Shown here: positions 1 to 64,000 of the stretch, piece by piece
How the letters are laid out: the number at the start of each line of letters is the position of its first letter
How positions within the stretch are numbered: the stretch's first letter is position 1
Source: Squalus acanthias
Lineage: Eukaryota
DNA length: 64,000 nt
Direction: 5' to 3'
Assembly: GCA_030390025.1 (NCBI GenBank)
Contig: CM059432.1
Location: 60,266,001-60,330,000, forward strand
The notes under the pieces: generated by a model
The model's input: only the letters and a program-made list of their open reading frames with translations
Told to the model about the DNA's origin: nothing
The model's database searches: none
Position numbers and translations under genes: made by a program

Positions 1-2397
1 ACACTCACTCCATCACTGTGGCTGAAACACCGCTTGTGTCCCTCCTTGCAGGAAAAGATAGCCCACAATAAGAGGGAGAGAGCAATGACTGGAGGAGGAA
101 CAGCTTCCCTTGCAACATTGACCAGTGCTGAGGAGGCAGCGAACGAGATTGTTGGAGGTGGCGAGGACCTGGAAGTGGGTGATGGAGAGACGGGCACACT
201 AGAGGAAGCTGGTGACATAATAGATTTTCATCCCTCTCAGAAAGCAATGCAATATGATGTTCATAGAAAATCACTTTGTATCATCTGCTCAAAAGGATGT
301 GTCTGCTACATCAATATCAGATGTCTAATTCAAGCCTTTACTCTCCCACCGGATCATCGAGCGCCCCCCTCCCCACGATCCAGGACGAAGACCCGGACAT
401 CTCCTCAGAGGAACCTGAAGACTCTGAGGGACCAGCATCACCAGGACTCAGTGCACCCAGCACCAGCGCAGCAACGCACACCTCGGTGGGGCCCTCGCGA
501 GTTAGTGTAGTGTTGCCACCTGGTCTATCACAGCGCAAAAGTGAGACAGCGACAGCAGTGGAGGGTCCTCATCAGAGGTCGCAGGGCTCTCCTAGCTCTG
601 CTGAGCTGCATGCAGACGCTGTGCCTCTGGGGCCATCCAGAAAAAGAGCGGTTCGTGAAATACAGGAACAAGTGCAGGTGTCTCTGGAAGAGTTTGCCTC
701 CAGGGTTAGTGCGAGTGTGGAGAGAATGGAGGAGTCCATCTCTAACATCAGCACTGCCGTGGTGGTGGCAATGGCGCATGACTGCACCACCATGGATAGG
801 ATGGCAATCTCCGTGGAAAGGATGGCTACCTCAGTGGAAAGGATGGCTATGGCCATGGAGGAAATAAGTCACCAGAGTCAGGAAAACATGGTGACTGTTC
901 AGAATAGACTGACATCTCTGGAGGAGCGATGGGCAGCTATTAAGCAGAGAGACCAGAGCTTCATGGACGTCCTTTTGCGGAGGACTGCCAGTGCAGATAC
1001 GGGTCCTCATGGCCCCCCTGAAGTGCAGCAAGGTGCTCTCCTGCCACTTGCCAGCACTGAGGTGCGGCTGACCCATGAGAAGGATGTTGTTGGCAGGACA
1101 GAAGGAAGTGTGGGTTCCTCTCAAAGCACTCGCATGACAATGCCACTATGGAGCCCTCGGTCAGAGACCCACTTTGCAGAGACAACTGAGATGGCCGTTT
1201 CAGCCCCTGCACAGCCGCAGGAAGAGCAGACTGTTGAAGAGCCCTCCCAGGCTCCCAAACCCAGAGGACGCCCGCCAAAGGCGTCTAAGCAGGCGCAGCA
1301 TCCTAGTCAGCAAGGTGCCTCTACATCTGCTGAAGCCACAGGGGAAGCACCATGTAGAAGCACGCGTAAGAGAAAAAGTAAGCACCTATAGTCACAAGGG
1401 GACTTGGGTGATGTTTCTTTTTTTTCTGACTGTTGTTGGTATATTTTGTCATGTGTTAAAGAGAAATTATGGCAAACAGTTGATTGTGTGGCCTATGTGT
1501 TCTGGGAAGTGGCAAAAGTGCATTGAGGGTTCAGGGCGACTTACATTTGTAATGCTGATGGTAACAGTGATAGGAAATAAGAGACTATAGCAGAGATGAA
1601 GTATGATGTTGGACAAGTGCAATTACAGAGCCATATGGTGGCCACCTATGGTCGAAGAGTAAGCGTATGGTAGTGTGGCATGGCAGTGTGCATACCCTGG
1701 TTGATGGGCAGCAGTGAACTGGAGGGATGCTGCATTGGTCACAACAGGGCATGCAAGGCTCCCCTCGTCCTCGTCCTACTCCTCTTCCCAGGAAGATATG
1801 TGGTGAACCACGTGGCTTCTACTCCCCCGATTATGAGGACCAGGATGAGAGGGCATAAATGTTTCCCATCCCCTTGCTATAGATTTCAATTGAGGTAACA
1901 ATCTTGCAAGCGCACAGTCGAAGTGGCCTGAAATAATTCCATTCATGACACACTGCAGATGGGTGTCAGCTTGAACAGTCAGAAGATCAGTAGATGTGCA
2001 AAATGTTATCCCATATCTACAACAGCAAAGTTGTTGCATTTGAATGTCAGCCTTGTTTCAGGGGCGCTTTTAAAGCGCTCCACCAATGCATACAAATCAT
2101 GTCCTCCAGCAACTCGTCTCCTTGAACCTGGCCTGTTTCTGACTAGTTGGGAAACAGGAGCCAGTAGCAGGAAAATGGGAAACCACTATGAAAATAGGAT
2201 TAGCAAGGCAGTTAACAGGCAGTTAACTGCCTTAACTACCTGTCCCAGCGGTTGGAGGTGGGTCAGTTTGGGAGCGGCTGCACAGACACTCACGAAAATT
2301 GCATGGGGGCGGGTTGGCAGTCTGAAGCCATTTTTCCCGATTTTCCCAACAGACCCGCCTCCGAACCTGCCTCCTCAGGGCTATTAAAATCGAGCCC
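1..2397. mobile_element. PIF/Harbinger element with internally deleted transposase (runs off the window start)
   Basis: Ends in TIR ...TTAAAATCGAGCCC at 2397, like the end at 27096. Myb-like gene on +, short transposase N/C-terminal remnant on - (about 1700-1880). Abuts a CR1 at 2398. Confidence 0.8.
52..1391 (+). CDS. Harbinger Myb/SANT-like accessory protein, exons 2 (52-211) and 3 (352-1391)
   Basis: Exon 2 (cag|EKIAHNKRERAMTGGG...|gtgaca) is typical of Harbinger Myb/SANT proteins. Exon 3 is open, with heptad repeats, PRGRP and RKRK. Its acceptor reads CG rather than the AG seen in the homolog near 33232. Confidence 0.7.
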
Positions 2398-4270
2398 AGG
2401 GTCTCCCTTATGGTTATTAGATCAAACCTGTTCATTTCTATCTGCGCTATTAATTCATCTATTTTGTTGCGAATGCTTCGTGCATTCAGAAATAGTGCCT
2501 TTAGCTTTGACTTATTTCTATTTTTCCCTGATGTCACCTTAGTCACTGATGACTTATTACCTTTGTTACTCTCTCTGTCCCTTCCTGACCCACTCTGCTT
2601 ATTTTTACCCAAAACTCTACTCTGCTCTAGAGCCTTGACATTTCTCTCGCTGCTTTTGAATTTACTCTTTCCTGAATCCTCCCACCACCCCTTTCATTAG
2701 TTTAAAGTCCTGTCTACTGCCCTAGTTATTCGGTTCGCCAGGACACTGGTCCCAGCCCAGTTTAAGTGGAGCCCGTCCCAATGGAACAGCTCCCTCTTTC
2801 CCCAGTACTGGTGTCAGTGCCCCATGAACTGAAACCCATTCCTCCCACACCACTCTTTGAGCTACACATTTAAACCTCTAATCTGTTTGTCCCTATGCCA
2901 ATTTGCGCGTGGCTCAGGGATCAATCCAGAGATTATTACCGTTGCGGTTCTGCTTTTTGATTTGGATCCTAGCTCCTCAAACTCCCTCAGAAGAACCTCA
3001 TTCCTAGTTCTACCTACGTTGTTGGTTCCTACGTGGACCATGACTACCGGATCCTCCCCCTCCCACTCCCACTCCCACTCCAACTCCAAATTCTTCTCCA
3101 GCCGCGAGGAGATGTCTTTAACCCTGGCACCGGGCAGGCAACACAACCTTCGGAACTCTTGGTCGCGGCTGCAGAGAACAGTATCTAGCCCCCTGACTAT
3201 GCAGTCCCCTATCACAACTACATTCCCTTTCACTCCCCCCACTTGAATGGCCTCCTGCACCATGGTGCCATGGTCGATTGCTCATCCATCCTGCAGGCGT
3301 TTCCCTCATCCAGACAGGCAGCAACAACCTCATGCCTGTTGGACAAGGGCAAAGGCTAAGGCTCCTCCAGCACTACACCTGGGGTCCCCTTAGCTGCCTG
3401 AGTTGCAGTCACACCCTCCTGTCCCTGACCACTAACCAGACCTGTACCACCAACTAACCTAAGGGCTGTGACTGCCTCTGGGATCAAAGTGTCCAGGTAA
3501 CTCGCCCCATCCCTGATGCCCCGTAATGTCTGCACCTCAGACTCCAGCTCAAAAACTCTGAGCTGAAGTTCCTCAAGATGCAGGCACTTACTGCAAACGT
3601 GGCTGTCCGGGATCACAATGCCCTCCACAAACTCCCATATGCTGCAGTTGTGGTACACCACCTGCACTGCCATCCCTATATGACCTTGTTTTATTTAATT
3701 AAATTTGTATTTAGGTAACTTAGTTTACAGTGTAGTTTCTTGACTACTTACTTGATCTAGATTAAGTTAAGGGTACTGAAATTAAATATCTACCTGTAAC
3801 ACAAAGCACTACAAGTAGTGTAGGCAAAAAGCAACAACTCCTTTCCCCTCTTCTCCAAATCCCCACTCTTTCCAAATTCCCAAATAAAACACTCTCTTCA
3901 AGTCCACTCCGTTTAATCCCGCTTTGTGCAGACCACTCTGTGCTCTGCAGAAATGTTTACTCTTATACACTAGGAGCCTCACCCAACTTACAAGTGTTGA
4001 CTCAGCTCCCCTGCTCCTGGTGATTAGCGCCTATTCAAGACAAACACTTACAGCTGACTGACAGTTAACGGCCACTGGCAGGCAGCTTCTGTTAACTAAA
4101 GTTTTTAAAGTTCTAAGTTAAAATCTAAATCTTAAACTAAATTTCACTTTTTATAGCTTCTACTTACCCAATACTTACTTGAAATTCCCACTCTTTCCAC
4201 ATTCCCAAATAAAATACTGTTCAAGTCCACTCCGTTTAATCCCGCTCTGTGCTCTGCAGAAATGTTTAAT
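2398..4270 (-). mobile_element. CR1 LINE, 5' part (5'UTR, ORF1 zinc finger/SGNH esterase, start of ORF2)
   Basis: ORFs 3356-3673 and 2862-3263 (VIGDCIVRG, CLPGA, VHVGTNN); ORF2 start LNARSIRNK. Nearly identical to 28980-29432. Confidence 0.9.
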
Positions 4271-5962
4271 GGAGATACAGAGCAGGAGGGATGGTCTTTT
4301 TGTGACTGAGGGCCAGAGACCAGCCAGAAATGTGGGAAACGCATTGCAGAGACAGGTAGTTGTGTCAATGATTCAATTACGTCATAAGATCAGCCAAAGT
4401 AAGTTACCTGCTCCCCCTGACCCTTACCTTCACAGTGCCAGAGCAGTTAGAAGTGAAAGTGGAATCTGATAATGGGGAGTGGAGGCTCTGTAGAAGTCAG
4501 CCCCTGGTTCCCAAGCATACGGCCTGAGATCTCTGGTGTCCCGCTCTAAAAAAGAAAGCTGAGTGGGAAGAACAGAGAGAGGGTAGGATGGGGCAGCTGG
4601 GGTTGCTGCTCATGAGGAAGGAGCAATGGGTGCTTTGATGTGTCTTCCGAGAATGCCGAGGGGTATAGAGGGTAGCCATGGGCTTATTCGAGGGAGGGGG
4701 GGGTTTCAAGTCTGAGATGGGGGCAGGAGAGTCGGAAAGCAGAGTAGTGATGGGATGGAATAGGGATGGGGAGGGGGGACAAAGTACCCGAGGCGAGAAG
4801 TGAAAGGTGGCTTAGCCAGGTGGCAGGAAGAGGAGGAGAGAGGAAACATGAAAAAAGGGCCCAAGAGAAAAAAGTGAGAAATTGAAATAAAGAGTGTGGG
4901 TCTGGGGTGGCAACCAAACTCTGCTTATGAATGATCATAAAGGGAATTTGAGTTACATAAGCACGATAGCAATTTAGGCGAGACATGTTGCAATCTTAAA
5001 TAGAGGGCAGTGAGGCGATGATATGAAAGATTCCAATGTCAGAAGCCCTGTGGTGGGATGAAGTTGACTATTCTTCACAACTGTATAATTTTTTACATGT
5101 TTACTAAATTATAAATTACAAATATTATTTCTAGCAGTATACACTCACCTCAGTGAAGAAGAAAAATGGCAGACAAAAGTCTATGAGAAATTATTTGAGC
5201 AGTTTGATTGGTCAGAAATGCAGTACTTGCTAGTTAGTGAAAAGTAGCTTGAAAGATATTCAAGGGTTTGATTGCTTGGTTTTCTGTTGGGACTCATTCC
5301 TCACTGGTACTTTCTACTAATTTTTGATTTGTTCACATTTAGTCAATCAGATATTTGACTGGTAACTTAACAAATAAGTAATTATTTGAGCCAAGCACAA
5401 TTTTTTTAGCCCTATGGATATGTAAATTTTTGGAGGTGTGGCTCCCTGGTGTGGCACTTTTGAGGTATGATGTCTTTGAAAGATGTGGCATGGCAGATAT
5501 GTGCTGGAGACAATATTTTAATTATATAAAAAGTTGGAATGCCACTTGCCATTGATATTGTTTATTTATTTTGATGCAATTAATAAATATATGCTCATTC
5601 TTATAATTTGTTACACTGACTAAAATATTGCCAAGCTAGCTAGGCACAAATTTAAATTTGGTTGGTTCACACTAGGTAGAGACTGTAGTATTTTTTCAGT
5701 TACAATGACAGCAACAATCTTTCAATCTGGTGAATGAATATATGGGATAAAATGAGTTACAACATAACAATGCAACCCTCAAATTCATACTAACTGGATT
5801 TAACACACTTTTGAAATCAAAATTGTGTCAGGAATTTGGTGTTCAATATTTAAAAATTTAACCCAACATTATAAGGTAACAGTGTTGAATGAAAACAATT
5901 TGTAACAATAATTGTTAATAAGGAAAATGCAAAAAGCACCATAGCTGATAATTTTTCCCTTA

Positions 5963-6390
5963 TCACACCTGAAGTGGGAGAGTTTTGAGTGGAGTTCCCA
6001 TTTCCATGTCCCCTTTCGTAATCATCATTATCCAGCGCCACATTACTCCTACCACTCTGCTGCAGACCAGATTGCTGGAGATCAGTGACATGTGTAAGGC
6101 CACGGATAAGGTATCTGTCATCCTGTTTAAGGCAGTAGACAAGTTGGCATCCAGAGTCTGCACGGTCGTAGTCATGGCCTGCATGGACTCATTTGAGAGC
6201 CTTGCTTGAAGCTCTATGGAGGTGCACTCTCCCTCCATGGCAGACATTCTCACAATTCCCTGTGCCACCAGTCCACTAGTGATCGATTTGGACTCTTTCA
6301 TCCTCTCCGCTAAGTGTGTGTGGCACGTCCATTAGCACCTGGCTAAGTTGCTGATGTACCTCTAGCATTCTCCTTCTCAATGATAGCCAG
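5963..6390 (-). pseudogene. Old Harbinger Myb-like gene remnant
   Basis: Translation (MEGECTSIELQARLSNESMQAMT...) resembles the coiled-coil exon 3 of the other Harbinger accessory genes in this window. Confidence 0.4.
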
Positions 6391-6399
6391 ACCCAGTAA

Positions 6400-6625
6400 G
6401 AACAGCAGATTTCCTTCCCTAAAAGGACAATAGTGAACCAGATGGGCTGTTACGACAATCCGGTAGTTACCATTAATGGTCACCATTACTGATGATTGTT
6501 TTTTATTCCAAATTTATTTACTGAATTTAAATTCCCCAGCTGCCGTGGTGGGATTTGAACTCATGTCGCCAAATTATTAGCCCAGGCCTCTGAATTACTA
6601 GTCCAGTAACATAACCACTATGCTT
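6400..6625 (-). mobile_element. tRNA-derived SINE fragment
   Basis: Reverse complement has a tRNA-like head with A box (AGTGGTTA) and B box (GAGTTCAAATCC). Confidence 0.6.
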
Positions 6626-7519
6626 CCGTTCCCAGGTACAGAAAACAAAATAAAGAGGGAAAGAAAGATGGGATTAAGAGAGAAAGAGATAAAAGAGACA
6701 GAAAAAAAAGTTTTAAAAAGCGCAGCTTCTGGAGGAACAGGGCAACTCAGACAGCAACTTCCTCATTTCCACATTTAACTGCCCACGTGCGGTCGCCGGA
6801 AGTTGCTGTCCGATTTACTCTTTAATAACGGTGACCGCAAAATCCAGGTCATTAAAACCAACCCTAAAGGCCAAGATTTCCACCTGCTCCTCCAATTCTG
6901 CCCTGACCTATCTTCATGGGTCAGGATTCATTTACCATGCATAGCAAGCTCCCAGGCAAAAGTCCCGCCCTCAAGAGGGAGCCAGCAGTGCAAGAGAGAA
7001 ATCCAATAATGTTGTAGCTGGAACACTACTGCAGTACCTGAAGAAGCAGCAAGGGACATTACAGGGGCAGAAGAGCCCCGAAGAAGGAAGGAACTGCAGC
7101 ACTGTCCTGTAGCGAGTGGTAAATAGAGATTGGGCAAGGAGGTGGTGATTGGCCTCACCGCTCTATTTTCCCACTATTTCTGTCACAATCTCACCCAATT
7201 TTGGGGGGATTGTGGAGAAATAAGTTACTGTGATGAGTTGAATGATCTATTCCGAGCCGGTAACAATGGCCTTATTTCCAGGCTGAAGCCTTTAATTTTA
7301 TGTTCAGCTGCCCTCGGCAGCAGACATTAAGATAGGACTGGGATGCCTGAGTACAGATTAGGGCTGTTGCTTGGCTTTGCTATGTATGCTGCAGTCAGCA
7401 TTTTGAAGCACTGAACCAAAATACTCAAAGCAAAACTAAGCAATTGTAAGAGTATGTTAATACTACCTGTGGACATGGAAGGAAAGGATGAATGGTTAGC
7501 TAAAACAAAGATCCCAATG

Positions 7520-8191
7520 TTTACTCAGGGCTGTAAAGAGAGCAAGGGGTAGGATTTCCACTCGAGAAACCCGGAAGTACGGGTTTCCCGGACGTCCTGC
7601 TGAATTTAACAGTAGGACATCTTTTAAATTTTTTCAACAGATTTCCTGCCCGACAACCAGCCTGATTGATAGGGTAACTGTTTGTCAGATGGGAAAGCCT
7701 GCGACACAACGCCGCAGCCGGGGAGCAGAGAGAAGGTAGAGATCGCTAGGGTGGGGGGTAGGGGAAGGAGATCGTGGTGGGGGTGGAGGGAGTCGGAGAT
7801 CGCTGGGGGAGTTGGAGATCACAGGGGGATTGGCCTATCGTGGGGTCTGTAAAAAGGTAAGCTTGTTGGGCCTGGAGGAAATACTTCTGCTCCTCCTGGC
7901 CCACAAGCAGTGCTGCAAATGTACTTACCTCATGGATCCGGCCCTTCTTGCCTCCTTTTGCCTGCCGCGTTTCCCGAGCCCCAGGAAACCCAACTTCCAT
8001 GGGTTAAAAATAAAAATCTTGTTAAAATGGAGGCGCGCATTTTAAAGCTTTTACTGATCGATCCACCTGTTGAGAGTAGATTGGTGGAGGCCCGACCAGC
8101 CTCCATTAAAACTGGAAGTGTTTGAGATTTTACAAATTTTTACTTCCCACCCGCCCCCAACCCATGCATCCTTGGTGGTTAAAATTCCCCC
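7520..8191. mobile_element. Non-autonomous element, same family as 39394-40285 in opposite orientation
   Basis: Extended reverse-complement similarity to 39394-40285; ends AAAATTCCCCC. Confidence 0.6.
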
Positions 8192-11104
8192 AAAATAGTT
8201 AAAAATAATATTTAACTGCTTATATTCTGGATGGCCAGAGGCAGAGTGGGAGCTGGGTGGTTGATGTAATATTGGACCAGAATGCCTAGAAGAGCGAAAA
8301 TATTAAAAGGATTTAAAAATCATGTTTAGGAAGTTACTAAGAATTTTTTTTACCATTTACATGTGTAACACATGGCTGGATGAGGCTGTGACAAGCACAG
8401 TTTGACACCCTTAACATTGTAAACTCCTTATACAGCATCACATACAGGTGTAACTTGAACTACAGACAGTATTACGGGTGTACCCATCGGAGCAAGATTT
8501 CCATTACATTTTTCAATGAAATGTGTGCCCCCACATACTGAATGTAATATATAAATAATATTTTGCCACAATTATTTGGGCTGCATTTCATTAGTCATGA
8601 ATGTAACAATTAATTTAATTTAATGGTAGAAAATTCTTTGTTGTGAACATTAACCAGTAAATGTAATTAAAATCAAAATCTATATGACAAGTATTTGCAT
8701 CTTCAGTTTCTTAAATAATCTGATTAATGTCAACTGGTTACAAATAAATTAGGTTAGATTTGTCTAAAGTGAACATCTGACAGTGTGGCAATGGTAATCT
8801 CAATTTAATTTTAGTTTTTTAGTTTCACAAGCGGTTGAAGGTAAAATCATAACATACCCTTTTCACTGAACACTAACACTGAACACTAGCATAGTTATTG
8901 CTATCTTAAAAATCCTTTCTGTATTTAGCAGATTTCTTCTGTTACCCGTTATGTAACTGCGTCCATATTATGCAGTGCCAGGATTCCTGCAGTACTATAA
9001 TCTGTTATATATCCATTTACATAAAAAGTGAGTAACATTCTTTGTAAGTACAGGATTCTGGTGTTAGTATCCTCTAACTATAGAATTGTTCACTCTCGAA
9101 TCGTTTGCACTTCAATAACCCATTTAAAGTTGTTGCACAGAGATATCTGGTGGATTGAGCTTCACTGCCTCTTCATCTTTTGAACTAATGTATTCTTGAT
9201 CACCGTTTAATGAAACTATATACCACATGGAGTTTCCACATTAGATAAGCAATGTGAGTCTCTCATCAAGCAAGTAGCTGTGGCTGTTAGTAATCTTTCA
9301 GATTCAGAGTTTGAGACTAGCAGGCTTCCTGATTTAAATAAACCCTTTTTAACTATAAAAAATTGACATGACATGATTGCTAAAAAAAAAACATTTTAAA
9401 TTTTTATGTTGCTAAGTATTCTAGTTGCTGTGAAAAAGCGAAACATGCATCGAAAATATAAAACATTAACTGGTCACTGAGGGGATCCAATTTACAGCCT
9501 GTGGAGACAACTCACATGGCTCACTGACACTGGCATTATCAGGTTTGTGGAGGGCACTCACCACAGCTAAATGCCATAAGGCAACAGAGATTTTCTACTG
9601 ATGCAAATAAAGATATTTATTCCTCAACCACAGTTTAATCTACAGTCAGACCTGTTTACTGCTTATTTGTATCTACGGACACAGTCTATGCCCAGAAACA
9701 GAACAACACTTCTTCCTTTACTAAAGAATGTCATTATTAACCCTCTAAAGGCTAAAACACCATTGTGCCTGCACAGAAATGTAGAAAACTATCACAGTTT
9801 TGTTTATTCAGAAAATGTTGTGAAATTAGTCCTATTTTATGAATCACTTCAATTCCACCACTCTATAAAAGGTAACTTGATTGCTATTACATTAGAATGT
9901 TGAATTTGACTGGGAGTCTCAAGTCTCAGCAGTGATTGAAAGTCACACTCCAGCTTTCCTTAAGTAGTGCGCTTCACTAGTTTAGTCGGGTTCTTTGGAG
10001 GAGGTAGGGAAAAAGACTGTCATGCACTTCATGCACCGTTCAAGCATGTCTCCTTATGAATCAATCATGACTCATCCATGTATATGTGATATGGGCTCAA
10101 CCATCTGCTTTCCCTAGCAAAAGTAATGGTGGGGGGGGGGGGGGAAATGAGTAAGAAATTACAGATATAAAATATAAACAAATAGCTAAATATTTTCACA
10201 ATGGCCTCTAAATTCTTCCCAAAATACTGACTGAATTTCAGCATCAGGTGGGAAACTTCTTTCCCGCCATTCTAGTGGAGATTGGGCTGTAAATCTCACA
10301 GCTGCACTCAAGAACAACTCAGGTTAGTGGCTGAACTTCCACACATGAAGTTGTAGGGATAACACCTCAATCTGGGATTCCCAGGGAGTGCAGCTTGGGA
10401 AATCACAGTCACAATTTCCCGAGATCAACTCCTTGTGAATGTCATTTCTAGCTGAGAGTGCTAGATCATAGAATCACTCCATATATATCAACTGCAACAC
10501 TTGTGTGTAATTAGCACAGGAGATAGTGCAGACATATTGCTGTGTTTTTCACTACCTAGAAACAATACTGAAACTATAAATGGGTCATTCTATTCTATTC
10601 AATCCATAAAGTTCATTTCTGTGACTAGTCATTATTGTGTGACAACTGTACTTTTCAACAGAAGCAAAATATCAAAATTGCTGATGGTGAACAATGATTC
10701 AGTAGGTAAATCCATCATCCCTTGCAACACGGAGTTACACAGGCCAGAGAAGTCCAAGTTCAATCCCTAGCCTGTGTGTAAACTGATTCAGCTGGGGCAG
10801 CAGAAGGGGCACTACCACTGTCCTTAGTGTCGCTGAGTTAGGGAAGAGAAAAATAAGCCAGGGTTTCTGCTCCTGATCACTGCCCTGTGATCTATAGTGA
10901 AAAATACTTGTAAGCAATACTAGCTCAACCATGATGCTAAATGAATAGCCTCCCCATAGTCACTGTCTTATCTCATACACAAGAATGATCTCTTTGGTGG
11001 GTATTGGGGATGCTGCTGGTATAGTTAATGCCTTCAGGAGAGCAGCAGAGCAGAAAATGGAAGAAAAAAATCTGCTGCTTATAAATATCATTTGCAAGAA
11101 TAGA

Positions 11105-11423
11105 GGGGGCTAAATTCGGTTGATTTGCTAACGCCTCAGCGAAACTTGCTTGCCGGCACTCCCGATCCCTGGTGGCCTAGCTGGGCGCCGGAATGTGCTG
11201 CGCCAGGCCCCTCTCCTTTAATAAGGGGAGGAAGGCCTGCAGTACCGTGGCACATAGCGCCGCGATATTGGCTCGCAGCGCCCCAAGAGGGACGTGGGGC
11301 GCTTCCAGTAGCGCCCCTCCTCCCTCTCGGGGCGCTACCTGGGAAAATCGGCCGTGGGGGCGCTAACTTTTTCAGGGCCCAAAGGGGGCGCTACCCAATT
11401 TTTACCCCAGAGAAATTGCCTCC
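11105..11423. mobile_element. Harbinger-type MITE (GGGGG-terminal family)
   Basis: Starts GGGGGCTAAATTCGG and is rich in the GCGCT/AGCGC motifs of 28129-28934 and 44705-48808. Confidence 0.55.
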
Positions 11424-11496
11424 AAAAATTTAACTTTCCTTCTACTTTAATACTAAATTAATATTATAGGGAAAAGTGACCTGGAGTCTTGCAGTT

Positions 11497-11612
11497 ATAG
11501 AATTGCATAGAATTTACAGCACAGAAACAAATCATTCAGCCCAACTGGTGTATGCCAGTGTTCATGCTCCACTCAAGCTTCCGCCCACCCTACTTCATCT
11601 AACCCTATCAGC
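11497..11612 (-). mobile_element. 5'-truncated CR1 3' tail
   Basis: Diverged reverse complement of the CR1 3' end at about 21215-21335. Confidence 0.7.
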
Positions 11613-13824
11613 CGATTGTTACTATATTGCAACATCGTTTGTTTTTGATCGTAAGTATTAGCATTTTTGCAAACTGGTAAAAACATTCAGCACTCAGAGA
11701 AATAAAGTACTATTCTATTTTAGTTGGAGTTGTCACTATGCAAAAATCTCATCACTGCAATGAGGTTTTCTTGTTGTAAACTATGCAAAGCTGATAGACG
11801 GTAACATGGGTTTCTAAGAAGAAACCAGTTACATTCTGTCTCACTTCTGGGGACCTGTGCTGAAGTTTCTTATTTTATCACTTTCAGTTTTGGGAATAAA
11901 AAACAAATATAGGCTTTAGTTTATATCTACAAATCATTACAAGCAAATCATGCTAGCTCACCTATGCACAGAGAACTAATATTCACCTTTAAGGATAGAA
12001 CTTGTGTTCCCATGATGGCTCAGCGACATCTTCCAGTGAGGCATACAGACCAGGAACGTCCCAAGAGTGTGCAGAGTTACCTGATCTCAGCTAAGTGAAG
12101 GTCTCGGCAAAACAATTGGTTTGGATTAGGGTGTGAGAATGCAATTGTGTGGACTTTGATTGTGGAAAGAATTGAGCTCAGCTGTGATGTTCTCCCTTGG
12201 TTCAAATAACTGCTGAGGCTCTTGGTTAATACTCATGCATGAATAATTACTTAGATAAGGGTATTGGAGAATGAATGGCACCCATGGAACATATTGTATC
12301 CATCAAGGAGTCAGTATGTTCCAGCAAGGGGAGAAGGGCGAGAAAACTGATAACAAAGAAATGGAACTTTGTACAACTCACATCAAAGCAATTTCGTAGG
12401 CACAGTAATGAAGACGAAAGGACAAATTATCATCAATATCCAGAAACCTGCTCCAAAAATTTGGAATACAAGTGCAATGCTTACATAGATAAGAGCAAAG
12501 AGAAACGCAAATAATCTTTGAATTTTTACATTTTATGGAAGTGTAGCAAAGTGGTCCACGAATAAACTAAGCATGCTTTAGGCCAGCGGTTCCCAACCTT
12601 TTCCTTTATGCGGACCACTACATCGTCATCAAAAGCTTTTGCGGACCACAACGTAAGCAAGCCGTTTAAAACATTTTGTGAATAATATCACAACTTACCT
12701 CTGGCACTATTATTACCCTTCTCTTCACTTGCCATGTTAAATGTGAAGTTGTTCTTCGCCATTCTGTTGCAATTTTTACACTCTTGTCTTGCCTTCTGGT
12801 TTTGAAGCCGCCTGAAGTCTGTGCCATTTACAGTCATGGCCTTAAATCCCTTTTTCTCTTCTGGATGAATTGTTTGTTAGTTCCTTTGAACCAGGCTGGA
12901 CTGTAATGATGCTCAGTACCTTTGCTTTGCATGGGTACACGTTGATCCATTGCATTCAGAATCACCTCCTTGAAGGAACTCCATAGAATAACTACAGCAA
13001 CAACCTCCACATCTAGTTTAAACACTCCCCACAATCTATCTGTCCTGCCGGCCAACACCTCAAACCGTTTTGTTTCGGTGGAACCCATCAGGTCTCTATA
13101 AGCTCCCTCTATTCCGAAAGCTGTAGCACTCTTTCATGAAACGAACCCCTGTTTCACTACAGCAAAGGTTGAGCGACGCTTGGACTGTCTAATTCCCCTC
13201 TGTCTCTCTTGACTAACACATGACACGGGTAGTATTTCAGAAAGTGCTACAATTGATACAGTGCTTGGGACTCCAGTACAATCCTGGAGGGGTGTGTAAA
13301 ACATGTTTTGAAATTAACTGGAGAGAAATGTGAGGTGACAGGTCTCGAGGGGCAGACTGAGGAGAGGGTCTGTACATTGAATGGGGACATGTCAAAAAGA
13401 GCAAGATGAGTTAGGGATTCAGAAACACAAACCTCTCCGAAGGGTTACTTCCTCCCCGCCTGTTCCGAATTTTTGCCAGACACTTTTCAGATTTAACATG
13501 GATGGAGTGGGGGAGGTGGGGGGGCGGGGGGGTGTTTGTGTCGTCACAGGCAAAGCTCTGCCCGAACCAAACTCCCACAGTCACAGGATTAGAATGGCGG
13601 AGGCCGGCAGATTCCCCTTCAATGTTGGTGCAATCATTCTTTTCACAATTAAGTGCTCTTTTTCTGTTACTTTCGATTTACATACTCGGTTTTTATCGAA
13701 CAGTGATTATTTTATATCGGAATCATGTTTAACGGATGTGGTGTGTTCATTATCTGTACAATAACTCAGTGACCCAGTGTGAGAAGTAAAACACAAACCG
13801 CCCAGCGTAGGGCTCGAACAATCC

Positions 13825-13901
13825 GGACAGTTGTTATCACAGTTGTTTAGAGCGTGGTGCTGATATCGCTAAGGGCACGGGTTTAATCTGTGTATGGGTC
13901 A
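13825..13901 (+). pseudogene. Degenerate tRNA-Ile-like sequence
   Basis: CAGTTGTTTAGAGCGTGGTGCTGATATCGCTAAGG...TGGGTCA aligns to recalled vertebrate tRNA-Ile. T arm and B box damaged; T runs follow. Confidence 0.7.
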
Positions 13902-14018
13902 TCAGCAGTTTATTTCTTACTTTTTCGGTTTCTCCTGATATTGAAAATCCAGACTTTACAAAAAATCTACACAAACTGTCAGGGGGAATCATAAGAGAAT
14001 ATTTTGTTCTTTAAAAAA

Positions 14019-14092
14019 TGCCGTGCTACGAATCGAACCCAGGCTCTCCTAGTATACTAAACAGGCGCTTTGACCAACTAAGCCCCAGAGCC
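14019..14092 (-). pseudogene. Degenerate tRNA-Thr(AGT)-like sequence
   Basis: Reverse complement GGCTCTGGGGCTTAGTTGGTCAAAGCGCCTGTTTAGTATACTAGGAGAGCCTGGGTTCGATTC..., immediately followed by T6. Acceptor stem is poorly paired. Confidence 0.75.
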
Positions 14093-17000
14093 AAGTCACG
14101 GCTGAAACTTCTTTGCTCCCCTCACTGATATCTGGTACCTGTGGTATCGCGTTCCACATTCCAACCACTCTTTGCATAAACAAGTTTTTCCTGAATTCCC
14201 TCCTGCATTTATTATTGAGGATCTTATATTTATGACATCTAGATTTACTTAGTGTGACTCAAGAGTACTGGCGGCTGCGGTTGTATAAAGCCCACTGTCA
14301 AAGACCCACACTCCGTACATGCACACCTGAGGTTGTATAATAGTGGGGACACTGGTGAAGGTTGCTGCATTGAGGGGGCACTGGTTGGGTTTATATGATA
14401 GAGTGGACCAGTACTTGCCGTTGTGCGGTAGTGAGGTGGGAAATATTTTGGTGAATTTGTCTGGAGCTGATTTTTCGGCCCAGTTGATTTGCTCCTTCCA
14501 GAAAACCAACCCCCCTCCATCCACGACAGGTTTTCACTTCCATCAGCTCATCCCCAAAACCCAGCTTTAAACTGCAATAAAAACACTGGAACCACACGGC
14601 GGGTCATTCAACATCTGTGGAGACAACAGACACGTTTATTTTAGGGATTTGGACCATTTTTTCACGGACCACCTGCAGTACCCTCGCGGACCACTGGTGG
14701 TCCGCGGACCACAGGTTGGGAAACACTGCTTTAGGCTTCGTATGGCATTGCATCCCCTGTGCCATCCAATGCTGATCGTTATTGTCAACCTGAATGTACA
14801 CAAGAGTGGGCCGTTGCAGATTCCCATTCTGATTTTCCATCTCGCTTGTAAGGAGACACCTGGCCTTCAGTACTTTGTTACAAAGCTTGCCCAAGATCAG
14901 GAGCTCAGCAAAGTAAGGAACTAAAACTGTGATGCAACTATTCTGTATTCCTGTGCATTCATGCTCAAACATGATCTTGTGCAATCTAATTGTTACTATA
15001 TTGCAATATGGTTGCTAAACTGTCAATTAGAGATATATGTTAACTGTGGTTAAAAAGAGGTGATATCTGTTATGTCTGAATAAACACTCAAATTGGTGGT
15101 AATAACTAACTGCTTGTATTTACAGTCCCTCTCGAAGATTCCCGTCAAAGAATAGCAAAAGCAACAAAAAAGTATAACTGCTACAAAGTGCTTACTCCTG
15201 TCAGGGGGCCATCTAGTGTTCAGTTAACACTACCTATCACTTTGGCAGGATCAACAGGGTGGATTTATCTCAAAAAAGTCATTGTCTGATGATACAGTGC
15301 ATTAGTATAGAACATGTGGTTGCATAGAGCAGTGGTTCTCAAACCCCAGGGGTCCATGGAGATGTTCCAGGGGGTCTGCAAAACATTGACCAATTATTCA
15401 TTGGAAAAGATCTCTGAAAAATTGCAGACTATAAAAATGAACCAGTGAGGAGGCAGGACCAGAATGTTCACGTTCGGGTTCTTTCCAATCATGGTTTCCC
15501 CACCGGGGGTCCGCGGCCCCCTAAGGGTTCACGAGAAGATTTCAAGGGGTCCGCCAAAATAAGTCTTAGATGATAGCAGGCAGAGCAGTGTTGCTCCCTG
15601 CCGTTAATCCGGGGATTCCCAGTGGCGGGTCAGTTTGCCTCTTGTGACAGGCAGAGTGGGCCGATCTGTGAGTGACGGTAAGAAACAGGATTATTCCCCG
15701 GGTTACAGGGGTCGCACTCTGTTACTGAGTGAACTCCGCTCTATTCAGGACGCGGCTCTGATAGCGCAGGTGTTGAGCTCTAATATATTATATTACACGA
15801 GAGTGACTTTAAAGTGTAACAATACTGGACTTAAGCGGGAGCAGCGGCAGCAACATAAAGAGTGGGAGAGAAGGCCCAGGACACAGCGGACCTGAGCGGC
15901 GATTTAAAGAACAAAAATAAACAAGGAGTGATGTCAGGACAGCAGGTAGGTGATTCGTTGGTGAGTATTACAGATTTTTTTCTTTAAACTAAGCTGTGGA
16001 ACTATAACTATTAGGTTATTAAATATTAACTTAACTAGATAAACAAATTAATTAATACAACTACAAATAATCGTTTGATTAAAAACTTTAACTAATTAAA
16101 TAAGCAAATAAGTAAAAAAAAGTCTAGAGATGGCAGGGCAGGTTATGTGTCGGGACTGTAGAATATAGGAGTTTGTGGACAGCGAGACTGTCCTGGATTC
16201 CCACATTTGCAGGAAATGTCTCTGCCTTCAGTCACTCCGGCTCAAAGTCATTGAGCTGGAGTGTGAGTTAGAGACACTTTGAAACATAAGGGAGGGGGAG
16301 GAATTTCTGGACAGTTTTATTCAGAATACAGTCACACCCCAGAGGCAAGCACAGGTTCAGGAAAGGGAGGGTGTGACTGTTAGGGAGCCGGGTAGTGGGG
16401 ATTTAGGAGAGGTTGAGAAGGAGGTCCCGCAGGCACTGGTCCTGTCCAATAGGTACGATGTACTCGCTACCTGTGAGGACAAGGAGAAAGACTGCGGGGA
16501 GGACAGCCACAATGCAGACCAAGGCACCGTGGCTCAGAAGGCAGTCCAAGGGGGGGAAGAGCAGAATAGAAATGTGGTAGTGATAGGGGATTCTATAATT
16601 AGGGGAAGAGATAGCGTCCTCTGCAGCCAAGAATGAGAATCCCAAAGGGTGTGTTGCCTACCCGGTGCCAGGGTAAGGGATATCTCATGGCGGCTGGAGT
16701 GGAATTTGGAAATCTAGTTGTCGTGGTCCATGTCGGAACAAACGACTTAGGTAGGAACAGGGAGGAGGTCCTGCTGAGGGAGTATCAGGAGTTGGGAGCT
16801 AAATTAAAAAGCAGGAACTCGAGGATAATAATCTCTGGATTATTGCCCGAGCCACTTGCAGATTGGCATAGAAATAGTCAGACCAGGAGAATTAACACGT
16901 GGCTAAAGGGATACTGTGGGAAAGAGGGGTGCCTTTTCATGGGACACTGGCACCAGTACTGGGATAGAAAGGAGCTGTACCAATGGGACAGGCTCCACCT

Positions 17001-17201
17001 GAACCGGGATGGGACCCGTGTCCTAGCAGAAAGGGTACATAGGGAGGTGGCAAAGGCTTTAAACTGGTAAGATGGGAGAGGGAGGGATCTACAAGAAATG
17101 AAACCAGCCTAAATATAAACAAAACAGGAAAGAAGAGCATAGAAAAGTGTAAAGTAAGGGAGGACATTGATGGCCAGGGAATAAATAGAGTTATAGAACA
17201 G

Positions 17202-17469
17202 GGAGGAGAAATTCGGTATTGCCCCGTTTGGGGCGCAATTATCGGCCGGGCGCAAAGTTTAGCACCTGGCGCTAATTATCGCCTCCGACTGCAAACTTGG
17301 CTTCTATCGCCCCTGGAGGTGATTGGAGCGCTAAATCAGGCGCTACACACCACTCTTAAGGCGCAAACATCAGGGAGCGGTAGTGTTTAGCGCTGCCGCA
17401 AAATGTCTGGTCAATTTCGCGAACAAAATTAGGGCGCTAATGAGGCGCAAAGCAACTGAATTTTCCCCC
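17202..17469. mobile_element. Short Harbinger MITE inside CR1
   Basis: TIRs GGAGGAGAAATTC / GAATTTTCCCCC, apparent CAG TSD, homologous to the left end of 44705-48808. Confidence 0.8.
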
Positions 17470-18045
17470 CAGGAGTTTAAAAAGATGGTTAAAAATAAAG
17501 TGAGAGGAACTGCTATTAAAAATGAGTTAATCTGTCTGTACAGCAATGCGCACAGTGTCCGTAATAAAACAGGGGAGCTGGAGGCAATCATGCGTTGCGA
17601 GGAACCAGACATAGTATGGAATACTGAGACATGGCTACAGAAAAATCATGACCGGGAATTAAAACTTGCAGGGTATAACATATTTAGAAAAGATAGAGAG
17701 GGAAAAAGGGGAGGTGGAGTAGCTGTTCTTATTAGGGATAACAAAATGGCAGTAGAAAAAAGTGACACAGCTATCAGCAAAACAGAAATAGAGTCCATGT
17801 GGATAGAGATAAAAGATAATAAAGGATCAATCACACTAATAGGGGTAGACTACAGACCACCTTTTATTGGAAGGGAGGTGGAGGAAGAAATATGCAAACT
17901 AATTAGGGAAATTAGTAAAAAACATAGAATAATAATCATGGGGGATTTCATCTACCCTGATATTATTTGGACAGAAGAGGTACGTAAAAGGGATAAGGGA
18001 CTGGAGTTCCTACAATGTGTACAGGACTCCTTTCTCACCCAATAT

Positions 18046-18222
18046 CTTTGATGTAAGGACACCTTCCCTGAAAGATTGTATCTCTGCAGTTTCTGTGTTT
18101 ATATTCTGTGAACTTTTGTAGATTTACTCATTGTAACTTTACCTGAGGAAGGGGCGATAGCTCCGAAAGCTTGTAATTTTAAATAAATCTGTTGGACTAT
18201 AACCTGGTGTTGTGCGACTTCT
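18046..18222 (+). mobile_element. Penelope-like 3' end (pLTR) fragment inside CR1 ORF2
   Basis: 6-bp TSD CAATAT (18040-18045, 18223-18228); hammerhead core followed by AATAAA and a GTTGGACTATAACCTGGTGT tail. Confidence 0.75.
18139..18176 (+). ncRNA. Minimal type I hammerhead ribozyme motif
   Basis: TTAC-CTGAGGA-a-GGGGC(GATA)GCTCC-GAAA-GCTT-GTAA: CUGANGA and GAAA cores, stems I and II, AGCT palindrome replacing stem III. Confidence 0.75.
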
Positions 18223-19845
18223 CAATATGTAAAAAGCCCAACAAGGGAGGATTCGCTATTGGATCTATTAATGGGGAATGAACCAAAGCAGATAAGAGAA
18301 GGAAAAGTAGGGGAACATCTAGGCAATAGTGACCATAATATTATACGTTTTAAGATAATAATTGAGAAAGACACAAGTATGACAAAGACCAGGGTAATAG
18401 ATTGGAGAAAAGCTGATTTTGAGGGGCTGAGAATAGAACTTGGGAAAATAAAATGGACAACAATGTTGGCAAACAGTGAGGTACAACAGCAATGGGAAAC
18501 ATTTAAAACGGTGTTCAACAGAGTCCAGGAAAAATATATTCTGCTAAAAAACAAGAACAAGCTAAACACTAATGAGACACCGTGGATGAATAAAACCATA
18601 AGGGGAAAATTGAGGGTAAGGAAAGAGGCATACATTAAGTACATGGACAACAGGGAAGAGCATAATAAGGGGGAATATGAAGAGATTAGAAAAGAAGTCA
18701 AAAAACAATTAGGAAGGCAAAGAGGAACTATGAAATTAAATTATTAAGGAACATAAAACAAAATAGTAAAATATTTTACAGGCACATCAATAAAAAAAGG
18801 AAGGTTGGGATGTGAATAGGGCCACTAAGGGATGGACAGGATAATACCACAGGCAGCGATAGAGAGATGGCAGAAATATTAAATAATTACTTTGCTTCAG
18901 TATTTACCAGGGAGATAGAACAGGTGGACATGACATAGGATGATGAGATTAGTAATGAGATAAGTGCAATTAAAATAAAACGAGAAGATATATTAAATAA
19001 ACTAATGAAACTCAAAGAGGATAAAACCCCTGGTCCTGACTGATTACACTCGCGCATTTTAAAAGAATCTAGGGAAGAGAAAGCAGAGGCATTACTACAC
19101 ATATTTAGTAATTCATTAGAAAAAGAGGACTGGCGGATAGCTAACGTAATACCTATATTTAAGAGGGGAGATAGAAAATGTCCAGGGAACTATAGACCAG
19201 TAAGCTTAACATCGGTGGTAGGAAAAATAATGGAATCCCTACTCAAGGAGAAAATAGAAGAACATCTAGAAACCAAAAATACAATAATAAATAGTCAGCA
19301 TGGATTTCAAAAGGGAAAGTCTTGCTTGACCAACCTCATTGAATTTTTTGAAGAGGTAACAGAGAGAGTAGACAAGGGTAATGCAGTAGATGTAATTTAT
19401 CTAGATTTTCAAAAGGCCTTCGATAAGGTACCCCATGATAGACTGATGAATAAGGTCAAGGAATGCGGAGTCAGGGGACAAGTAGCAGAATGGATAGTTA
19501 GCTGGCTTCAAGACAGAAAGCAGAGAGTAGGGGTAAAGGGTAGCTATTCAGAGTATCAGAAGGTGGGTAGTGGTGTTCCACAAGGATCAGTGCTGGGACC
19601 ACTGTTGTTCACAATTTATATTAACGATTTAGACTTTGGAATCAAAAACACAATTTCTAAATTTGCGGACAACACCAAATTAGGGGAATAGTCAATACTG
19701 AGGAGGACTGCATCAAATTACAAGAAGACATTAATAAACTTGCAGAATGGGCATATAATTGACAAATGAAATTCAACACAGGTAAATGTGAGGTATTACA
19801 TTTTGGTAAGAAAAATTGGGAGGTCACTTATTACTTGGAAACTAA

Positions 19846-20593
19846 GGGGGAGAAATTCACTATCGCCTTGCTTGGGGACGCTAATTTTTAAAAGTTTGAA
19901 AAGTTAGCACCAGGCACGATTTCAAACTTTTGAAAAATTCGCCGTTTGCGCTCCAAAAAGTAAGTGGAGAACTAACTCAAGCTCTCCACTTCCTTCTTGG
20001 AGCGCAATCGGCAGCAGGCGGGGCGGAGACTTCAGTAGCACTACACACTGGGCCGCACAGCGCTGCCGCGTTCAAAGGCTCCTTCCCTCCCTTAAAGGGA
20101 AGGGCCATCGCTGCAGGCTGTGCAATCTAAAAAGTACCTACCTGGACCACCAAGGCAGCCGCGATCTTGCGCAATCAGCCCGGCACTCAAGCAGAGTGCC
20201 GGGCTGATCGATCATGGGCAGGAACCCGCGAAAAAAACTGGAACAAGAAAGGTAAGTTTTTTTTTACTTACCTCGGCCACCTCGCCTTTACTCACCACCC
20301 CCGAAGCGGCCGGCCACCCAATGCACGCCTCCTGCAGCTGTCGGTGTTTTTGACCGGCGCTGCTGCAGGGGGGCGGAATTCAACTTCGGGTCCGGGGTGC
20401 TACCGGGGCGATGCACACGCTGATGATGTCTCAATCTCTGGGCGAAAGAGATCGGGGTGCAACGTTGTAGCGCCGCCGCAAAACTCTTGCCGAATATGGT
20501 GGAAGTTGATATCCATGCTGTGCCCAGTCGCAAAGGCATTTGCGCCCCCCGGGGGCGCTAATGGGAAGTGCAAGGGTACCCAATTTCGCCCCC
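19846..20593. mobile_element. Harbinger MITE inside CR1 ORF2
   Basis: TIRs GGGGGAGAAATT / AATTTCGCCCCC with TAA TSD on both sides; CR1 sequence resumes afterwards. Confidence 0.9.
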
Positions 20594-22271
20594 TAAGAAT
20601 CTAAATGGGGTAGAGGAGCAAAGGGATCTCGGAGTACAAATACACAAATCACTAAACGTATCAACACAGGTTAACAAGGCCATTAAAAAAGCAAACCAAG
20701 CACTAGGGTTTATTTCTAGAGGGATAGAAGTAGTGAAGTTATGCTAAACTTGTATTGAACCTTGGTTAGACCACACTTGGAGTATTACGTACAAATCTGG
20801 TCGCCATATTATAAAAAGGATATAGAGGCACTGGAGAGGGTGTAGAGAAGATTTACAAGGATGATACCAGAAATGCAAGGGTATATCTATCAGGAAATGA
20901 TGAACAGGCTGGGTCTCTTTTCTCTGGAAAAGAGAAGGCTGAGGGGTGACCTAATAGAGATCTTTAAAATCATGAAAGGTTTTGACAGAGCAGATACAGA
21001 GAGAGTGTTTCCAATTGTGGGGAAGAGCAAAACTAGAGACCATCAATATAAGATAGTCACCAAGAAATCAAATAGGGAATTCAGAAGAAACTTCTTTACC
21101 CAGAGAGTGGTGAGAATGTGGAACTCACTACCACAGGGAATGGTTGAAGCGAATAGCATAGATGCATTTAAGGGGCGGTTATATAAGCAGATGATGGAGA
21201 AGGGAATAGAGGGTTATGCTGATAGAGTTAGATGAGGAAAGATGGGAGGAGGCTCGAGTGGAGCATAAACGCCAGCATGGACTGGTTGGGCCGAATGGCC
21301 TGTTTCTGTGCTGTATATCCGATGTAATCCTATGTAATAATGGTTTGTAACTCAGCAGAGAGCAGGAACGAGCTCTGCAGAGCAGAGATTGGAGCCGTCT
21401 GTCCATTTAATGTTCACTTATCAGCCCTATTTTACCATCTGTGCTCCAGGCTCTACAATCATTTACTTTCAGTTTCATGGGAGGCCGTTTAGTTTATTAA
21501 ACCAGGACCGACAGGAACATGGAGGGCAGATTACTGTCAGCATCAGATCCCAGGGGTCCTTCAACCAAAAAATGTTGAGAACCACTGGCATAGAGTGCCG
21601 GGATGCATGTTTGATCCAGCATATGTTGATTGCCTAATCTCAAATGCCTTACTATGGGCAGGTGTCGAAGAAGTGCCAGATGAACGGACTGTCATCCTGG
21701 ATAAGGAACCTGTTCAGAGTAACATTGGTAGAGGTTTGGGAGTAGATCTGTTACTTGCCCCTTTTGGCCAGGTAGGATAAAAAAGGGAAAAAGGAGTTTA
21801 TCCTAAGAAGAAATAATTACCTAGGCTTCTCGAACACCTTCTAATGGCCAAAGCTGGAACAGACCTGAGAGTATATTGTTAGCCCACCCTATCTCAGTAA
21901 AGAATTGCATTAGTGCACTTGAATTATGCACCTACACTGATTATATAATTTGTACAGTGCTTCATTTTCATAAAAAATAAAACTTCTGGTTTACTGTTTG
22001 AAGATCATTGAACTCATTTAAACGCTACAGGGCTGCCAATGATTTTTGTGTTAAAGGTTGGCCCTATGATGTAATCACTTCAATCTTCACAATCTCTACT
22101 TTTCATTCTCTGCAAAATTGGACTTTAAAGCTGGCTATCAGTCAATGAAACGCTTTTACTTTTAAGAAAAAAATTGCTCCCACCTCCAAAATTCTTCTTT
22201 TATATAAAAAGAAACACAATAGTACAAATGAAACAATTTAAGAATGCTGCAACTCTGTCATCTGTACTTAC

Positions 22272-22431
22272 CCTGACTTCTTGACGTTTCTCCCTTCTAT
22301 CATGAATCACTTTCCGGTGCTCTTCCTGCATAAGTGCACCCCTTTTTTTAGCTTTTTCAAATTCTGTCTTCAAGTTAGCGTTGATGAGCGCAGCATTGTT
22401 GTGCTTGAACTCTACCACATCTAGAATCGGT
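22272..22431 (-). CDS. ccdc178: Coiled-coil host gene exon (CCDC178-like), 160 nt, phase 2->0
   Basis: ctttcaag|A CCG...GTC AGG|gtaagt encodes PILDVVEFKHNNAALINANLKTEFEKAKKR...RQEVR. Joins 38720-38865 in frame and aligns without gaps to the recalled CCDC178 C-terminal region. Confidence 0.7.
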
Positions 22432-24408
22432 CTTGAAAGAATAGATACACAAATATAACTAAGACTGAAAAGCTGATTTGTTTGCAAAAACGTCACCATA
22501 GGAAATCAAAGTCTTTGCAGACATTTATTACAGCTACTTCAGTATAATACGAAAGTTGCAAACTTATAACCTAAACTTCTTTAAACATTTTTGATAGTAT
22601 TCTACTTGTATTTCACCCTTTCTATCAAGGTTGAAGTACAACTCTGAACAGCATGGACAAAAATGGCCAAAGCACAAAACAAATTTAAAATACTCTGTGT
22701 GACATAAGAACTTAAGAAATAGGAGCAGGAGTAGGCCATTTGGCCCTTCGAGCCTGCTCCGCCATTCAGTAAGATCACGGCTGATCTTCGCCTCATTTCA
22801 CTTTCCTGCACTATCCCCATATCCCTTGATTCCCTTAATATCCAAAAATCTATCGATCTCTGTCTTGAATATACTCAACGACTGAGCCTCCACAGCCCTC
22901 TGGGGTAGAGAATTCCAAAGATTCACCACCCTCTGAGTGAAGAAATTTCTCCTCATCTCAGTCCTAAATGGCCGACCCCTTATTCTGAGACTGTGACCCC
23001 AGCCAGGGGAAACATCCTCCCTGCATCTACCCTGTCAAGCCCTGTAAGAATTTTGTATGTTTCAATGAAATCACCTCTCATTCTTCTAAACTCTAGAGAA
23101 TATAGGCCTAGTCTACTCAATCTCTCCTCACAGGACAATCCCCCCATCCCAGGAACCAGTCTGGTGAACCTTCGTTGCACTCCCTCTATGGCAAGTTTAT
23201 CCTTCCTTAGGAAAGGAGACCAAAACCGTACACAATACTCCAGGTGTGGTCTCACCAGGGCCCTATATAATTGCAGTAAGACGTCTTTACTCTTATACTC
23301 AAATCTTCTTGTAATGAAGGCCAACATACCATTTGCTTTCCTAATTGCTTGCCGTACCTGCATGTTAACTTTCAGTGATTCGTGTACAAGGACACCCAGG
23401 TCCCTCTGAACAGCAACATTTCTCAATCTCTCACCATTTAAAAAATACTCTGCTTTTCTATTTTTCCTACCAAAGTGGATAACTTCACATTTCTCCACAT
23501 TATATTCCACTTGCCATGTTCTTGCTCACTCACTTAGCCTATCTATATTCCCTTGAAGCCTCCTTGCATCCTCCTCACAACATACATTCCCACCCAGTTT
23601 AGTATCATCAGCAAACTTGGATATATTACTGTTGGTCCCCTCATCCAAATCATTGATGTAGATTGTGAATAGCTGAGGCCCAAGCACTGATCCTTGCGGT
23701 ACCCCACTAGTTACAGCCTACCAACCCGAAAATGACCCTTTATTCCTACTCTCTGTTTTCTGTCCGTTAACCAATCCTCAATCCATGCTAGTATATTACC
23801 CCCAATCCCATGAGCCCTAATTTTGTTTAATAACCTCTTGTGTGGCACCTTATCGAATGCCTTCTGAAAATCCAAATACATCACATCCACTGGTTCCCCC
23901 TTATCTATTCTGCTAGTTACAACCTCAAAAAACTCAACAGATTTGTCAAACACGATTTCCCTTTCATAAATCCGTGTTGACCCTACCCAATCCTATTATT
24001 ATTTTCTAAGTGCCCTGTTACCACGTCCTTAATAATACATTCTAGTATTTTCTCTGCTACTGATGTCAGGCTAACTGCTCTGTAGTTCCCCATTTTCTTT
24101 CTCCCTCCTTTCTTAAATAGTGGGTTTACATTTGCTACCTTCCAATCTGCGGGAACCATTCCAGAACCTATGGAATATTGGAAAATGACAACCAATGCAT
24201 CCACTATCTCTATAGCCACCTCTTTCAAGACCCTAGGATGTAGGCCATCAGGTTCAGGGGATTTATCAGCTTTCAGTCCCATTAATTTCTCCAGTACTAT
24301 TTTTTTACTAATACTAATTTCTTTCAGTTTCTCATTCTCGCTAGAGCCTTGGTTCTCCACTATTTCCAGGAAGTTTTTTGTGTCTTCTTCCATGAAGACA
24401 GACACAAA

Positions 24409-27096
24409 GGCCACGATTTTACTAATGGAGGTAGGTTGAGTGCGGGTCCGCTGCTCGGAGGCTTTCCGACCCGCTCCTGGCTGCCGCCTCCCAGAACATA
24501 CTATATTCGTTTGGTTGGCCTCGTTACGGCTGACGTGCTGGTCCCTCCAGGCAATGGCTTGGAGGCTGTCAGTTTCTCGCGTCTGATGACGCGTTGTTTG
24601 GATGAAAATTTAAAGGGGCCATGTCCCCTTTGGGAAAAATGTCAATGGGATGGATTGGTGCTGTATTACAGGAAACTCTCGTTTAAACGGCACCTAAATA
24701 TCCGGAATTCTCTATTAGCCGGCAAAATTCATACTCCGAAAACACCTCAATAACCGGAAATGTTGCAGAGTCCGAGTCCGAGTCTCCCGCGGTGGCCGAG
24801 TTAATCAGTGGGGTAGTTCTCCAAACAGCCACTACTCGGCTTCTTGGCGCTGTCGGAAGTCCGAACACCTCAATAACAGGAGTCTGACTCTTTGTTTGTT
24901 AAAAATAGCCTCGGTAGATAACCCTCTCCGTTATCCGGAATTTTTAATCAACCGGCACCATCCTGTAGGTGCCGGATACCAAAGAGTTTCCTGTATATAG
25001 AAAGGGGAGTTGACAGCGTCTGTTCTGAACAAAATTTAATGAATGAAATTGCTGGTCATATTATTCCAGAAAGATATTTATGATTTTTTTATATTTCAAT
25101 TTATTGGGCCGTATTTTCCGATCGGAGGCTTCCCACGTGCGGAAGCCTCCGATCTGGAAAAAATCTACGCACTTGCCTGAGGGCTCCCGAGGTGCGTATA
25201 GTTCCAATGCTGGGCCTCTCGAACTCCAAGTGTGCAGGGCCCACGTATCCCAGGGGCGCATACGGTTCGCAAGCGTCTCTGGGATCACGTGGACCATGGG
25301 GAGCCAATCAAAGAAGGGAATCTCCCTTCATACACTTGACAGATAGACCTGTCAAATATATGAATGGAGATCATCCCAAAAACACTTCAAAACATTAAAT
25401 AATTTTTAAAAAATCACATTTTAAAATTAGATGAAATTACAATAAATTAAATATTTTAAACAAAAATTTAATTTTTTGAAAAAAATAATTAAAGTTTTTT
25501 ACAGGGCTAAAAACAAACTTACCTTTTTTTAAAAGTATTTTTAAATGATAGATGTCTGAAATTTTTTTTAAAACTGTTTTTTACCAGGCGTAAGAATTCT
25601 AAAGATTTTCTGCGGGCGGAGGGGCTCCAGAAAGCGGAACTCTCCCTCCGCAGAGGCCCTTCTCTAGGGCAGGTGTCCAATCTGTCAAGAGCATTCTTGA
25701 CAGATCGGAAATACCGGTTTTCAGCGCATGCCATAGGGATCGGAGTATCAGGGCTATTATCTGACTATGAAATGAAAAAGATGCCAGATTTGTTCCAATC
25801 ATTGGCTGAGTGATATTAATGCTTTTTTCTCTGAAAGGTGCTGGCTACTGCAGGAACGGCAGCCCCAATAACTAAGGCTGCACCCCAGGTTCAATGAGGG
25901 CTCCCTCCATGCTCTTGTTGAGGGAGTTAGAGGATGTCAGGAGCTCCTCTTCCCTGGAACCGGAAGGAGGAGGCCTCCTCAGCAAACCAAGGCAGCTTGC
26001 TGCAAATTGCTGAGGAGGGAAGCTCAAGGTCTGTGTGCAGACGCACATGGGTTCAGTGTGGAAAAAGGTTTAATGATCTGCTGAGATCACCTAAAGTGTG
26101 GCCTCTGTGTTCTGGGAAATGGAAGTTCAAGAGTGAGGGCTCAGGGTGATTTCCATGTAGAATGTTGTTGGTGACACTGAGCGCAAACCACCGTTTATTG
26201 GACAGATGAAGCCAGTTTTGAGAATGTCGGACTTATATTCATAACTATGTGCCAGCCACCTGTGGTTGAAGTGTAAGCTTACGCGAATCTGGCATGGATG
26301 AGTGCATCCCTTGCCTAATGGCTAGCAATGTGGTCGCCTACTGCTGGATTGGCCACATTCGGCCCCACAAGGTGTCACTCCCCGTCCTCCTCCTCATCCT
26401 CTTCCTCGTCCTATTCATCGTCCTCTTCATCTTCCTCTTCATCTTCCTCCAAGGAGGCTGTGTGCTGAGCCATTTGTTCATCAGGCAGCACCAAGCCGCG
26501 CTGCTCTTCCTCCGAATCTGACGACTAGGATGAAAGGATGTAAATGGTTCCCATCCCGTTGTTATAGATTTCAGTTGAGGCAAGAAGCTTGCAAGCACAC
26601 GCTCAAAGTGGCCTGAAATTATTCCAATCCGTTCAAACAGCAGATGTGTGTCAGCTTGACCAGTCACAAGGTCAGTAGATTTACAAAATCTTATCCCAAA
26701 CCTCCAACAACAAAGTTATTGCATTTGAATGCCAGCCATGTTACAGGAGCACTTTTAAAGTTCTGCACCAATAATGACTACAGATCATGTCCTCAACCAA
26801 CTCGTCTCCTTGCAGCAGGACTGTTTCTGACACAATGGGAAACAGGAGCCAGAGGCACAAAAATAGGAAACCTCTGTCAAAATAGGATTATCAAGGCAGT
26901 TAACAGGCTCTTAACTGCCTCAACTACCTGTCCCACCGGCTGGAGTCGGGTCAGTTTGGGAGCAGCTGAACAGACACTCACGAAAATTGCGTGGGGGCGG
27001 GATGGAGGCGGGTTGGGTGTCTGAAGCCTTTTTTTCCGATTTTAGCAGCTGACACGCCTCCAAACCCGCCTCCTCGGGGCTGTTAAAATCGAGCCC
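24409..27096. mobile_element. Non-autonomous Harbinger derivative with nested MITEs
   Basis: TIRs GGCCACGATTTT / AAAATCGAGCCC with AAA TSD. Myb exon-1 remnant (RRTWVQCGKRFNDL, about 25850-26095). Right part homologous to 1490-2397. Confidence 0.8.
24669..24993. mobile_element. Tc1/mariner-pogo type MITE
   Basis: TIRs CAGGAAACTCT / AGAGTTTCCTG flanked by TA on both sides. Confidence 0.8.
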
Positions 27097-28128
27097 AAAG
27101 TATTTGTTTAATTTCTCTGCCATTTCCTTATTCCCCATTATAACTTCTCCTGTCTCAGCCTGTAAGGGACCCACATTTACTTTCGCTAATCTTTTCCTTT
27201 TTACATACCTATAGAAGCATTTACAGTCTGTTTTTATGTCTCTCGCTAGTTTACTCTCATATTCTATTTTCCCTTTCTTTATCAAATTCTTGGTCCTCCT
27301 TTGCTGAATTCTAAAATCCTCCCAATCCTCAGGCTTACTACCCTTTTTGGCAACATTATAAGCCTCTTCCTTTGATCTAATACTATCTTTAACTTCTCTT
27401 GTTAGCCACAGTTGGACTACTTTTCCTGTGGGGTTTTTGTGCCTTAAAGGAATATATATTTGTTGTAAATTATGTATTAATTCTTTAAATGCGCACCATT
27501 GCTTGTCTACCGTCATACCTTTTAATGTAGTTTCCCAATCTACCGTAGCCAACTCGTCCCTCATACCTACGTAGTTTGCTTTGTTTAGATTTAAGACCCT
27601 AGTTTCGGATTTAATTAAATCACTTTTAAACTCAATATAAAAATCTATCATATTATGGTCACTCTTCCCTAAAGGCCCCTTTACTACAAGGTTATTAATT
27701 AACCCTTTCTCATTGCACAATACTAGATCTAAAATAGCCTATTCCCTCGTTGGTTCCTCAACATACTGATCTAGAAAACTATCTTGCATACATTCCATCT
27801 ATTTGTCCTCCACACTATTACTGCAAAAAGGTTTGCCCAGTCTATATGTAGATTAAAGTCCCCCATGATCACTGTATTACCCTTGTTACATGCACCTCTA
27901 ATTTCCTGATTTATACTCTGCTCTACATTACAACTACTGTTTGGGGGCCTAAAAACAACTCCCACCAATGTTTTCTGCCCCTTGGTGTTTCTTAGCTCCA
28001 CCCAAACTGATTCTACTTCTTGATTTTTGGAGCTGAGATCCTTTCTCTCTACTGTCTTTATCCCATCCTTTATTATTAGGGCTACCCTCTCCTCCTTTTC
28101 CATTTTGCCTATCTCTTCTAAAAGTTAA

Positions 28129-28934
28129 GGGGGAGAAATTCGGTTGCTTAGCGCCTCCCGTTAGCGCCTCTGGGTGCACTAACGGGGCGCTAAGAACTTA
28201 GTGCCTGAGTGCGGCGATTCTAGCGTCGCTCGTGAAATTGACCAGTCGTTTTGCGGCGCTGCTAAACACAATCTACCACCACAATCTCCTGCACCCACAG
28301 ATCATGACGTCAGTCAAGCGTGCAATGCCCCGGTAGCACCCCAAAGCGAATATTGAGTCGCGCCCCCTGCCTTAGTGCCTGCCGCTAGGAACAACAGGTA
28401 GAGGGGAACGTTTTCAAGTCGGGAAGGGGCTGGGGGAGCGCTATTTAAAGACGGGCGCTTCCTGCCTTTTCTTGTCGGCAAAAGTTTTGGTTTTAACGCT
28501 GTCCTAAGCAATTTTGGCCCTCAGCACCACTTTTGAGGTTCCTAAGTGCCGAGCTCTTTCCCTGGGCCTATCCATTAGTGCTTCCAACACAATTGTTTTG
28601 AGGTCTCTCCAGGCTGAGATTCAAGGCTGCAATGATCAGGGAGTGGCTGGCCAGCAAGATGGCCCCGCCCCTTTAAGAACTGGACGGTGCCAGTCTGTCT
28701 GGCTTCCATGGTAATTGGCATCGCCTGAGCTTCAGTAGCGTTCCAAGGTAGCGCCTCGCTCCCTGACATTTGCACCTTAAGAGAGGTGTGTAGCGCCTGA
28801 TTTAACGCTCAAATCATCTCCAGGGGCGATAGAGGCGAATTTTGCAGTCGGAGGCGATAATTAGCGCCAGGCGCTGAACTTTGTGCCCGGACGATATTAG
28901 CGCCCCAAAATGGGCGATACCGAATTTTTCCCCC
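28129..28934. mobile_element. Harbinger MITE related to 44705-48808
   Basis: TIRs GGGGGAGAAATTCGG / CCGAATTTTTCCCCC, flanks TAA/TGA. Both halves match the ends of the 44.7-48.8 kb element in reverse. Confidence 0.9.
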
Positions 28935-30633
28935 TGAGTGTCCTGGAATATTTAGTTCCCACCCTTGGCCACTTTGCAACCACGTCTCCGTTATGGCTAT
29001 TAGATCAAACCTGTTAATTTCTATCTACGCTATTAATTCAACTATTTTGTTGCGACTGCTTCGCGCATTCAGATATAGTGCCTTTAGCTTTGACTTATTT
29101 CTGTTTCTCCCTGATGTCACCTTAGTCACTGATGCCCTATTACCTTTGTTACTCTCTCTGTCCCTTCCTGACCCACTCTGCTTATTTTTACCCAAAACTC
29201 TACTCTGCTCTAGAGCCTTGACATTTCTCTCACTGCTTTTAAATTTACTCTTTCCTGAATCCTCCCACCACCCCCTTCATTAGTTTAAAGCCCTGTCTAC
29301 TGCCCTAGTTATTCGGTTCGCCAGGACACTGATCCCAGCCCGGTTTAAGTAGAGCCCGTTCCAACGGAACAGCTCCCTCTTTCGCCAGTACTGGTGCCAG
29401 TGCCCGATGAACTGAAACCCCTTCCTCCCACAGGTAAAACGGATTGCCAATTTGCCATTTGCTTTTGCGCTACCACCAACTTCTCCATCAAAGATTCGGC
29501 TTAACACAACTATGTTGATAGCCATAGGCAATTTTATAACATTTTGGTAAATCAACAATAATTAACAAAAAGTTACAGGCTTCTAGTAGTCTCAATCTAC
29601 CAAAAATTGAAAAACTGTTGGGGAAGAGCAGAGGAAGCTTCACTCAGTAATCTGCATCTAACCTGTGCTTATGCTGACACTAGGTGCTCAAAATGGAAAA
29701 GTGTTTCATTTTGCAGGGCCAGCATTCTTCACCTTGATGAGCATAAAATTAACCACATTTTTTTTTAATTGAAAGGTTTTCCGTCCGTAAAATCAAATCT
29801 TATATCCTGTTACTATATACATTATAGCTGATAGTACCTTGGCAATACACTTTCGTTTTAGTTCACTTTACCAAGAAGAGCTAAATGGTCCAGACTATGC
29901 ATCATTGTCTTTTGAACTGTATGCAACATTACACACAGTACATCTTGTTGTTTAAAGGTGGAGTGTATAAAGTTACTTACAGTCTAACTGTGGATGGACT
30001 GTAATATTCATATTTTTACTTAAAGAAATACTATCTTCACATGAAAAAAGTGTTTGGTAAATACTTTATCATTTGGGAAGTGAGAACAGCTAGAAGAGAC
30101 AATGGGCTCGAATTTCATCGGGCCGTTGAGGCGGGATTGGAGGCGTGTGGGTGGTTAAAATTGCAAAAACTGGTGGGCGGGCCCAACCCCGCCTCCATCC
30201 CGCCTCCAAGCAATTTTCATTAAATCGTGTCTACTAGTCCCGTCTCCGTCCCGCCTCCAAGAGGCGGGATAGGCCGTTAAGGCCCTTAACAAGCACTAAA
30301 TTGCCTCTATAATGCCATTTTGATAGGCCTTTGTGATTTTAACCCTTTTCCCACGTGAAGCACGCCTGTTCTGAAACACGACGGTGAAACCTGGCGGTAG
30401 CACAATTGGATTGCTGACTATCAGCTGCAGCTCAACCATTAAATAGGAGATTTGATCAGCCATCATTTGCAGGTGGCAGGACTTTGCTGTCTCAGGTCTG
30501 GGGGAACTTTTAGAAGGCATAACCACAGCTGTGGAAGTTTGGAGCCTGACACCCATCTCCAGTGCGACCTCCTGGGAAACCCCTCTTGCCACCTTGACTG
30601 AGCGCTTCCTCAACTGAGGCATATACCAGAAGC

Positions 30634-31890
30634 ATGGGAGCCATTTATTTCCTTACCTTCTGGACATCAGATGAAGATGAAGACCAGCCGCGGCACCAGC
30701 AGAACCATGAACAACAGCAGCACCAACAGCAGCAGCACCAACAGCAGCAGCAACAACAGGAGCGCCAAGCTGCTGCTCACCCACCTGAAGCTGCACAGGC
30801 CAGAAGGGGCCAGCGCATGGAAGCCTGTCGGCGCAGGAGATACCCCCCAAACAGGGTCTACAGACACAGGGTCAGCTACCTCAACATGTCTGAGCAGCAG
30901 TGCCAATGGCGGCTCCGACTTTCGCGAGAGGTAGTGGGTGACATCTGCGCAATGCTGCAACAAGACCTAGAGCCCAGAGGACCAGGTGGACAACCCTTAC
31001 CAGTGGCCGTCAAAGTCACCACCGCACTCAACTTTTTTGCCTCAGGCTCATTCCAGGGATCAGCAGCAGACATCAGCGGCATCTCCCAGGCGGCCGCACA
31101 CACTTGCATCATGCAGGTAACGGATGCCCTCTTTGCCATCGCGCACAATCACATCCATTTCACCAAGGATTAAGCAAGTGTCACGGCGCGTGCGGTTGGA
31201 TTAGCTAATCTGGCAGGCTTTCCAAGGGTGCAGGGCGTCGTTGACTGCACACATGTGGCCCTAAGGCACTCCATTGCAATCCAGGTATTTTTGTCAACCG
31301 CAAGGGCTTCCACTCCCTTAACGTTCAGCTGTTGTGTGAACACAAGAAGGAAATTTTGCATGTTTGTGCCAAGTACCCTGGCAGTTGCCATGACTCCTTC
31401 ATACTGCGCCAGTCTAGTGTGCCTCCGCTATTTAGTCCGGCAGACCAACATAACGGATGGCTACTTGGAGACAAGGGCTGTCCCCTGAAGACGTGGCTAA
31501 TGACGCCGTTGAGGAGCCCATCCAACGAAGCTGAGGAGAGCTACAACTCCAGCCACATGTTCACCAGAGCCATAATCGAGCAAACCATCGGTTTGCTGAA
31601 GATGCGCTTCAGATGCCTGGATAGATCAGGTGGAGCTCTGCAGTACTCAGCAGCCAGGGTCTCCAGAATCGTCGTAGTTTGCTGTGCACTTCACAACATG
31701 GCACAGCGTCATGGCTTGCAGATTCCTCAGGACCAAGTGGCTCGTCACATATCCTCCTAAGATGAGGAAGAGGAGGAGGAGAGCGAAAACGAACATCTTG
31801 CAGAGGCCCATCAACCAGGGGCAGCAGTACGCGAGAACATTGCTGCCCGGGTTGCAAGGAACGCACTCATCTTGGCCAGATTTGCTTAGC
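30634..31890 (+). pseudogene. Harbinger (HARBI1-like DDE) transposase with stops and a frameshift
   Basis: [59 protein letters not shown]. Confidence 0.95.
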
Positions 31891-32145
31891 CTAGCCAATC
31901 AAGCACTTTTGCCTCGCAGCTTCTTACCTGAGCATCGACAATGGCCAAGAACCAGCGGATTCCTAGCAATTTGAACACCATACTGACAATTGCAAGTTAT
32001 CCTAAGCCCTCAATGTGGAAGTCCCATTCGCGAAATGACACACGCCACAACTACAGCAGTAGCCATCAGATTTTTTATTTACAGTAATCATCTGATGGTT
32101 TTTTAACATAAAACATCAAAATTCCCCAAATGACTACCCTTGTGA

Positions 32146-34759
32146 CTATTTGTGCACTATCTTTCTCTTATGCGTGCTCCTACGTGGTGCTTCCCCTGTG
32201 GCTTCAGCAGATGTGGAGGCCCCTTGCTCACTTTCTTGCTGCTCCTGTCTCGACACCTTTGGCGGGCATCCTCTGGGGTTGTGAACCTGTGAGGGCTCGC
32301 CAACAGTCTGCTGCTCCTGCGGCTGTGCAGGGGTTGAGACGCCGATCTCAGTTGGGTGCGGACTCTGGTGGGGCTTTGACCGAGGACTTGTCAGTGGCAT
32401 GGAAGTGTGAGCGCTTGGAGAGGAGCCCCCACTTTCTTGTTCTCTGCAAACAACATCCCTCTCATGGGTCAGGTCCATCTCAGCGCTTGCAGGTGGATTG
32501 AGAGCACCTTGCTGACATCAGTGGGGCCATGGGGACCCATATCTGCACTGGAAGTCCTACTCAGAAGGACTTCCATGAAGGTCTGGTTTCTGTGTTCAAT
32601 AGATGACCATCGCTCCTCCAGAGATGTCATTCTATTCTGAACACTCACCATGTTTTCTGCACTCTGGCGACTTATCTCCTCCATGGCCGCAGCCATCCTC
32701 TCGTCTACTGTAGCCATCCTTTCGACGGAGATTGCCATCATTTGCATGGAGGTTGCCATCCTTTCTGTGGTGATGCGTTCATGCGCCAATGACTCCACAA
32801 AGGCTCTGCTCATGTTCGCAATGGACTCCTCCATTCGCTCCACACTCGCAACGACCCTGGAGACAAAACCTGCCAGAGACTCCTGCATCTGTTCCTGGAG
32901 TTCCAGCACTGCTGATCTTATGGATGGACCCAGAGGCAGAGGGTCGACATGCAGCTGAGCCGAGCTGGGAGAGTCCTGTGCCCGCCGACTAGGACTCTCC
33001 ACTGCTGTCCCTGTTTCCACTATCTGCTGATGCTCACTTGTGAGCTGTGATACACCAGGTGACAACACTACTCTATCTCGCGATGTTCCCTTCGAGCTGT
33101 GAGTGTCTGCGCTGGTGCTGGGTGCGCTGAATTCTGCTGACGCTGCGCCCTCAGAGGTTGCAGCTTACTCTGAGGAGTCTTGAGGCTCATGCTCTTCCTC
33201 CTGCAAGTGGGGACGGGTGCTTGCGATGGTCCTGGGGGGGAGTAAAGGAAAGAGTCAGAGATGTGAGGCCAAGGTTACATGCACATTGCATATTGCAGAT
33301 GATCATAAGTCCATCTGTTAGAGCTTCAGAATCATTATCAGCGACTCATGCAATGTCATTGAGAGAGATGGAAAACTATTCTGTCACCAGCTTGCTGTGA
33401 TGCGCCCGTCTGTCCGTCCCCCACTTGGGAATCTTCCTCCACTCCCACCATCTCCAGGACCGCCTCCTACCAGGTGGTGAGCTGGGCTACTGAGGATGGC
33501 CCTCCTCCTGTCCACGCTCTTTCCCTCTTATTGTGAGCTCTCTTTTCCTGCAATGAGGGAGACAAGTGGAGTTTGAGTGAGAATGAAGGAGTGAGTGTAG
33601 AGAATCCATAGCATAGATGCTTAGGAGACAAAGATGGAGTGAGGTGGCAAGACCAAGGGCCCTCCTTGTGTGTTGTAAGTTGTAATTGCATCACAGTGAT
33701 AGGGAGTGTGAGGGCTGCATAGTTGAATAGTTAGGTGAATGTGACCATAGAGAGAGAGGGAATGGGTAAGGGTGCATGGATGTCAGTGTCAAGTGGGATG
33801 TGGAGGAAGAGATTGCTAAAGCTGAGTGCTGGTGAGGAGAGGCAATGGGGATCAGATTGAGGGTGATGGGAAAGTCATACTCACTTTTCCAGTGCGCAGA
33901 AGGTCATGAAGCCTCTTCCTGCACTGAAGCCAGGTTCTGCGGGTTATTGACAAAGAGTTGACCTCTGCCACCTGGATCCACACAGCCTTGGTTTGCTGGG
34001 GAGGCTTCTTCCTCTTTACGATAGCAAAATACTGCGGATGCTGGAAATCAGAAATAACAACAGAAAACGCTGGAAAAACTCAGCAGGCCAGGCAACATCC
34101 GTGGAGAGAGAAAGACAGTTAATGTTTCAGGTCGAAACCCTTTGTCGGAACTGAGAGAGCAAGAAATAAACAGATAAAAATGCAAGGGGGAGGCTGGGGG
34201 GAGGAATAAAAGAACAAAAGGGATGGTCTTTAGTGAGTAGAGACATTGAGAGATGCTCAAGGCAAGACGAGATGGTAATGGGACAGGTTGAGAAACAAAA
34301 GGTAAGGTGTGAAATGCTGGCAGAATCAGAGACAGCTGCCGTGGGGGGAGAGAGAGAAAAAAAGGAAAAAGGCACGGACCAAAAGAGTGGATAAAATGTA
34401 TACATATGTGGTAGGGGCCGGGGTTATGATCTGAAATTGTTGAACTCGATATTGAGTCCGGAAGGCTGTAAAGTGCCTAAACGGAAGATGAGGTGCTGTT
34501 GCTGGAGCTTACGCTGCGCTTCCGTGGAACAATGCAAGAGGCCGAGGACGGTGAGGTCTGAGTGAGCGTGGAGGGGTGAATTAAAATGACAAGCGACCGG
34601 AAGCTCGGGGTCACCCTTCCGGACTGAACGGAGGTGTTCCGCAAAGCGGTCACCCAATCTGCGTTTGGTCTCCCCTTTGTTTGCTCTTGCTCCCTCTACT
34701 AAAGCCTGCAGGGCAACGTCATCAAAGTGGGGTGCAGACCTAGGTCTCTGGCTGGCCAT
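32146..34759 (-). pseudogene. Harbinger Myb/SANT-like gene (3 exons) interrupted by Penelope
   Basis: Exon 1 MASQRPRSAPHFDD... and RTWLQCRKRLHDL|gtgagt; exon 2 EKRAHNKRERAWTGGG; exon 3 homologous to 352-1391. Confidence 0.85.
34020..34679 (-). mobile_element. Penelope-like element 3' fragment (partial GIY-YIG endonuclease plus pLTR)
   Basis: GETKRRLGDRFAEHLRSV...PVACHFN...LGTLQPSGLN; degenerate hammerhead at about 34116-34153. Confidence 0.9.
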
Positions 34760-35439
34760 TCTTCCTGCAGGTGCCTCGAACATGCAAGGGCAAAAGCTTG
34801 GCAGTCTGCAGAAGAAGCAAGGCTTGTTGCAGACCTTAAATGCAGCAGCAATGATGACGTCATCGGAGGCGACTTTCAGACTGGAAAAACTCACTAGCCA
34901 TGGGTTCCCACACGTTGGAACTCAATTGGCCAATTAGGTTAAAATGGCATCATTCTCCCACATCGATTTAGAATCGGGTGGCTAACACGAAATGCGGATT
35001 ACACGACCCCAGCCCGCCCCAGTATCAAAATCCAGCTCAATGTAATTTTCAGCACACTGGTACCATACTAAGGGAGATAACAATGCGTTGAGAAGTAGAA
35101 AAAAGTTGTTACGAAGTGACCTAGCGTGTGCTTGGCGGCTGTACATCTGATGTGAACATGCGTACTGGCCACCTCTATGGTGTAAATGGGGACCATCTGA
35201 GGGATTCAGGCCGGGACCGAAACCTGGACCCCCAAAGAGGAGGCAGGTATTGCATTTAAAAAAAATTTTTAGACTGTCTCCCTTGCCAAGGGGGCTGCTT
35301 GATGTAGCATCAAGTAGTTTCCTGGGGGTTGTCCCAACACACTCCTCCTAGCCTGGGCACCAACACCATAATTTATGGCCTGTTGCACAAAGTGGCTCCC
35401 CTTAGTGGTGCAGGTGCTCACTGGGGTTATGTAAATTAG

Positions 35440-37960
35440 GTGACTTCTCTCTGTCCTGACATATCCCCCACTTCTCCATCTTCATCAAGCTGGAAGATCA
35501 ACCCTGGGTCAACCGGTGATGTTGAAGGGCATGCTAGGAGCAGCACCAGGCATAACGTAGAATAAAACACCAATCCACTGAAGATACAGCTTAGGGCTAC
35601 CTGTATGCTAAACACCAAAAGCATCAGTTTATAGATAGATTCCACAACCAATGGATCAGAGCAAAGAACTATAGTCCTACCATATCCAGTCAAGATTGGT
35701 GGTGGACAATCAAGCTACTAACAGAAGAAGGAGGCTCAATTAACATCTCCATCTTCAAACATGGAGGAGTCCAGCATGTGAGAGTATATGAGACAAGGCT
35801 GAAGCGTTTGCAAATGTCTTCAACCAGAAGTGCCAAGTGGCCAATCCAAGTCGGCCTCATCCTAATCATCAGTAAAGTGATGGAAGGAATCATAAAAAGT
35901 TCCATCAAGCAACACTTACTCACCAATAGCCTGATCAATGATGTTGAGTTTGGTTCTGCCACAACTACCTGCTTCCTGACCTTGTCACAGCCCTGATTCA
36001 GACATGGATGCAAGAGCTGAAATCCATAGAAGAGGTGATGGTAGCTGACCACAACATCAAGGCAGCATCCAACTGAGAATGGCATCAAGGAGCCCAAGAA
36101 TAACTGAGGTCATTGGGGGTCAATGGAAAAGCTTCCAGTGGCTAAAATCAAATCGGACACAAAGATGATCATGGTTATCAGAGGCCAATCATTGCAGCCC
36201 CAGGATATTGTTGATGAAGCTCCTCAGGGCAGTGTCCTTAGACCAAGCATCTCTAGCTGCTTCAGCAATGATCTTCCTTCCATTATAAGATCGGGATTTG
36301 GCTGTTTGCTAATGATCCTACAGTGTTCAGCTCTAGTCACAACTCCTCCAATAATTGAACAGCCCATGACAGCCTACAACAGGGCCTGGATAACATACGG
36401 AATTGAGCTAACAAATGGCAGGCAGCATTCATGCCACTTAAGTGCCGGACAGGTCCCAACTATCTTTCCCTGACCTTCAATGGAATCAACATTATCATCC
36501 TGGGGGGTTACCACTGACCAGAAGCCTAACCAGACCAGCCATGTTAACACCGTGGCTAAAATAGCAAGACAGAGCTGGGTACTCTCCGATGAGTGGCTAT
36601 ACAAGGATCATGTCAGAAGTGTGATGGAATACTCGCCTGATTGATGCAGCTGCAACAATATTCAAGAAGTTTGACATCATTCAGGTCAAAGCAGTCTGTT
36701 TGATCAGCATTGCACTCAACATCCACACCCTCCACCACCAGCACACACTTGGGGGGGAATTTTGCCAGCCCTGGGGAGGCGGGTTTGGAGGCGGGACTGT
36801 CAGGAAAATGGCAGAATCTGGGGGCGGGTGCCCATCCCACCCCCAACCTGCCTCCGTGTCATCTTCCCAGGAAGCGGGTACCCGACCCGCGCTGGGAGCC
36901 ACCTCCCCGAGGCGGGAAGGGGATTACAGCCACTTAACTGCCTGTTAACAGGTAGTTAACAGGCAGTTAAGAGGGTTATCCCCATTTTTCCCCTGCAAGT
37001 GCGGGCTTCCCGACGTCGGGAAACCCCGCCAGGGTCAGCGAGGTGAGCAGTGGGTCTGCGGGGTCGGAGGGGTCCAAAAGTGCGCTGTGGAGGTAAGTGA
37101 TGGGTGCAAGTGTGGAGAGGTAAGTATGTGAGGTGAGTGTAAAGTGATAGAAAATGTTTACTTACCTTTGTTTCTTCCTGCAGGCTTCAACAGTTGGGGA
37201 ACTGGAGACTCCCGCATCTCACCGGCAGAGATGACAGAATGGCTGCTGCATTCTCCGATGCAACAGCCATCTGATTTCTGCTCAGCAGATCGGTTTGATG
37301 AGTCTTGAATACAAGGACTCATCAAACAACAGAGAATGTCAGTGTTTGACAGCTTCTCAAAGCTGTCAAACGATGACAATTCCTCTGTCAAAAATTTTTG
37401 ACAAATGAAACCTCATCCGCTGACATTCTTTGTCACCGGCTGTCACTTAATTGGCCTGCTAAACCCGCTGGGCGGGCTTAACAAGGTTAATCAAGGGAAA
37501 ATAGCGTGGTTTGGCCAGAAGTCGATGGAGGCGGGACCAAAACCCGACAAGTGGGAGTCCCGCCTCCAAAAACTCCCCATTTTTTTACCAAAATCCAGCC
37601 CTTGGTTGCAGTATGTACTATCGATAGGATGCATTACAGCAACTCACCAAACTTACTGCAGCAGCACCTCCTGGCCCTACAGCATCTATCACCAAGAAGG
37701 ACAAGAGAGCAGTATCATGGCAATACCATCACCTGTAAGTTTCCCTCCAAATCACACCATCCTTACTTGGATATATACCATCACTTCTTCATTGTGACTG
37801 GATCGAAATCCTGGAATTTCCTACCTAACAGCATCGTGAGAGCATCATCATCACTAGGACTGCAGTAATTCAAGAAGAAGGCTAACCACCACCTTCTCAG
37901 GGCAACTAGAGATAGACAATGAATGTGATCTTGCCAGTGTCGTCCACATCGCGAGAAGAA
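35440..37960 (+). mobile_element. Degenerate CR1/L2-group LINE reverse transcriptase and 3' end
   Basis: SKVMEGII...HLLTNSLI and PQGSVL motifs, many frameshifts, split by a MITE. Confidence 0.7.
36751..37601. mobile_element. Harbinger-type MITE inside the LINE
   Basis: Ends GGGGGGGAATTTTG / CAAAATCCAGCCC with GGAGGCGGG subterminal motifs. Confidence 0.65.
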
Positions 37961-38719
37961 TTCAAAAAATACTCCGGCAGACATCGTAACCTGTGTGCTT
38001 TCTGGGCCAATATCTCGAATGGCTTTTTTGTTTAGGATGTTACAACTAATGAGCAGGATAGAAGGATTTAGTTTCCTGTGCTCAAGAGCAAATGACACTG
38101 TATTGTTATTAAATTCCACACTAATTGACAATAATCTGGTCATTTCTCTTAGGCTATCAGGACAGGAAGTGTGGGTATTATAAGGAAACACTAATATAGC
38201 AAATATTAAGATTAATGCAAAATTCTTTCTGCAAGGCAATATAGAATTTATTTTGTCTTTGCATTTAAATGGTGCCTTATCTGTCTAGGGGTAACATATC
38301 ACAAAATGTAAAGAAACAAAAAAACAGAAGTTAAGCTTCCATACTATGTTATCTGTCACTTTGGGTCATGCACACACAGACTCCAACAAATGAACTGAAA
38401 ACAGGTATCTGCTGCGTTATATAGCTTTTTATCTGCAAACCTAAATTATAGTTGCCAAGAAATTAAAAAGCAACATTCTTTTATCTATGGAATAAAACAT
38501 TTTTGAGCGAATATTCATGATACAGTGTGCCAATTTTAAAACTGTAATCTAAACTTAATTAATGTATTGATTAAAATTAAGAGCACTGCTTTCACTGCAA
38601 TTCAATTGGGAGTATAAGAATTAACAGAAGTTTCCTTTTTGGACAAAAATAAAACATAAATAACTAACATTACAATTATGCAATAATCAATTAGTGCTAG
38701 CTAATTTTTACTGGCTTAC

Positions 38720-38865
38720 TTTAAATCTTCAATGCTATTTTTGTATTTTTCAATCTCTTTCAATAGCATAGTTCTTAAGACTTGCTTCTGATGAACATTT
38801 TCCTGTAGTGTCTCAATTTCCCCGAGGGTATAGTTAAGCTGATTGAAGCTGTCCAAATATTCTTT
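38720..38865 (-). CDS. ccdc178: Coiled-coil host gene exon (CCDC178-like), 146 nt, phase 0->2
   Basis: ttattgcag|AAA GAA TAT...GAT TTA AA|gtaagc encodes KEYLDSFNQLNYTLGEIETLQ...SIEDL. Confidence 0.75.
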
Positions 38866-39393
38866 CTGCAATAAAGTAACAAAAATTCTCAGCATTAATA
38901 TATTGGTATGATAAGCAACACAACATCCTTCCTTGACAGATGGAGAATTTTAAGATCCAATACTAGAAATAAGAAAGTACAAGATGCAGCACCATCCACC
39001 TTCACATAAGAAAACATAGGATTGATTAGTCCTACATTATTAGGGGAGAATCGTTGAGCTGGACTTGTTTTCATTGGTGAAAAGAAGACTGAAAGAGGAC
39101 TTGGTTCATGTCTTTGAAGTGCTGAGAGATATAAACAATGTAAATGTAAGTAGGCTATTGACAGACTGTGAGTAAAGAAGTAGAGGGCAGTAAAATGATC
39201 AAACCTGAAGTGAGACTAGAAATTACAAGAAACTTTCTTCCCTCACAGACTAATGGATATGTGGAATAGAGGCCCACAAAAGCAGTTGAAGCTGAAGCAA
39301 TTAATTGCTTTAAAACAAACCTGGATAGTTATCTTATTTGTGGTGATAGAAATAGATATGGACTAAGATGAGCAAATGCTGAAAGGACACAAT

Positions 39394-40285
39394 GGGGGTA
39401 ATTTCAACCCTCAAGAAGTTTGGGTTGAGTGAGAAGTTAAAATTTGAAAAATTTCAAACCCGATCCCAACCCACCTTGAACCCACCCACGTCCGGTTTTA
39501 ACGAAGGCGGGACAGGGGTGACCAATCTGCTCTCAGGAAGCGGGTAGATTGGCAACAGCTTTTAAGGAGGCTGCGTGCCTCCATTTTTACAAGCTTTTTA
39601 TTTTTAACCCATTCCGGCAGGGTTTCTTGGGCCTCGGGAAACCCGACAGGTAAAGAGAGGTGAGAAGGGCCAGATCCATAAGGCAAGGGTATTTACAGCA
39701 CTGTTTGTGGGCCAAGAGGAGCAGGAGTGTTTCCCCCAGGCTCAACAAACTTACCTGCATCCAGCCCCACGATTGGCAACTCCCCCACCTCCATGATTTC
39801 CCCCCTTCCCGTGATCTCTCTGCCCCCCCCCCCGACAACGATCTGTCCCCCCAACCACGATCTGCTCCCCCGACCACCATCTGCCCCCCCGGACCACCAT
39901 CTGCCCTCACCGACCATGATCTCTCCGCCCAGCAATCTCTCCCCCCCGACCACGAGACCCCCCGCCTCCGACCACGCTCTCCCACCCCAGCGATCTCTTC
40001 TCCCCCACCCCTAACACCGAGATGCCTCCGCCCGCAATCTCTCCCTGCCTCCCAACCTGCTCTCTGCTCCTCAGCTGCAGCCTTGTGCCCCAGGCTTTCC
40101 CACCGATAGGCAGCCAGCATCTCAATCAGGCTGGCTGTCTGGCGGGAAACCTGCGAAAAAAAATTAAAAGACGTCCTACAATTAATATCTGTAGGAATTC
40201 CAGGAAACCCATACTTCTGGGTTGCCCTTCTAGAACTCCTCTTCCACTCCCACTCCGAATGCGCCTCGCTGTAAATATCGGGTCC
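39394..40285. mobile_element. Non-autonomous element with C-rich internal tandem repeats
   Basis: AAT direct repeats at both flanks; second copy at 7520-8191; TIRs imperfect. Confidence 0.6.
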
Positions 40286-41969
40286 AATGGTTCTTCTGCT
40301 GCAGGGCAGCGGGAAATGTTTTCTGGAATGCACTAAACTAAGATTGAATAATGGATACATGATGATGGATAAATGCTCAGAGTTTCTCTTCATTACTTTT
40401 AGGGATTTTTGTGACAAATGTTCATTCATGAGATTAAACAGGTGTGGCAGAGTCAATGATTAGAGTAGGCTACATGAATCTTTAAAATATTTCATATCAT
40501 GGTCTCTCTAAATCTAAAAAGCCAGTCTTGAGAATCAAAGGTCTTTTTATTCTCAGAGCTGGTGGAGGTGCTGATTTCAAGATTCTAATGGCTGCAGAAC
40601 TGTAAACGCAGAATTGTTCCTAGTTCCTGAATGAGATAATATCTTATCTGTTGTGAAAGTCTGAAAACAGAAATCACGAACAAGTCTCACAGAAAAACAT
40701 GTGTTTCTGCTGACTGGATCATGTCTGTTGAGTTATCAATTATATATGGATATATGCAAACTGTTAAATGTTTTTTTTTGTATTGCCAATTTGAATCTCG
40801 TTATATAGTGCCATATGTCCAGAAAACCCATCAATGAGCACCTCTCAGGCTATTAGGTGGCCTAAATCATTATTTACCTTTGTCTTGGGGAGTCTACAAT
40901 TCCCAGGAAAAATGGTGCCAATGTCTCAACAAGTTAGAATCTAAATTATTGCTGTAGTTTTCTAATTCTTCACTACATGCGAAGATTGAGGCAGATAGAG
41001 CAGACTCCACGTTTTAGGCTTTCATTATGTGCATTACAATTCATGCGCAAATGACAGACTATAAAGAGTATGAGACGATGAAGTCAGGTAGAATTTATCC
41101 AGCCAGAGACTGTGTTGTTTTCAAAAGATTTTCTCAGTACAAATCAAAAGCTAGAAATGCTAGAAATCTAAAATCAAAACAAGAAATGCTTGAAATGCAT
41201 AGGAGGTCAGTCAGCACCTGTAAGGAAAAAAGGCAAGTTAATGTCTTGAATAGAAGCCTTCATCAGAACTGAAAACTGAAAGATAATCAAGCAGGGTTGA
41301 AGAAAAAGAGATGGGGTAGAAACAACACATAATCCAATCACAGAGAGCAAGTTAATGAGTTGGATGACCTGCAAACTACTGAATAGAAAACTGCCAGATG
41401 ATATGAAAGATCGTCTTAGTAATTGTCTTGGAAAGATATTAAAAGAACAAAAAATGCACAAATAACTAAGATGAACAAAAGGCATGGGAGAGGTCCAAAC
41501 AAGGAAAAGGAAAAAAAATGGGGAAATGGAAGAGAAAAAAACTTGCAGATGCAGGTCTACCTATCTCCCTCTGGTATCTTTAAGTAGACTAATCACTGAA
41601 CAAGATAGGCTGAAAAATACTTTTTAAAAAAAACAACTAGGACAAAGGATAGTTAATTACGTTTGTTAAACTAAAAAAGCTGTCCATCAAACATATATTT
41701 GAACAAACCCACAAGATGCTTATATTTGAATTAAATAGATTAGTCCCTCCCTCAGATACTTGGACATAAGGTCTAGTCTGGTAATATTCTGTACCAAAGT
41801 AAGCTGGGTCCTTTTCTGCGAGTGAATCTGGCTTCTAATCCCATGTGTAATGAGATAGATACAAACCAATACCATGATGATGCACCAGTCAAAAAAGAGC
41901 CTCTTCAGCACTTTCTCACTATTTCTGAAGTCATTGAAAAGCGTACTTAAGCCCTGAAGGAAATTGCTC

Positions 41970-42400
41970 ATTACTGCTTGGTTTACTGATAGCACCGTCA
42001 CCTTTGAGTCACAAGGTCATTAGATCAAGCAATTCTCCAGGACTTGAACACTGAGAGAGTGCTACATTGTTGGAGATTCTGGCTTTCAGATGAGACAATA
42101 AACCAAAGCCCAGTCTGCCTGTTCATGTGGACATAAAAGATTCTGTGGTACGATTTGAAGAAGAGCAGAAGAGTTCTTCTAGTATCTTGGCCAACAGCTA
42201 CTCTTCAACCAATACCACGAAAAACAGATTAACTGGACATTTATCTCTGCTGTTTGTGGAACCTTGCTGTGTACAAAATGGTTGCTGCTTTTGCTAATAT
42301 AACAATAGTGACTGCATTTCAAAAGTAATTCATTGACTGTGAAGCACTTAGGGATATTCTGAGAATGTAAAAGGCACTATATAAATTCAAGTTTTTTTTT
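41970..42400 (+). mobile_element. Old Deu-domain tRNA SINE
   Basis: Diverged, collinear copy of 62563-63020. Confidence 0.75.
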
Positions 42401-42787
42401 GCTACTTCTAAATTTGTGCTTATTAGTATCTGCCAACTATTTTAATCCAGCATTTTCCACTGCTGCTATTGGCAGAAAAACTTTAAAAAAATAAATGCAA
42501 TGCATAAATGTAAACATTAAATACTGTGGAGGGATTTCAGAACTGTAATCTCATCTTGCATTTTAGATAATGGATTTCAGCCACCAAAGCCTCACTCTCA
42601 TTTAGTAGGATATTATCTGACTAAATCAGTGTTGTGTAATCACTCCAGGTGTCAATTATTTACTATTTACTAACTAATCAGTCAGTATATCTTACTACTA
42701 TTGTCTGACTCAATACTAAATAAATTAAATCAATATGGTACCTTGCTCCATATGCAAAAAGTATTAAATCCTAGGTTAAGGATCTTT

Positions 42788-44607
42788 GGGCTGGATTTTA
42801 CAAACCTCGGCGGGTCCGTGGCGGGCGACGCGGTGGCGGGTCTCCATTCTGGTCTCCGAAATGAATTTCCCCTGGTTGGGTTTGTTAAGCCTGCCCTGCG
42901 AGGTTCCCGGACAATTAGAGGAAGCGGGCCTGGTGACGTCATTTGATGACGCGTCATCAGCCGGTTTCCTTAAAGGGACCATGGCCAACTTTCTTTTGAT
43001 ATTTGTGCTGTCAGTATTCTACAGCATTGAGGTGCAGCAAACACTGACAAGCACTGCACAGAGGTGCACTGCTGCACCCAGGCTCTCCCATGACTCCCTC
43101 CATATGCTTATGGAGGGAGTCATAGCACACAGTGAGGTCCTCTTCCCTTCCAATGGGCAGAAGAGATCTCTCTGGGAGATCAACACAGCCTGGTTGCACA
43201 TTGCAGAGGAGGGCACAAGCAGGGAGATGTGGTCAGGAGCAACTGGGTGCAGTGCCGCAAATGTTTCAATGATCTCAGTAGATCACGAAACGTTAGTACA
43301 AAGCCACACTCAACCTCATCCTGCTGTGCCTCTCATTACATCCCCATCACTCTGTCTTTCGTACCCTACTCCTGTACATCCTTACTCACACCAACTTACC
43401 TTGCACCTCTACCCATCCCTCTCTATCTACATTATCACACCCCATCTCACTAGCCACCCCTCACACTCACCTGCATCCTAGTGCAATCATGCCAACTAAC
43501 AACACACAAGGGTAGGCACTTGGATGTTTTATGCAATGTTCATGTAAAGTTTCTGTTAATGTGGTGTCAAACATTGAAACCTTTATTTTCAACACTTTTC
43601 ATTCTTGGACAGATTTGTGTGCACCTTTGGAAGTGGCTTAGTGAGTTGCAGTGAATGGTGAGACATAATGGTACCCCACCCCCCCACCCCCGCAATTGTG
43701 ATGAGGGTGAAAGGAATGGCTTGGGCATTGTAGGAATGCTTTATGGTGTTGGTGTGGGGTGGTGCCAACCTGACGCATCATGTGGCAGCCAGGGTGTACA
43801 GCATCAAATGAAGTAAATCTAGCCATGGTGAGGCCATCCCTGGCCTCCCGGGCAGCAATGTGCTCGGGTGCTGAAGCCCTGTGTCCTGTGCAGCATCAGT
43901 TGATTGCGGAGAAGGTCGGTGTTGTTGTTGGTGCTGCTGGTGTGCCTGGTGCTGCTGGTGTGCCTGGTGATGCTGGTGTGCCTGGTGATGCTGGTGTGTC
44001 TGGTGATGCTGGTGTTGGGGCTGATCTTGGTGGGATTCTGAGGGCCAAGGTAAGAGAGTTTCAAGGGCACCCATGCTGATGGAATAGATGGCAGGTGAAG
44101 TAGAAATTACAGCAGCGATCTGTCACTGGTGGGAGAGGTAATGAGGTCAGACTGGATGGAGATTTGTGTAAAGACTTGCAGCATTCTGAATCTGTAGTGG
44201 AAATGCTGTTTAGAGAAGCTAGTGGTTAAGGGAACATTTCTCAATCAGCTGGGAGCTTTCACTTGACATTTGAAGCTGTCAACTCATCAGCTGATTCAAT
44301 GGCCACTGACCTTCCGCCTCAGCTTCATAGATGAAGTCTAGGCACAGTGGGAAACCAGTGGGTGACCTGTCAAATTCAAAAAGCTGGGAAAAAAGCAATG
44401 TGAAGTGGCTGTAAACAAGCCACTATGATTTGAATTGCCTCCCCCGCCGCTGCGTGTCAGGTCTGCTCAGCGCTGACAGACCTGACATTTGGTAAAGGCG
44501 CGTGGTGGCGGGTTCACAGCGGGATCCCGACCCGCTGGGGGAAAAAAACACCTTCCCACCCGACCCGCCACCGATCGCGCCTGCAGACCCCCCGCAAAAT
44601 CCAGCCC
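42788..44607. mobile_element. Internally deleted Harbinger
   Basis: TIRs GGGCTGGATTTT / AAAATCCAGCCC. Myb exon-1 remnant (WVQCRKCFNDL) on +, QH-rich transposase N-terminal remnant on -. TSD not evident. Confidence 0.8.
43936..44015. repeat. 18-bp tandem repeat (GCTGGTGTGCCTGGTGAT), about 4.5 copies
   Basis: Directly visible; encodes HQAHQH units on the minus strand. Confidence 0.9.
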
Positions 44608-45058
44608 CGTGTCTCCAAGCGACCAATTTTAGACAAAAAAACAGTTTTGTCCTAATATGAACCTATTTTATTCTGTTCATTCTAAATTAAGTACAAGGCA
44701 CTTAGGGGGAAAAATTGGGTATCGCCCATTTTGGGGCGCTAATATCGGCCGGACGCAAATTTTAGCGGCCGGCGCTAATTATCGCCACCGACCGCGAAAT
44801 TCGTCTCTAGCGCCCCTGGAGGTGATTGGAGCACTAAATCAAGCACTACACACCTCTCTTAGGGCGCTAACATCGGGGAACGAGGCGCTACCTCAGAGCG
44901 CTACTGAAACTCAGGCGATGTCAATTACCTAGTACTCAAATAGACTAGCACCGTCCAGTTCTTAAAGTGGTGGGTCCATCTTGCTGCACAGCCACACCCT
45001 GCTCATTGCAACGTTTGACATCGGCCTACAAGCAGTTAAAAATCTTCATCAAAGATTT

Positions 45059-46900
45059 ATGATGGCTACTCAGAGGCCCAGGGAGAGAGCTCGCCGGTTT
45101 AGCGACCAGGCATTGGTGGCTCTGGTTGGCGCTATGGAACGGCGACGGGCAATGCTGTTTCCAGAGAGTGGCAGGAGGCCATTGCCCCGGGAGTTTGCAA
45201 GGGTGTGGAGGGAGCTTGCCTAGCACGTTTCATCCAGGAGCCTGGTCCAAAAGACACATACAAAGTGCCATAAGAAGTTCAACAACCTCACTCGGGTGGT
45301 CAGGGTGAGTACATGCTTGAAAAACCTCTACATCCCACCATCTCAACCTCACTCTGTGCACAGACGGTGTAAATACCAAAATCATCAACACTCACCCATC
45401 TCATAAAAGTCACATGCACATCCCACACCTTGCACACATTAACGGCTATTCAACTATGGTAGGCACATGTGCCAAACACATGGCTGCGCACTCACTCACA
45501 CGCTGTCCTTTTTCTTGCAGGCCAAGCTTTCACATAACCGGAGGGAGCAACAATGGATGGGAGGAGGACAGGCGGAGCTGCACCCCCTCACATAATTGGA
45601 GGAGAGAGTCCACAGACTCATTGCCAGTCATGTCGTCAGCACTGTGGCCGTTGGAGAGGTCGACCCCTTGGGGACAGCAACTGTATGTTCATCAGCTTTC
45701 TCTCCTCTCTCACACCATTTCCCTCTCACAACACCAGCCTTTTACACTTTCCATCTAACTATACTGTCTCCAGTCCTTGCTCCCTTCCTGCCCCCCTGCC
45801 CTCACGTTAAAGCCACTCTTGTACCTTCCTGCTTTCAGATAGTGAGCCACCAGCTGACCAGCCTGGCCCTCAGCCTCCCAGTGGCAGCGACGCGCCAGAG
45901 GAGGAGGAAGAGGAAGCCGGAGCCTCATCGCCTGCGCCTCCCGCGGGTGACATTTCCGACACTGGGGCCACGCGTTCCCTGGAGGGGAGCAGGGGGTTTG
46001 CATCTGATGTGGGTGAAGCTCCAGGACCCAGCGGGCTGCAGCAATGCCATGGGGGAAGGGAAGCTCGGGGGCCATCTCCCCGGAGGGTGAGTACACGCGC
46101 GAATTCTGCTGCACAGGACTCGGATGAGGACCTCGATATAGCGGCCATGAATACTCAGGCTCTGAGCATGCATACGGAGCTCATGGGTGCAATGGCAAGG
46201 GTGCCCGACAGCATGGATGCACTGGCTAGGAGCGTGGGGGAGTCCGCCACCAGCTGTCATCTGTGCGCAAACCCTTGAACCCATTCTTGCCTCGTTGCAG
46301 AGGATGATTGAATTGCAGGAAGACCGTGTGGACTTAGAGCCCATGCCGCGTGTAATGGGTCAGGTGGCAGGATCTATTGCAGCACAGGCCGAGGCAACGC
46401 AATGGCTTAGTGTTGCAATCGAGTCATTGGCTGGTGCCATCCAGTGTCAGACTGCCCTCATGCAGTCTCAGATTGAAGTCACACAAGCGCTCACTGCTGC
46501 CATCGTCGCTGGGTCGCCCACTGTCCACCGGGGATCTCACGGTGCCGCAGCAGGCCAGCAATCTGTGATCGAGCAGATTGCTCCGGATGCTGAGGTACTG
46601 CCCCGGGGGAATGGCAGTGTGTTGGTCGAGCAGGAAGGTGCTGTCCTCTCTCAGGATGGCAGCATTCCTGCTCCCACCACTGCCACTCTGCCATTGCACG
46701 TGCCACAGCCTGTAACACAGCCAGCCCAGAGCTGGTCGAGGGCATCCTTCAAGGCCATCTGCAGTCTCTGGCTCCAACATTCAGCAGCCTTCCCCCAGCC
46801 TTGCTGTAGCCACTAGGGCCACATTACGGAGGAGCAGTAGGGTGGGAAGGTGGGAAGGGGAAGGGGGGAAGTGTGCAGGGGATGGAGAACATCCTCAAAG
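45059..46900 (+). pseudogene. Harbinger Myb/SANT-like gene (3 exons, premature stops)
   Basis: MATQRPRERARRFSDQAL...KCHKKFNNL|gtgagt; exon 2 cag|AKLSHNRREQQWMGGG; exon 3 from about 45839. Confidence 0.85.
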
Positions 46901-47229
46901 GGCGAATAACGAAAAATTCTACAACAAATGGGGGGAATGTTTGTCCCAAATTGGATGTTTACGTTAATATATTGTTCACTCTATTTACGCTTATCTCGAT
47001 GTGGTAAGAACCAGTTTTGTTAGTTAATGAATTGTTGTTGTATTTGTTTGTTATTGGTTGCGCAGAATAAATAAGACACAGTTTGTCAGATAAATACATT
47101 TTTTATTGGAACTTCACAACTTTGCTCATTTGACTCATTGGAGCTTTGCCCGGCAATAGGGGCTGTGGGATGGTTGTGATGATGTGCTTGTTCATCCCAA
47201 AAGCCATCTTCTCTGTCGTTCATCAGAAG

Positions 47230-48315
47230 CGGTGTCTTATCAGGCATTCACGGACGGCCCTTGCAGAGGCAATATTGAGCGCCTCCCTCCCACGTTGCTG
47301 CTGCTCATCCTCCTCTTCACCCTACTCTCCCTCTTCCTCCTCCTGAGGTGGTGCACCAATCCCTGGTGGCAATGGCTGGGTCCTCATAATTGCAAGGTTG
47401 TGAAGCATGCAGCACACAACAATGAAAAGCGAGACTCGCTCGGGAGAGTACTGCAGGGCTCCTCCAAGGTGGCCAAGACACCGGAACCGTTGCTTCAAGA
47501 TGTCGATCGTCTGCTCACTGAGGTTCCTGGTGGCGCTGTGGCTCTCACTGTAGGCGAGCTCAGCAGGAGTGTTGGGGTTACGGAGCGGTGTCATCAGCCA
47601 GGTGCAGTGTGGATAACCCTTGTCCCCGAGCAGCCAGCCACGAGGTTGGCGCAGTGGTTGGAACAGGTCTGGGACACCAGTCTGGTGCAGAATGAAAGCA
47701 TCGTGGCTGCTGCCAGGATAGCGGGCATTAACGGCGAGGATGCGCTGTCTGTGGTTGCAAACCAACTAGACATTGAGAGAATGGAAGTCTTTGCGGTTGC
47801 AGAAAACCTTTGTATTTTCATGAGGTCCCCGCAATGTCACATGCGTGCAGTCAACGGCGCCCTGAATCATGGGGAAGTCCGCTATCCTAGGTCATGGGGA
47901 AAGAGATGTACTCCCTTCTCCTTTTGTAGAGAACATTTGTGACCACACGGATGCAACAATGGATGGCGAACTGGGAGATATTCACTATGTCCCCAGTTGA
48001 AGCCTGGAAGGAGCCACTGGCATAGAAATTCAGAGCCACCGTCACCTTCACTGCCACCAACAGAGACGTCCTGGTCCTGAGCTGAGGCTGCAGATCTGGT
48101 TGCAGGAGGTGGCAGAAGCGCAGCCTTCTGAAAAACTGCTCCTCGGACAAATGAATGTAGAATTGCTCCCGGAATACCCTGGGAGGGTAAGGTCTCCTGT
48201 GCAGAGGCCTGTTGGCCCTCCTCCCTCTAGCCACGCTAGCCACTCTCTATCTGCGCCTCTGCTGCCTCCGAAGGTGAAGCTGGAGGACGACGCCCTGAGC
48301 GAGTACAGCCCCCAT
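47230..48315 (-). pseudogene. Harbinger (HARBI1-like) transposase, disrupted
   Basis: ALNFYASGSFQ, RYPGSSHDAFIL, WLLGDKGY, EQTIDILKQRFRCL, CCMLHN. Confidence 0.95.
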
Positions 48316-49028
48316 TTAATCTTGTAAATGTGGTAAATATAAAGCTCACCGAAATGGGAACCTGAAAAGAGTTGCTCAGGAACAAAACTCCTTGTAGGAC
48401 AGTGTTAAATGTCTCCAGGCGCCTCTCTCCCTCTCTCAACCTGTGTATGCAGAATATTTTGCCGACAGGAAAAAGCCGGAAGCGCACGCCTTTAAATAGC
48501 GCTCTCCTAGCTCCTTGCCGACTGCAAAATGTCCCCCTCTACCTGTCGTTCCTAGTGGCAGGCGCTAAGGCAGGGATCGAGAATCAATTTCCGGTGCAGG
48601 GCGCTACTGGGGCGTTGCTCGCTTCGATGACGTCAAGATCTCCGGGTGCAGGAGATCGTGACAGTAGTGTTTAGCGCCACCGCAAAGCGCCAGGTCAATT
48701 TCACGGGCGGCGCTAAAATCGCCGTGCTCGGGGAGTAAGTCGTTAGCGGCCCGTTAGCGCCCCCCGGAGGCATTAATGGGAGGCGCTAACCAACCCAATT
48801 TTTCCCCCTTAAGTTACACCACACCACTAGCATTCCATTTTACTTAGAAGGCTACATTCACAAATGATATTACTGAGTAAAAGAAAGTGCTTCTGTATTC
48901 ACTTGACACAATTGTTTCAGGATTTGCCGAGGCCATATCTTACTTGCAAACATCATTCATATAATGATGCCATCTGCTGAGCACTGTGGCAAGTGGCATG
49001 CATATACAGGTCCAGCACAGAAACTTAC

Positions 49029-49142
49029 CTGATCATCAATCAACTGATTTTCCATGTCTTTCTGTTCTTTCTTCAGATTTTCAGTTATCAATTGCTGGTT
49101 CGCTTTGAGTTCATTTAGTTCCCTGCTCAACATCAAGAATAT
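49029..49142 (-). CDS. ccdc178: Coiled-coil host gene exon (CCDC178-like), 114 nt, phase 0->0
   Basis: ttcttgtag|ATA TTC...GAT CAG|gtaagt encodes IFLMLSRELNELKANQQLITENLKKEQKDMENQLIDDQ. Confidence 0.75.
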
Positions 49143-49815
49143 CTACAAGAAATTGCAGAAAAAGGAAACTAGTTATTTAAGGATGTTGAATTTTATATGT
49201 TGTTATACAAGCATCACTTGCTTCTGTCATGAAAATGTGCTTCAAATGTAAATCAGTGCTTTTGTTTCTAAAAAGGAAGTATTTTCTACAGCAATTTTTG
49301 GGAAATACTATTTTTGGCCTTCAATTAAGCTTATTTTATCTAACGTTAAAGCACACAAAATAAAGTGTTGTCTGTAAATGGCTTTATCCAAGATTTTTTT
49401 TTAAAGTGAGATTTTTATTTTCCACTGATTCATAAGGACTGATAATGCAATGCATGGTACCCATAGCTCCGTTGTCCATCGGGCAGCATGTGCCCAAATT
49501 GTCAAGCACTAAAGCCTGAGGCTTGCTCAGGCTTTCATTTGCCCGGAATTCTACAATGCAACCCAGAAGTACCTGTGGTGCTCAGAATTAGCTCACCTCC
49601 CATACACTAAGCTCATTATGGCCCTGTTTTATTATGAAAATGAGAGGTTCCTGTAATTCAGCTGGAATGCCTCAGTGACACTTCAGATACACTGTGCCTA
49701 TTTGGAACGAACACTTCAGCGGAGGCCAGAACCAGAAAGGAACATATTGTCTTCCGGCTGGCCCTTCTTTTTAATAGGGTCACCCATCTGTCTGCCGCTT
49801 TATTTCTTTGCCCTC

Positions 49816-51541
49816 TGTAAGGGGTGACCTGCGGCTCTGTGCTTAGCCTGGGTGCTAGTGCGGGGTTAGGCCTTGTTGCCTACTCTGGTCTCCAGCCAGC
49901 CTGATAACACTAGACACCTGTGAGTGGTTCGACCCACTCGCCCTTACGGTTCTGACACTGGACTTAGGTGCGAGAGCAATAATGCAGAGAAAGACTCAGG
50001 TAGACCCGGTTGAATAGTGCGAAATGGAAAATCTTTATTGCATATTATTCAAGATTACGAGATACATGTCATAAGCACAGATTAACGACAGTACAATCTT
50101 ACACACAGTTATGTAACTAATTTTAGGGAAACGAGGAGCGCATGACACATCGTAAAAGGGGACACACATTATACTTATCCTTAAAACTTAAACCCTCCCC
50201 TATCAATACCTGTCCTAATCTAGATTTGTAGGATCGAGACTCATGCTCACCACTCGTGATAACTCGGAGAATTCCGAAACTCTGCTCGGATGTTTTTACC
50301 GCAGCACCTGACTATCCACGTGCTGATCAGGGGTCTCTGTACCCCACTTGTTTACTCGTTTCTGCTCCGGCTAGCAGGCTGGACCGTCTGCTGTCATGAA
50401 GATCTGTGTTGTCCTCGGAGTTCCGATACTACTCAAAGAAGAGTCTTCCTGTGCCCTCACACCGGTTCGATAAAACTCGAAGAAGGGTCTTCCTGGGCAA
50501 GGAAGTGTTTATTCGACTTACAGGCGCGGTCGGGGCTTACTGACCGTGGCGATACGTATTGTCGTCTTCTTCTCTTCTCATCTCATCTCATCTCATCTCA
50601 TCTCCTCTCGGGGCTTCGGTTCCAACACCGTTTACCGACTTCTCGGGATGGTGCGCCCGTTTCAAGGCCTCACAGCCCAGTTCTCCACAGATCTTCGCGG
50701 CAAGCCACGAGGTTGATCCTAGCGGATCAGAGTCCAGAGCCGTCAGGCAAGAGAATAAAAGTTCAACAGCCTTCCAGCGAGTCAAAGCAGCAAGCGCAAG
50801 AAGAAGCAGAGGCAGCAGTCAGCAGCAAGAGAATAAAAGTTCAGCAGCCTTCCAGCGAGTCAAAGCAGCAAGAGCAAGAAGAAGCAGAGACAGCAGTCAG
50901 CAGCAAGAGAAAGATGGACGGTTGTACCTTACAGTTATAGTGCTGTAATTCCTCTTTTCCCGCCCAATCTTAATGTCTATCTTTTGTCAGGGTTTTGGCG
51001 CTCAAACTTCTTGTATAGGGTGATCTCCGTCTTTAATGGGTTTCGGTGATACTTGTAACTGTCTGAGTACCCGTTAATACTTCTCCCATTGTGGAACCGG
51101 CTAGTAGTCTCCCTGGAGGGGTTTTGGGGCTTCCAAATACTTTCTGTAACTACCCGCAAACGGCTCTCTCATCGTAGAGTCGTGGGGATTTTGCATATTA
51201 ATGTCTTTGGATGGGTCCTTGATCGCTCGGTACAATAGCCCTTATTCGCACCTGGGAGACCGATTCTAGTATTTATGTATAAAATGCAAACCCATCATGT
51301 CTTGTCAATTATCTCAAATGTGCTGAGTCCTGTACGATCTTGCACAAATGTTTATTGGAACGCCATCTTGTCTGCCCATTGAAAGTCTCGAACTTTCTGC
51401 CACGAGGCGTGGCGGCCATTTTACAGGCTGTTTGTGTCCGTTTTGAAACATGACAGCATTCTGCTGAAATAAAACTGTTTGTACGAAACTTTATGTCTCC
51501 TTCTTATTTTATAAAATCGCGATAATTTTGCGAATTCTACA
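49816..51541. mobile_element. Solo LTR, 1726 bp (Gypsy or ERV)
   Basis: TGTA...TACA termini, 4-bp TSD CCTC (49812-49815, 51542-51545), CpG-rich, AATAAA near both ends, no gag/pol. Confidence 0.8.
50748..50910. repeat. 78-bp tandem duplication inside the LTR
   Basis: CAAGAGA unit starts at 50748, 50826 and 50904. Confidence 0.9.
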
Positions 51542-52336
51542 CCTCCAATGGAGATTTAATGAAAAGACCTGTTATGCCCTAATTTATTCTTTGCAGGTAA
51601 AAATGATGGCAATATACAAGCATTAGCAACCCTTCCATTGCTGCTGTCACTCAGAATTGCAACTCCACAGAACCTCCAACATCATGCTCTAGGCACTGGG
51701 AACACTGGGAGCACCACTAAAATATTTAAATGGCCCCACCTCGCATTACCAGATTATTGGTCCCATAGTACTGTGCAAAAAAAAAGCAAACTACAATTGT
51801 AGATGTTTCACAATTTCTAAGTTTCTCATGCAAATTTATTTCTGTAGTGCCTTTGGAAAGTAATAGCAGTGCTTATGGCTTAAGTAAAGATTGTAGTAGT
51901 ATCTCAGGGATAATAGCTGTGAACTCTATGGGAGAAACGAGTGGCAGTTTCAGAGAAAATTATTAACAGAGTTTTGAGCAGGATAAGGTTAGCACTAGTT
52001 CAAAGCAAGCTCTATTAGAAGATAAGTGGTTAGCATTAGGTACTTCCTAGGTTTTGCATAGGACCAGTCAGCGGGCAGAGGTCCCACCCTACTGCACTTC
52101 TGGTGGTACAGCAGCCGGCCAGGAATTCTGGGGCTCTGGTCTTAATGACCTAGTGCATGAATGGTGTCCAAGTGCCTCAGGCATGTCTGAGTAAGTTCTT
52201 ATGCAGAGTGTGCAATGGATGATTAGAAGGCCTCAGGATCCCATAATGCCTAAGTGCTACCATGAGCCAAGGCTGACACCTTGCCTGTTCCTGCAGATCA
52301 GACTTTCCAAACGTTGCTGTGCAGGTTTCAAATGTG

Positions 52337-52780
52337 CCAGCCTTAGCTTGTGGTAGCACACTCACCTCTGAGTTAGAAGGTTGTGGGCTGAAGCCCCAAT
52401 CAAAGAGATTTCAGCACATAATCTAGCTTGGCACTTCTATGCGGTATTAAGGGAGTGCTGCACTGGTGGAGGTGCCATCTTTCGGATGAGACATTAAACC
52501 GAGGCCCTCTCAGATGGACATAAAAGATCCCACTGCATTATCTGAGGAAGAGCAGGGGAGTTGTCCTGGCCAACATTTATCCCTCAACCAACACCTAAAA
52601 CAGATGATCTGGACATTTATTTAATTGCTGTTTGTGGGAGTTTGCTGTGCGCAAAGTGGCTACCACGTTTCCTACATTACAACAGTGGCTATATTTCAAA
52701 AGTACTTCACCGGCTGTAAAGCACTTTGGGACGTCCTTAGGTCCTGACAGACGTTATGTGAATGCAAGTCTTTTCTTTCT
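52337..52780 (+). mobile_element. Deu-domain tRNA SINE
   Basis: Collinear copy of 62563-63020. Confidence 0.85.
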
Positions 52781-53534
52781 TTAATCAGCATTGCCGGAGA
52801 GAGCATGGCAAGAAACCCTCAAGAATTGATAGGAGAGTCAATTTCATCAAATATGTACATAATATGAGGCTTGCACTGGTCACTAACATGGCCTCCAAAA
52901 AATTGAGTTTTCTTTGCTGCAAAATATAGCCAACAGCAAATCGGGCACTTTATCCTGTGCACTTGATTTCACACCTCACGCTCACATCTGGCGACGCTTC
53001 ATGCTGCCAGTGGAGTCTTGTAATATTGTTCTTTGAATATTTATATTTTAGGCCTTTCTTCATTTGTGGCTCACTTTAGCAACATCTTCATCCTCGACAA
53101 AACATCTAAAAATAATGATACCAGTACTAATAAGTCTGCAAAAATGTCACTCTCTCTCCTTCAGCTGTTTATTTTTCTCTCCTCTCTTGAATTATTTCTC
53201 CCCCTTTCCCCACTCTCTCCATCCTTTCTACTTCTATCTCGCATCTTCCACTTCCACGAGATTTTCTCTTCTATGCCACTTCTGTTTCTTACAGAACACT
53301 ACTGCTGTCTCCCTCACTTTTACCTTTCTTTTCTCCTCCTTTTCTTCTCATTCTTTTGTTATCTTTCTTCAGTTCTTGTTTTCTCATTCTCAATGTCTCA
53401 CCTTCCTCTTTCACTTCCTACTCTCTAGCATTCCCCTTTGTTATCTACTGCTCTCACACTCATTTTGCTCTCTCTCGTTCACATTTTCATGGGCCAAGAA
53501 GTACTTAGGCAGGCAGATAAGCTGAAAAGCTATG

Positions 53535-53907
53535 TCGTTGGTTCCTATGTGGACCATGACAACTGGATCCTCCCCTTCCACTCAAAGTTCTTCTCCAGCC
53601 GCGAGGAGATGTCTTTAACCCGGCACCGGGCAGGCAACACAACCTTCGGAACTCTCGGTCGCAGCTGTAGAGAGCAGTATCTATCCCCCTGACTATACTG
53701 TCCCCTACCACAACTGCATTCCCTTTCACTCCCCCCACTTGAATGGCCTCCTGCACCATGATGCCATGGTCAGCTTGTGCATCCATCCTGCAGGCTTTTT
53801 CCTCCTCCACACAGGCAGCAAGAACCTCATACCTGTTGGACAAGGGCAAAGGCTGAGGCTCCTCCAGCACTGCACCTAGGGTTCCTTTACCTGCCTGAGT
53901 TGCAGTC
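53535..53907 (-). mobile_element. CR1 ORF1 fragment
   Basis: Closely matches 3020-3410 (VVGDSIVRG, CLPGA). Confidence 0.85.
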
Positions 53908-53909
53908 AG

Positions 53910-54935
53910 ATCAGAATTTTTCTTCAATTTCAGAGCTGCATAAGCTATAAGAAGACAGTGATCCAAGTTGCCATACAAAGCACTTCTCAAGACTCGGACA
54001 TTATCAACTACACGTCAACGAGTGGTTGTAATAACATGGTCTACTTCCTTTTTGGTAGTTCCATCTTTGCTGTACCATGTGTATCTGTGAATGTATTTTC
54101 TGGGAAAGAAAGTGCCCCCTATCTTGAGGTCATGGGCAGCACAGATGTCAACAAGTTGCTCACCATTGTCATTTTGTTGCCCAATACCATATGCTCCAAT
54201 GGTCTTAGTCAAGTTTCATCTGTCAGCTCCTACTTCAGCATTAAAGTCTCCCAATAGGAAAAGCAGATCCCGCTGGGGTACTAAGGTGATGGCTGCCTGG
54301 AGACATCTATAGAACTTGTTTTTATCATTGGAGTCGGACACATTTGTCAGAGGATATGTTACTATTACTGATAAATACCCATGTTTATGAATAAAATGAG
54401 CTGAAAGAAGGCATTCATTTTTTGGGTTCCAACTGACAAGCATTTTGGTTCTCTGGTACACCTTGGTCACACCTCCTTGCGCTGCACAGCGAGAAACGAC
54501 CAGTGAAAAAGCACAGAGCTATGTTACCAGGTTCGACCCAGGTGGACAGGTCTGTGCTGAGCTGGTAATGGCTGATGTGACTCTTGTTTACTGATTCATT
54601 ACAATATTAGGAGAAGGCCAAATGGCTAATTCTGTAATTGTTCTCATCAGTACAATGGGTTACGGGATCCCCAAAGCTATCTGCCACATAGGGCCAACCA
54701 TCCAATTAACTGGTACAAGTGGTTGCTGAACCTATCAGTAGAAATCAATCCGGATGGATTGCTACAGATGCACGACCCTCTTGACTTTACCTACGACGCA
54801 AGAGTTGAATGCAGATAGGCACATGGAACAGTCAGATGCTCTGCCATACAGGGTCGGTGACCTTTCTGTTGCGAGAATTCACATGTCTAGCAGGCCTTAC
54901 CGAGGTTAGGTGGACTGGGCAGGGCTCTTCGGTGA
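53910..54935. mobile_element. RTE-clade LINE endonuclease fragment with inverted 5' part
   Basis: Minus strand: LLGDFNAEVG, NDNGEQL, HRYTWYSKDG, EVDHV. Plus strand 54809-54930: IGTWN...GLTEVRWTGQG. Confidence 0.75.
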
Positions 54936-55477
54936 CTGCTGCAAGGGGAATTAGATCAAATCTCATCCCTGAATTGTTCACTTCTGTTTAACACAGTCTA
55001 ACTTTGACACCATAGACTTACCTCCTTCTCCCTAGCTTCAAATAAAGGAACCAACTTCCAATTCAGTACCCATCCAGAAGCATGAGAACACATCAGTCCT
55101 CTTTGCCCCTACAGGACCATGTCAATAATCATCACCTGATTGAATAAGTCAACATCAAATAAGTACACGCTTTCCTGTATGATTCTAACTCCATGAATAA
55201 CAAAGCACAACATAAGTGCACATTCTAAGTCCAAAGTGAATACGAACCAACTTAATCTTTCCTAACACCATTATTCCCCAGGGTGGCTACATGTGCCTTT
55301 CTTTCACCTAGTCTAGTGCTTCTTCTGGTAGACTGCTCAATTTCAACAAAATGGTCTTTTGGATTGAGCGGCCCTCCTCTCATGGCAGGTTGTTGCTGCT
55401 GGTTGCATATCTGGAGCTTGTTCCTAGACCACTGGTATGGTGCTCCAAGGACTGATGTTGCTTCAAATGAGAGCTAT

Positions 55478-55975
55478 GGGCTGGATTTTGTCTTGGGGTC
55501 GGGTTGGGGTCGTGTAATCCACATTTCGGGCTGGATTTTGAATGACCCATGGAGTCGGGTTTGGAGGCGTGTGGGGGGTTAAATTTGCGGGGTCGGGGTT
55601 TCCGACCCCATCCCAACTCCATCCCGCCTCCACGCAATTTTGACAAAATCGGTCGCGGGGTTCCCGACTCCGTCCCGCCTCCAAGAGGTGGGAGAGGCCA
55701 TTAAAGCCCTTAACAAGCTCTAAATTGGCTCTGTAATGCCATTTTGAAACGTTTTAGCTAGTTTAACCCTTTTCTGACGTGAGGACGCCTGGTGTGAAAC
55801 ACTCCAGTGAAACCTGGCGGGAGCACAAGTGGATAGCTGACTATCAGCTGCAGGTCCACTATTACAACAGAGATGTGATGAAGGTAGTAGTATTAGGTCT
55901 GAAAGTCGCCGCTGCTGCATTGAATGTGTTAAGAGACTGCCTGGCCTTTGCTGTGAGAGGACTTAGATGCAAAAA

Positions 55976-56010
<35 letters not shown>

Positions 56011-56938
56011 CTCCCCATATATTTTGCATCCAGGTCCACTCACATCAAAAGCAAGCCAGGCAGGTCCTCTCTCACCAACAGTCTCTGAGACTCGGCAGTC
56101 AGCAATGATGACATCATCAGAGGCGACTTTCAGACTGAAACCACTAATTGGTTCATGGGTTCCCACATGCTGGAACTCAATTGCCCAATTAAGTGAAAAT
56201 TGCATCATTCATCCACATTAATCTGGAGTCGGGGGGGAAACACAAAATGCGGATTACACAACCCCAACCCGACCCCAAGACAAAATCCAGCCCTTCGTGT
56301 TTCCCCCCCGACTCCAGATTAATGTGGATGCCTGATGCAATTTTCACTTAATTGGGCAATTGAGTTGCAGCATGTGGGAACCCATGAACTAATTAGTGGT
56401 TTCAGTCTGAAAGTCGCCTCGCCTCTGATGATGTCATCATTGCTGGCTGAGAGAGAGAGAGAGAGAGAGAGAATGAATTTTTTTTGCATCCAAGTCCTCT
56501 CACAGCAAAGGCCAGGCAGTCTCTGAACACATTCAATGCAGCAGCATCAGAGGCGACTTTCAGACCTAATACTACTACTACCTTCATCACATCTCCGTTG
56601 TAATAGTGCACCTGCAGCTCATAGTCAGCTATCCACTTGTGCTCCCGCCAGGTTTCACTGGAGTGTTTCACACCAGGCGTACTTCACGTCAGAAAAGGGT
56701 TAAACTAGCTAAAACGTTTCAAAATGGCATTACAGACCCAATTTAGGGCTTGTTAAGGGCTTTAATGGCCTCTCCCGCCTCTTGGAGGCGGGACGGAGTC
56801 GGGAACCCCGCGACTGATTTTGTCAAAATTGCGTGGAGGCGGGATGGAGTCGGGATGGGGTCGGAAACACCGACCCCGCAAATTTAACCCCCCACACGCC
56901 TCCAAACCCGACTCCATGGGTCATTCAAAATCCAGCCC
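55478..56938. mobile_element. Harbinger MITE (outer copy) containing an inverted sister copy
   Basis: GGGCTGGATTTTG TIRs at 55478 and 56938. 55478-55527 plus 56297-56938 rebuild the reverse complement of the inner copy. Confidence 0.9.
55528..56293. mobile_element. Harbinger MITE (inner copy), related to 30104-35038
   Basis: TIRs GGGCTGGATTTTG / CAAAATCCAGCCC, TTC TSD. Left part resembles 30104-30450 and right part 34845-35038. Confidence 0.9.
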
Positions 56939-58517
56939 ATAGATTCAAGAGTCACAGCTGTCAGTTGCTGCACATCATCGGAGACTGACCTCAGATGCAC
57001 ATACATACAATGTTCCTCAAACATCTTTCTTTGCAGACAAGTGCCCATGAGTGGCAATTTTCTCCTCCGCCTCCTCTGGGAAGATGTCATATCTTCAACA
57101 ATGTCTCACTCCTCTAGCTCTCTCATACTCTGTGAATTACTAATACTATCCAATTCCCCTCGGTGCAAGTATCTGAGCTGGTTCATGTATGTGAGAAAGC
57201 AAATGGTACAGAGGTGACATTGAAGGAGTTGGGGGCAGTACATGGGGCAGTATCATGCTCCAGGAACTCCTGTGTGACCTGGTCCTCATCATCCTATTCC
57301 TCACCATCATTGTCATGGTCAATGTAGCAGAAAGACAGATAGCACCCTGCATACGGGCAGAATGACCCAGAAAATTCTCGTGTAAATACCTTTCCAGATC
57401 ATCGGTGGTCACAATTAATTTTCCATTGGCGTAAAAGTGTAGCGACTCATCAGATAGAATTTTTAGGCCAATAGATAAGTGCTAGATGCAAGGCTTTTAA
57501 ATATATAGATAAATAGATGTAACTGCTATGGTGTCAGAAGTCAGTCTGCTTTGTAGCAATGAGTAAATTCTTCATTCCACCCCAACTTAGTATTGATATA
57601 TTACAAATAATAACTTACAAGACTTTGCCTCTTAAATCTCCTTCCCAAATAAAAGATGAATTAAAAAAACGCACACGATTTTGCTGGCCTATTTTGGCTG
57701 CATGCAATAATACTTATTTCTAAACTTTGGTACATAATGCTGTATATTTTATTTCATCAAAATTAATAGCTGTAGTAGTTAATACATCTGCAGTCACTGA
57801 CCAATAGTTATTCTCTATACCTGTCAGTACTTTTCGATGTTGCATAACAAGGACATCCTAAAAAAAATCACAGTTTACAACATTTGTGGACTTTATATTT
57901 AATACCATAATTATTCTAGGTTGCCAAATAACCATTCTGTCACTTTTAAAATTGTGAAATGTACGAGAATACATTATGATATATGACTTTTACCACGCCT
58001 TCCAGGACTCAAAGTAACTAATGATAGCAACGTTGCCACGGTTTTTGTTGTTCTTGCCACATTGGAGGGCTATCAACATCTTTCACTGACATCAAAGCAT
58101 TGTTTTAAAATCATATCTATTATGAACATTGGGCTACTTAGTTCAGTACATTAATACAGCAGTACTGCCTATAAATATACTGTCACAATATTTCCTGTCT
58201 CAAGAACCAAATGACAAATTGAATCCACCTTGACAGCCCATCCTCCAGATACATCTACTGCTGTATACGATATGATCACTTCAAAGCATTTTTGGCAATT
58301 GAAACTGTTCAGATTTTTTTTAGTACAATACTTTGAAAATAAAAGTTCTGTGAAATCACCTGTGAACTCCAACACTTACAGTTAGGAGAGTCATGCAGCT
58401 ATATTCAAAATTGATGATTTTTATAAAATGAAAATGATTCTTTACTATAAATTCAATGGGATGCTTCCCCCCATGACTTGTCAAATAATCTTGACTAAAA
58501 TTCTCCAGGAAACTTAC

Positions 58518-58679
58518 TTCATAGTGGTTCTGGTATATGGCTTCAAATCCTTTAAATTTGGCTTCAATATCTTCAACAATTTTCTCAGCTTGTGTAACCT
58601 TCTTTAAAACACTTTCTTTCTTGTTATTGGCATTTTCTGTAAAGCGAGCCAGTTCTTCAGCCTCTAATTTAGCTTTGGC
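58518..58679 (-). CDS. ccdc178: Coiled-coil host gene exon (CCDC178-like), 162 nt, phase 0->0
   Basis: cag|GCC AAA GCT...TAT GAA|gtaagt encodes AKAKLEAEELARFTENANNKKESVLKKV...YQNHYE. Confidence 0.8.
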
Positions 58680-59317
58680 CTGTATTTGGAAAACAGCACC
58701 ATAGTAGTTATATTTACTCACACCTCTGAAATATGGAAAGTATTAAAGACTACTTTCAACATTTATGCTTTAATAGGGCATTGTAAATGATTTCAGAGGC
58801 GCATCAATGCAAAACTAGTAGCATAACTCAGCAGTTATGTCAACAATCTTAATGCAGATTGCATTATGACAAAAAGTGTGAACCAGCTCCAGGAAGTAGT
58901 TTCACAAAGCTCATGTTTCATACTGGCTGCAGCATAACTACAGTCCCGGCCAAAGCCAAGTTTAAAAAAATTCAAGCAGTTCAATATTTTTAATGTTTTA
59001 AGGTATTAGCAAGAAGATTAGTAGGATACTTAGAAGCCACAGAACTCCACTATCCTTAGGCAGAAAGTGATGCAGCGCCTGTAAATAAAAGTTTGCATCT
59101 AGCAGTCCTACATTGCACTCGACAGGTGGCATTCTGAGACTAGTAACTGGCACTGAAGATGAATAACTCATTTGTGAGTTATCTGGTCATTCATTTATCT
59201 TTGTACTCATTGTATCTCAGTGCAGGTAAAGACATATTTATTTCTGCAGGCATTCAAAACATCCATTTTCAGTGCAAGCAACAACAATGTCTTCCTACAG
59301 TATCACAAGCCCTTTAC

Positions 59318-59380
59318 CTGTAGCTTTGTTCGGAGTATCATTGCTTCTTTGATTTTTTTCTTTAATTTTCCTATCTGATC
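59318..59380 (-). CDS. ccdc178: Coiled-coil host gene exon (CCDC178-like), 63 nt, phase 0->0
   Basis: ttttttttctcccatag|GAT CAG...CTA CAG|gtaaag encodes DQIGKLKKKIKEAMILRTKLQ. Confidence 0.75.
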
Positions 59381-61414
59381 CTATGGGAGAAAAAAACAGA
59401 TTTAAATATGGATTCTAAACAGTCTTACCCAACTGCAATGGAATTTCAATGGCAGCAACTCTCATTTCTTGAAATTACTGAAGCCTGTCTACTAAAATTT
59501 AATGCATCAACAGTGTATACACATAGTCTGGTTATGTAGTTGATCATCAAATAAATGGGACTGCCCTGATTGTCACACACACTTTAGCTGATGACAGTGC
59601 TGTTGACAATAAAAATAGCTTCAACAGTTCCTAAATGATATTGTTGCTGCTAGCAGATCCCATGACATGTTAGGTTCCAGGTGATATGAATGCTGAAGTG
59701 AAGCTTTCTCTCAAACCTGGTCAGTGGCCCTGATTGGAGCAGGGCATGGATCAGACAATGACAAAGCCCACTGATTTTTGGAGGACGCTACTGACTACAA
59801 TTGATAAATCTTGGGTTCAATCTTCCAAATCCTAATAGAAGCCAGTTTGAATTATAGATAAACTAAGAACAAACTGGAACACATCATAATCTAGCACAAC
59901 TTCAATGCAGTCACATAGTTCTGTGTAATCTGTTTAGTTAGCTTTGATGCCATTGACCATTGTTTATTGTGATCCCGCTTCCACCTGTTGCCAAACATGG
60001 CTTTCTAACAACCATTGATATCAAATCATATCATTGATGCAGAATAGATAACAAGTGGAATTTAAACAGTTTCAGCGCACTATATAAAAACTTTGGTGAT
60101 CCAAACATTGTCTGTCCACAATATAAGGCAGTTGCGATTGAAGCAGCCAAAGTAACTTGCAAACAACATCAATAAAATGTGGAACAAAGCTATGGATTAC
60201 ACAGACATCACTCCACACCACTGATGGCCAACAACTAGCCTGCGGGGTCAACATGGCTGAACTCATCATATGCAACGCATAGCCTACTGCAGGCTTCTGC
60301 CATGAAACAAGCCTCCATGTACAAAGACATGAAAAAAATTATTCCAAGTGGTGATAAAAGTGCTGAACAACCAAAGTCAACCATTGACTGAAGAAAATGA
60401 CCGACATCTTCTTATCAGTCAGACAGACTGCAGATGCTGCCTAACCTGCTGAGTATTTCCAGCATTTTCTGTTTTTATTTTAGACAGACTGCAGCCACTG
60501 ATGGTCACTGGTGGAGCACCTTGACATTTGCTCAATGCAAAATTCACAGACCTGCTATGAGTTTGTGTGACTGAACTAGCAGTTTCCCAAATGCTCAATC
60601 AAGCACCAAACATCATTTGGACCAAATTTATGTTAGAAATTTGGCGGCTTTGTAATATCACTTCGATATGACCAAACTTGGTAGTAAGCAAATGATGAAT
60701 TGATTACACTGGCCCTAAAAGTCTGCAGCCCTTCTGATGTATTCCCACCCGTACTTCAGTGGGAATTTACCTGGGGGACTGGAAACCAAGCTGGAGCCTG
60801 GATACACCACGTCCCAGTCAATGTTTCCTCTAAATGTTGTTTTTTGTGCGCAGTACCTTTGTGAGCGGCCTGCGCGGTACCTTCCCGATTGCTGCGTGGC
60901 CATGTCTGCATGCAGCTTAGAGGACACATTGGTCTCAGCCTTACATTGGGGATTCTGATGGCTCGTTAGGGGTAGAGGCTTTTCCCACACTCCAAACATA
61001 GCCATTGGCATAATAAGGGTCAGGGACTCCCCACATCACAAGTTTCCATTTTCCCAGGCAAGTCTGGGACCAGGCACCCAAGAATGACCTCTAGTGGTGC
61101 AGGCATCTGCCATTGGCAGACTAGTTAAGGAACCTCCATCTGACCTCGAAAAGTCCACCAGGATCACTGGCAGAGATTCTCAGTGTGCGAATCTTGGCAG
61201 TTATGCTGGTATGTGCCCCATCACAGATTTTCGGGGCGACTACCTTTTCAATAAGTGTTGCACGCACAGCAAATCCACCTGACTGGCAACTGATACTGAT
61301 AGGAATTAAGAGTGGATGAATTTCACCAACACTCAATTGCTAATTTGCATAATGAGTCACTACAGACAGAAGATGAAAGCCGCTAAGTGAACCATGGTCT
61401 CATTTCCAGAGTTA

Positions 61415-61888
61415 GATAAGAACATAAGAACATAAGAATTAGGAGCAGGAGTAGGCCATACGGCCCCTCAAGCTTGCTCCGCCATTCAATAAGATCATGG
61501 CTGATCTTCAACCTCAACTCCACTTTCCTGCTCGATCTCCATATCCCTTGATTCCCCTCGAGACCAAAAATCTATCTAGCTCAGCTTTGAATATACTCAA
61601 CGATTCAGCATCCACAGCCCTTTGGGGTAGAGAATTCTAAAGATTCACAACCCTCTGAGTGAAGAAATTCCTCTCATCTCAGTCTTAAATGGCCGACCCG
61701 TCATCCTGAGACTATGCCCCCTAGTTCTAGACACTCCAGCCAGGGGAAACAACCTCTCAGCATCTACCCTGTCAATCCCCCTCAGAATCTTGTATGTTTC
61801 AATGCGATCACCTCTCATTCTTCTAAACTCCAGAGAGTATAGGCCCAATCTACTCAATCTCTCCTCATAGGACAACCCTCTCATCCCA
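61415..61888 (-). mobile_element. CR1 3' fragment
   Basis: LSYEERLSRLGLYSLEFRRMRGD and a (CATAAGAA)n tail like that at 22703. Confidence 0.9.
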
Positions 61889-61889
61889 A

Positions 61890-63870
61890 CAGTAGACAAA
61901 TGCTGTGATTTCTCCCTAAAACTCAATAGACAAATCACTGAGACATGATGGTTTTCACAGTTCTTCACAGGAAATAACAGAGCACTGATAAAGGAATTGC
62001 AATGGATGTTGTGTATATGAATTTTCAAAAAGGCATTTGATACGGTACCACGTAGAAGGCCTGTTGATAAAATTAAGATACATGGGAGTGAATTTTCATA
62101 GGGATTCTCCCACTTGTCCACGATAACTTTGGTGGCAGAGCTGTGAAAACTCCAAAGAAAGTATTTTGCCAATTTTGGCTCTTTCACCGAAGTTACAGCA
62201 GATGAACAAGAGAATTCCCTCAGAAATTCACCCAATAGTATTAAAGGGGGGGTGGCAGCATGGATAGGAAGTTGGTTTAAGCATCTTGGAACGCTTTACT
62301 ACATTAAAAGCACTATATAAATGCAAGTTGTTGTTGGTTGAATAACAGAAAACAGTGAGTAGTGGTTAATAGATGTTTTGTAGACTGGAGAGATATAAAC
62401 AGGGATCATTGTTGAGACCATTGCTCTTTTCTCTCCAAATTATATAAAATATAGGGGACATGGTTAAACATGAAGATGAACTGAAGCAACTTCAGGGGGG
62501 GGGACAGTTGATTGTGCAGATAGATATCAGATGAAAATTAATGCAGAGAAATGTGACATGATGTCAGCTGTGGCTCAATTGGTAGCACACTCGCCTTCTG
62601 AGTCAGAAGGTTGTGGGTTCAAGTCCCACTCCAGGGATTTGAGCACATAAAGCTAGGCTGACACTCCAGTGCGGTGCTGAGGGAGTGCTGTACTGTTGGA
62701 GGTGCCGTCTTTTGGATGAGACGTTAAACCGAGGCCCCGTCTGCCCTCTCAGGTGGACATAAAAGATCCCATGGCACTATTTCGAAGAAGAGCAGGGGAG
62801 TTATCCCCGGTGTCCTGGCCAATATTTATCCCTCAACCAACGTAACAAAAACAGATTATCTGGTCATTATCACATTGCTGTTTGTGGGACCTTGCTGTGC
62901 GCAACTTGGCTGCCGTATTTCCCACATTACAACAGTGACTCCACTTCAAAAGTACTTCATTGGCTGTAAAGCGCTTTGAGACGTCCGGTGGTTGTGAAAA
63001 GGCGCTATATAAATGCAAGTTTTATTATTTATGATAGATTTTGGCAGAAAGAATAAGGAGAGGACATATACATAGGAACATAGGAACTGGAGTAGGCCAT
63101 TCAGCCCCTCGAGCCTGTTCCACCATTCAATGAGATCATGGCTGATCTGCGATCTAACTCCACATACCCGCCTTTGGCCCATATCCCTTAATACTGTTGG
63201 TTAACAAAAAGCTATCAATCTGCAATTTAAAATTAACAATTGATCTAGCATCAATTGCTGTTTGCGGAAGAGAGTTCTAAACTTCTTCCACCCTTTATGT
63301 GTAGAAGTGTTTCCTAATTTCACTCCTAAATAACAAAACTTTAATACGAGTGAAGACGCACAGAGAGACTTAGGGGTTCAGATACACAAATCTGAATCTC
63401 AAAAGAGTTTTTGGAAGGAGGCCAAGGCCATGGAAAAGATGCAGAGCAATTTAGTAAGATACTATCGATGCGAGGTTTCAGTTATTAGGAGACTGAAGAA
63501 CTGGGACTCTTTTCATTAGAGCAGTGAAGGATAAAAGATCTTATAGAGGTGTTCAAAATGATGAAGAGTTTTCATAAATTAAATTGGGAAAAACTATTTA
63601 TACTGGTCAGTGAATCATTAATTAGAACACATAAATTTAAGATGATCACCAAAAGAATGAAGGGAAAGCTTAGAGATTTTTTTTTACACAGGTGCTAGTT
63701 AAGACATGGAATTAGAATCAATAATAGCTTTTTAAAGGAAAATGTATGAACATTTGAAAAAGAAAAAAAATAAGAGGAAATGTGGAAAGAGATGGGGAAT
63801 AGGATTAAGTGTATCGCTCTTTCACAGAGCTGGCACTGGCATGATGAGCCAAATGACCTCCTTTTGTGTT
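61890..63870 (+). mobile_element. Old fragmented CR1 RT/3' end with nested SINE and a reverse CR1 tail (63070-63330)
   Basis: MDVVYMNFQKAFDTVP near 62000-62050, plus degenerate LFSLE and TRTHKFK motifs. Confidence 0.6.
62563..63020 (+). mobile_element. tRNA-headed Deu-domain SINE (SacSINE1/AmnSINE1-like)
   Basis: A box TGGCTCAATTGG, B box GGTTCAAGTCC, central GGAGGTGCCGTC...GATGAGACGTTAAACCGAGG...TAAAAGATCCCATGGCACT, L2-like tail GGCGCTATATAAATGC. Confidence 0.85.
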
Positions 63871-63882
63871 GTAAAATTTTAT

Positions 63883-64000
63883 GGAGGAAAAATTCGGTAC
63901 CTTAGCGCCTCCTGTTAGCATCAGCCGCTAACAGTTATCTCCAGGAGCCTCAACATCAGACGGATCGTGGCATCAGTGAGTGTGCAACGCTCACTGGCTG
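63883..64000. mobile_element. Start of a Harbinger MITE (runs off the window end)
   Basis: GGAGGAAAAATTCGG...TTAGCGCCTCCTGTTAGC matches the start at 28129. Confidence 0.7.

What the first reader, a model, noticed from the sequence alone, without database searches (positions are those of the whole stretch)
12584..14728. hAT DNA transposon carrying remnants of three tRNA genes
Seen: between intact TIRs and an 8-bp TSD, within 300 bp, lie a tRNA-Lys-like 3' fragment (13799-13819, -), a tRNA-Ile-like unit (13825-13901, +) and a tRNA-Thr(AGT)-like unit (14019-14092, -) followed directly by T6. There is no CCA or poly-A. Inference: DNA-level capture of a tRNA gene cluster (Pack-type), which could spread Pol III/TFIIIC sites and inflate tRNA pseudogene counts.
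Basis: partly seen in the sequence, partly recalled or inferred. Interest (0 to 1): 0.7.

Follow-up and report, generated by a model that had tools for sequence, protein, structure and literature searches.

The report
Jumping gene carrying dead tRNA genes
A 2.1-kb cut-and-paste jumping gene picked up a piece of its host's DNA with three transfer-RNA genes and has since spread the decayed remains to many places in this genome and its relatives; the route is unusual, but the passengers look dead.

Summary
12584-14728 has a perfect 8-bp target duplication and 14/16 terminal inverted repeats. Three related organisms show the clean empty site, so it is a real insertion, most likely recent. Against ARAGORN-called animal tRNA genes the units match tRNA-Lys(CTT) 3' end 19/21, tRNA-Ile(AAT) 54/69 and tRNA-Thr(AGT) 61/74, above shuffles. 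All are decayed. The element is a repeat family: summed contig depth is about 800 times the flank in the own-species run and about 40-85 times in three relatives, and contigs of other copies bridge the tRNA block to its neighbours. The block is therefore family cargo, not a late insert in this copy, and it matches no SINE head in the window. Best reading: a non-autonomous Buster/Charlie-type hAT took up host DNA with part of a tRNA gene cluster and amplified it as a passenger; the cargo seems to have been damaged before the latest burst. Not shown: the donor locus, a second copy read end to end with its own TSD, any Pol III or TFIIIC activity. The Ile unit may have been added separately. A high-copy, tRNA-bearing variant of multicopy Pack-TIRs; moderate interest.

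The parts
12576..12583 (+). Left copy of the 8-bp target site duplication (CTTTAGGC, TA at positions 4-5)
   Evidence: single copy at the empty site of three relatives, table 5
12584..12599 (+). Left terminal inverted repeat
12584..12654 (+). Left hAT end with two GCGGACCAC subterminal motifs (12610, 12641); inner limit approximate
   Evidence: an X13 contig joins 12654 to 14687, i.e. a short sister element with the same ends (table 5)
12655..13790 (.). Non-coding interior shared by the family; possibly holds a very old LINE ORF2 remnant on the minus strand near 12880-12980 (weak)
   Evidence: continuous high depth in all 4 runs; no Pfam hit in six frames; 9/32 identities, E 0.006 in a single comparison with a window CR1 frame; no database hit
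13799..13819 (-). 3' 21 nt of a tRNA-Lys(CTT) gene: intact B box (13811-13819), T4 run 7 nt downstream
   Evidence: 19/21 to Lys(ctt) of L174; B-box match; flank printed
13828..13901 (+). Decayed tRNA-Ile (anticodon GAT here, AAT in best match); 5' end damaged, A box and B box broken; T5 run 19 nt downstream (13921-13925)
   Evidence: 54/69 to Ile(aat) of L182, 5 of 15 differences CpG-type; no B-box match; no cloverleaf
14018..14092 (-). Decayed tRNA-Thr(AGT): B box intact (14030-14038), one extra base in the anticodon stem, broken acceptor pairs, followed at once by a T run (14013-14018, T6 counting the discriminator)
14138..14276 (-). Fragment of the 3' coding end of a CR1-group LINE, part of the family interior
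   Evidence: tblastn 54% over 46 aa, E 5e-14 to window frame 20846-21235; blastn 77% over 112 bp; spanned on both sides by contigs in X10, X13, X18 (table 8)
14586..14728 (-). Right hAT end with GCGGACCAC motifs (14664 with one mismatch, 14686, 14697, 14704); shared with sister families that have other interiors
   Evidence: 18 contigs of X18 diverge before 14586 (table 7)
14713..14728 (-). Right terminal inverted repeat
14729..14736 (+). Right copy of the target site duplication

Best explanation
A non-autonomous hAT element (Buster/Charlie type) keeps only its two ends, about 70 and 140 bp, which a transposase encoded elsewhere recognises (inferred). In an ancestor of this organism and its three sampled relatives, about 1.9 kb of host DNA came to lie between such ends, including part of a mixed tRNA gene cluster (Lys on minus, Ile on plus, Thr on minus, with their T-run terminators) and old LINE debris. 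The likely route is template switching during repair of the element, as in the gap-filling/FoSTeST models for Pack-TIRs (inferred, not shown). The loaded element was then cut and pasted many times (shown: empty site in 3 relatives; repeat-level depth in 4 of 4 runs), with a further burst in this organism's lineage. The tRNA genes are passengers: they decayed by CpG loss and internal deletions, some copies lost the Ile or Thr unit, and the form that burst here seems to have been damaged already (inferred from depth shares). What is left that could matter are two intact B boxes and one near-complete Pol III promoter with terminator per copy (sequence shown, activity untested).
For: Ends and TSD. 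Empty site: joint 12573 to 14727 skipping 2153 = 2145 + 8 in X10, X13 and X18, one contig each at flank depth; X1 holds both filled junctions with 1 and 0 differences. Median element depth over flank depth 808 (X1), 84, 43, 39; tRNA-block bins 645/994/477, 56/47/10, 27/32/13, 39/41/5; the 13901-14000 bin is almost all spacer and is as deep as the rest. Contigs of other copies (about 9-17% different from this one) bridge the block: X1 13735-13931, 13837-13988, 14003-14154; X10 13594-13860, 13987-14441; X13 13690-13935. Gene-like layout: three isotypes in mixed orientation, Ile-Thr gap 116 bp, where 57 gaps in fetched animal-type tRNA clusters have median 83 and all four orientations; a T4 or longer run at 7, 19 and 0 nt behind the units, where 46 of 48 panel genes have one within 9 nt and random window positions have one within 25 nt 13% of the time. 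Other copies carry the letters of the real tRNA at 13889 and 13890, and an X18 contig (depth 49.9) carries 11 extra bases that by eye restore the Ile 5' end (tables 3, 4). Already-damaged founder: only 246 of 2965 depth units in X1 lack the extra base at 14051, against 33.5 of 33.5 in X10 and 117.5 of 143.8 in X13 (5.7 of 19.9 in X18).
Against: The donor cluster was not found and could not be sought (0 of 51 metagenome loci had any BLAST match or tRNA). No listed contig runs from a TIR to the tRNA block, so the link in other copies rests on overlapping pieces and even depth; no second TSD was read. The tool warns that summed depth is no copy number, and true tRNA genes near 80% identity may add depth in the tRNA bins. 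Only 40 of 405 variant rows, 15 of 36 joints and 32 of 5694 pieces were shown. Among the listed pieces none bridges the Lys-Ile part in X18, and none bridges the Thr unit in X13 or X18. The Ile unit has three weak marks of a retro-copy (rival 1), and its T5 run lies further off than in any panel gene with a run. No transposase sequence is present, so the superfamily rests on ends and TSD.
Confidence: 0.7

Rival explanations
1. Stepwise assembly. The founder held a Lys gene and a Thr gene; the Ile unit came later into one master copy, as a reverse-transcribed copy of edited tRNA-Ile (inosine 34 copied as G, CCA end) or by a second template switch, replacing most of the Lys gene. The rest of the history is as in the best explanation.
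For: Anticodon position A>G at 13862; the three bases after the unit match CCA at 2 of 3; an X13 contig (depth 37.8) joins 13816 to 13907, leaving the unit out to within 5 nt of its 3' end, and X10 and X13 contigs join 13816 to 13962 (table 5).
Against: Each mark is weak: a 2-of-3 match has a chance of about 0.16 and A>G is a common change. About 20 nt of non-tRNA sequence lie between the Lys piece and the Ile 5' end; there is no poly-A; the positions that modified bases tend to miscopy (G26, A58; recalled knowledge) are unchanged. Plain deletions from one ancestral cluster give the same joints. The letters between the two sides of the 13816-13907 joint are not known.
Confidence: 0.15
2. Composite birth instead of capture into one element: two hAT ends that had inserted near each other, in or beside a tRNA cluster, were used together by the transposase and moved the DNA between them.
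For: The interior is a 1.9-kb mosaic of host-like DNA (tRNA genes, CR1 piece) with no transposase trace; left and right ends differ inside the TIR and each also occurs with other interiors (tables 5, 7).
Against: No inner TIR is left: the TIR pattern finds only the two outer ends and one other element. No donor locus to test.
Confidence: 0.08
3. The units are heads or pieces of tRNA-derived SINEs or of the tRNA-headed LINE of this genome, inserted into the element.
For: Earlier AI notes report abundant tRNA-headed SINEs and LINEs in this genome (unchecked leads); a CR1 3' piece lies 45 bp from the Thr unit; an 8-bp direct repeat (13791-13798 / 13969-13976) brackets Lys plus Ile.
Against: Best local scores outside the element are 21, 27 and 30, within the range of 10 shuffles each (21-26, 25-35, 26-32), against 36, 78 and 91 for true tRNAs; none of the 11 other B-box sites in the window scores above 30. 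The CR1 piece lies upstream of the Thr unit, the wrong side for a SINE tail, and the T run would stop Pol III at once. Copies that lack Ile keep the Lys piece, against one TSD-bounded Lys+Ile insert. Only SINEs present in this 64 kb were compared.
Confidence: 0.04
4. The cargo is useful to the element: B boxes recruit TFIIIC and keep the element in open chromatin or shield it from silencing, so tRNA-bearing copies out-replicate the others.
For: Two B boxes survive. The Thr bin is 0.59 of the element's median depth in X1, the lineage with the burst, against 0.12, 0.31 and 0.14 in the relatives (figures). CpG observed/expected is 0.85 in the block against 0.49-0.52 in the rest of the element.
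Against: The Ile B box is destroyed by CpG decay; B-box-like 9-mers occur at chance level in the window (13 found, 13.5 expected); tRNA genes start CpG-rich; one master copy can dominate a burst by chance; copies without Thr or Ile exist.
Confidence: 0.08

Closest known systems
Multicopy Pack-TIRs of animals, e.g. Pack-hAT-N8_XT of Xenopus tropicalis (Tan et al. 2021, PMC8277862; seen: 12 passages and methods section 14)
   Same: A non-autonomous hAT with host DNA between its ends, moved again after capture, absent at the orthologous site of relatives.
   Different: Tan et al. found only four multicopy cases (1.4%); the frog example has three copies and another five, and the example cargo is a 291-bp UTR piece. 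'tRNA' and 'shark' have 0 occurrences in their main text (supplements not read). Here the cargo is about 1.9 kb with three tRNA gene remnants, depth points to hundreds of copies, and the family is shared by four organisms. Their 90% parental-copy rule could not be tested.
Buster-family hAT MITEs such as Mar (Depra et al. 2012, PMC3517528; seen: 4 passages); vertebrate Charlie elements (recalled)
   Same: 8-bp TSD of the form nnnTAnnn, short TIR that begins CAG, no coding capacity.
   Different: At 2.1 kb it is not miniature, and the interior is host-like DNA, not a deleted transposase gene.
Pack-MULEs of plants (as summarised in PMC8277862)
   Same: TIR element that carries and multiplies host fragments.
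   Different: Other superfamily and kingdom; cargo here is Pol III genes.
tRNA-derived SINEs (definition in PMC8969392, 3 passages seen)
   Same: Spread tRNA-like sequence with A and B boxes through a genome.
   Different: SINEs move through RNA with one 5' tRNA head and a LINE-type tail; here three isotypes in both orientations sit inside a DNA transposon with their terminators.
Mobile elements that carry Pol III genes: Cassandra TRIMs (5S rRNA), 5S-like pieces in CACTA Caspar and in an Aspergillus Helitron; Dada transposons that target tRNA genes (all recalled; not seen in any call)
   Same: A mobile element linked to Pol III genes; precedent that such cargo is not unique.
   Different: Those carry 5S sequence or insert into tRNA genes; none that I recall carries a multi-isotype tRNA cluster inside a hAT.

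Membership tests
Non-autonomous hAT (Buster/Charlie branch) | 8-bp target site duplication | tested here: met
   8/8; single copy at the empty site
Non-autonomous hAT (Buster/Charlie branch) | TSD of the form nnnTAnnn | tested here: met
   CTTTAGGC; rule from PMC3517528; one site only
Non-autonomous hAT (Buster/Charlie branch) | Short TIR with repeated subterminal motifs | tested here: met
   14/16 TIR; 5 of 5 exact GCGGACCAC matches of the window lie in the ends
Non-autonomous hAT (Buster/Charlie branch) | Insertion as one unit (filled and empty alleles) | tested here: met
   empty site in X10, X13, X18; filled junctions in X1
Non-autonomous hAT (Buster/Charlie branch) | A cognate hAT transposase with the same ends in the genome | not testable with these tools
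   no genome held; no Pfam hit in the element's six frames
Multicopy Pack-TIR (Tan et al. 2021) | Both termini of one TIR element around 100-5000 bp of other sequence | tested here: met
   about 1.9 kb between the ends
Multicopy Pack-TIR (Tan et al. 2021) | Unique parental copy, at least 90% identical, not inside a TE | not testable with these tools
   the units are 78-90% identical to foreign tRNA genes, so the 90% rule may well fail by age
Multicopy Pack-TIR (Tan et al. 2021) | Several copies with distinct TSDs | tested here: inconclusive
   repeat-level depth and bridging contigs in other copies, but no second TSD was read
Multicopy Pack-TIR (Tan et al. 2021) | Cargo is not a retro-copy | tested here: inconclusive
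   gene-type flanks for Lys and Thr; weak retro-like marks for Ile
tRNA-derived SINE | One 5' tRNA head followed by a body and LINE-type or A-rich tail | tested here: not met
   Thr unit ends in a T run, CR1 piece lies upstream of it, three isotypes in two orientations
tRNA-derived SINE | Head shared with dispersed SINE copies | tested here: not met
   no match above shuffles elsewhere in the window; rest of genome not testable
Functional tRNA gene | Passes covariance-model or ARAGORN threshold and folds as a cloverleaf | tested here: not met
   22.6 bits against 29; 0 genes at default; no cloverleaf for either unit, while the L177 Thr control folds as one and the L182 Ile control nearly so
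Functional tRNA gene | Intact B box | tested here: inconclusive
   met by Thr and Lys units, not by Ile; binding untested

The most novel reading that the evidence does not exclude
A DNA transposon has seeded hundreds of live TFIIIC/Pol III sites through this genome: its two intact B boxes and the Thr promoter-terminator unit are bound or transcribed, they favoured the sub-family that burst in this lineage, and cut-and-paste elements are thus a second route, beside SINEs, for spreading Pol III promoters and insulator-type sites in vertebrates.
Probability: 0.1. Interest if true: 0.72.

Novelty: new variant of a known kind. Interest (0 to 1): 0.42.

Why it matters
Multicopy Pack-TIRs were reported as rare in animal genomes (four cases with few copies, PMC8277862). 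This family appears to reach tens to hundreds of copies in four related organisms and carries tRNA genes, a cargo I did not find in ten literature searches. It shows a DNA-level route to dispersed tRNA pseudogenes, which are usually put down to retrotransposition (own knowledge), and it gives lineage-specific filled and empty sites in which the effect of a new B box on chromatin could be tested directly. If the cargo is inert, as is most likely, it is a curiosity for repeat curators and a caution for tRNA annotation.

Tried and rejected
No whole genome is held, so no copy count, no donor search, no second TSD. ARAGORN at default found nothing; at -ps80 or lower it gives 31 or more calls in the window, mostly noise, and even at -ps70 it calls neither the Ile nor the Lys unit in the block. 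Rfam does not see the Ile or Lys unit at E up to 10, and on the whole window not even the Thr unit. A spaced Ile-plus-Thr pattern in metagenome contigs gave 51 loci, 0 with a BLAST match to the element and 0 with a tRNA: chance hits. Thr and Lys patterns found 0 loci in viral contigs. A transposase remnant was sought in six frames with stops read as X: 0 Pfam families. My by-eye idea that 12666-13313 is a decayed CR1 frame got no tblastn hit, no database hit and only E 0.006 over 32 aa: left as weak. Expression: no RNA holder listed. Earlier findings of the scan hold no look-alike of the element and no note under 'hAT' in this genome or under the word set; the hits are prokaryotic or phage and unrelated. 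Paper searches found no description of a hAT or Pack-TIR with tRNA cargo; I saw listings only, apart from passages of PMC8277862, PMC3517528, PMC11162782 and PMC8969392 and the abstract and outline of PMC13343379. Repbase and Dfam entries, subscription journals and supplements were not seen and may hold this family. The loose ends behind 13816 look by eye like a continuation of tRNA-Lys; this was not tested by alignment.
Full report
Setting. The window is repeat-rich animal DNA with many LINE-like and Harbinger-like reading frames (judged by eye). Earlier AI notes on the same genome call it shark-like; I did not test this. No assembly is held, so evidence on the family comes from contigs of four sequencing runs laid on 12201-15200 at 80% likeness: X1 (organism A) and X10, X13, X18 (organisms C, E, G; two studies). 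I laid 4 of the 22 listed runs.

The element. 12584-14728 is bounded by CTTTAGGC on both sides and by 16-bp arms that pair at 14 positions. The motif GCGGACCAC has 5 exact matches in the window, all in the two ends. The TSD fits nnnTAnnn, given as the Buster-family consensus in PMC3517528 (passages). Six frames give no Pfam family, so the element is non-autonomous and its superfamily rests on ends and TSD.

It moved as one unit. In X10, X13 and X18 a single contig at flank depth joins 12573 to 14727, skipping 2153 bases, which is the element plus one TSD copy. X1 holds both filled junctions with 1 and 0 differences; X1 may be the source sample, so only the empty sites are independent. Flanks differ from C, E and G by 16 of 635, 17 of 635 and 29 of 744 bases. 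C and E share two changes that G lacks, so the empty site is seen in two separate branches, and insertion on A's branch is the simplest history (inference).

The three units are tRNA-derived. Rfam and ARAGORN see only the Thr unit, below threshold. To get references I scanned public collections with short patterns. Stray animal-type contigs in bacterial bins and viral contigs gave 196 ARAGORN-called tRNAs, 124 distinct, in 158 loci. Best matches are Lys(ctt), Ile(aat) and Thr(agt) with scores 36, 78, 91; shuffled units reach at most 28, 33, 33. Identities are 19/21, 54/69 and 61/74 plus one extra base. The panel was chosen with these patterns, which favours a match; still, 21 of 25 Lys-pattern loci and 5 of 8 Thr-pattern loci carry the pattern inside a gene of that isotype. 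Neither long unit folds as a cloverleaf. Five of 15 Ile differences are CpG-type and two of them destroy its B box; Thr and Lys keep a B box.

They look like genes, not SINE heads. The three isotypes point in both directions, with 116 bp between Ile and Thr; 57 gaps in the fetched clusters have a median of 83 bp and all four orientations. T runs follow the units at 7, 19 and 0 nt; 46 of 48 panel genes have one within 9 nt, and random positions have one within 25 nt 13% of the time. The Ile run is thus further off than in panel genes. Outside the element the window has no match above shuffles, and none of 11 other B-box sites, among them two SINE-like heads near 6560 and 62617, scores above 30. 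The CR1 fragment at 14138-14276 lies upstream of the Thr unit, the wrong side for a SINE tail.

The block belongs to the family. All 21 bins inside the element are covered far above flank depth in all four runs: median ratios 808, 84, 43, 39; lowest 360, 10, 13, 5. The tool warns that summed depth is no copy number, so I read this only as hundreds in A and tens in the relatives. Contigs of other copies bridge the block to its neighbours: X1 13735-13931, 13837-13988, 14003-14154; X10 13594-13860, 13987-14441; X13 13690-13935. Among the 32 listed pieces (of 5694) none does so for Lys-Ile in X18 or for Thr in X13 and X18, and none runs from a TIR to the block. Other copies carry the real tRNA's letters at 13889 and 13890, and an X18 contig has 11 more bases that by eye restore the Ile 5' end. 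Copies without a unit also exist: joints 14018-14118 (X10, X13), 13816-13962 (X10, X13), 13816-13907 (X13). The Thr bin is thin in the relatives (0.12-0.31 of the median against 0.59 in X1). In X1 only 246 of 2965 depth units lack the extra base in the Thr anticodon stem, so the form that multiplied in A seems to have been a pseudogene already. Only 40 of 405 variant rows and 15 of 36 joints were shown.

How it most likely works. Shown: hAT-type ends, insertion as a unit, repeat family in four organisms, decayed tRNA cargo shared by many copies. [quoted passage not shown] I put 0.7 on this. The main rival (0.15) is that the Ile unit was added separately: its anticodon has A>G, the next three bases match CCA at 2 of 3, and one contig leaves it out to within 5 nt of its end; each mark is weak, about 20 nt of non-tRNA sequence precede it, and there is no poly-A. 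Composite birth from two neighbouring ends (0.08), SINE origin (0.04) and benefit to the element from TFIIIC binding (0.08) are less likely.

Comparison and novelty. It works like a multicopy Pack-TIR. Membership under the rules of Tan et al. is open, since the parental copy and distinct TSDs could not be checked. That survey found four multicopy cases (1.4%) with few copies, and its main text has no occurrence of 'tRNA' or 'shark' (supplements not read). Ten searches of the open literature gave no description of a hAT with tRNA cargo, but Repbase, Dfam and subscription journals were not seen, and mobile elements with 5S cargo are known (recalled). I rate it a new variant of a known kind.

Verdict. 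Observation confirmed with small corrections; interpretation supported, with donor and function open. Interest 0.42. The boldest reading, that the family spread live TFIIIC/Pol III sites and gained from them, has probability about 0.1 and would merit about 0.72.

Noticed in passing
window 15330-21587: A second hAT-type element, 6.26 kb: TIR CAGTGGTTCTCAA at both ends and a perfect 8-bp TSD GCATAGAG (15322-15329, 21588-21595; TA at positions 4-5). It encloses decayed LINE frames at about 16100-21240, probably nested insertions.
   Followed up: partly
X13 joint 12654-14687; X18 loose ends at 14586 and 14698: Sister elements share this element's ends: a very short form in organism E, and forms with other interiors and a right TIR that perfectly matches the left TIR here in organism G.
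   Followed up: no
window 13701-13800: Depth peak above the rest of the interior in X1 and X10 (24543 and 2775), with many loose ends near 13651-13783: perhaps a piece of another repeat just before the Lys fragment.
   Followed up: no
window 13988: Several contigs in X1 (5) and X18 (4) leave the alignment at this point with a similar AT-rich continuation: a sub-family with another spacer between Ile and Thr, or the donor's own spacer (table 7).
   Followed up: no
window 12549-12562: A copy of the subterminal motif, reversed and with one mismatch, lies just outside the left TSD; chance, or a trace of an older related element.
   Followed up: no
window about 6500-6620 (-) and about 62560-62650 (+): tRNA-like SINE or LINE heads with B boxes; the second scores 58 against Asn(gtt) and 55 against Lys(ctt) of the panel. 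Unrelated to the three units.
   Followed up: partly
window 30598-31760 (+), 47322-47765 (-), 267-1391 (+), 32146-33164 (-): Frames that by eye resemble Harbinger transposase and its partner protein, in several decayed copies (self-match 1-1400 to 32137-33598). Family name recalled, not tested.
   Followed up: no
L172-L209: Several bacterial genome bins in the genome collection contain contigs with dense animal-type tRNA clusters (for example L173, L176, L198, L188-L190), most likely host contamination.
   Followed up: partly

What the first reader, a model, noticed from the sequence alone, without database searches (positions are those of the whole stretch)
55478..56938. MITE inserted in reverse into its own sister copy, making a ~1.46-kb hairpin
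Seen: a 766-bp Harbinger MITE (55528-56293, TTC TSD) sits 50 bp inside the terminus of a near-identical copy in opposite orientation. This gives inverted arms of roughly 650-700 bp around a short spacer, and four TIRs. Inference: local re-insertion at its own subterminal region. Inside a transcribed intron it should form long dsRNA (ADAR substrate or siRNA source), and the composite could move as a unit.
Basis: partly seen in the sequence, partly recalled or inferred. Interest (0 to 1): 0.7.

Follow-up and report, generated by a model that had tools for sequence, protein, structure and literature searches.

The report
Shark mini-transposon landed inside its kin
A small cut-and-paste jumping element sits back-to-front inside a 97%-identical relative in a shark gene intron, likely because the family carries its own preferred landing sequence near one end; the resulting long RNA hairpin is only predicted, and such nesting is known behaviour.

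Summary
The structure is real. A 766-bp Harbinger-type MITE (55528-56293, TTC duplication) sits 50 bp inside a 692-bp relative in opposite orientation (96.7% identical), in a 9.4-kb intron of shark CCDC178. A decayed full-length Harbinger of the same lineage lies at 30104-35038.

'Local re-insertion' is poorly supported. The host carries variants shared with other genomic copies that the inner copy lacks, so the inner is unlikely to be its daughter. The insertion base is the best or joint-best match in the host to the family's landing motif under 3 of 4 read-derived spellings. Read contigs show the same junction at about 5-6 times single-copy depth in a second sample, and a diverged junction class at about 4-5 times in the first. 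This points to a modest, recurrent hotspot. Multiplication of a composite is not excluded.

Two related species appear to lack the host copy. A hairpin of about 630 bp is predicted, but editing and small RNA could not be tested.

Nested MITE multimers, Harbinger target motifs and ADAR editing of repeat duplexes are all known. This is an ordinary but clean example.

The parts
55478..55524 (-). Host MITE, terminal 47 bp of its right end, with 13-bp TIR (55478-55490) and two GGGGTCG(G/T)G boxes (55495, 55506)
   Evidence: (I5: 96% complementary to 56245-56293)
55525..55527 (+). Target-site duplication, copy 1 (TTC); centre of the landing-motif match in the host
55528..56293 (+). Inner MITE, complete, 766 bp, 13-bp TIRs at 55528-55540 and 56281-56293
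56006..56095 (+). About 90 bp present in the inner copy and missing in the host; loops out of the predicted duplex; part of it is an internal inverted copy of 55937-55974
   Evidence: 90-nt gap; I9
56247..56293 (+). 47-nt central loop of the predicted hairpin (= inner copy's own right end)
   Evidence: (I2)
56294..56296 (+). Target-site duplication, copy 2 (TTC)
56297..56938 (-). Host MITE, main body and left end (TIR 56926-56938)
55475..55477 (+). Left flank of the host (TAT); contigs of two related species stop matching exactly at 55477
56939..56941 (+). Right flank of the host (ATA); not a direct repeat of the left flank (2-bp AT, or a 3-bp duplication that lost one base)
49143..58517 (-). 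CCDC178 intron holding the composite (1,579 nt after the donor, about 6.3 kb before the acceptor); flanking exons 58518-58679 and about 49020-49142
30104..35038 (+). Decayed full-length Harbinger of the same lineage: AAT duplication, DDE transposase on +, Myb/SANT-like exon on -, ends 83-85% identical to the MITE

Best explanation
A non-autonomous Harbinger element, likely mobilised in trans and likely coming from another locus, inserted in reverse orientation into an earlier copy of its own family, likely because the base 50 bp from the family's right end matches the transposase's landing motif. Order of events: (1) the host copy entered the CCDC178 intron, likely after the split from organisms C and D; (2) a copy of a slightly different sub-lineage inserted at the motif-like site and duplicated TTC; (3) both decayed in place. 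The same site has likely been hit at several other loci. The hairpin is a by-product of orientation: when the intron is transcribed it would form about 630 bp of duplex that ADAR would probably edit like any inverted repeat pair, with no function implied. Shown: nesting, duplication, lineage, intron position, motif rank, multi-copy junction depth. Inferred: transposase preference, independence of the other junctions, timing, RNA fate.
For: Motif: flank consensuses of family ends in reads read GAGACAC/CAGACAC/AAACAC + 3 bases before the TIR and AAT GTGTCTC behind it (20 contigs, X5), close to the Harbinger3_DR target AAACACCWGGTCTTT (PMC3016246, passage). The insertion site scores 10 of 13 on RRACAC-NWN-GTGTYY, the only site of 678 in the host at that score; 0.15% of window positions reach it. 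Under four fixed spellings it is best or joint best in 3 of 4 (ties of 3, 1 and 2 sites) and joint second in 1. Recurrence: X5 record 14 matches 56272-56321 exactly, all 20 of its 20 31-mers cross the junction, depth 141 against 21-29 for flank contigs, i.e. 5-6x. X1 record 2 (56281-56343, 4 other letters, 1 gap, depth 65 against 13-15) is a diverged junction class that an intact end cannot explain (at least 9 mismatches) and starts exactly at the 13-bp TIR common to both ends. Different parents: of 18 usable differences polarised on the 30104-35038 element, 9 are host-derived, 7 inner-derived, 2 open; an intact copy in X1 (record 4) carries the host's two-base variant and no other letter reaches 5% there in any run. 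Random expectation for hits at one base is 0.002-1.7 for assumed copy numbers of 5,000-100,000 and genomes of 3-6 Gb.
Against: The degenerate motif was written after seeing the site; on the published zebrafish motif the site scores 9 of 15, below one other host site and level with 4 more. One half-site matches only 3 of 6 (2 of 6 before a CpG change seen in this host). Neither junction contig has 31 letters on both sides (22/28 and 13/50), the tool's own bar for bridging. Depth is not a copy number, and multi-copy depth of the exact 50-mer would also arise if a composite had multiplied. The TIR in X1 record 2 could belong to another family with the same 13 bp. With 100,000 copies, one or two hits are expected without any preference. 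No whole genome was held, so no locus-by-locus count exists.
Confidence: 0.72

Rival explanations
1. The nested composite moved as one unit (host right end plus host left end) and multiplied, so the several copies of the junction descend from one nesting event.
For: Exact 50-nt junction at 5-6x single-copy depth in X5. All four TIRs are intact and two subterminal boxes remain between the outer TIR and the insertion.
Against: A second junction class with different host letters exists (X1 record 2). The 50 exact bases look like family consensus on both sides, so independent events would share them. The composite has no clean 3-bp duplication. The one joint with TIR + GAA + terminal piece has single-copy depth (13.5). 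The insertion separates a third box (56315) from the outer TIR.
Confidence: 0.12
2. Local hop: the inner copy is a daughter of the host (e.g. excised from the sister chromatid and reinserted into the neighbouring copy).
For: 96.7% identity; similar numbers of derived changes in both copies (9 and 7 of 18).
Against: 626 of 1455 contigs laid in X1 are 99% or more alike to the junction stretch, so high identity is normal for this family. The host's variant at 56331-56332 is shared with un-nested copies but absent from the inner copy, which has the outgroup state. The host lacks 90 bp that the inner has.
Confidence: 0.07
3. Chance nesting in a very abundant family, with no preference for this base.
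For: Expected random hits at a given base reach about 1-2 if there are 100,000 copies (copy number and genome size assumed).
Against: About 5 or more junction-equivalents in each of two samples, in two sequence classes; the site tops the motif ranking.
Confidence: 0.07
4. Assembly or fold-back read artefact.
For: Long inverted repeats are prone to it (own knowledge). No listed contig spans the whole structure.
Against: Arms differ by 22 substitutions and 6 indels; a perfect 3-bp duplication at a site where other copies have TTC once; exact junction contig in a second sample; flank-to-TIR contigs at single-copy depth in both samples (24 and 25 letters into the element).
Confidence: 0.02

Closest known systems
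MITE multimers / self-insertions of Tourist-like (PIF/Harbinger) MITEs in rice and maize (Jiang & Wessler 2001, seen only as cited in a passage of PMC5172404; the primary paper is not held)
   Same: A MITE nested in a copy of its own family; the passage says over 10% of 6,600 rice MITEs are multimers, that Castaway and Gaijin self-insert often, and that multimers arose from independent insertions.
   Different: Shark rather than plant; here the base is pinned to a palindromic landing-motif match 50 bp from the end, with read evidence of repeated use.
Harbinger3_DR / Harbinger3N_DR of zebrafish (PMC3016246 and PMC2836001, passages)
   Same: 3-bp duplication, extended palindromic target (AAACAC...GTCTTT against AGACAC...GTGTCT here), DDE transposase plus Myb-like protein in the full-length relative.
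   Different: Central triplet here is loose (TTC, AAT) rather than CWG; self-insertion was not in the passages read.
Double Ds of maize (PMC3260210, one passage; the reversed nesting of double Ds is recalled, not from a call)
   Same: One element inside another of the same family, leaving left and right ends in direct orientation (55478 with 55528; 56293 with 56938), the arrangement that can break chromosomes.
   Different: hAT rather than Harbinger; no breakage or joint movement shown here; insertion is subterminal.
Palindromic Harbinger repeats of Xenopus tropicalis as ADAR substrates (PMC5625713, passages and section 5)
   Same: Harbinger-derived intramolecular duplex with a short loop; the same table lists 200,171 unique hyper-edited sites in elephant shark brain, 81% in repeats.
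   Different: Frog repeats are ~200-bp self-palindromes with measured editing; here the duplex is ~630 bp, made by nesting, and editing was not measured.

Membership tests
Non-autonomous PIF/Harbinger element (MITE) | Short TIRs at both ends | tested here: met
   13-bp TIRs on both copies
Non-autonomous PIF/Harbinger element (MITE) | 3-bp target-site duplication | tested here: met
   Inner copy TTC/TTC; full-length relative AAT/AAT. The host copy fails this: TAT/ATA.
Non-autonomous PIF/Harbinger element (MITE) | Ends related to an element coding a DDE transposase and a Myb/SANT-like protein | tested here: met
   30104-35038: DDE_Tnp_4 E 8.5e-32; Myb_DNA-bind_5 E 4.5e-4, 20.5 bits, just under the 21.7 cut-off; ends 283/341 and 164/194 identical to the MITE
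Non-autonomous PIF/Harbinger element (MITE) | Small, non-coding, high copy number | tested here: met
   766 and 692 bp; no ORF of 120 aa or more in 55478-56938; 1455 contigs laid on 100 bases in X1; exact copy number not obtained
Non-autonomous PIF/Harbinger element (MITE) | Extended target-sequence preference | tested here: met
   Flank consensuses (20-96 contigs each, overall agreement 0.39-0.44, motif at the element-proximal end)
Non-autonomous PIF/Harbinger element (MITE) | Mobilised in trans by the two proteins | not testable with these tools
   Needs an excision/insertion assay
MITE multimer by independent self-insertion | Inner copy with own duplication inside a same-family copy | tested here: met
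MITE multimer by independent self-insertion | Multimers at different loci arose separately | tested here: inconclusive
   Two junction classes and one ambiguous joint; loci not resolved
Double-Ds-like mobile composite | Composite found at several loci, each with its own duplication | tested here: inconclusive
   No genome held; junction depth 5-6x fits either reading; no clean outer duplication here
Double-Ds-like mobile composite | Transposase-dependent chromosome breakage | not testable with these tools
   Needs genetics or a cell assay
ADAR substrate / endo-siRNA locus | Long near-perfect duplex in a transcribed region | tested here: met
   In silico only: -1257 kcal/mol, stacks of 69, 60, 53, 53, 46 bp on the transcribed strand against at most 14-17 bp for either copy alone; inside a CCDC178 intron
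ADAR substrate / endo-siRNA locus | A-to-G clusters in RNA reads or 21-23-nt RNAs | not testable with these tools
   Only DNA-type contig sets could be laid

The most novel reading that the evidence does not exclude
The family carries a landing pad 50 bp inside its own end that it keeps hitting, and reverse-nested doubles made this way have become mobile units that multiplied, spreading ready-made ~630-bp hairpins that both trigger RNA silencing of the whole family and act as double-Ds-like chromosome breakers in sharks.
Probability: 0.1. Interest if true: 0.6.

Novelty: new member of a known kind. Interest (0 to 1): 0.27.

Why it matters
It matters modestly. It shows how an extended target motif makes a MITE family insert into itself at one base and so create very long, short-looped hairpins in vertebrate introns. 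If a census showed orientation bias or loss of reverse-nested copies from genes, it would measure selection against long dsRNA or double-ended breakage. If composites moved as units, it would be a natural vertebrate double-Ds analogue. As it stands, every component is known.

Tried and rejected
Whole-genome search and file: no genome held, so no census of copies or junctions. Sequencing-run search: no RNA holder listed; editing and small RNA untested. Rfam at gathering threshold on 54000-58500: 0 matches. Earlier findings near the place and by sequence: none. Left nested junction (55527/55528): no bridging piece among the 32 of 9,160 pieces shown; a hole proves nothing. X7 and X9 laid only 11 and 9 records on the right junction stretch, none bridging among those listed. 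The joint 56293-GAA-56247 (X1, depth 13.5) was first read as a same-orientation insertion elsewhere; since both ends share 13 bp it may instead be an opposite-orientation left junction such as this locus's own, so it is not counted as proof. The host's duplication could not be settled: TAT and ATA readings give the same half-site scores, 3 and 3 of 6, and the relatives' empty-site letters were not displayed. Seven edge rows of the right-end alignment (R1-R7 of 25 rows) were misaligned and dropped before counting. Summed contig depth (up to 7e5-1.5e6 against 13) was not used as a copy number. Effects on splicing by exon looping were rejected because both arms lie in one intron. Pfam gave nothing for the 54-aa exon or for window:47322-47762 read on + (that ORF is on the - strand, so this was no test). 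Literature: eight searches listed no paper on self-nesting of shark Harbinger MITEs; the library lacks most subscription journals and no supplements were opened, so this is no claim of absence.

Full report
Observation. The inner element runs 55528-56293 (766 bp) between two TTC triplets; removing it and one TTC restores a 692-bp copy in the opposite orientation whose terminus lies 50 bp to the left. The two copies differ at 22 of 676 aligned bases (96.7%) and by 6 indels, among them 90 bp missing from the host. There are four copies of a 13-bp TIR. The host arm is 645 nt and the inner arm 719 nt, so about 630 bp can pair around a 47-nt loop with one 90-nt bulge. One point was missed: the host has no clean 3-bp duplication (TAT left, ATA right).

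Identity of the element. A 4.9-kb element at 30104-35038 has an AAT duplication, a broken DDE transposase on + (DDE_Tnp_4, E 8.5e-32) and a Myb/SANT-like exon on - (E 4.5e-4, just under the cut-off). Its ends match the MITE at 283 of 341 and 164 of 194 bases. The MITE is therefore a non-autonomous member of a Harbinger lineage; the two-protein make-up, 3-bp duplication and extended target preference are the superfamily's marks (PMC2836001, passages).

Setting. The exon at 58518-58679 (- strand) matches shark CCDC178 (9 hits among 53 candidates, best 78% identity), and five exons map in order on the minus strand. The composite lies in the intron 58517-49143, 1,579 nt after the donor and about 6.3 kb before the acceptor. 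Both arms are in this one intron. That CCDC178 is testis-biased is recalled from mammals and was not tested.

Is it real, and how old? No genome was held, so contigs of public runs were laid. In two samples of organism A, single-copy contigs run from the left flank 24 and 25 letters into the host TIR (X1 55281-55501, depth 14.7; X5 55294-55502, depth 27.1); this is under the tool's 31-letter bar but matches the junction with no other letter. In organisms C and D, single-copy contigs of 3,743 and 928 letters match the flank up to exactly 55477 and go on with other sequence, as an empty site would; their flank differs at 26 of 827 and 25 of 826 letters. Both insertions therefore likely postdate a 3% split; perfect excision in the relatives is a less likely alternative. 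Other family copies read through the nesting site with TTC once. An artefact is unlikely, since fold-back errors give identical arms and no duplication.

Why this base? Loose-end consensuses beside family termini show GAGACAC, CAGACAC or AAACAC plus three bases before the TIR (20, 96 and 47 contigs) and AAT GTGTCTC after it (20 contigs), close to the zebrafish Harbinger3_DR target AAACACCWGGTCTTT (PMC3016246, passage). The restored host site, CCACAT TTC GTGTTT, scores 10 of 13 on RRACAC-NWN-GTGTYY, alone at the top of 678 host positions; 0.15% of window positions do as well. That spelling was chosen after seeing the site, so four fixed spellings were tried: best or joint best in three, joint second in one. 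On the zebrafish motif it scores 9 of 15, behind one site and level with four. A CpG change in this host (intact copies read CCGCAT) adds one match.

Recurrence. On 56247-56346, X5 gives a 50-letter contig identical to 56272-56321, all 20 of whose 31-mers cross the junction, at depth 141 against 21-29 for flank contigs (5-6x). X1 gives a 64-letter contig over 56281-56343 with 4 other letters and 1 gap at depth 65 against 13-15; an intact end would need at least 9 mismatches, and the contig starts exactly at the 13 bp shared by both ends, as expected if different elements or orientations sit upstream. Neither contig has 31 letters on both sides, depth is not a copy number, and only 32 of 2,155 pieces were shown. 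A further joint (TIR, GAA, terminal piece; depth 13.5) is either a same-orientation insertion elsewhere or a left junction like this one. Random insertion would give 0.002-1.7 hits at one base for assumed 5,000-100,000 copies and 3-6 Gb, so about 5-10 junction-equivalents point to a modest hotspot. The data do not exclude that some are copies of one composite.

Local hop? With the full-length element as outgroup, 18 usable differences split 9 host-derived, 7 inner-derived, 2 open (7 misaligned edge rows of 25 dropped). Five of the 7 inner changes are CpG decay; 7 of the 9 host changes are transversions, which look like sub-lineage marks. One of them, the two bases at 56331-56332, is carried by an un-nested copy in X1 (record 4, 1 other letter over 56294-56344), and no other letter reaches 5% there in any run, while the inner copy has the outgroup state. 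A daughter of the host should carry it. With 626 of 1,455 contigs 99% or more alike, 96.7% is no sign of direct descent.

RNA. On the transcribed strand the composite folds at -1257 kcal/mol with stacks of 69, 60, 53, 53 and 46 bp, against at most 14-17 bp for either copy alone (plus strand -1253). Such duplexes are the usual ADAR substrates; palindromic Harbinger repeats are the most edited family in Xenopus tropicalis, and elephant shark brain shows 200,171 unique hyper-edited sites, 81% in repeats (PMC5625713, passages and section 5). Editing of this intron is thus a likely but untested and unremarkable consequence. siRNA production is speculation.

Comparison and verdict. Self-insertion and multimers of Tourist-like MITEs are documented in plants and described as independent insertions (PMC5172404, passage). 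Nested Ds elements are known chromosome breakers (PMC3260210, passage); the end arrangement here is similar, but nothing shows such activity. Earlier notes of this scan report motif-driven Harbinger hotspots inside other MITEs of this genome; they are unchecked leads of the same kind. The finding is a real, well-preserved new member of a known kind, interest 0.27. The open and more interesting reading, a composite that multiplied as a unit, has about a 10% chance and can be settled by a genome census.

Noticed in passing
window 30104-35038: Decayed full-length Harbinger (AAT duplication, transposase with in-frame stop, Myb/SANT-like gene on the opposite strand) inside a CCDC178 intron, interrupted at about 34020-34680 by a piece that looks like a Penelope-type retroelement end (recalled resemblance, not tested).
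   Followed up: partly
window 1-1400 and 32137-33598: A second Harbinger Myb-like gene region at the window start, 74% identical to that of the 30104-35038 element.
   Followed up: no
window 42788-44607 and 45300-47950: Further Harbinger-type termini with the same first 12 TIR bases (42788 +, 44607 -, 37601 -) and a transposase-like ORF at 47322-47765 (-): several Harbinger families share this TIR, any of which could supply the junctions seen in reads.
   Followed up: no
window 55470-55477 and 56939-56946: The host's flanks extend its inverted repeat by 4 bases (CTAT / ATAG) instead of forming a direct 3-bp repeat; fits a palindromic CTATAG site with a 2-bp duplication or a lost base.
   Followed up: partly
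window 55937-56059: Internal hairpin of the inner copy (38-nt arms, 82%, around the (CT)n tract); the host lacks one arm through the 90-bp deletion next to the microsatellite.
   Followed up: no
window 2397/2401-2849, 26500-27097, 28984-29432: Older Harbinger-like ends abut LINE fragments (1815-2398 matches 26500-27097 at 82%; 2401-2849 matches 28984-29432 at 94%), suggesting further nested insertions.
   Followed up: no
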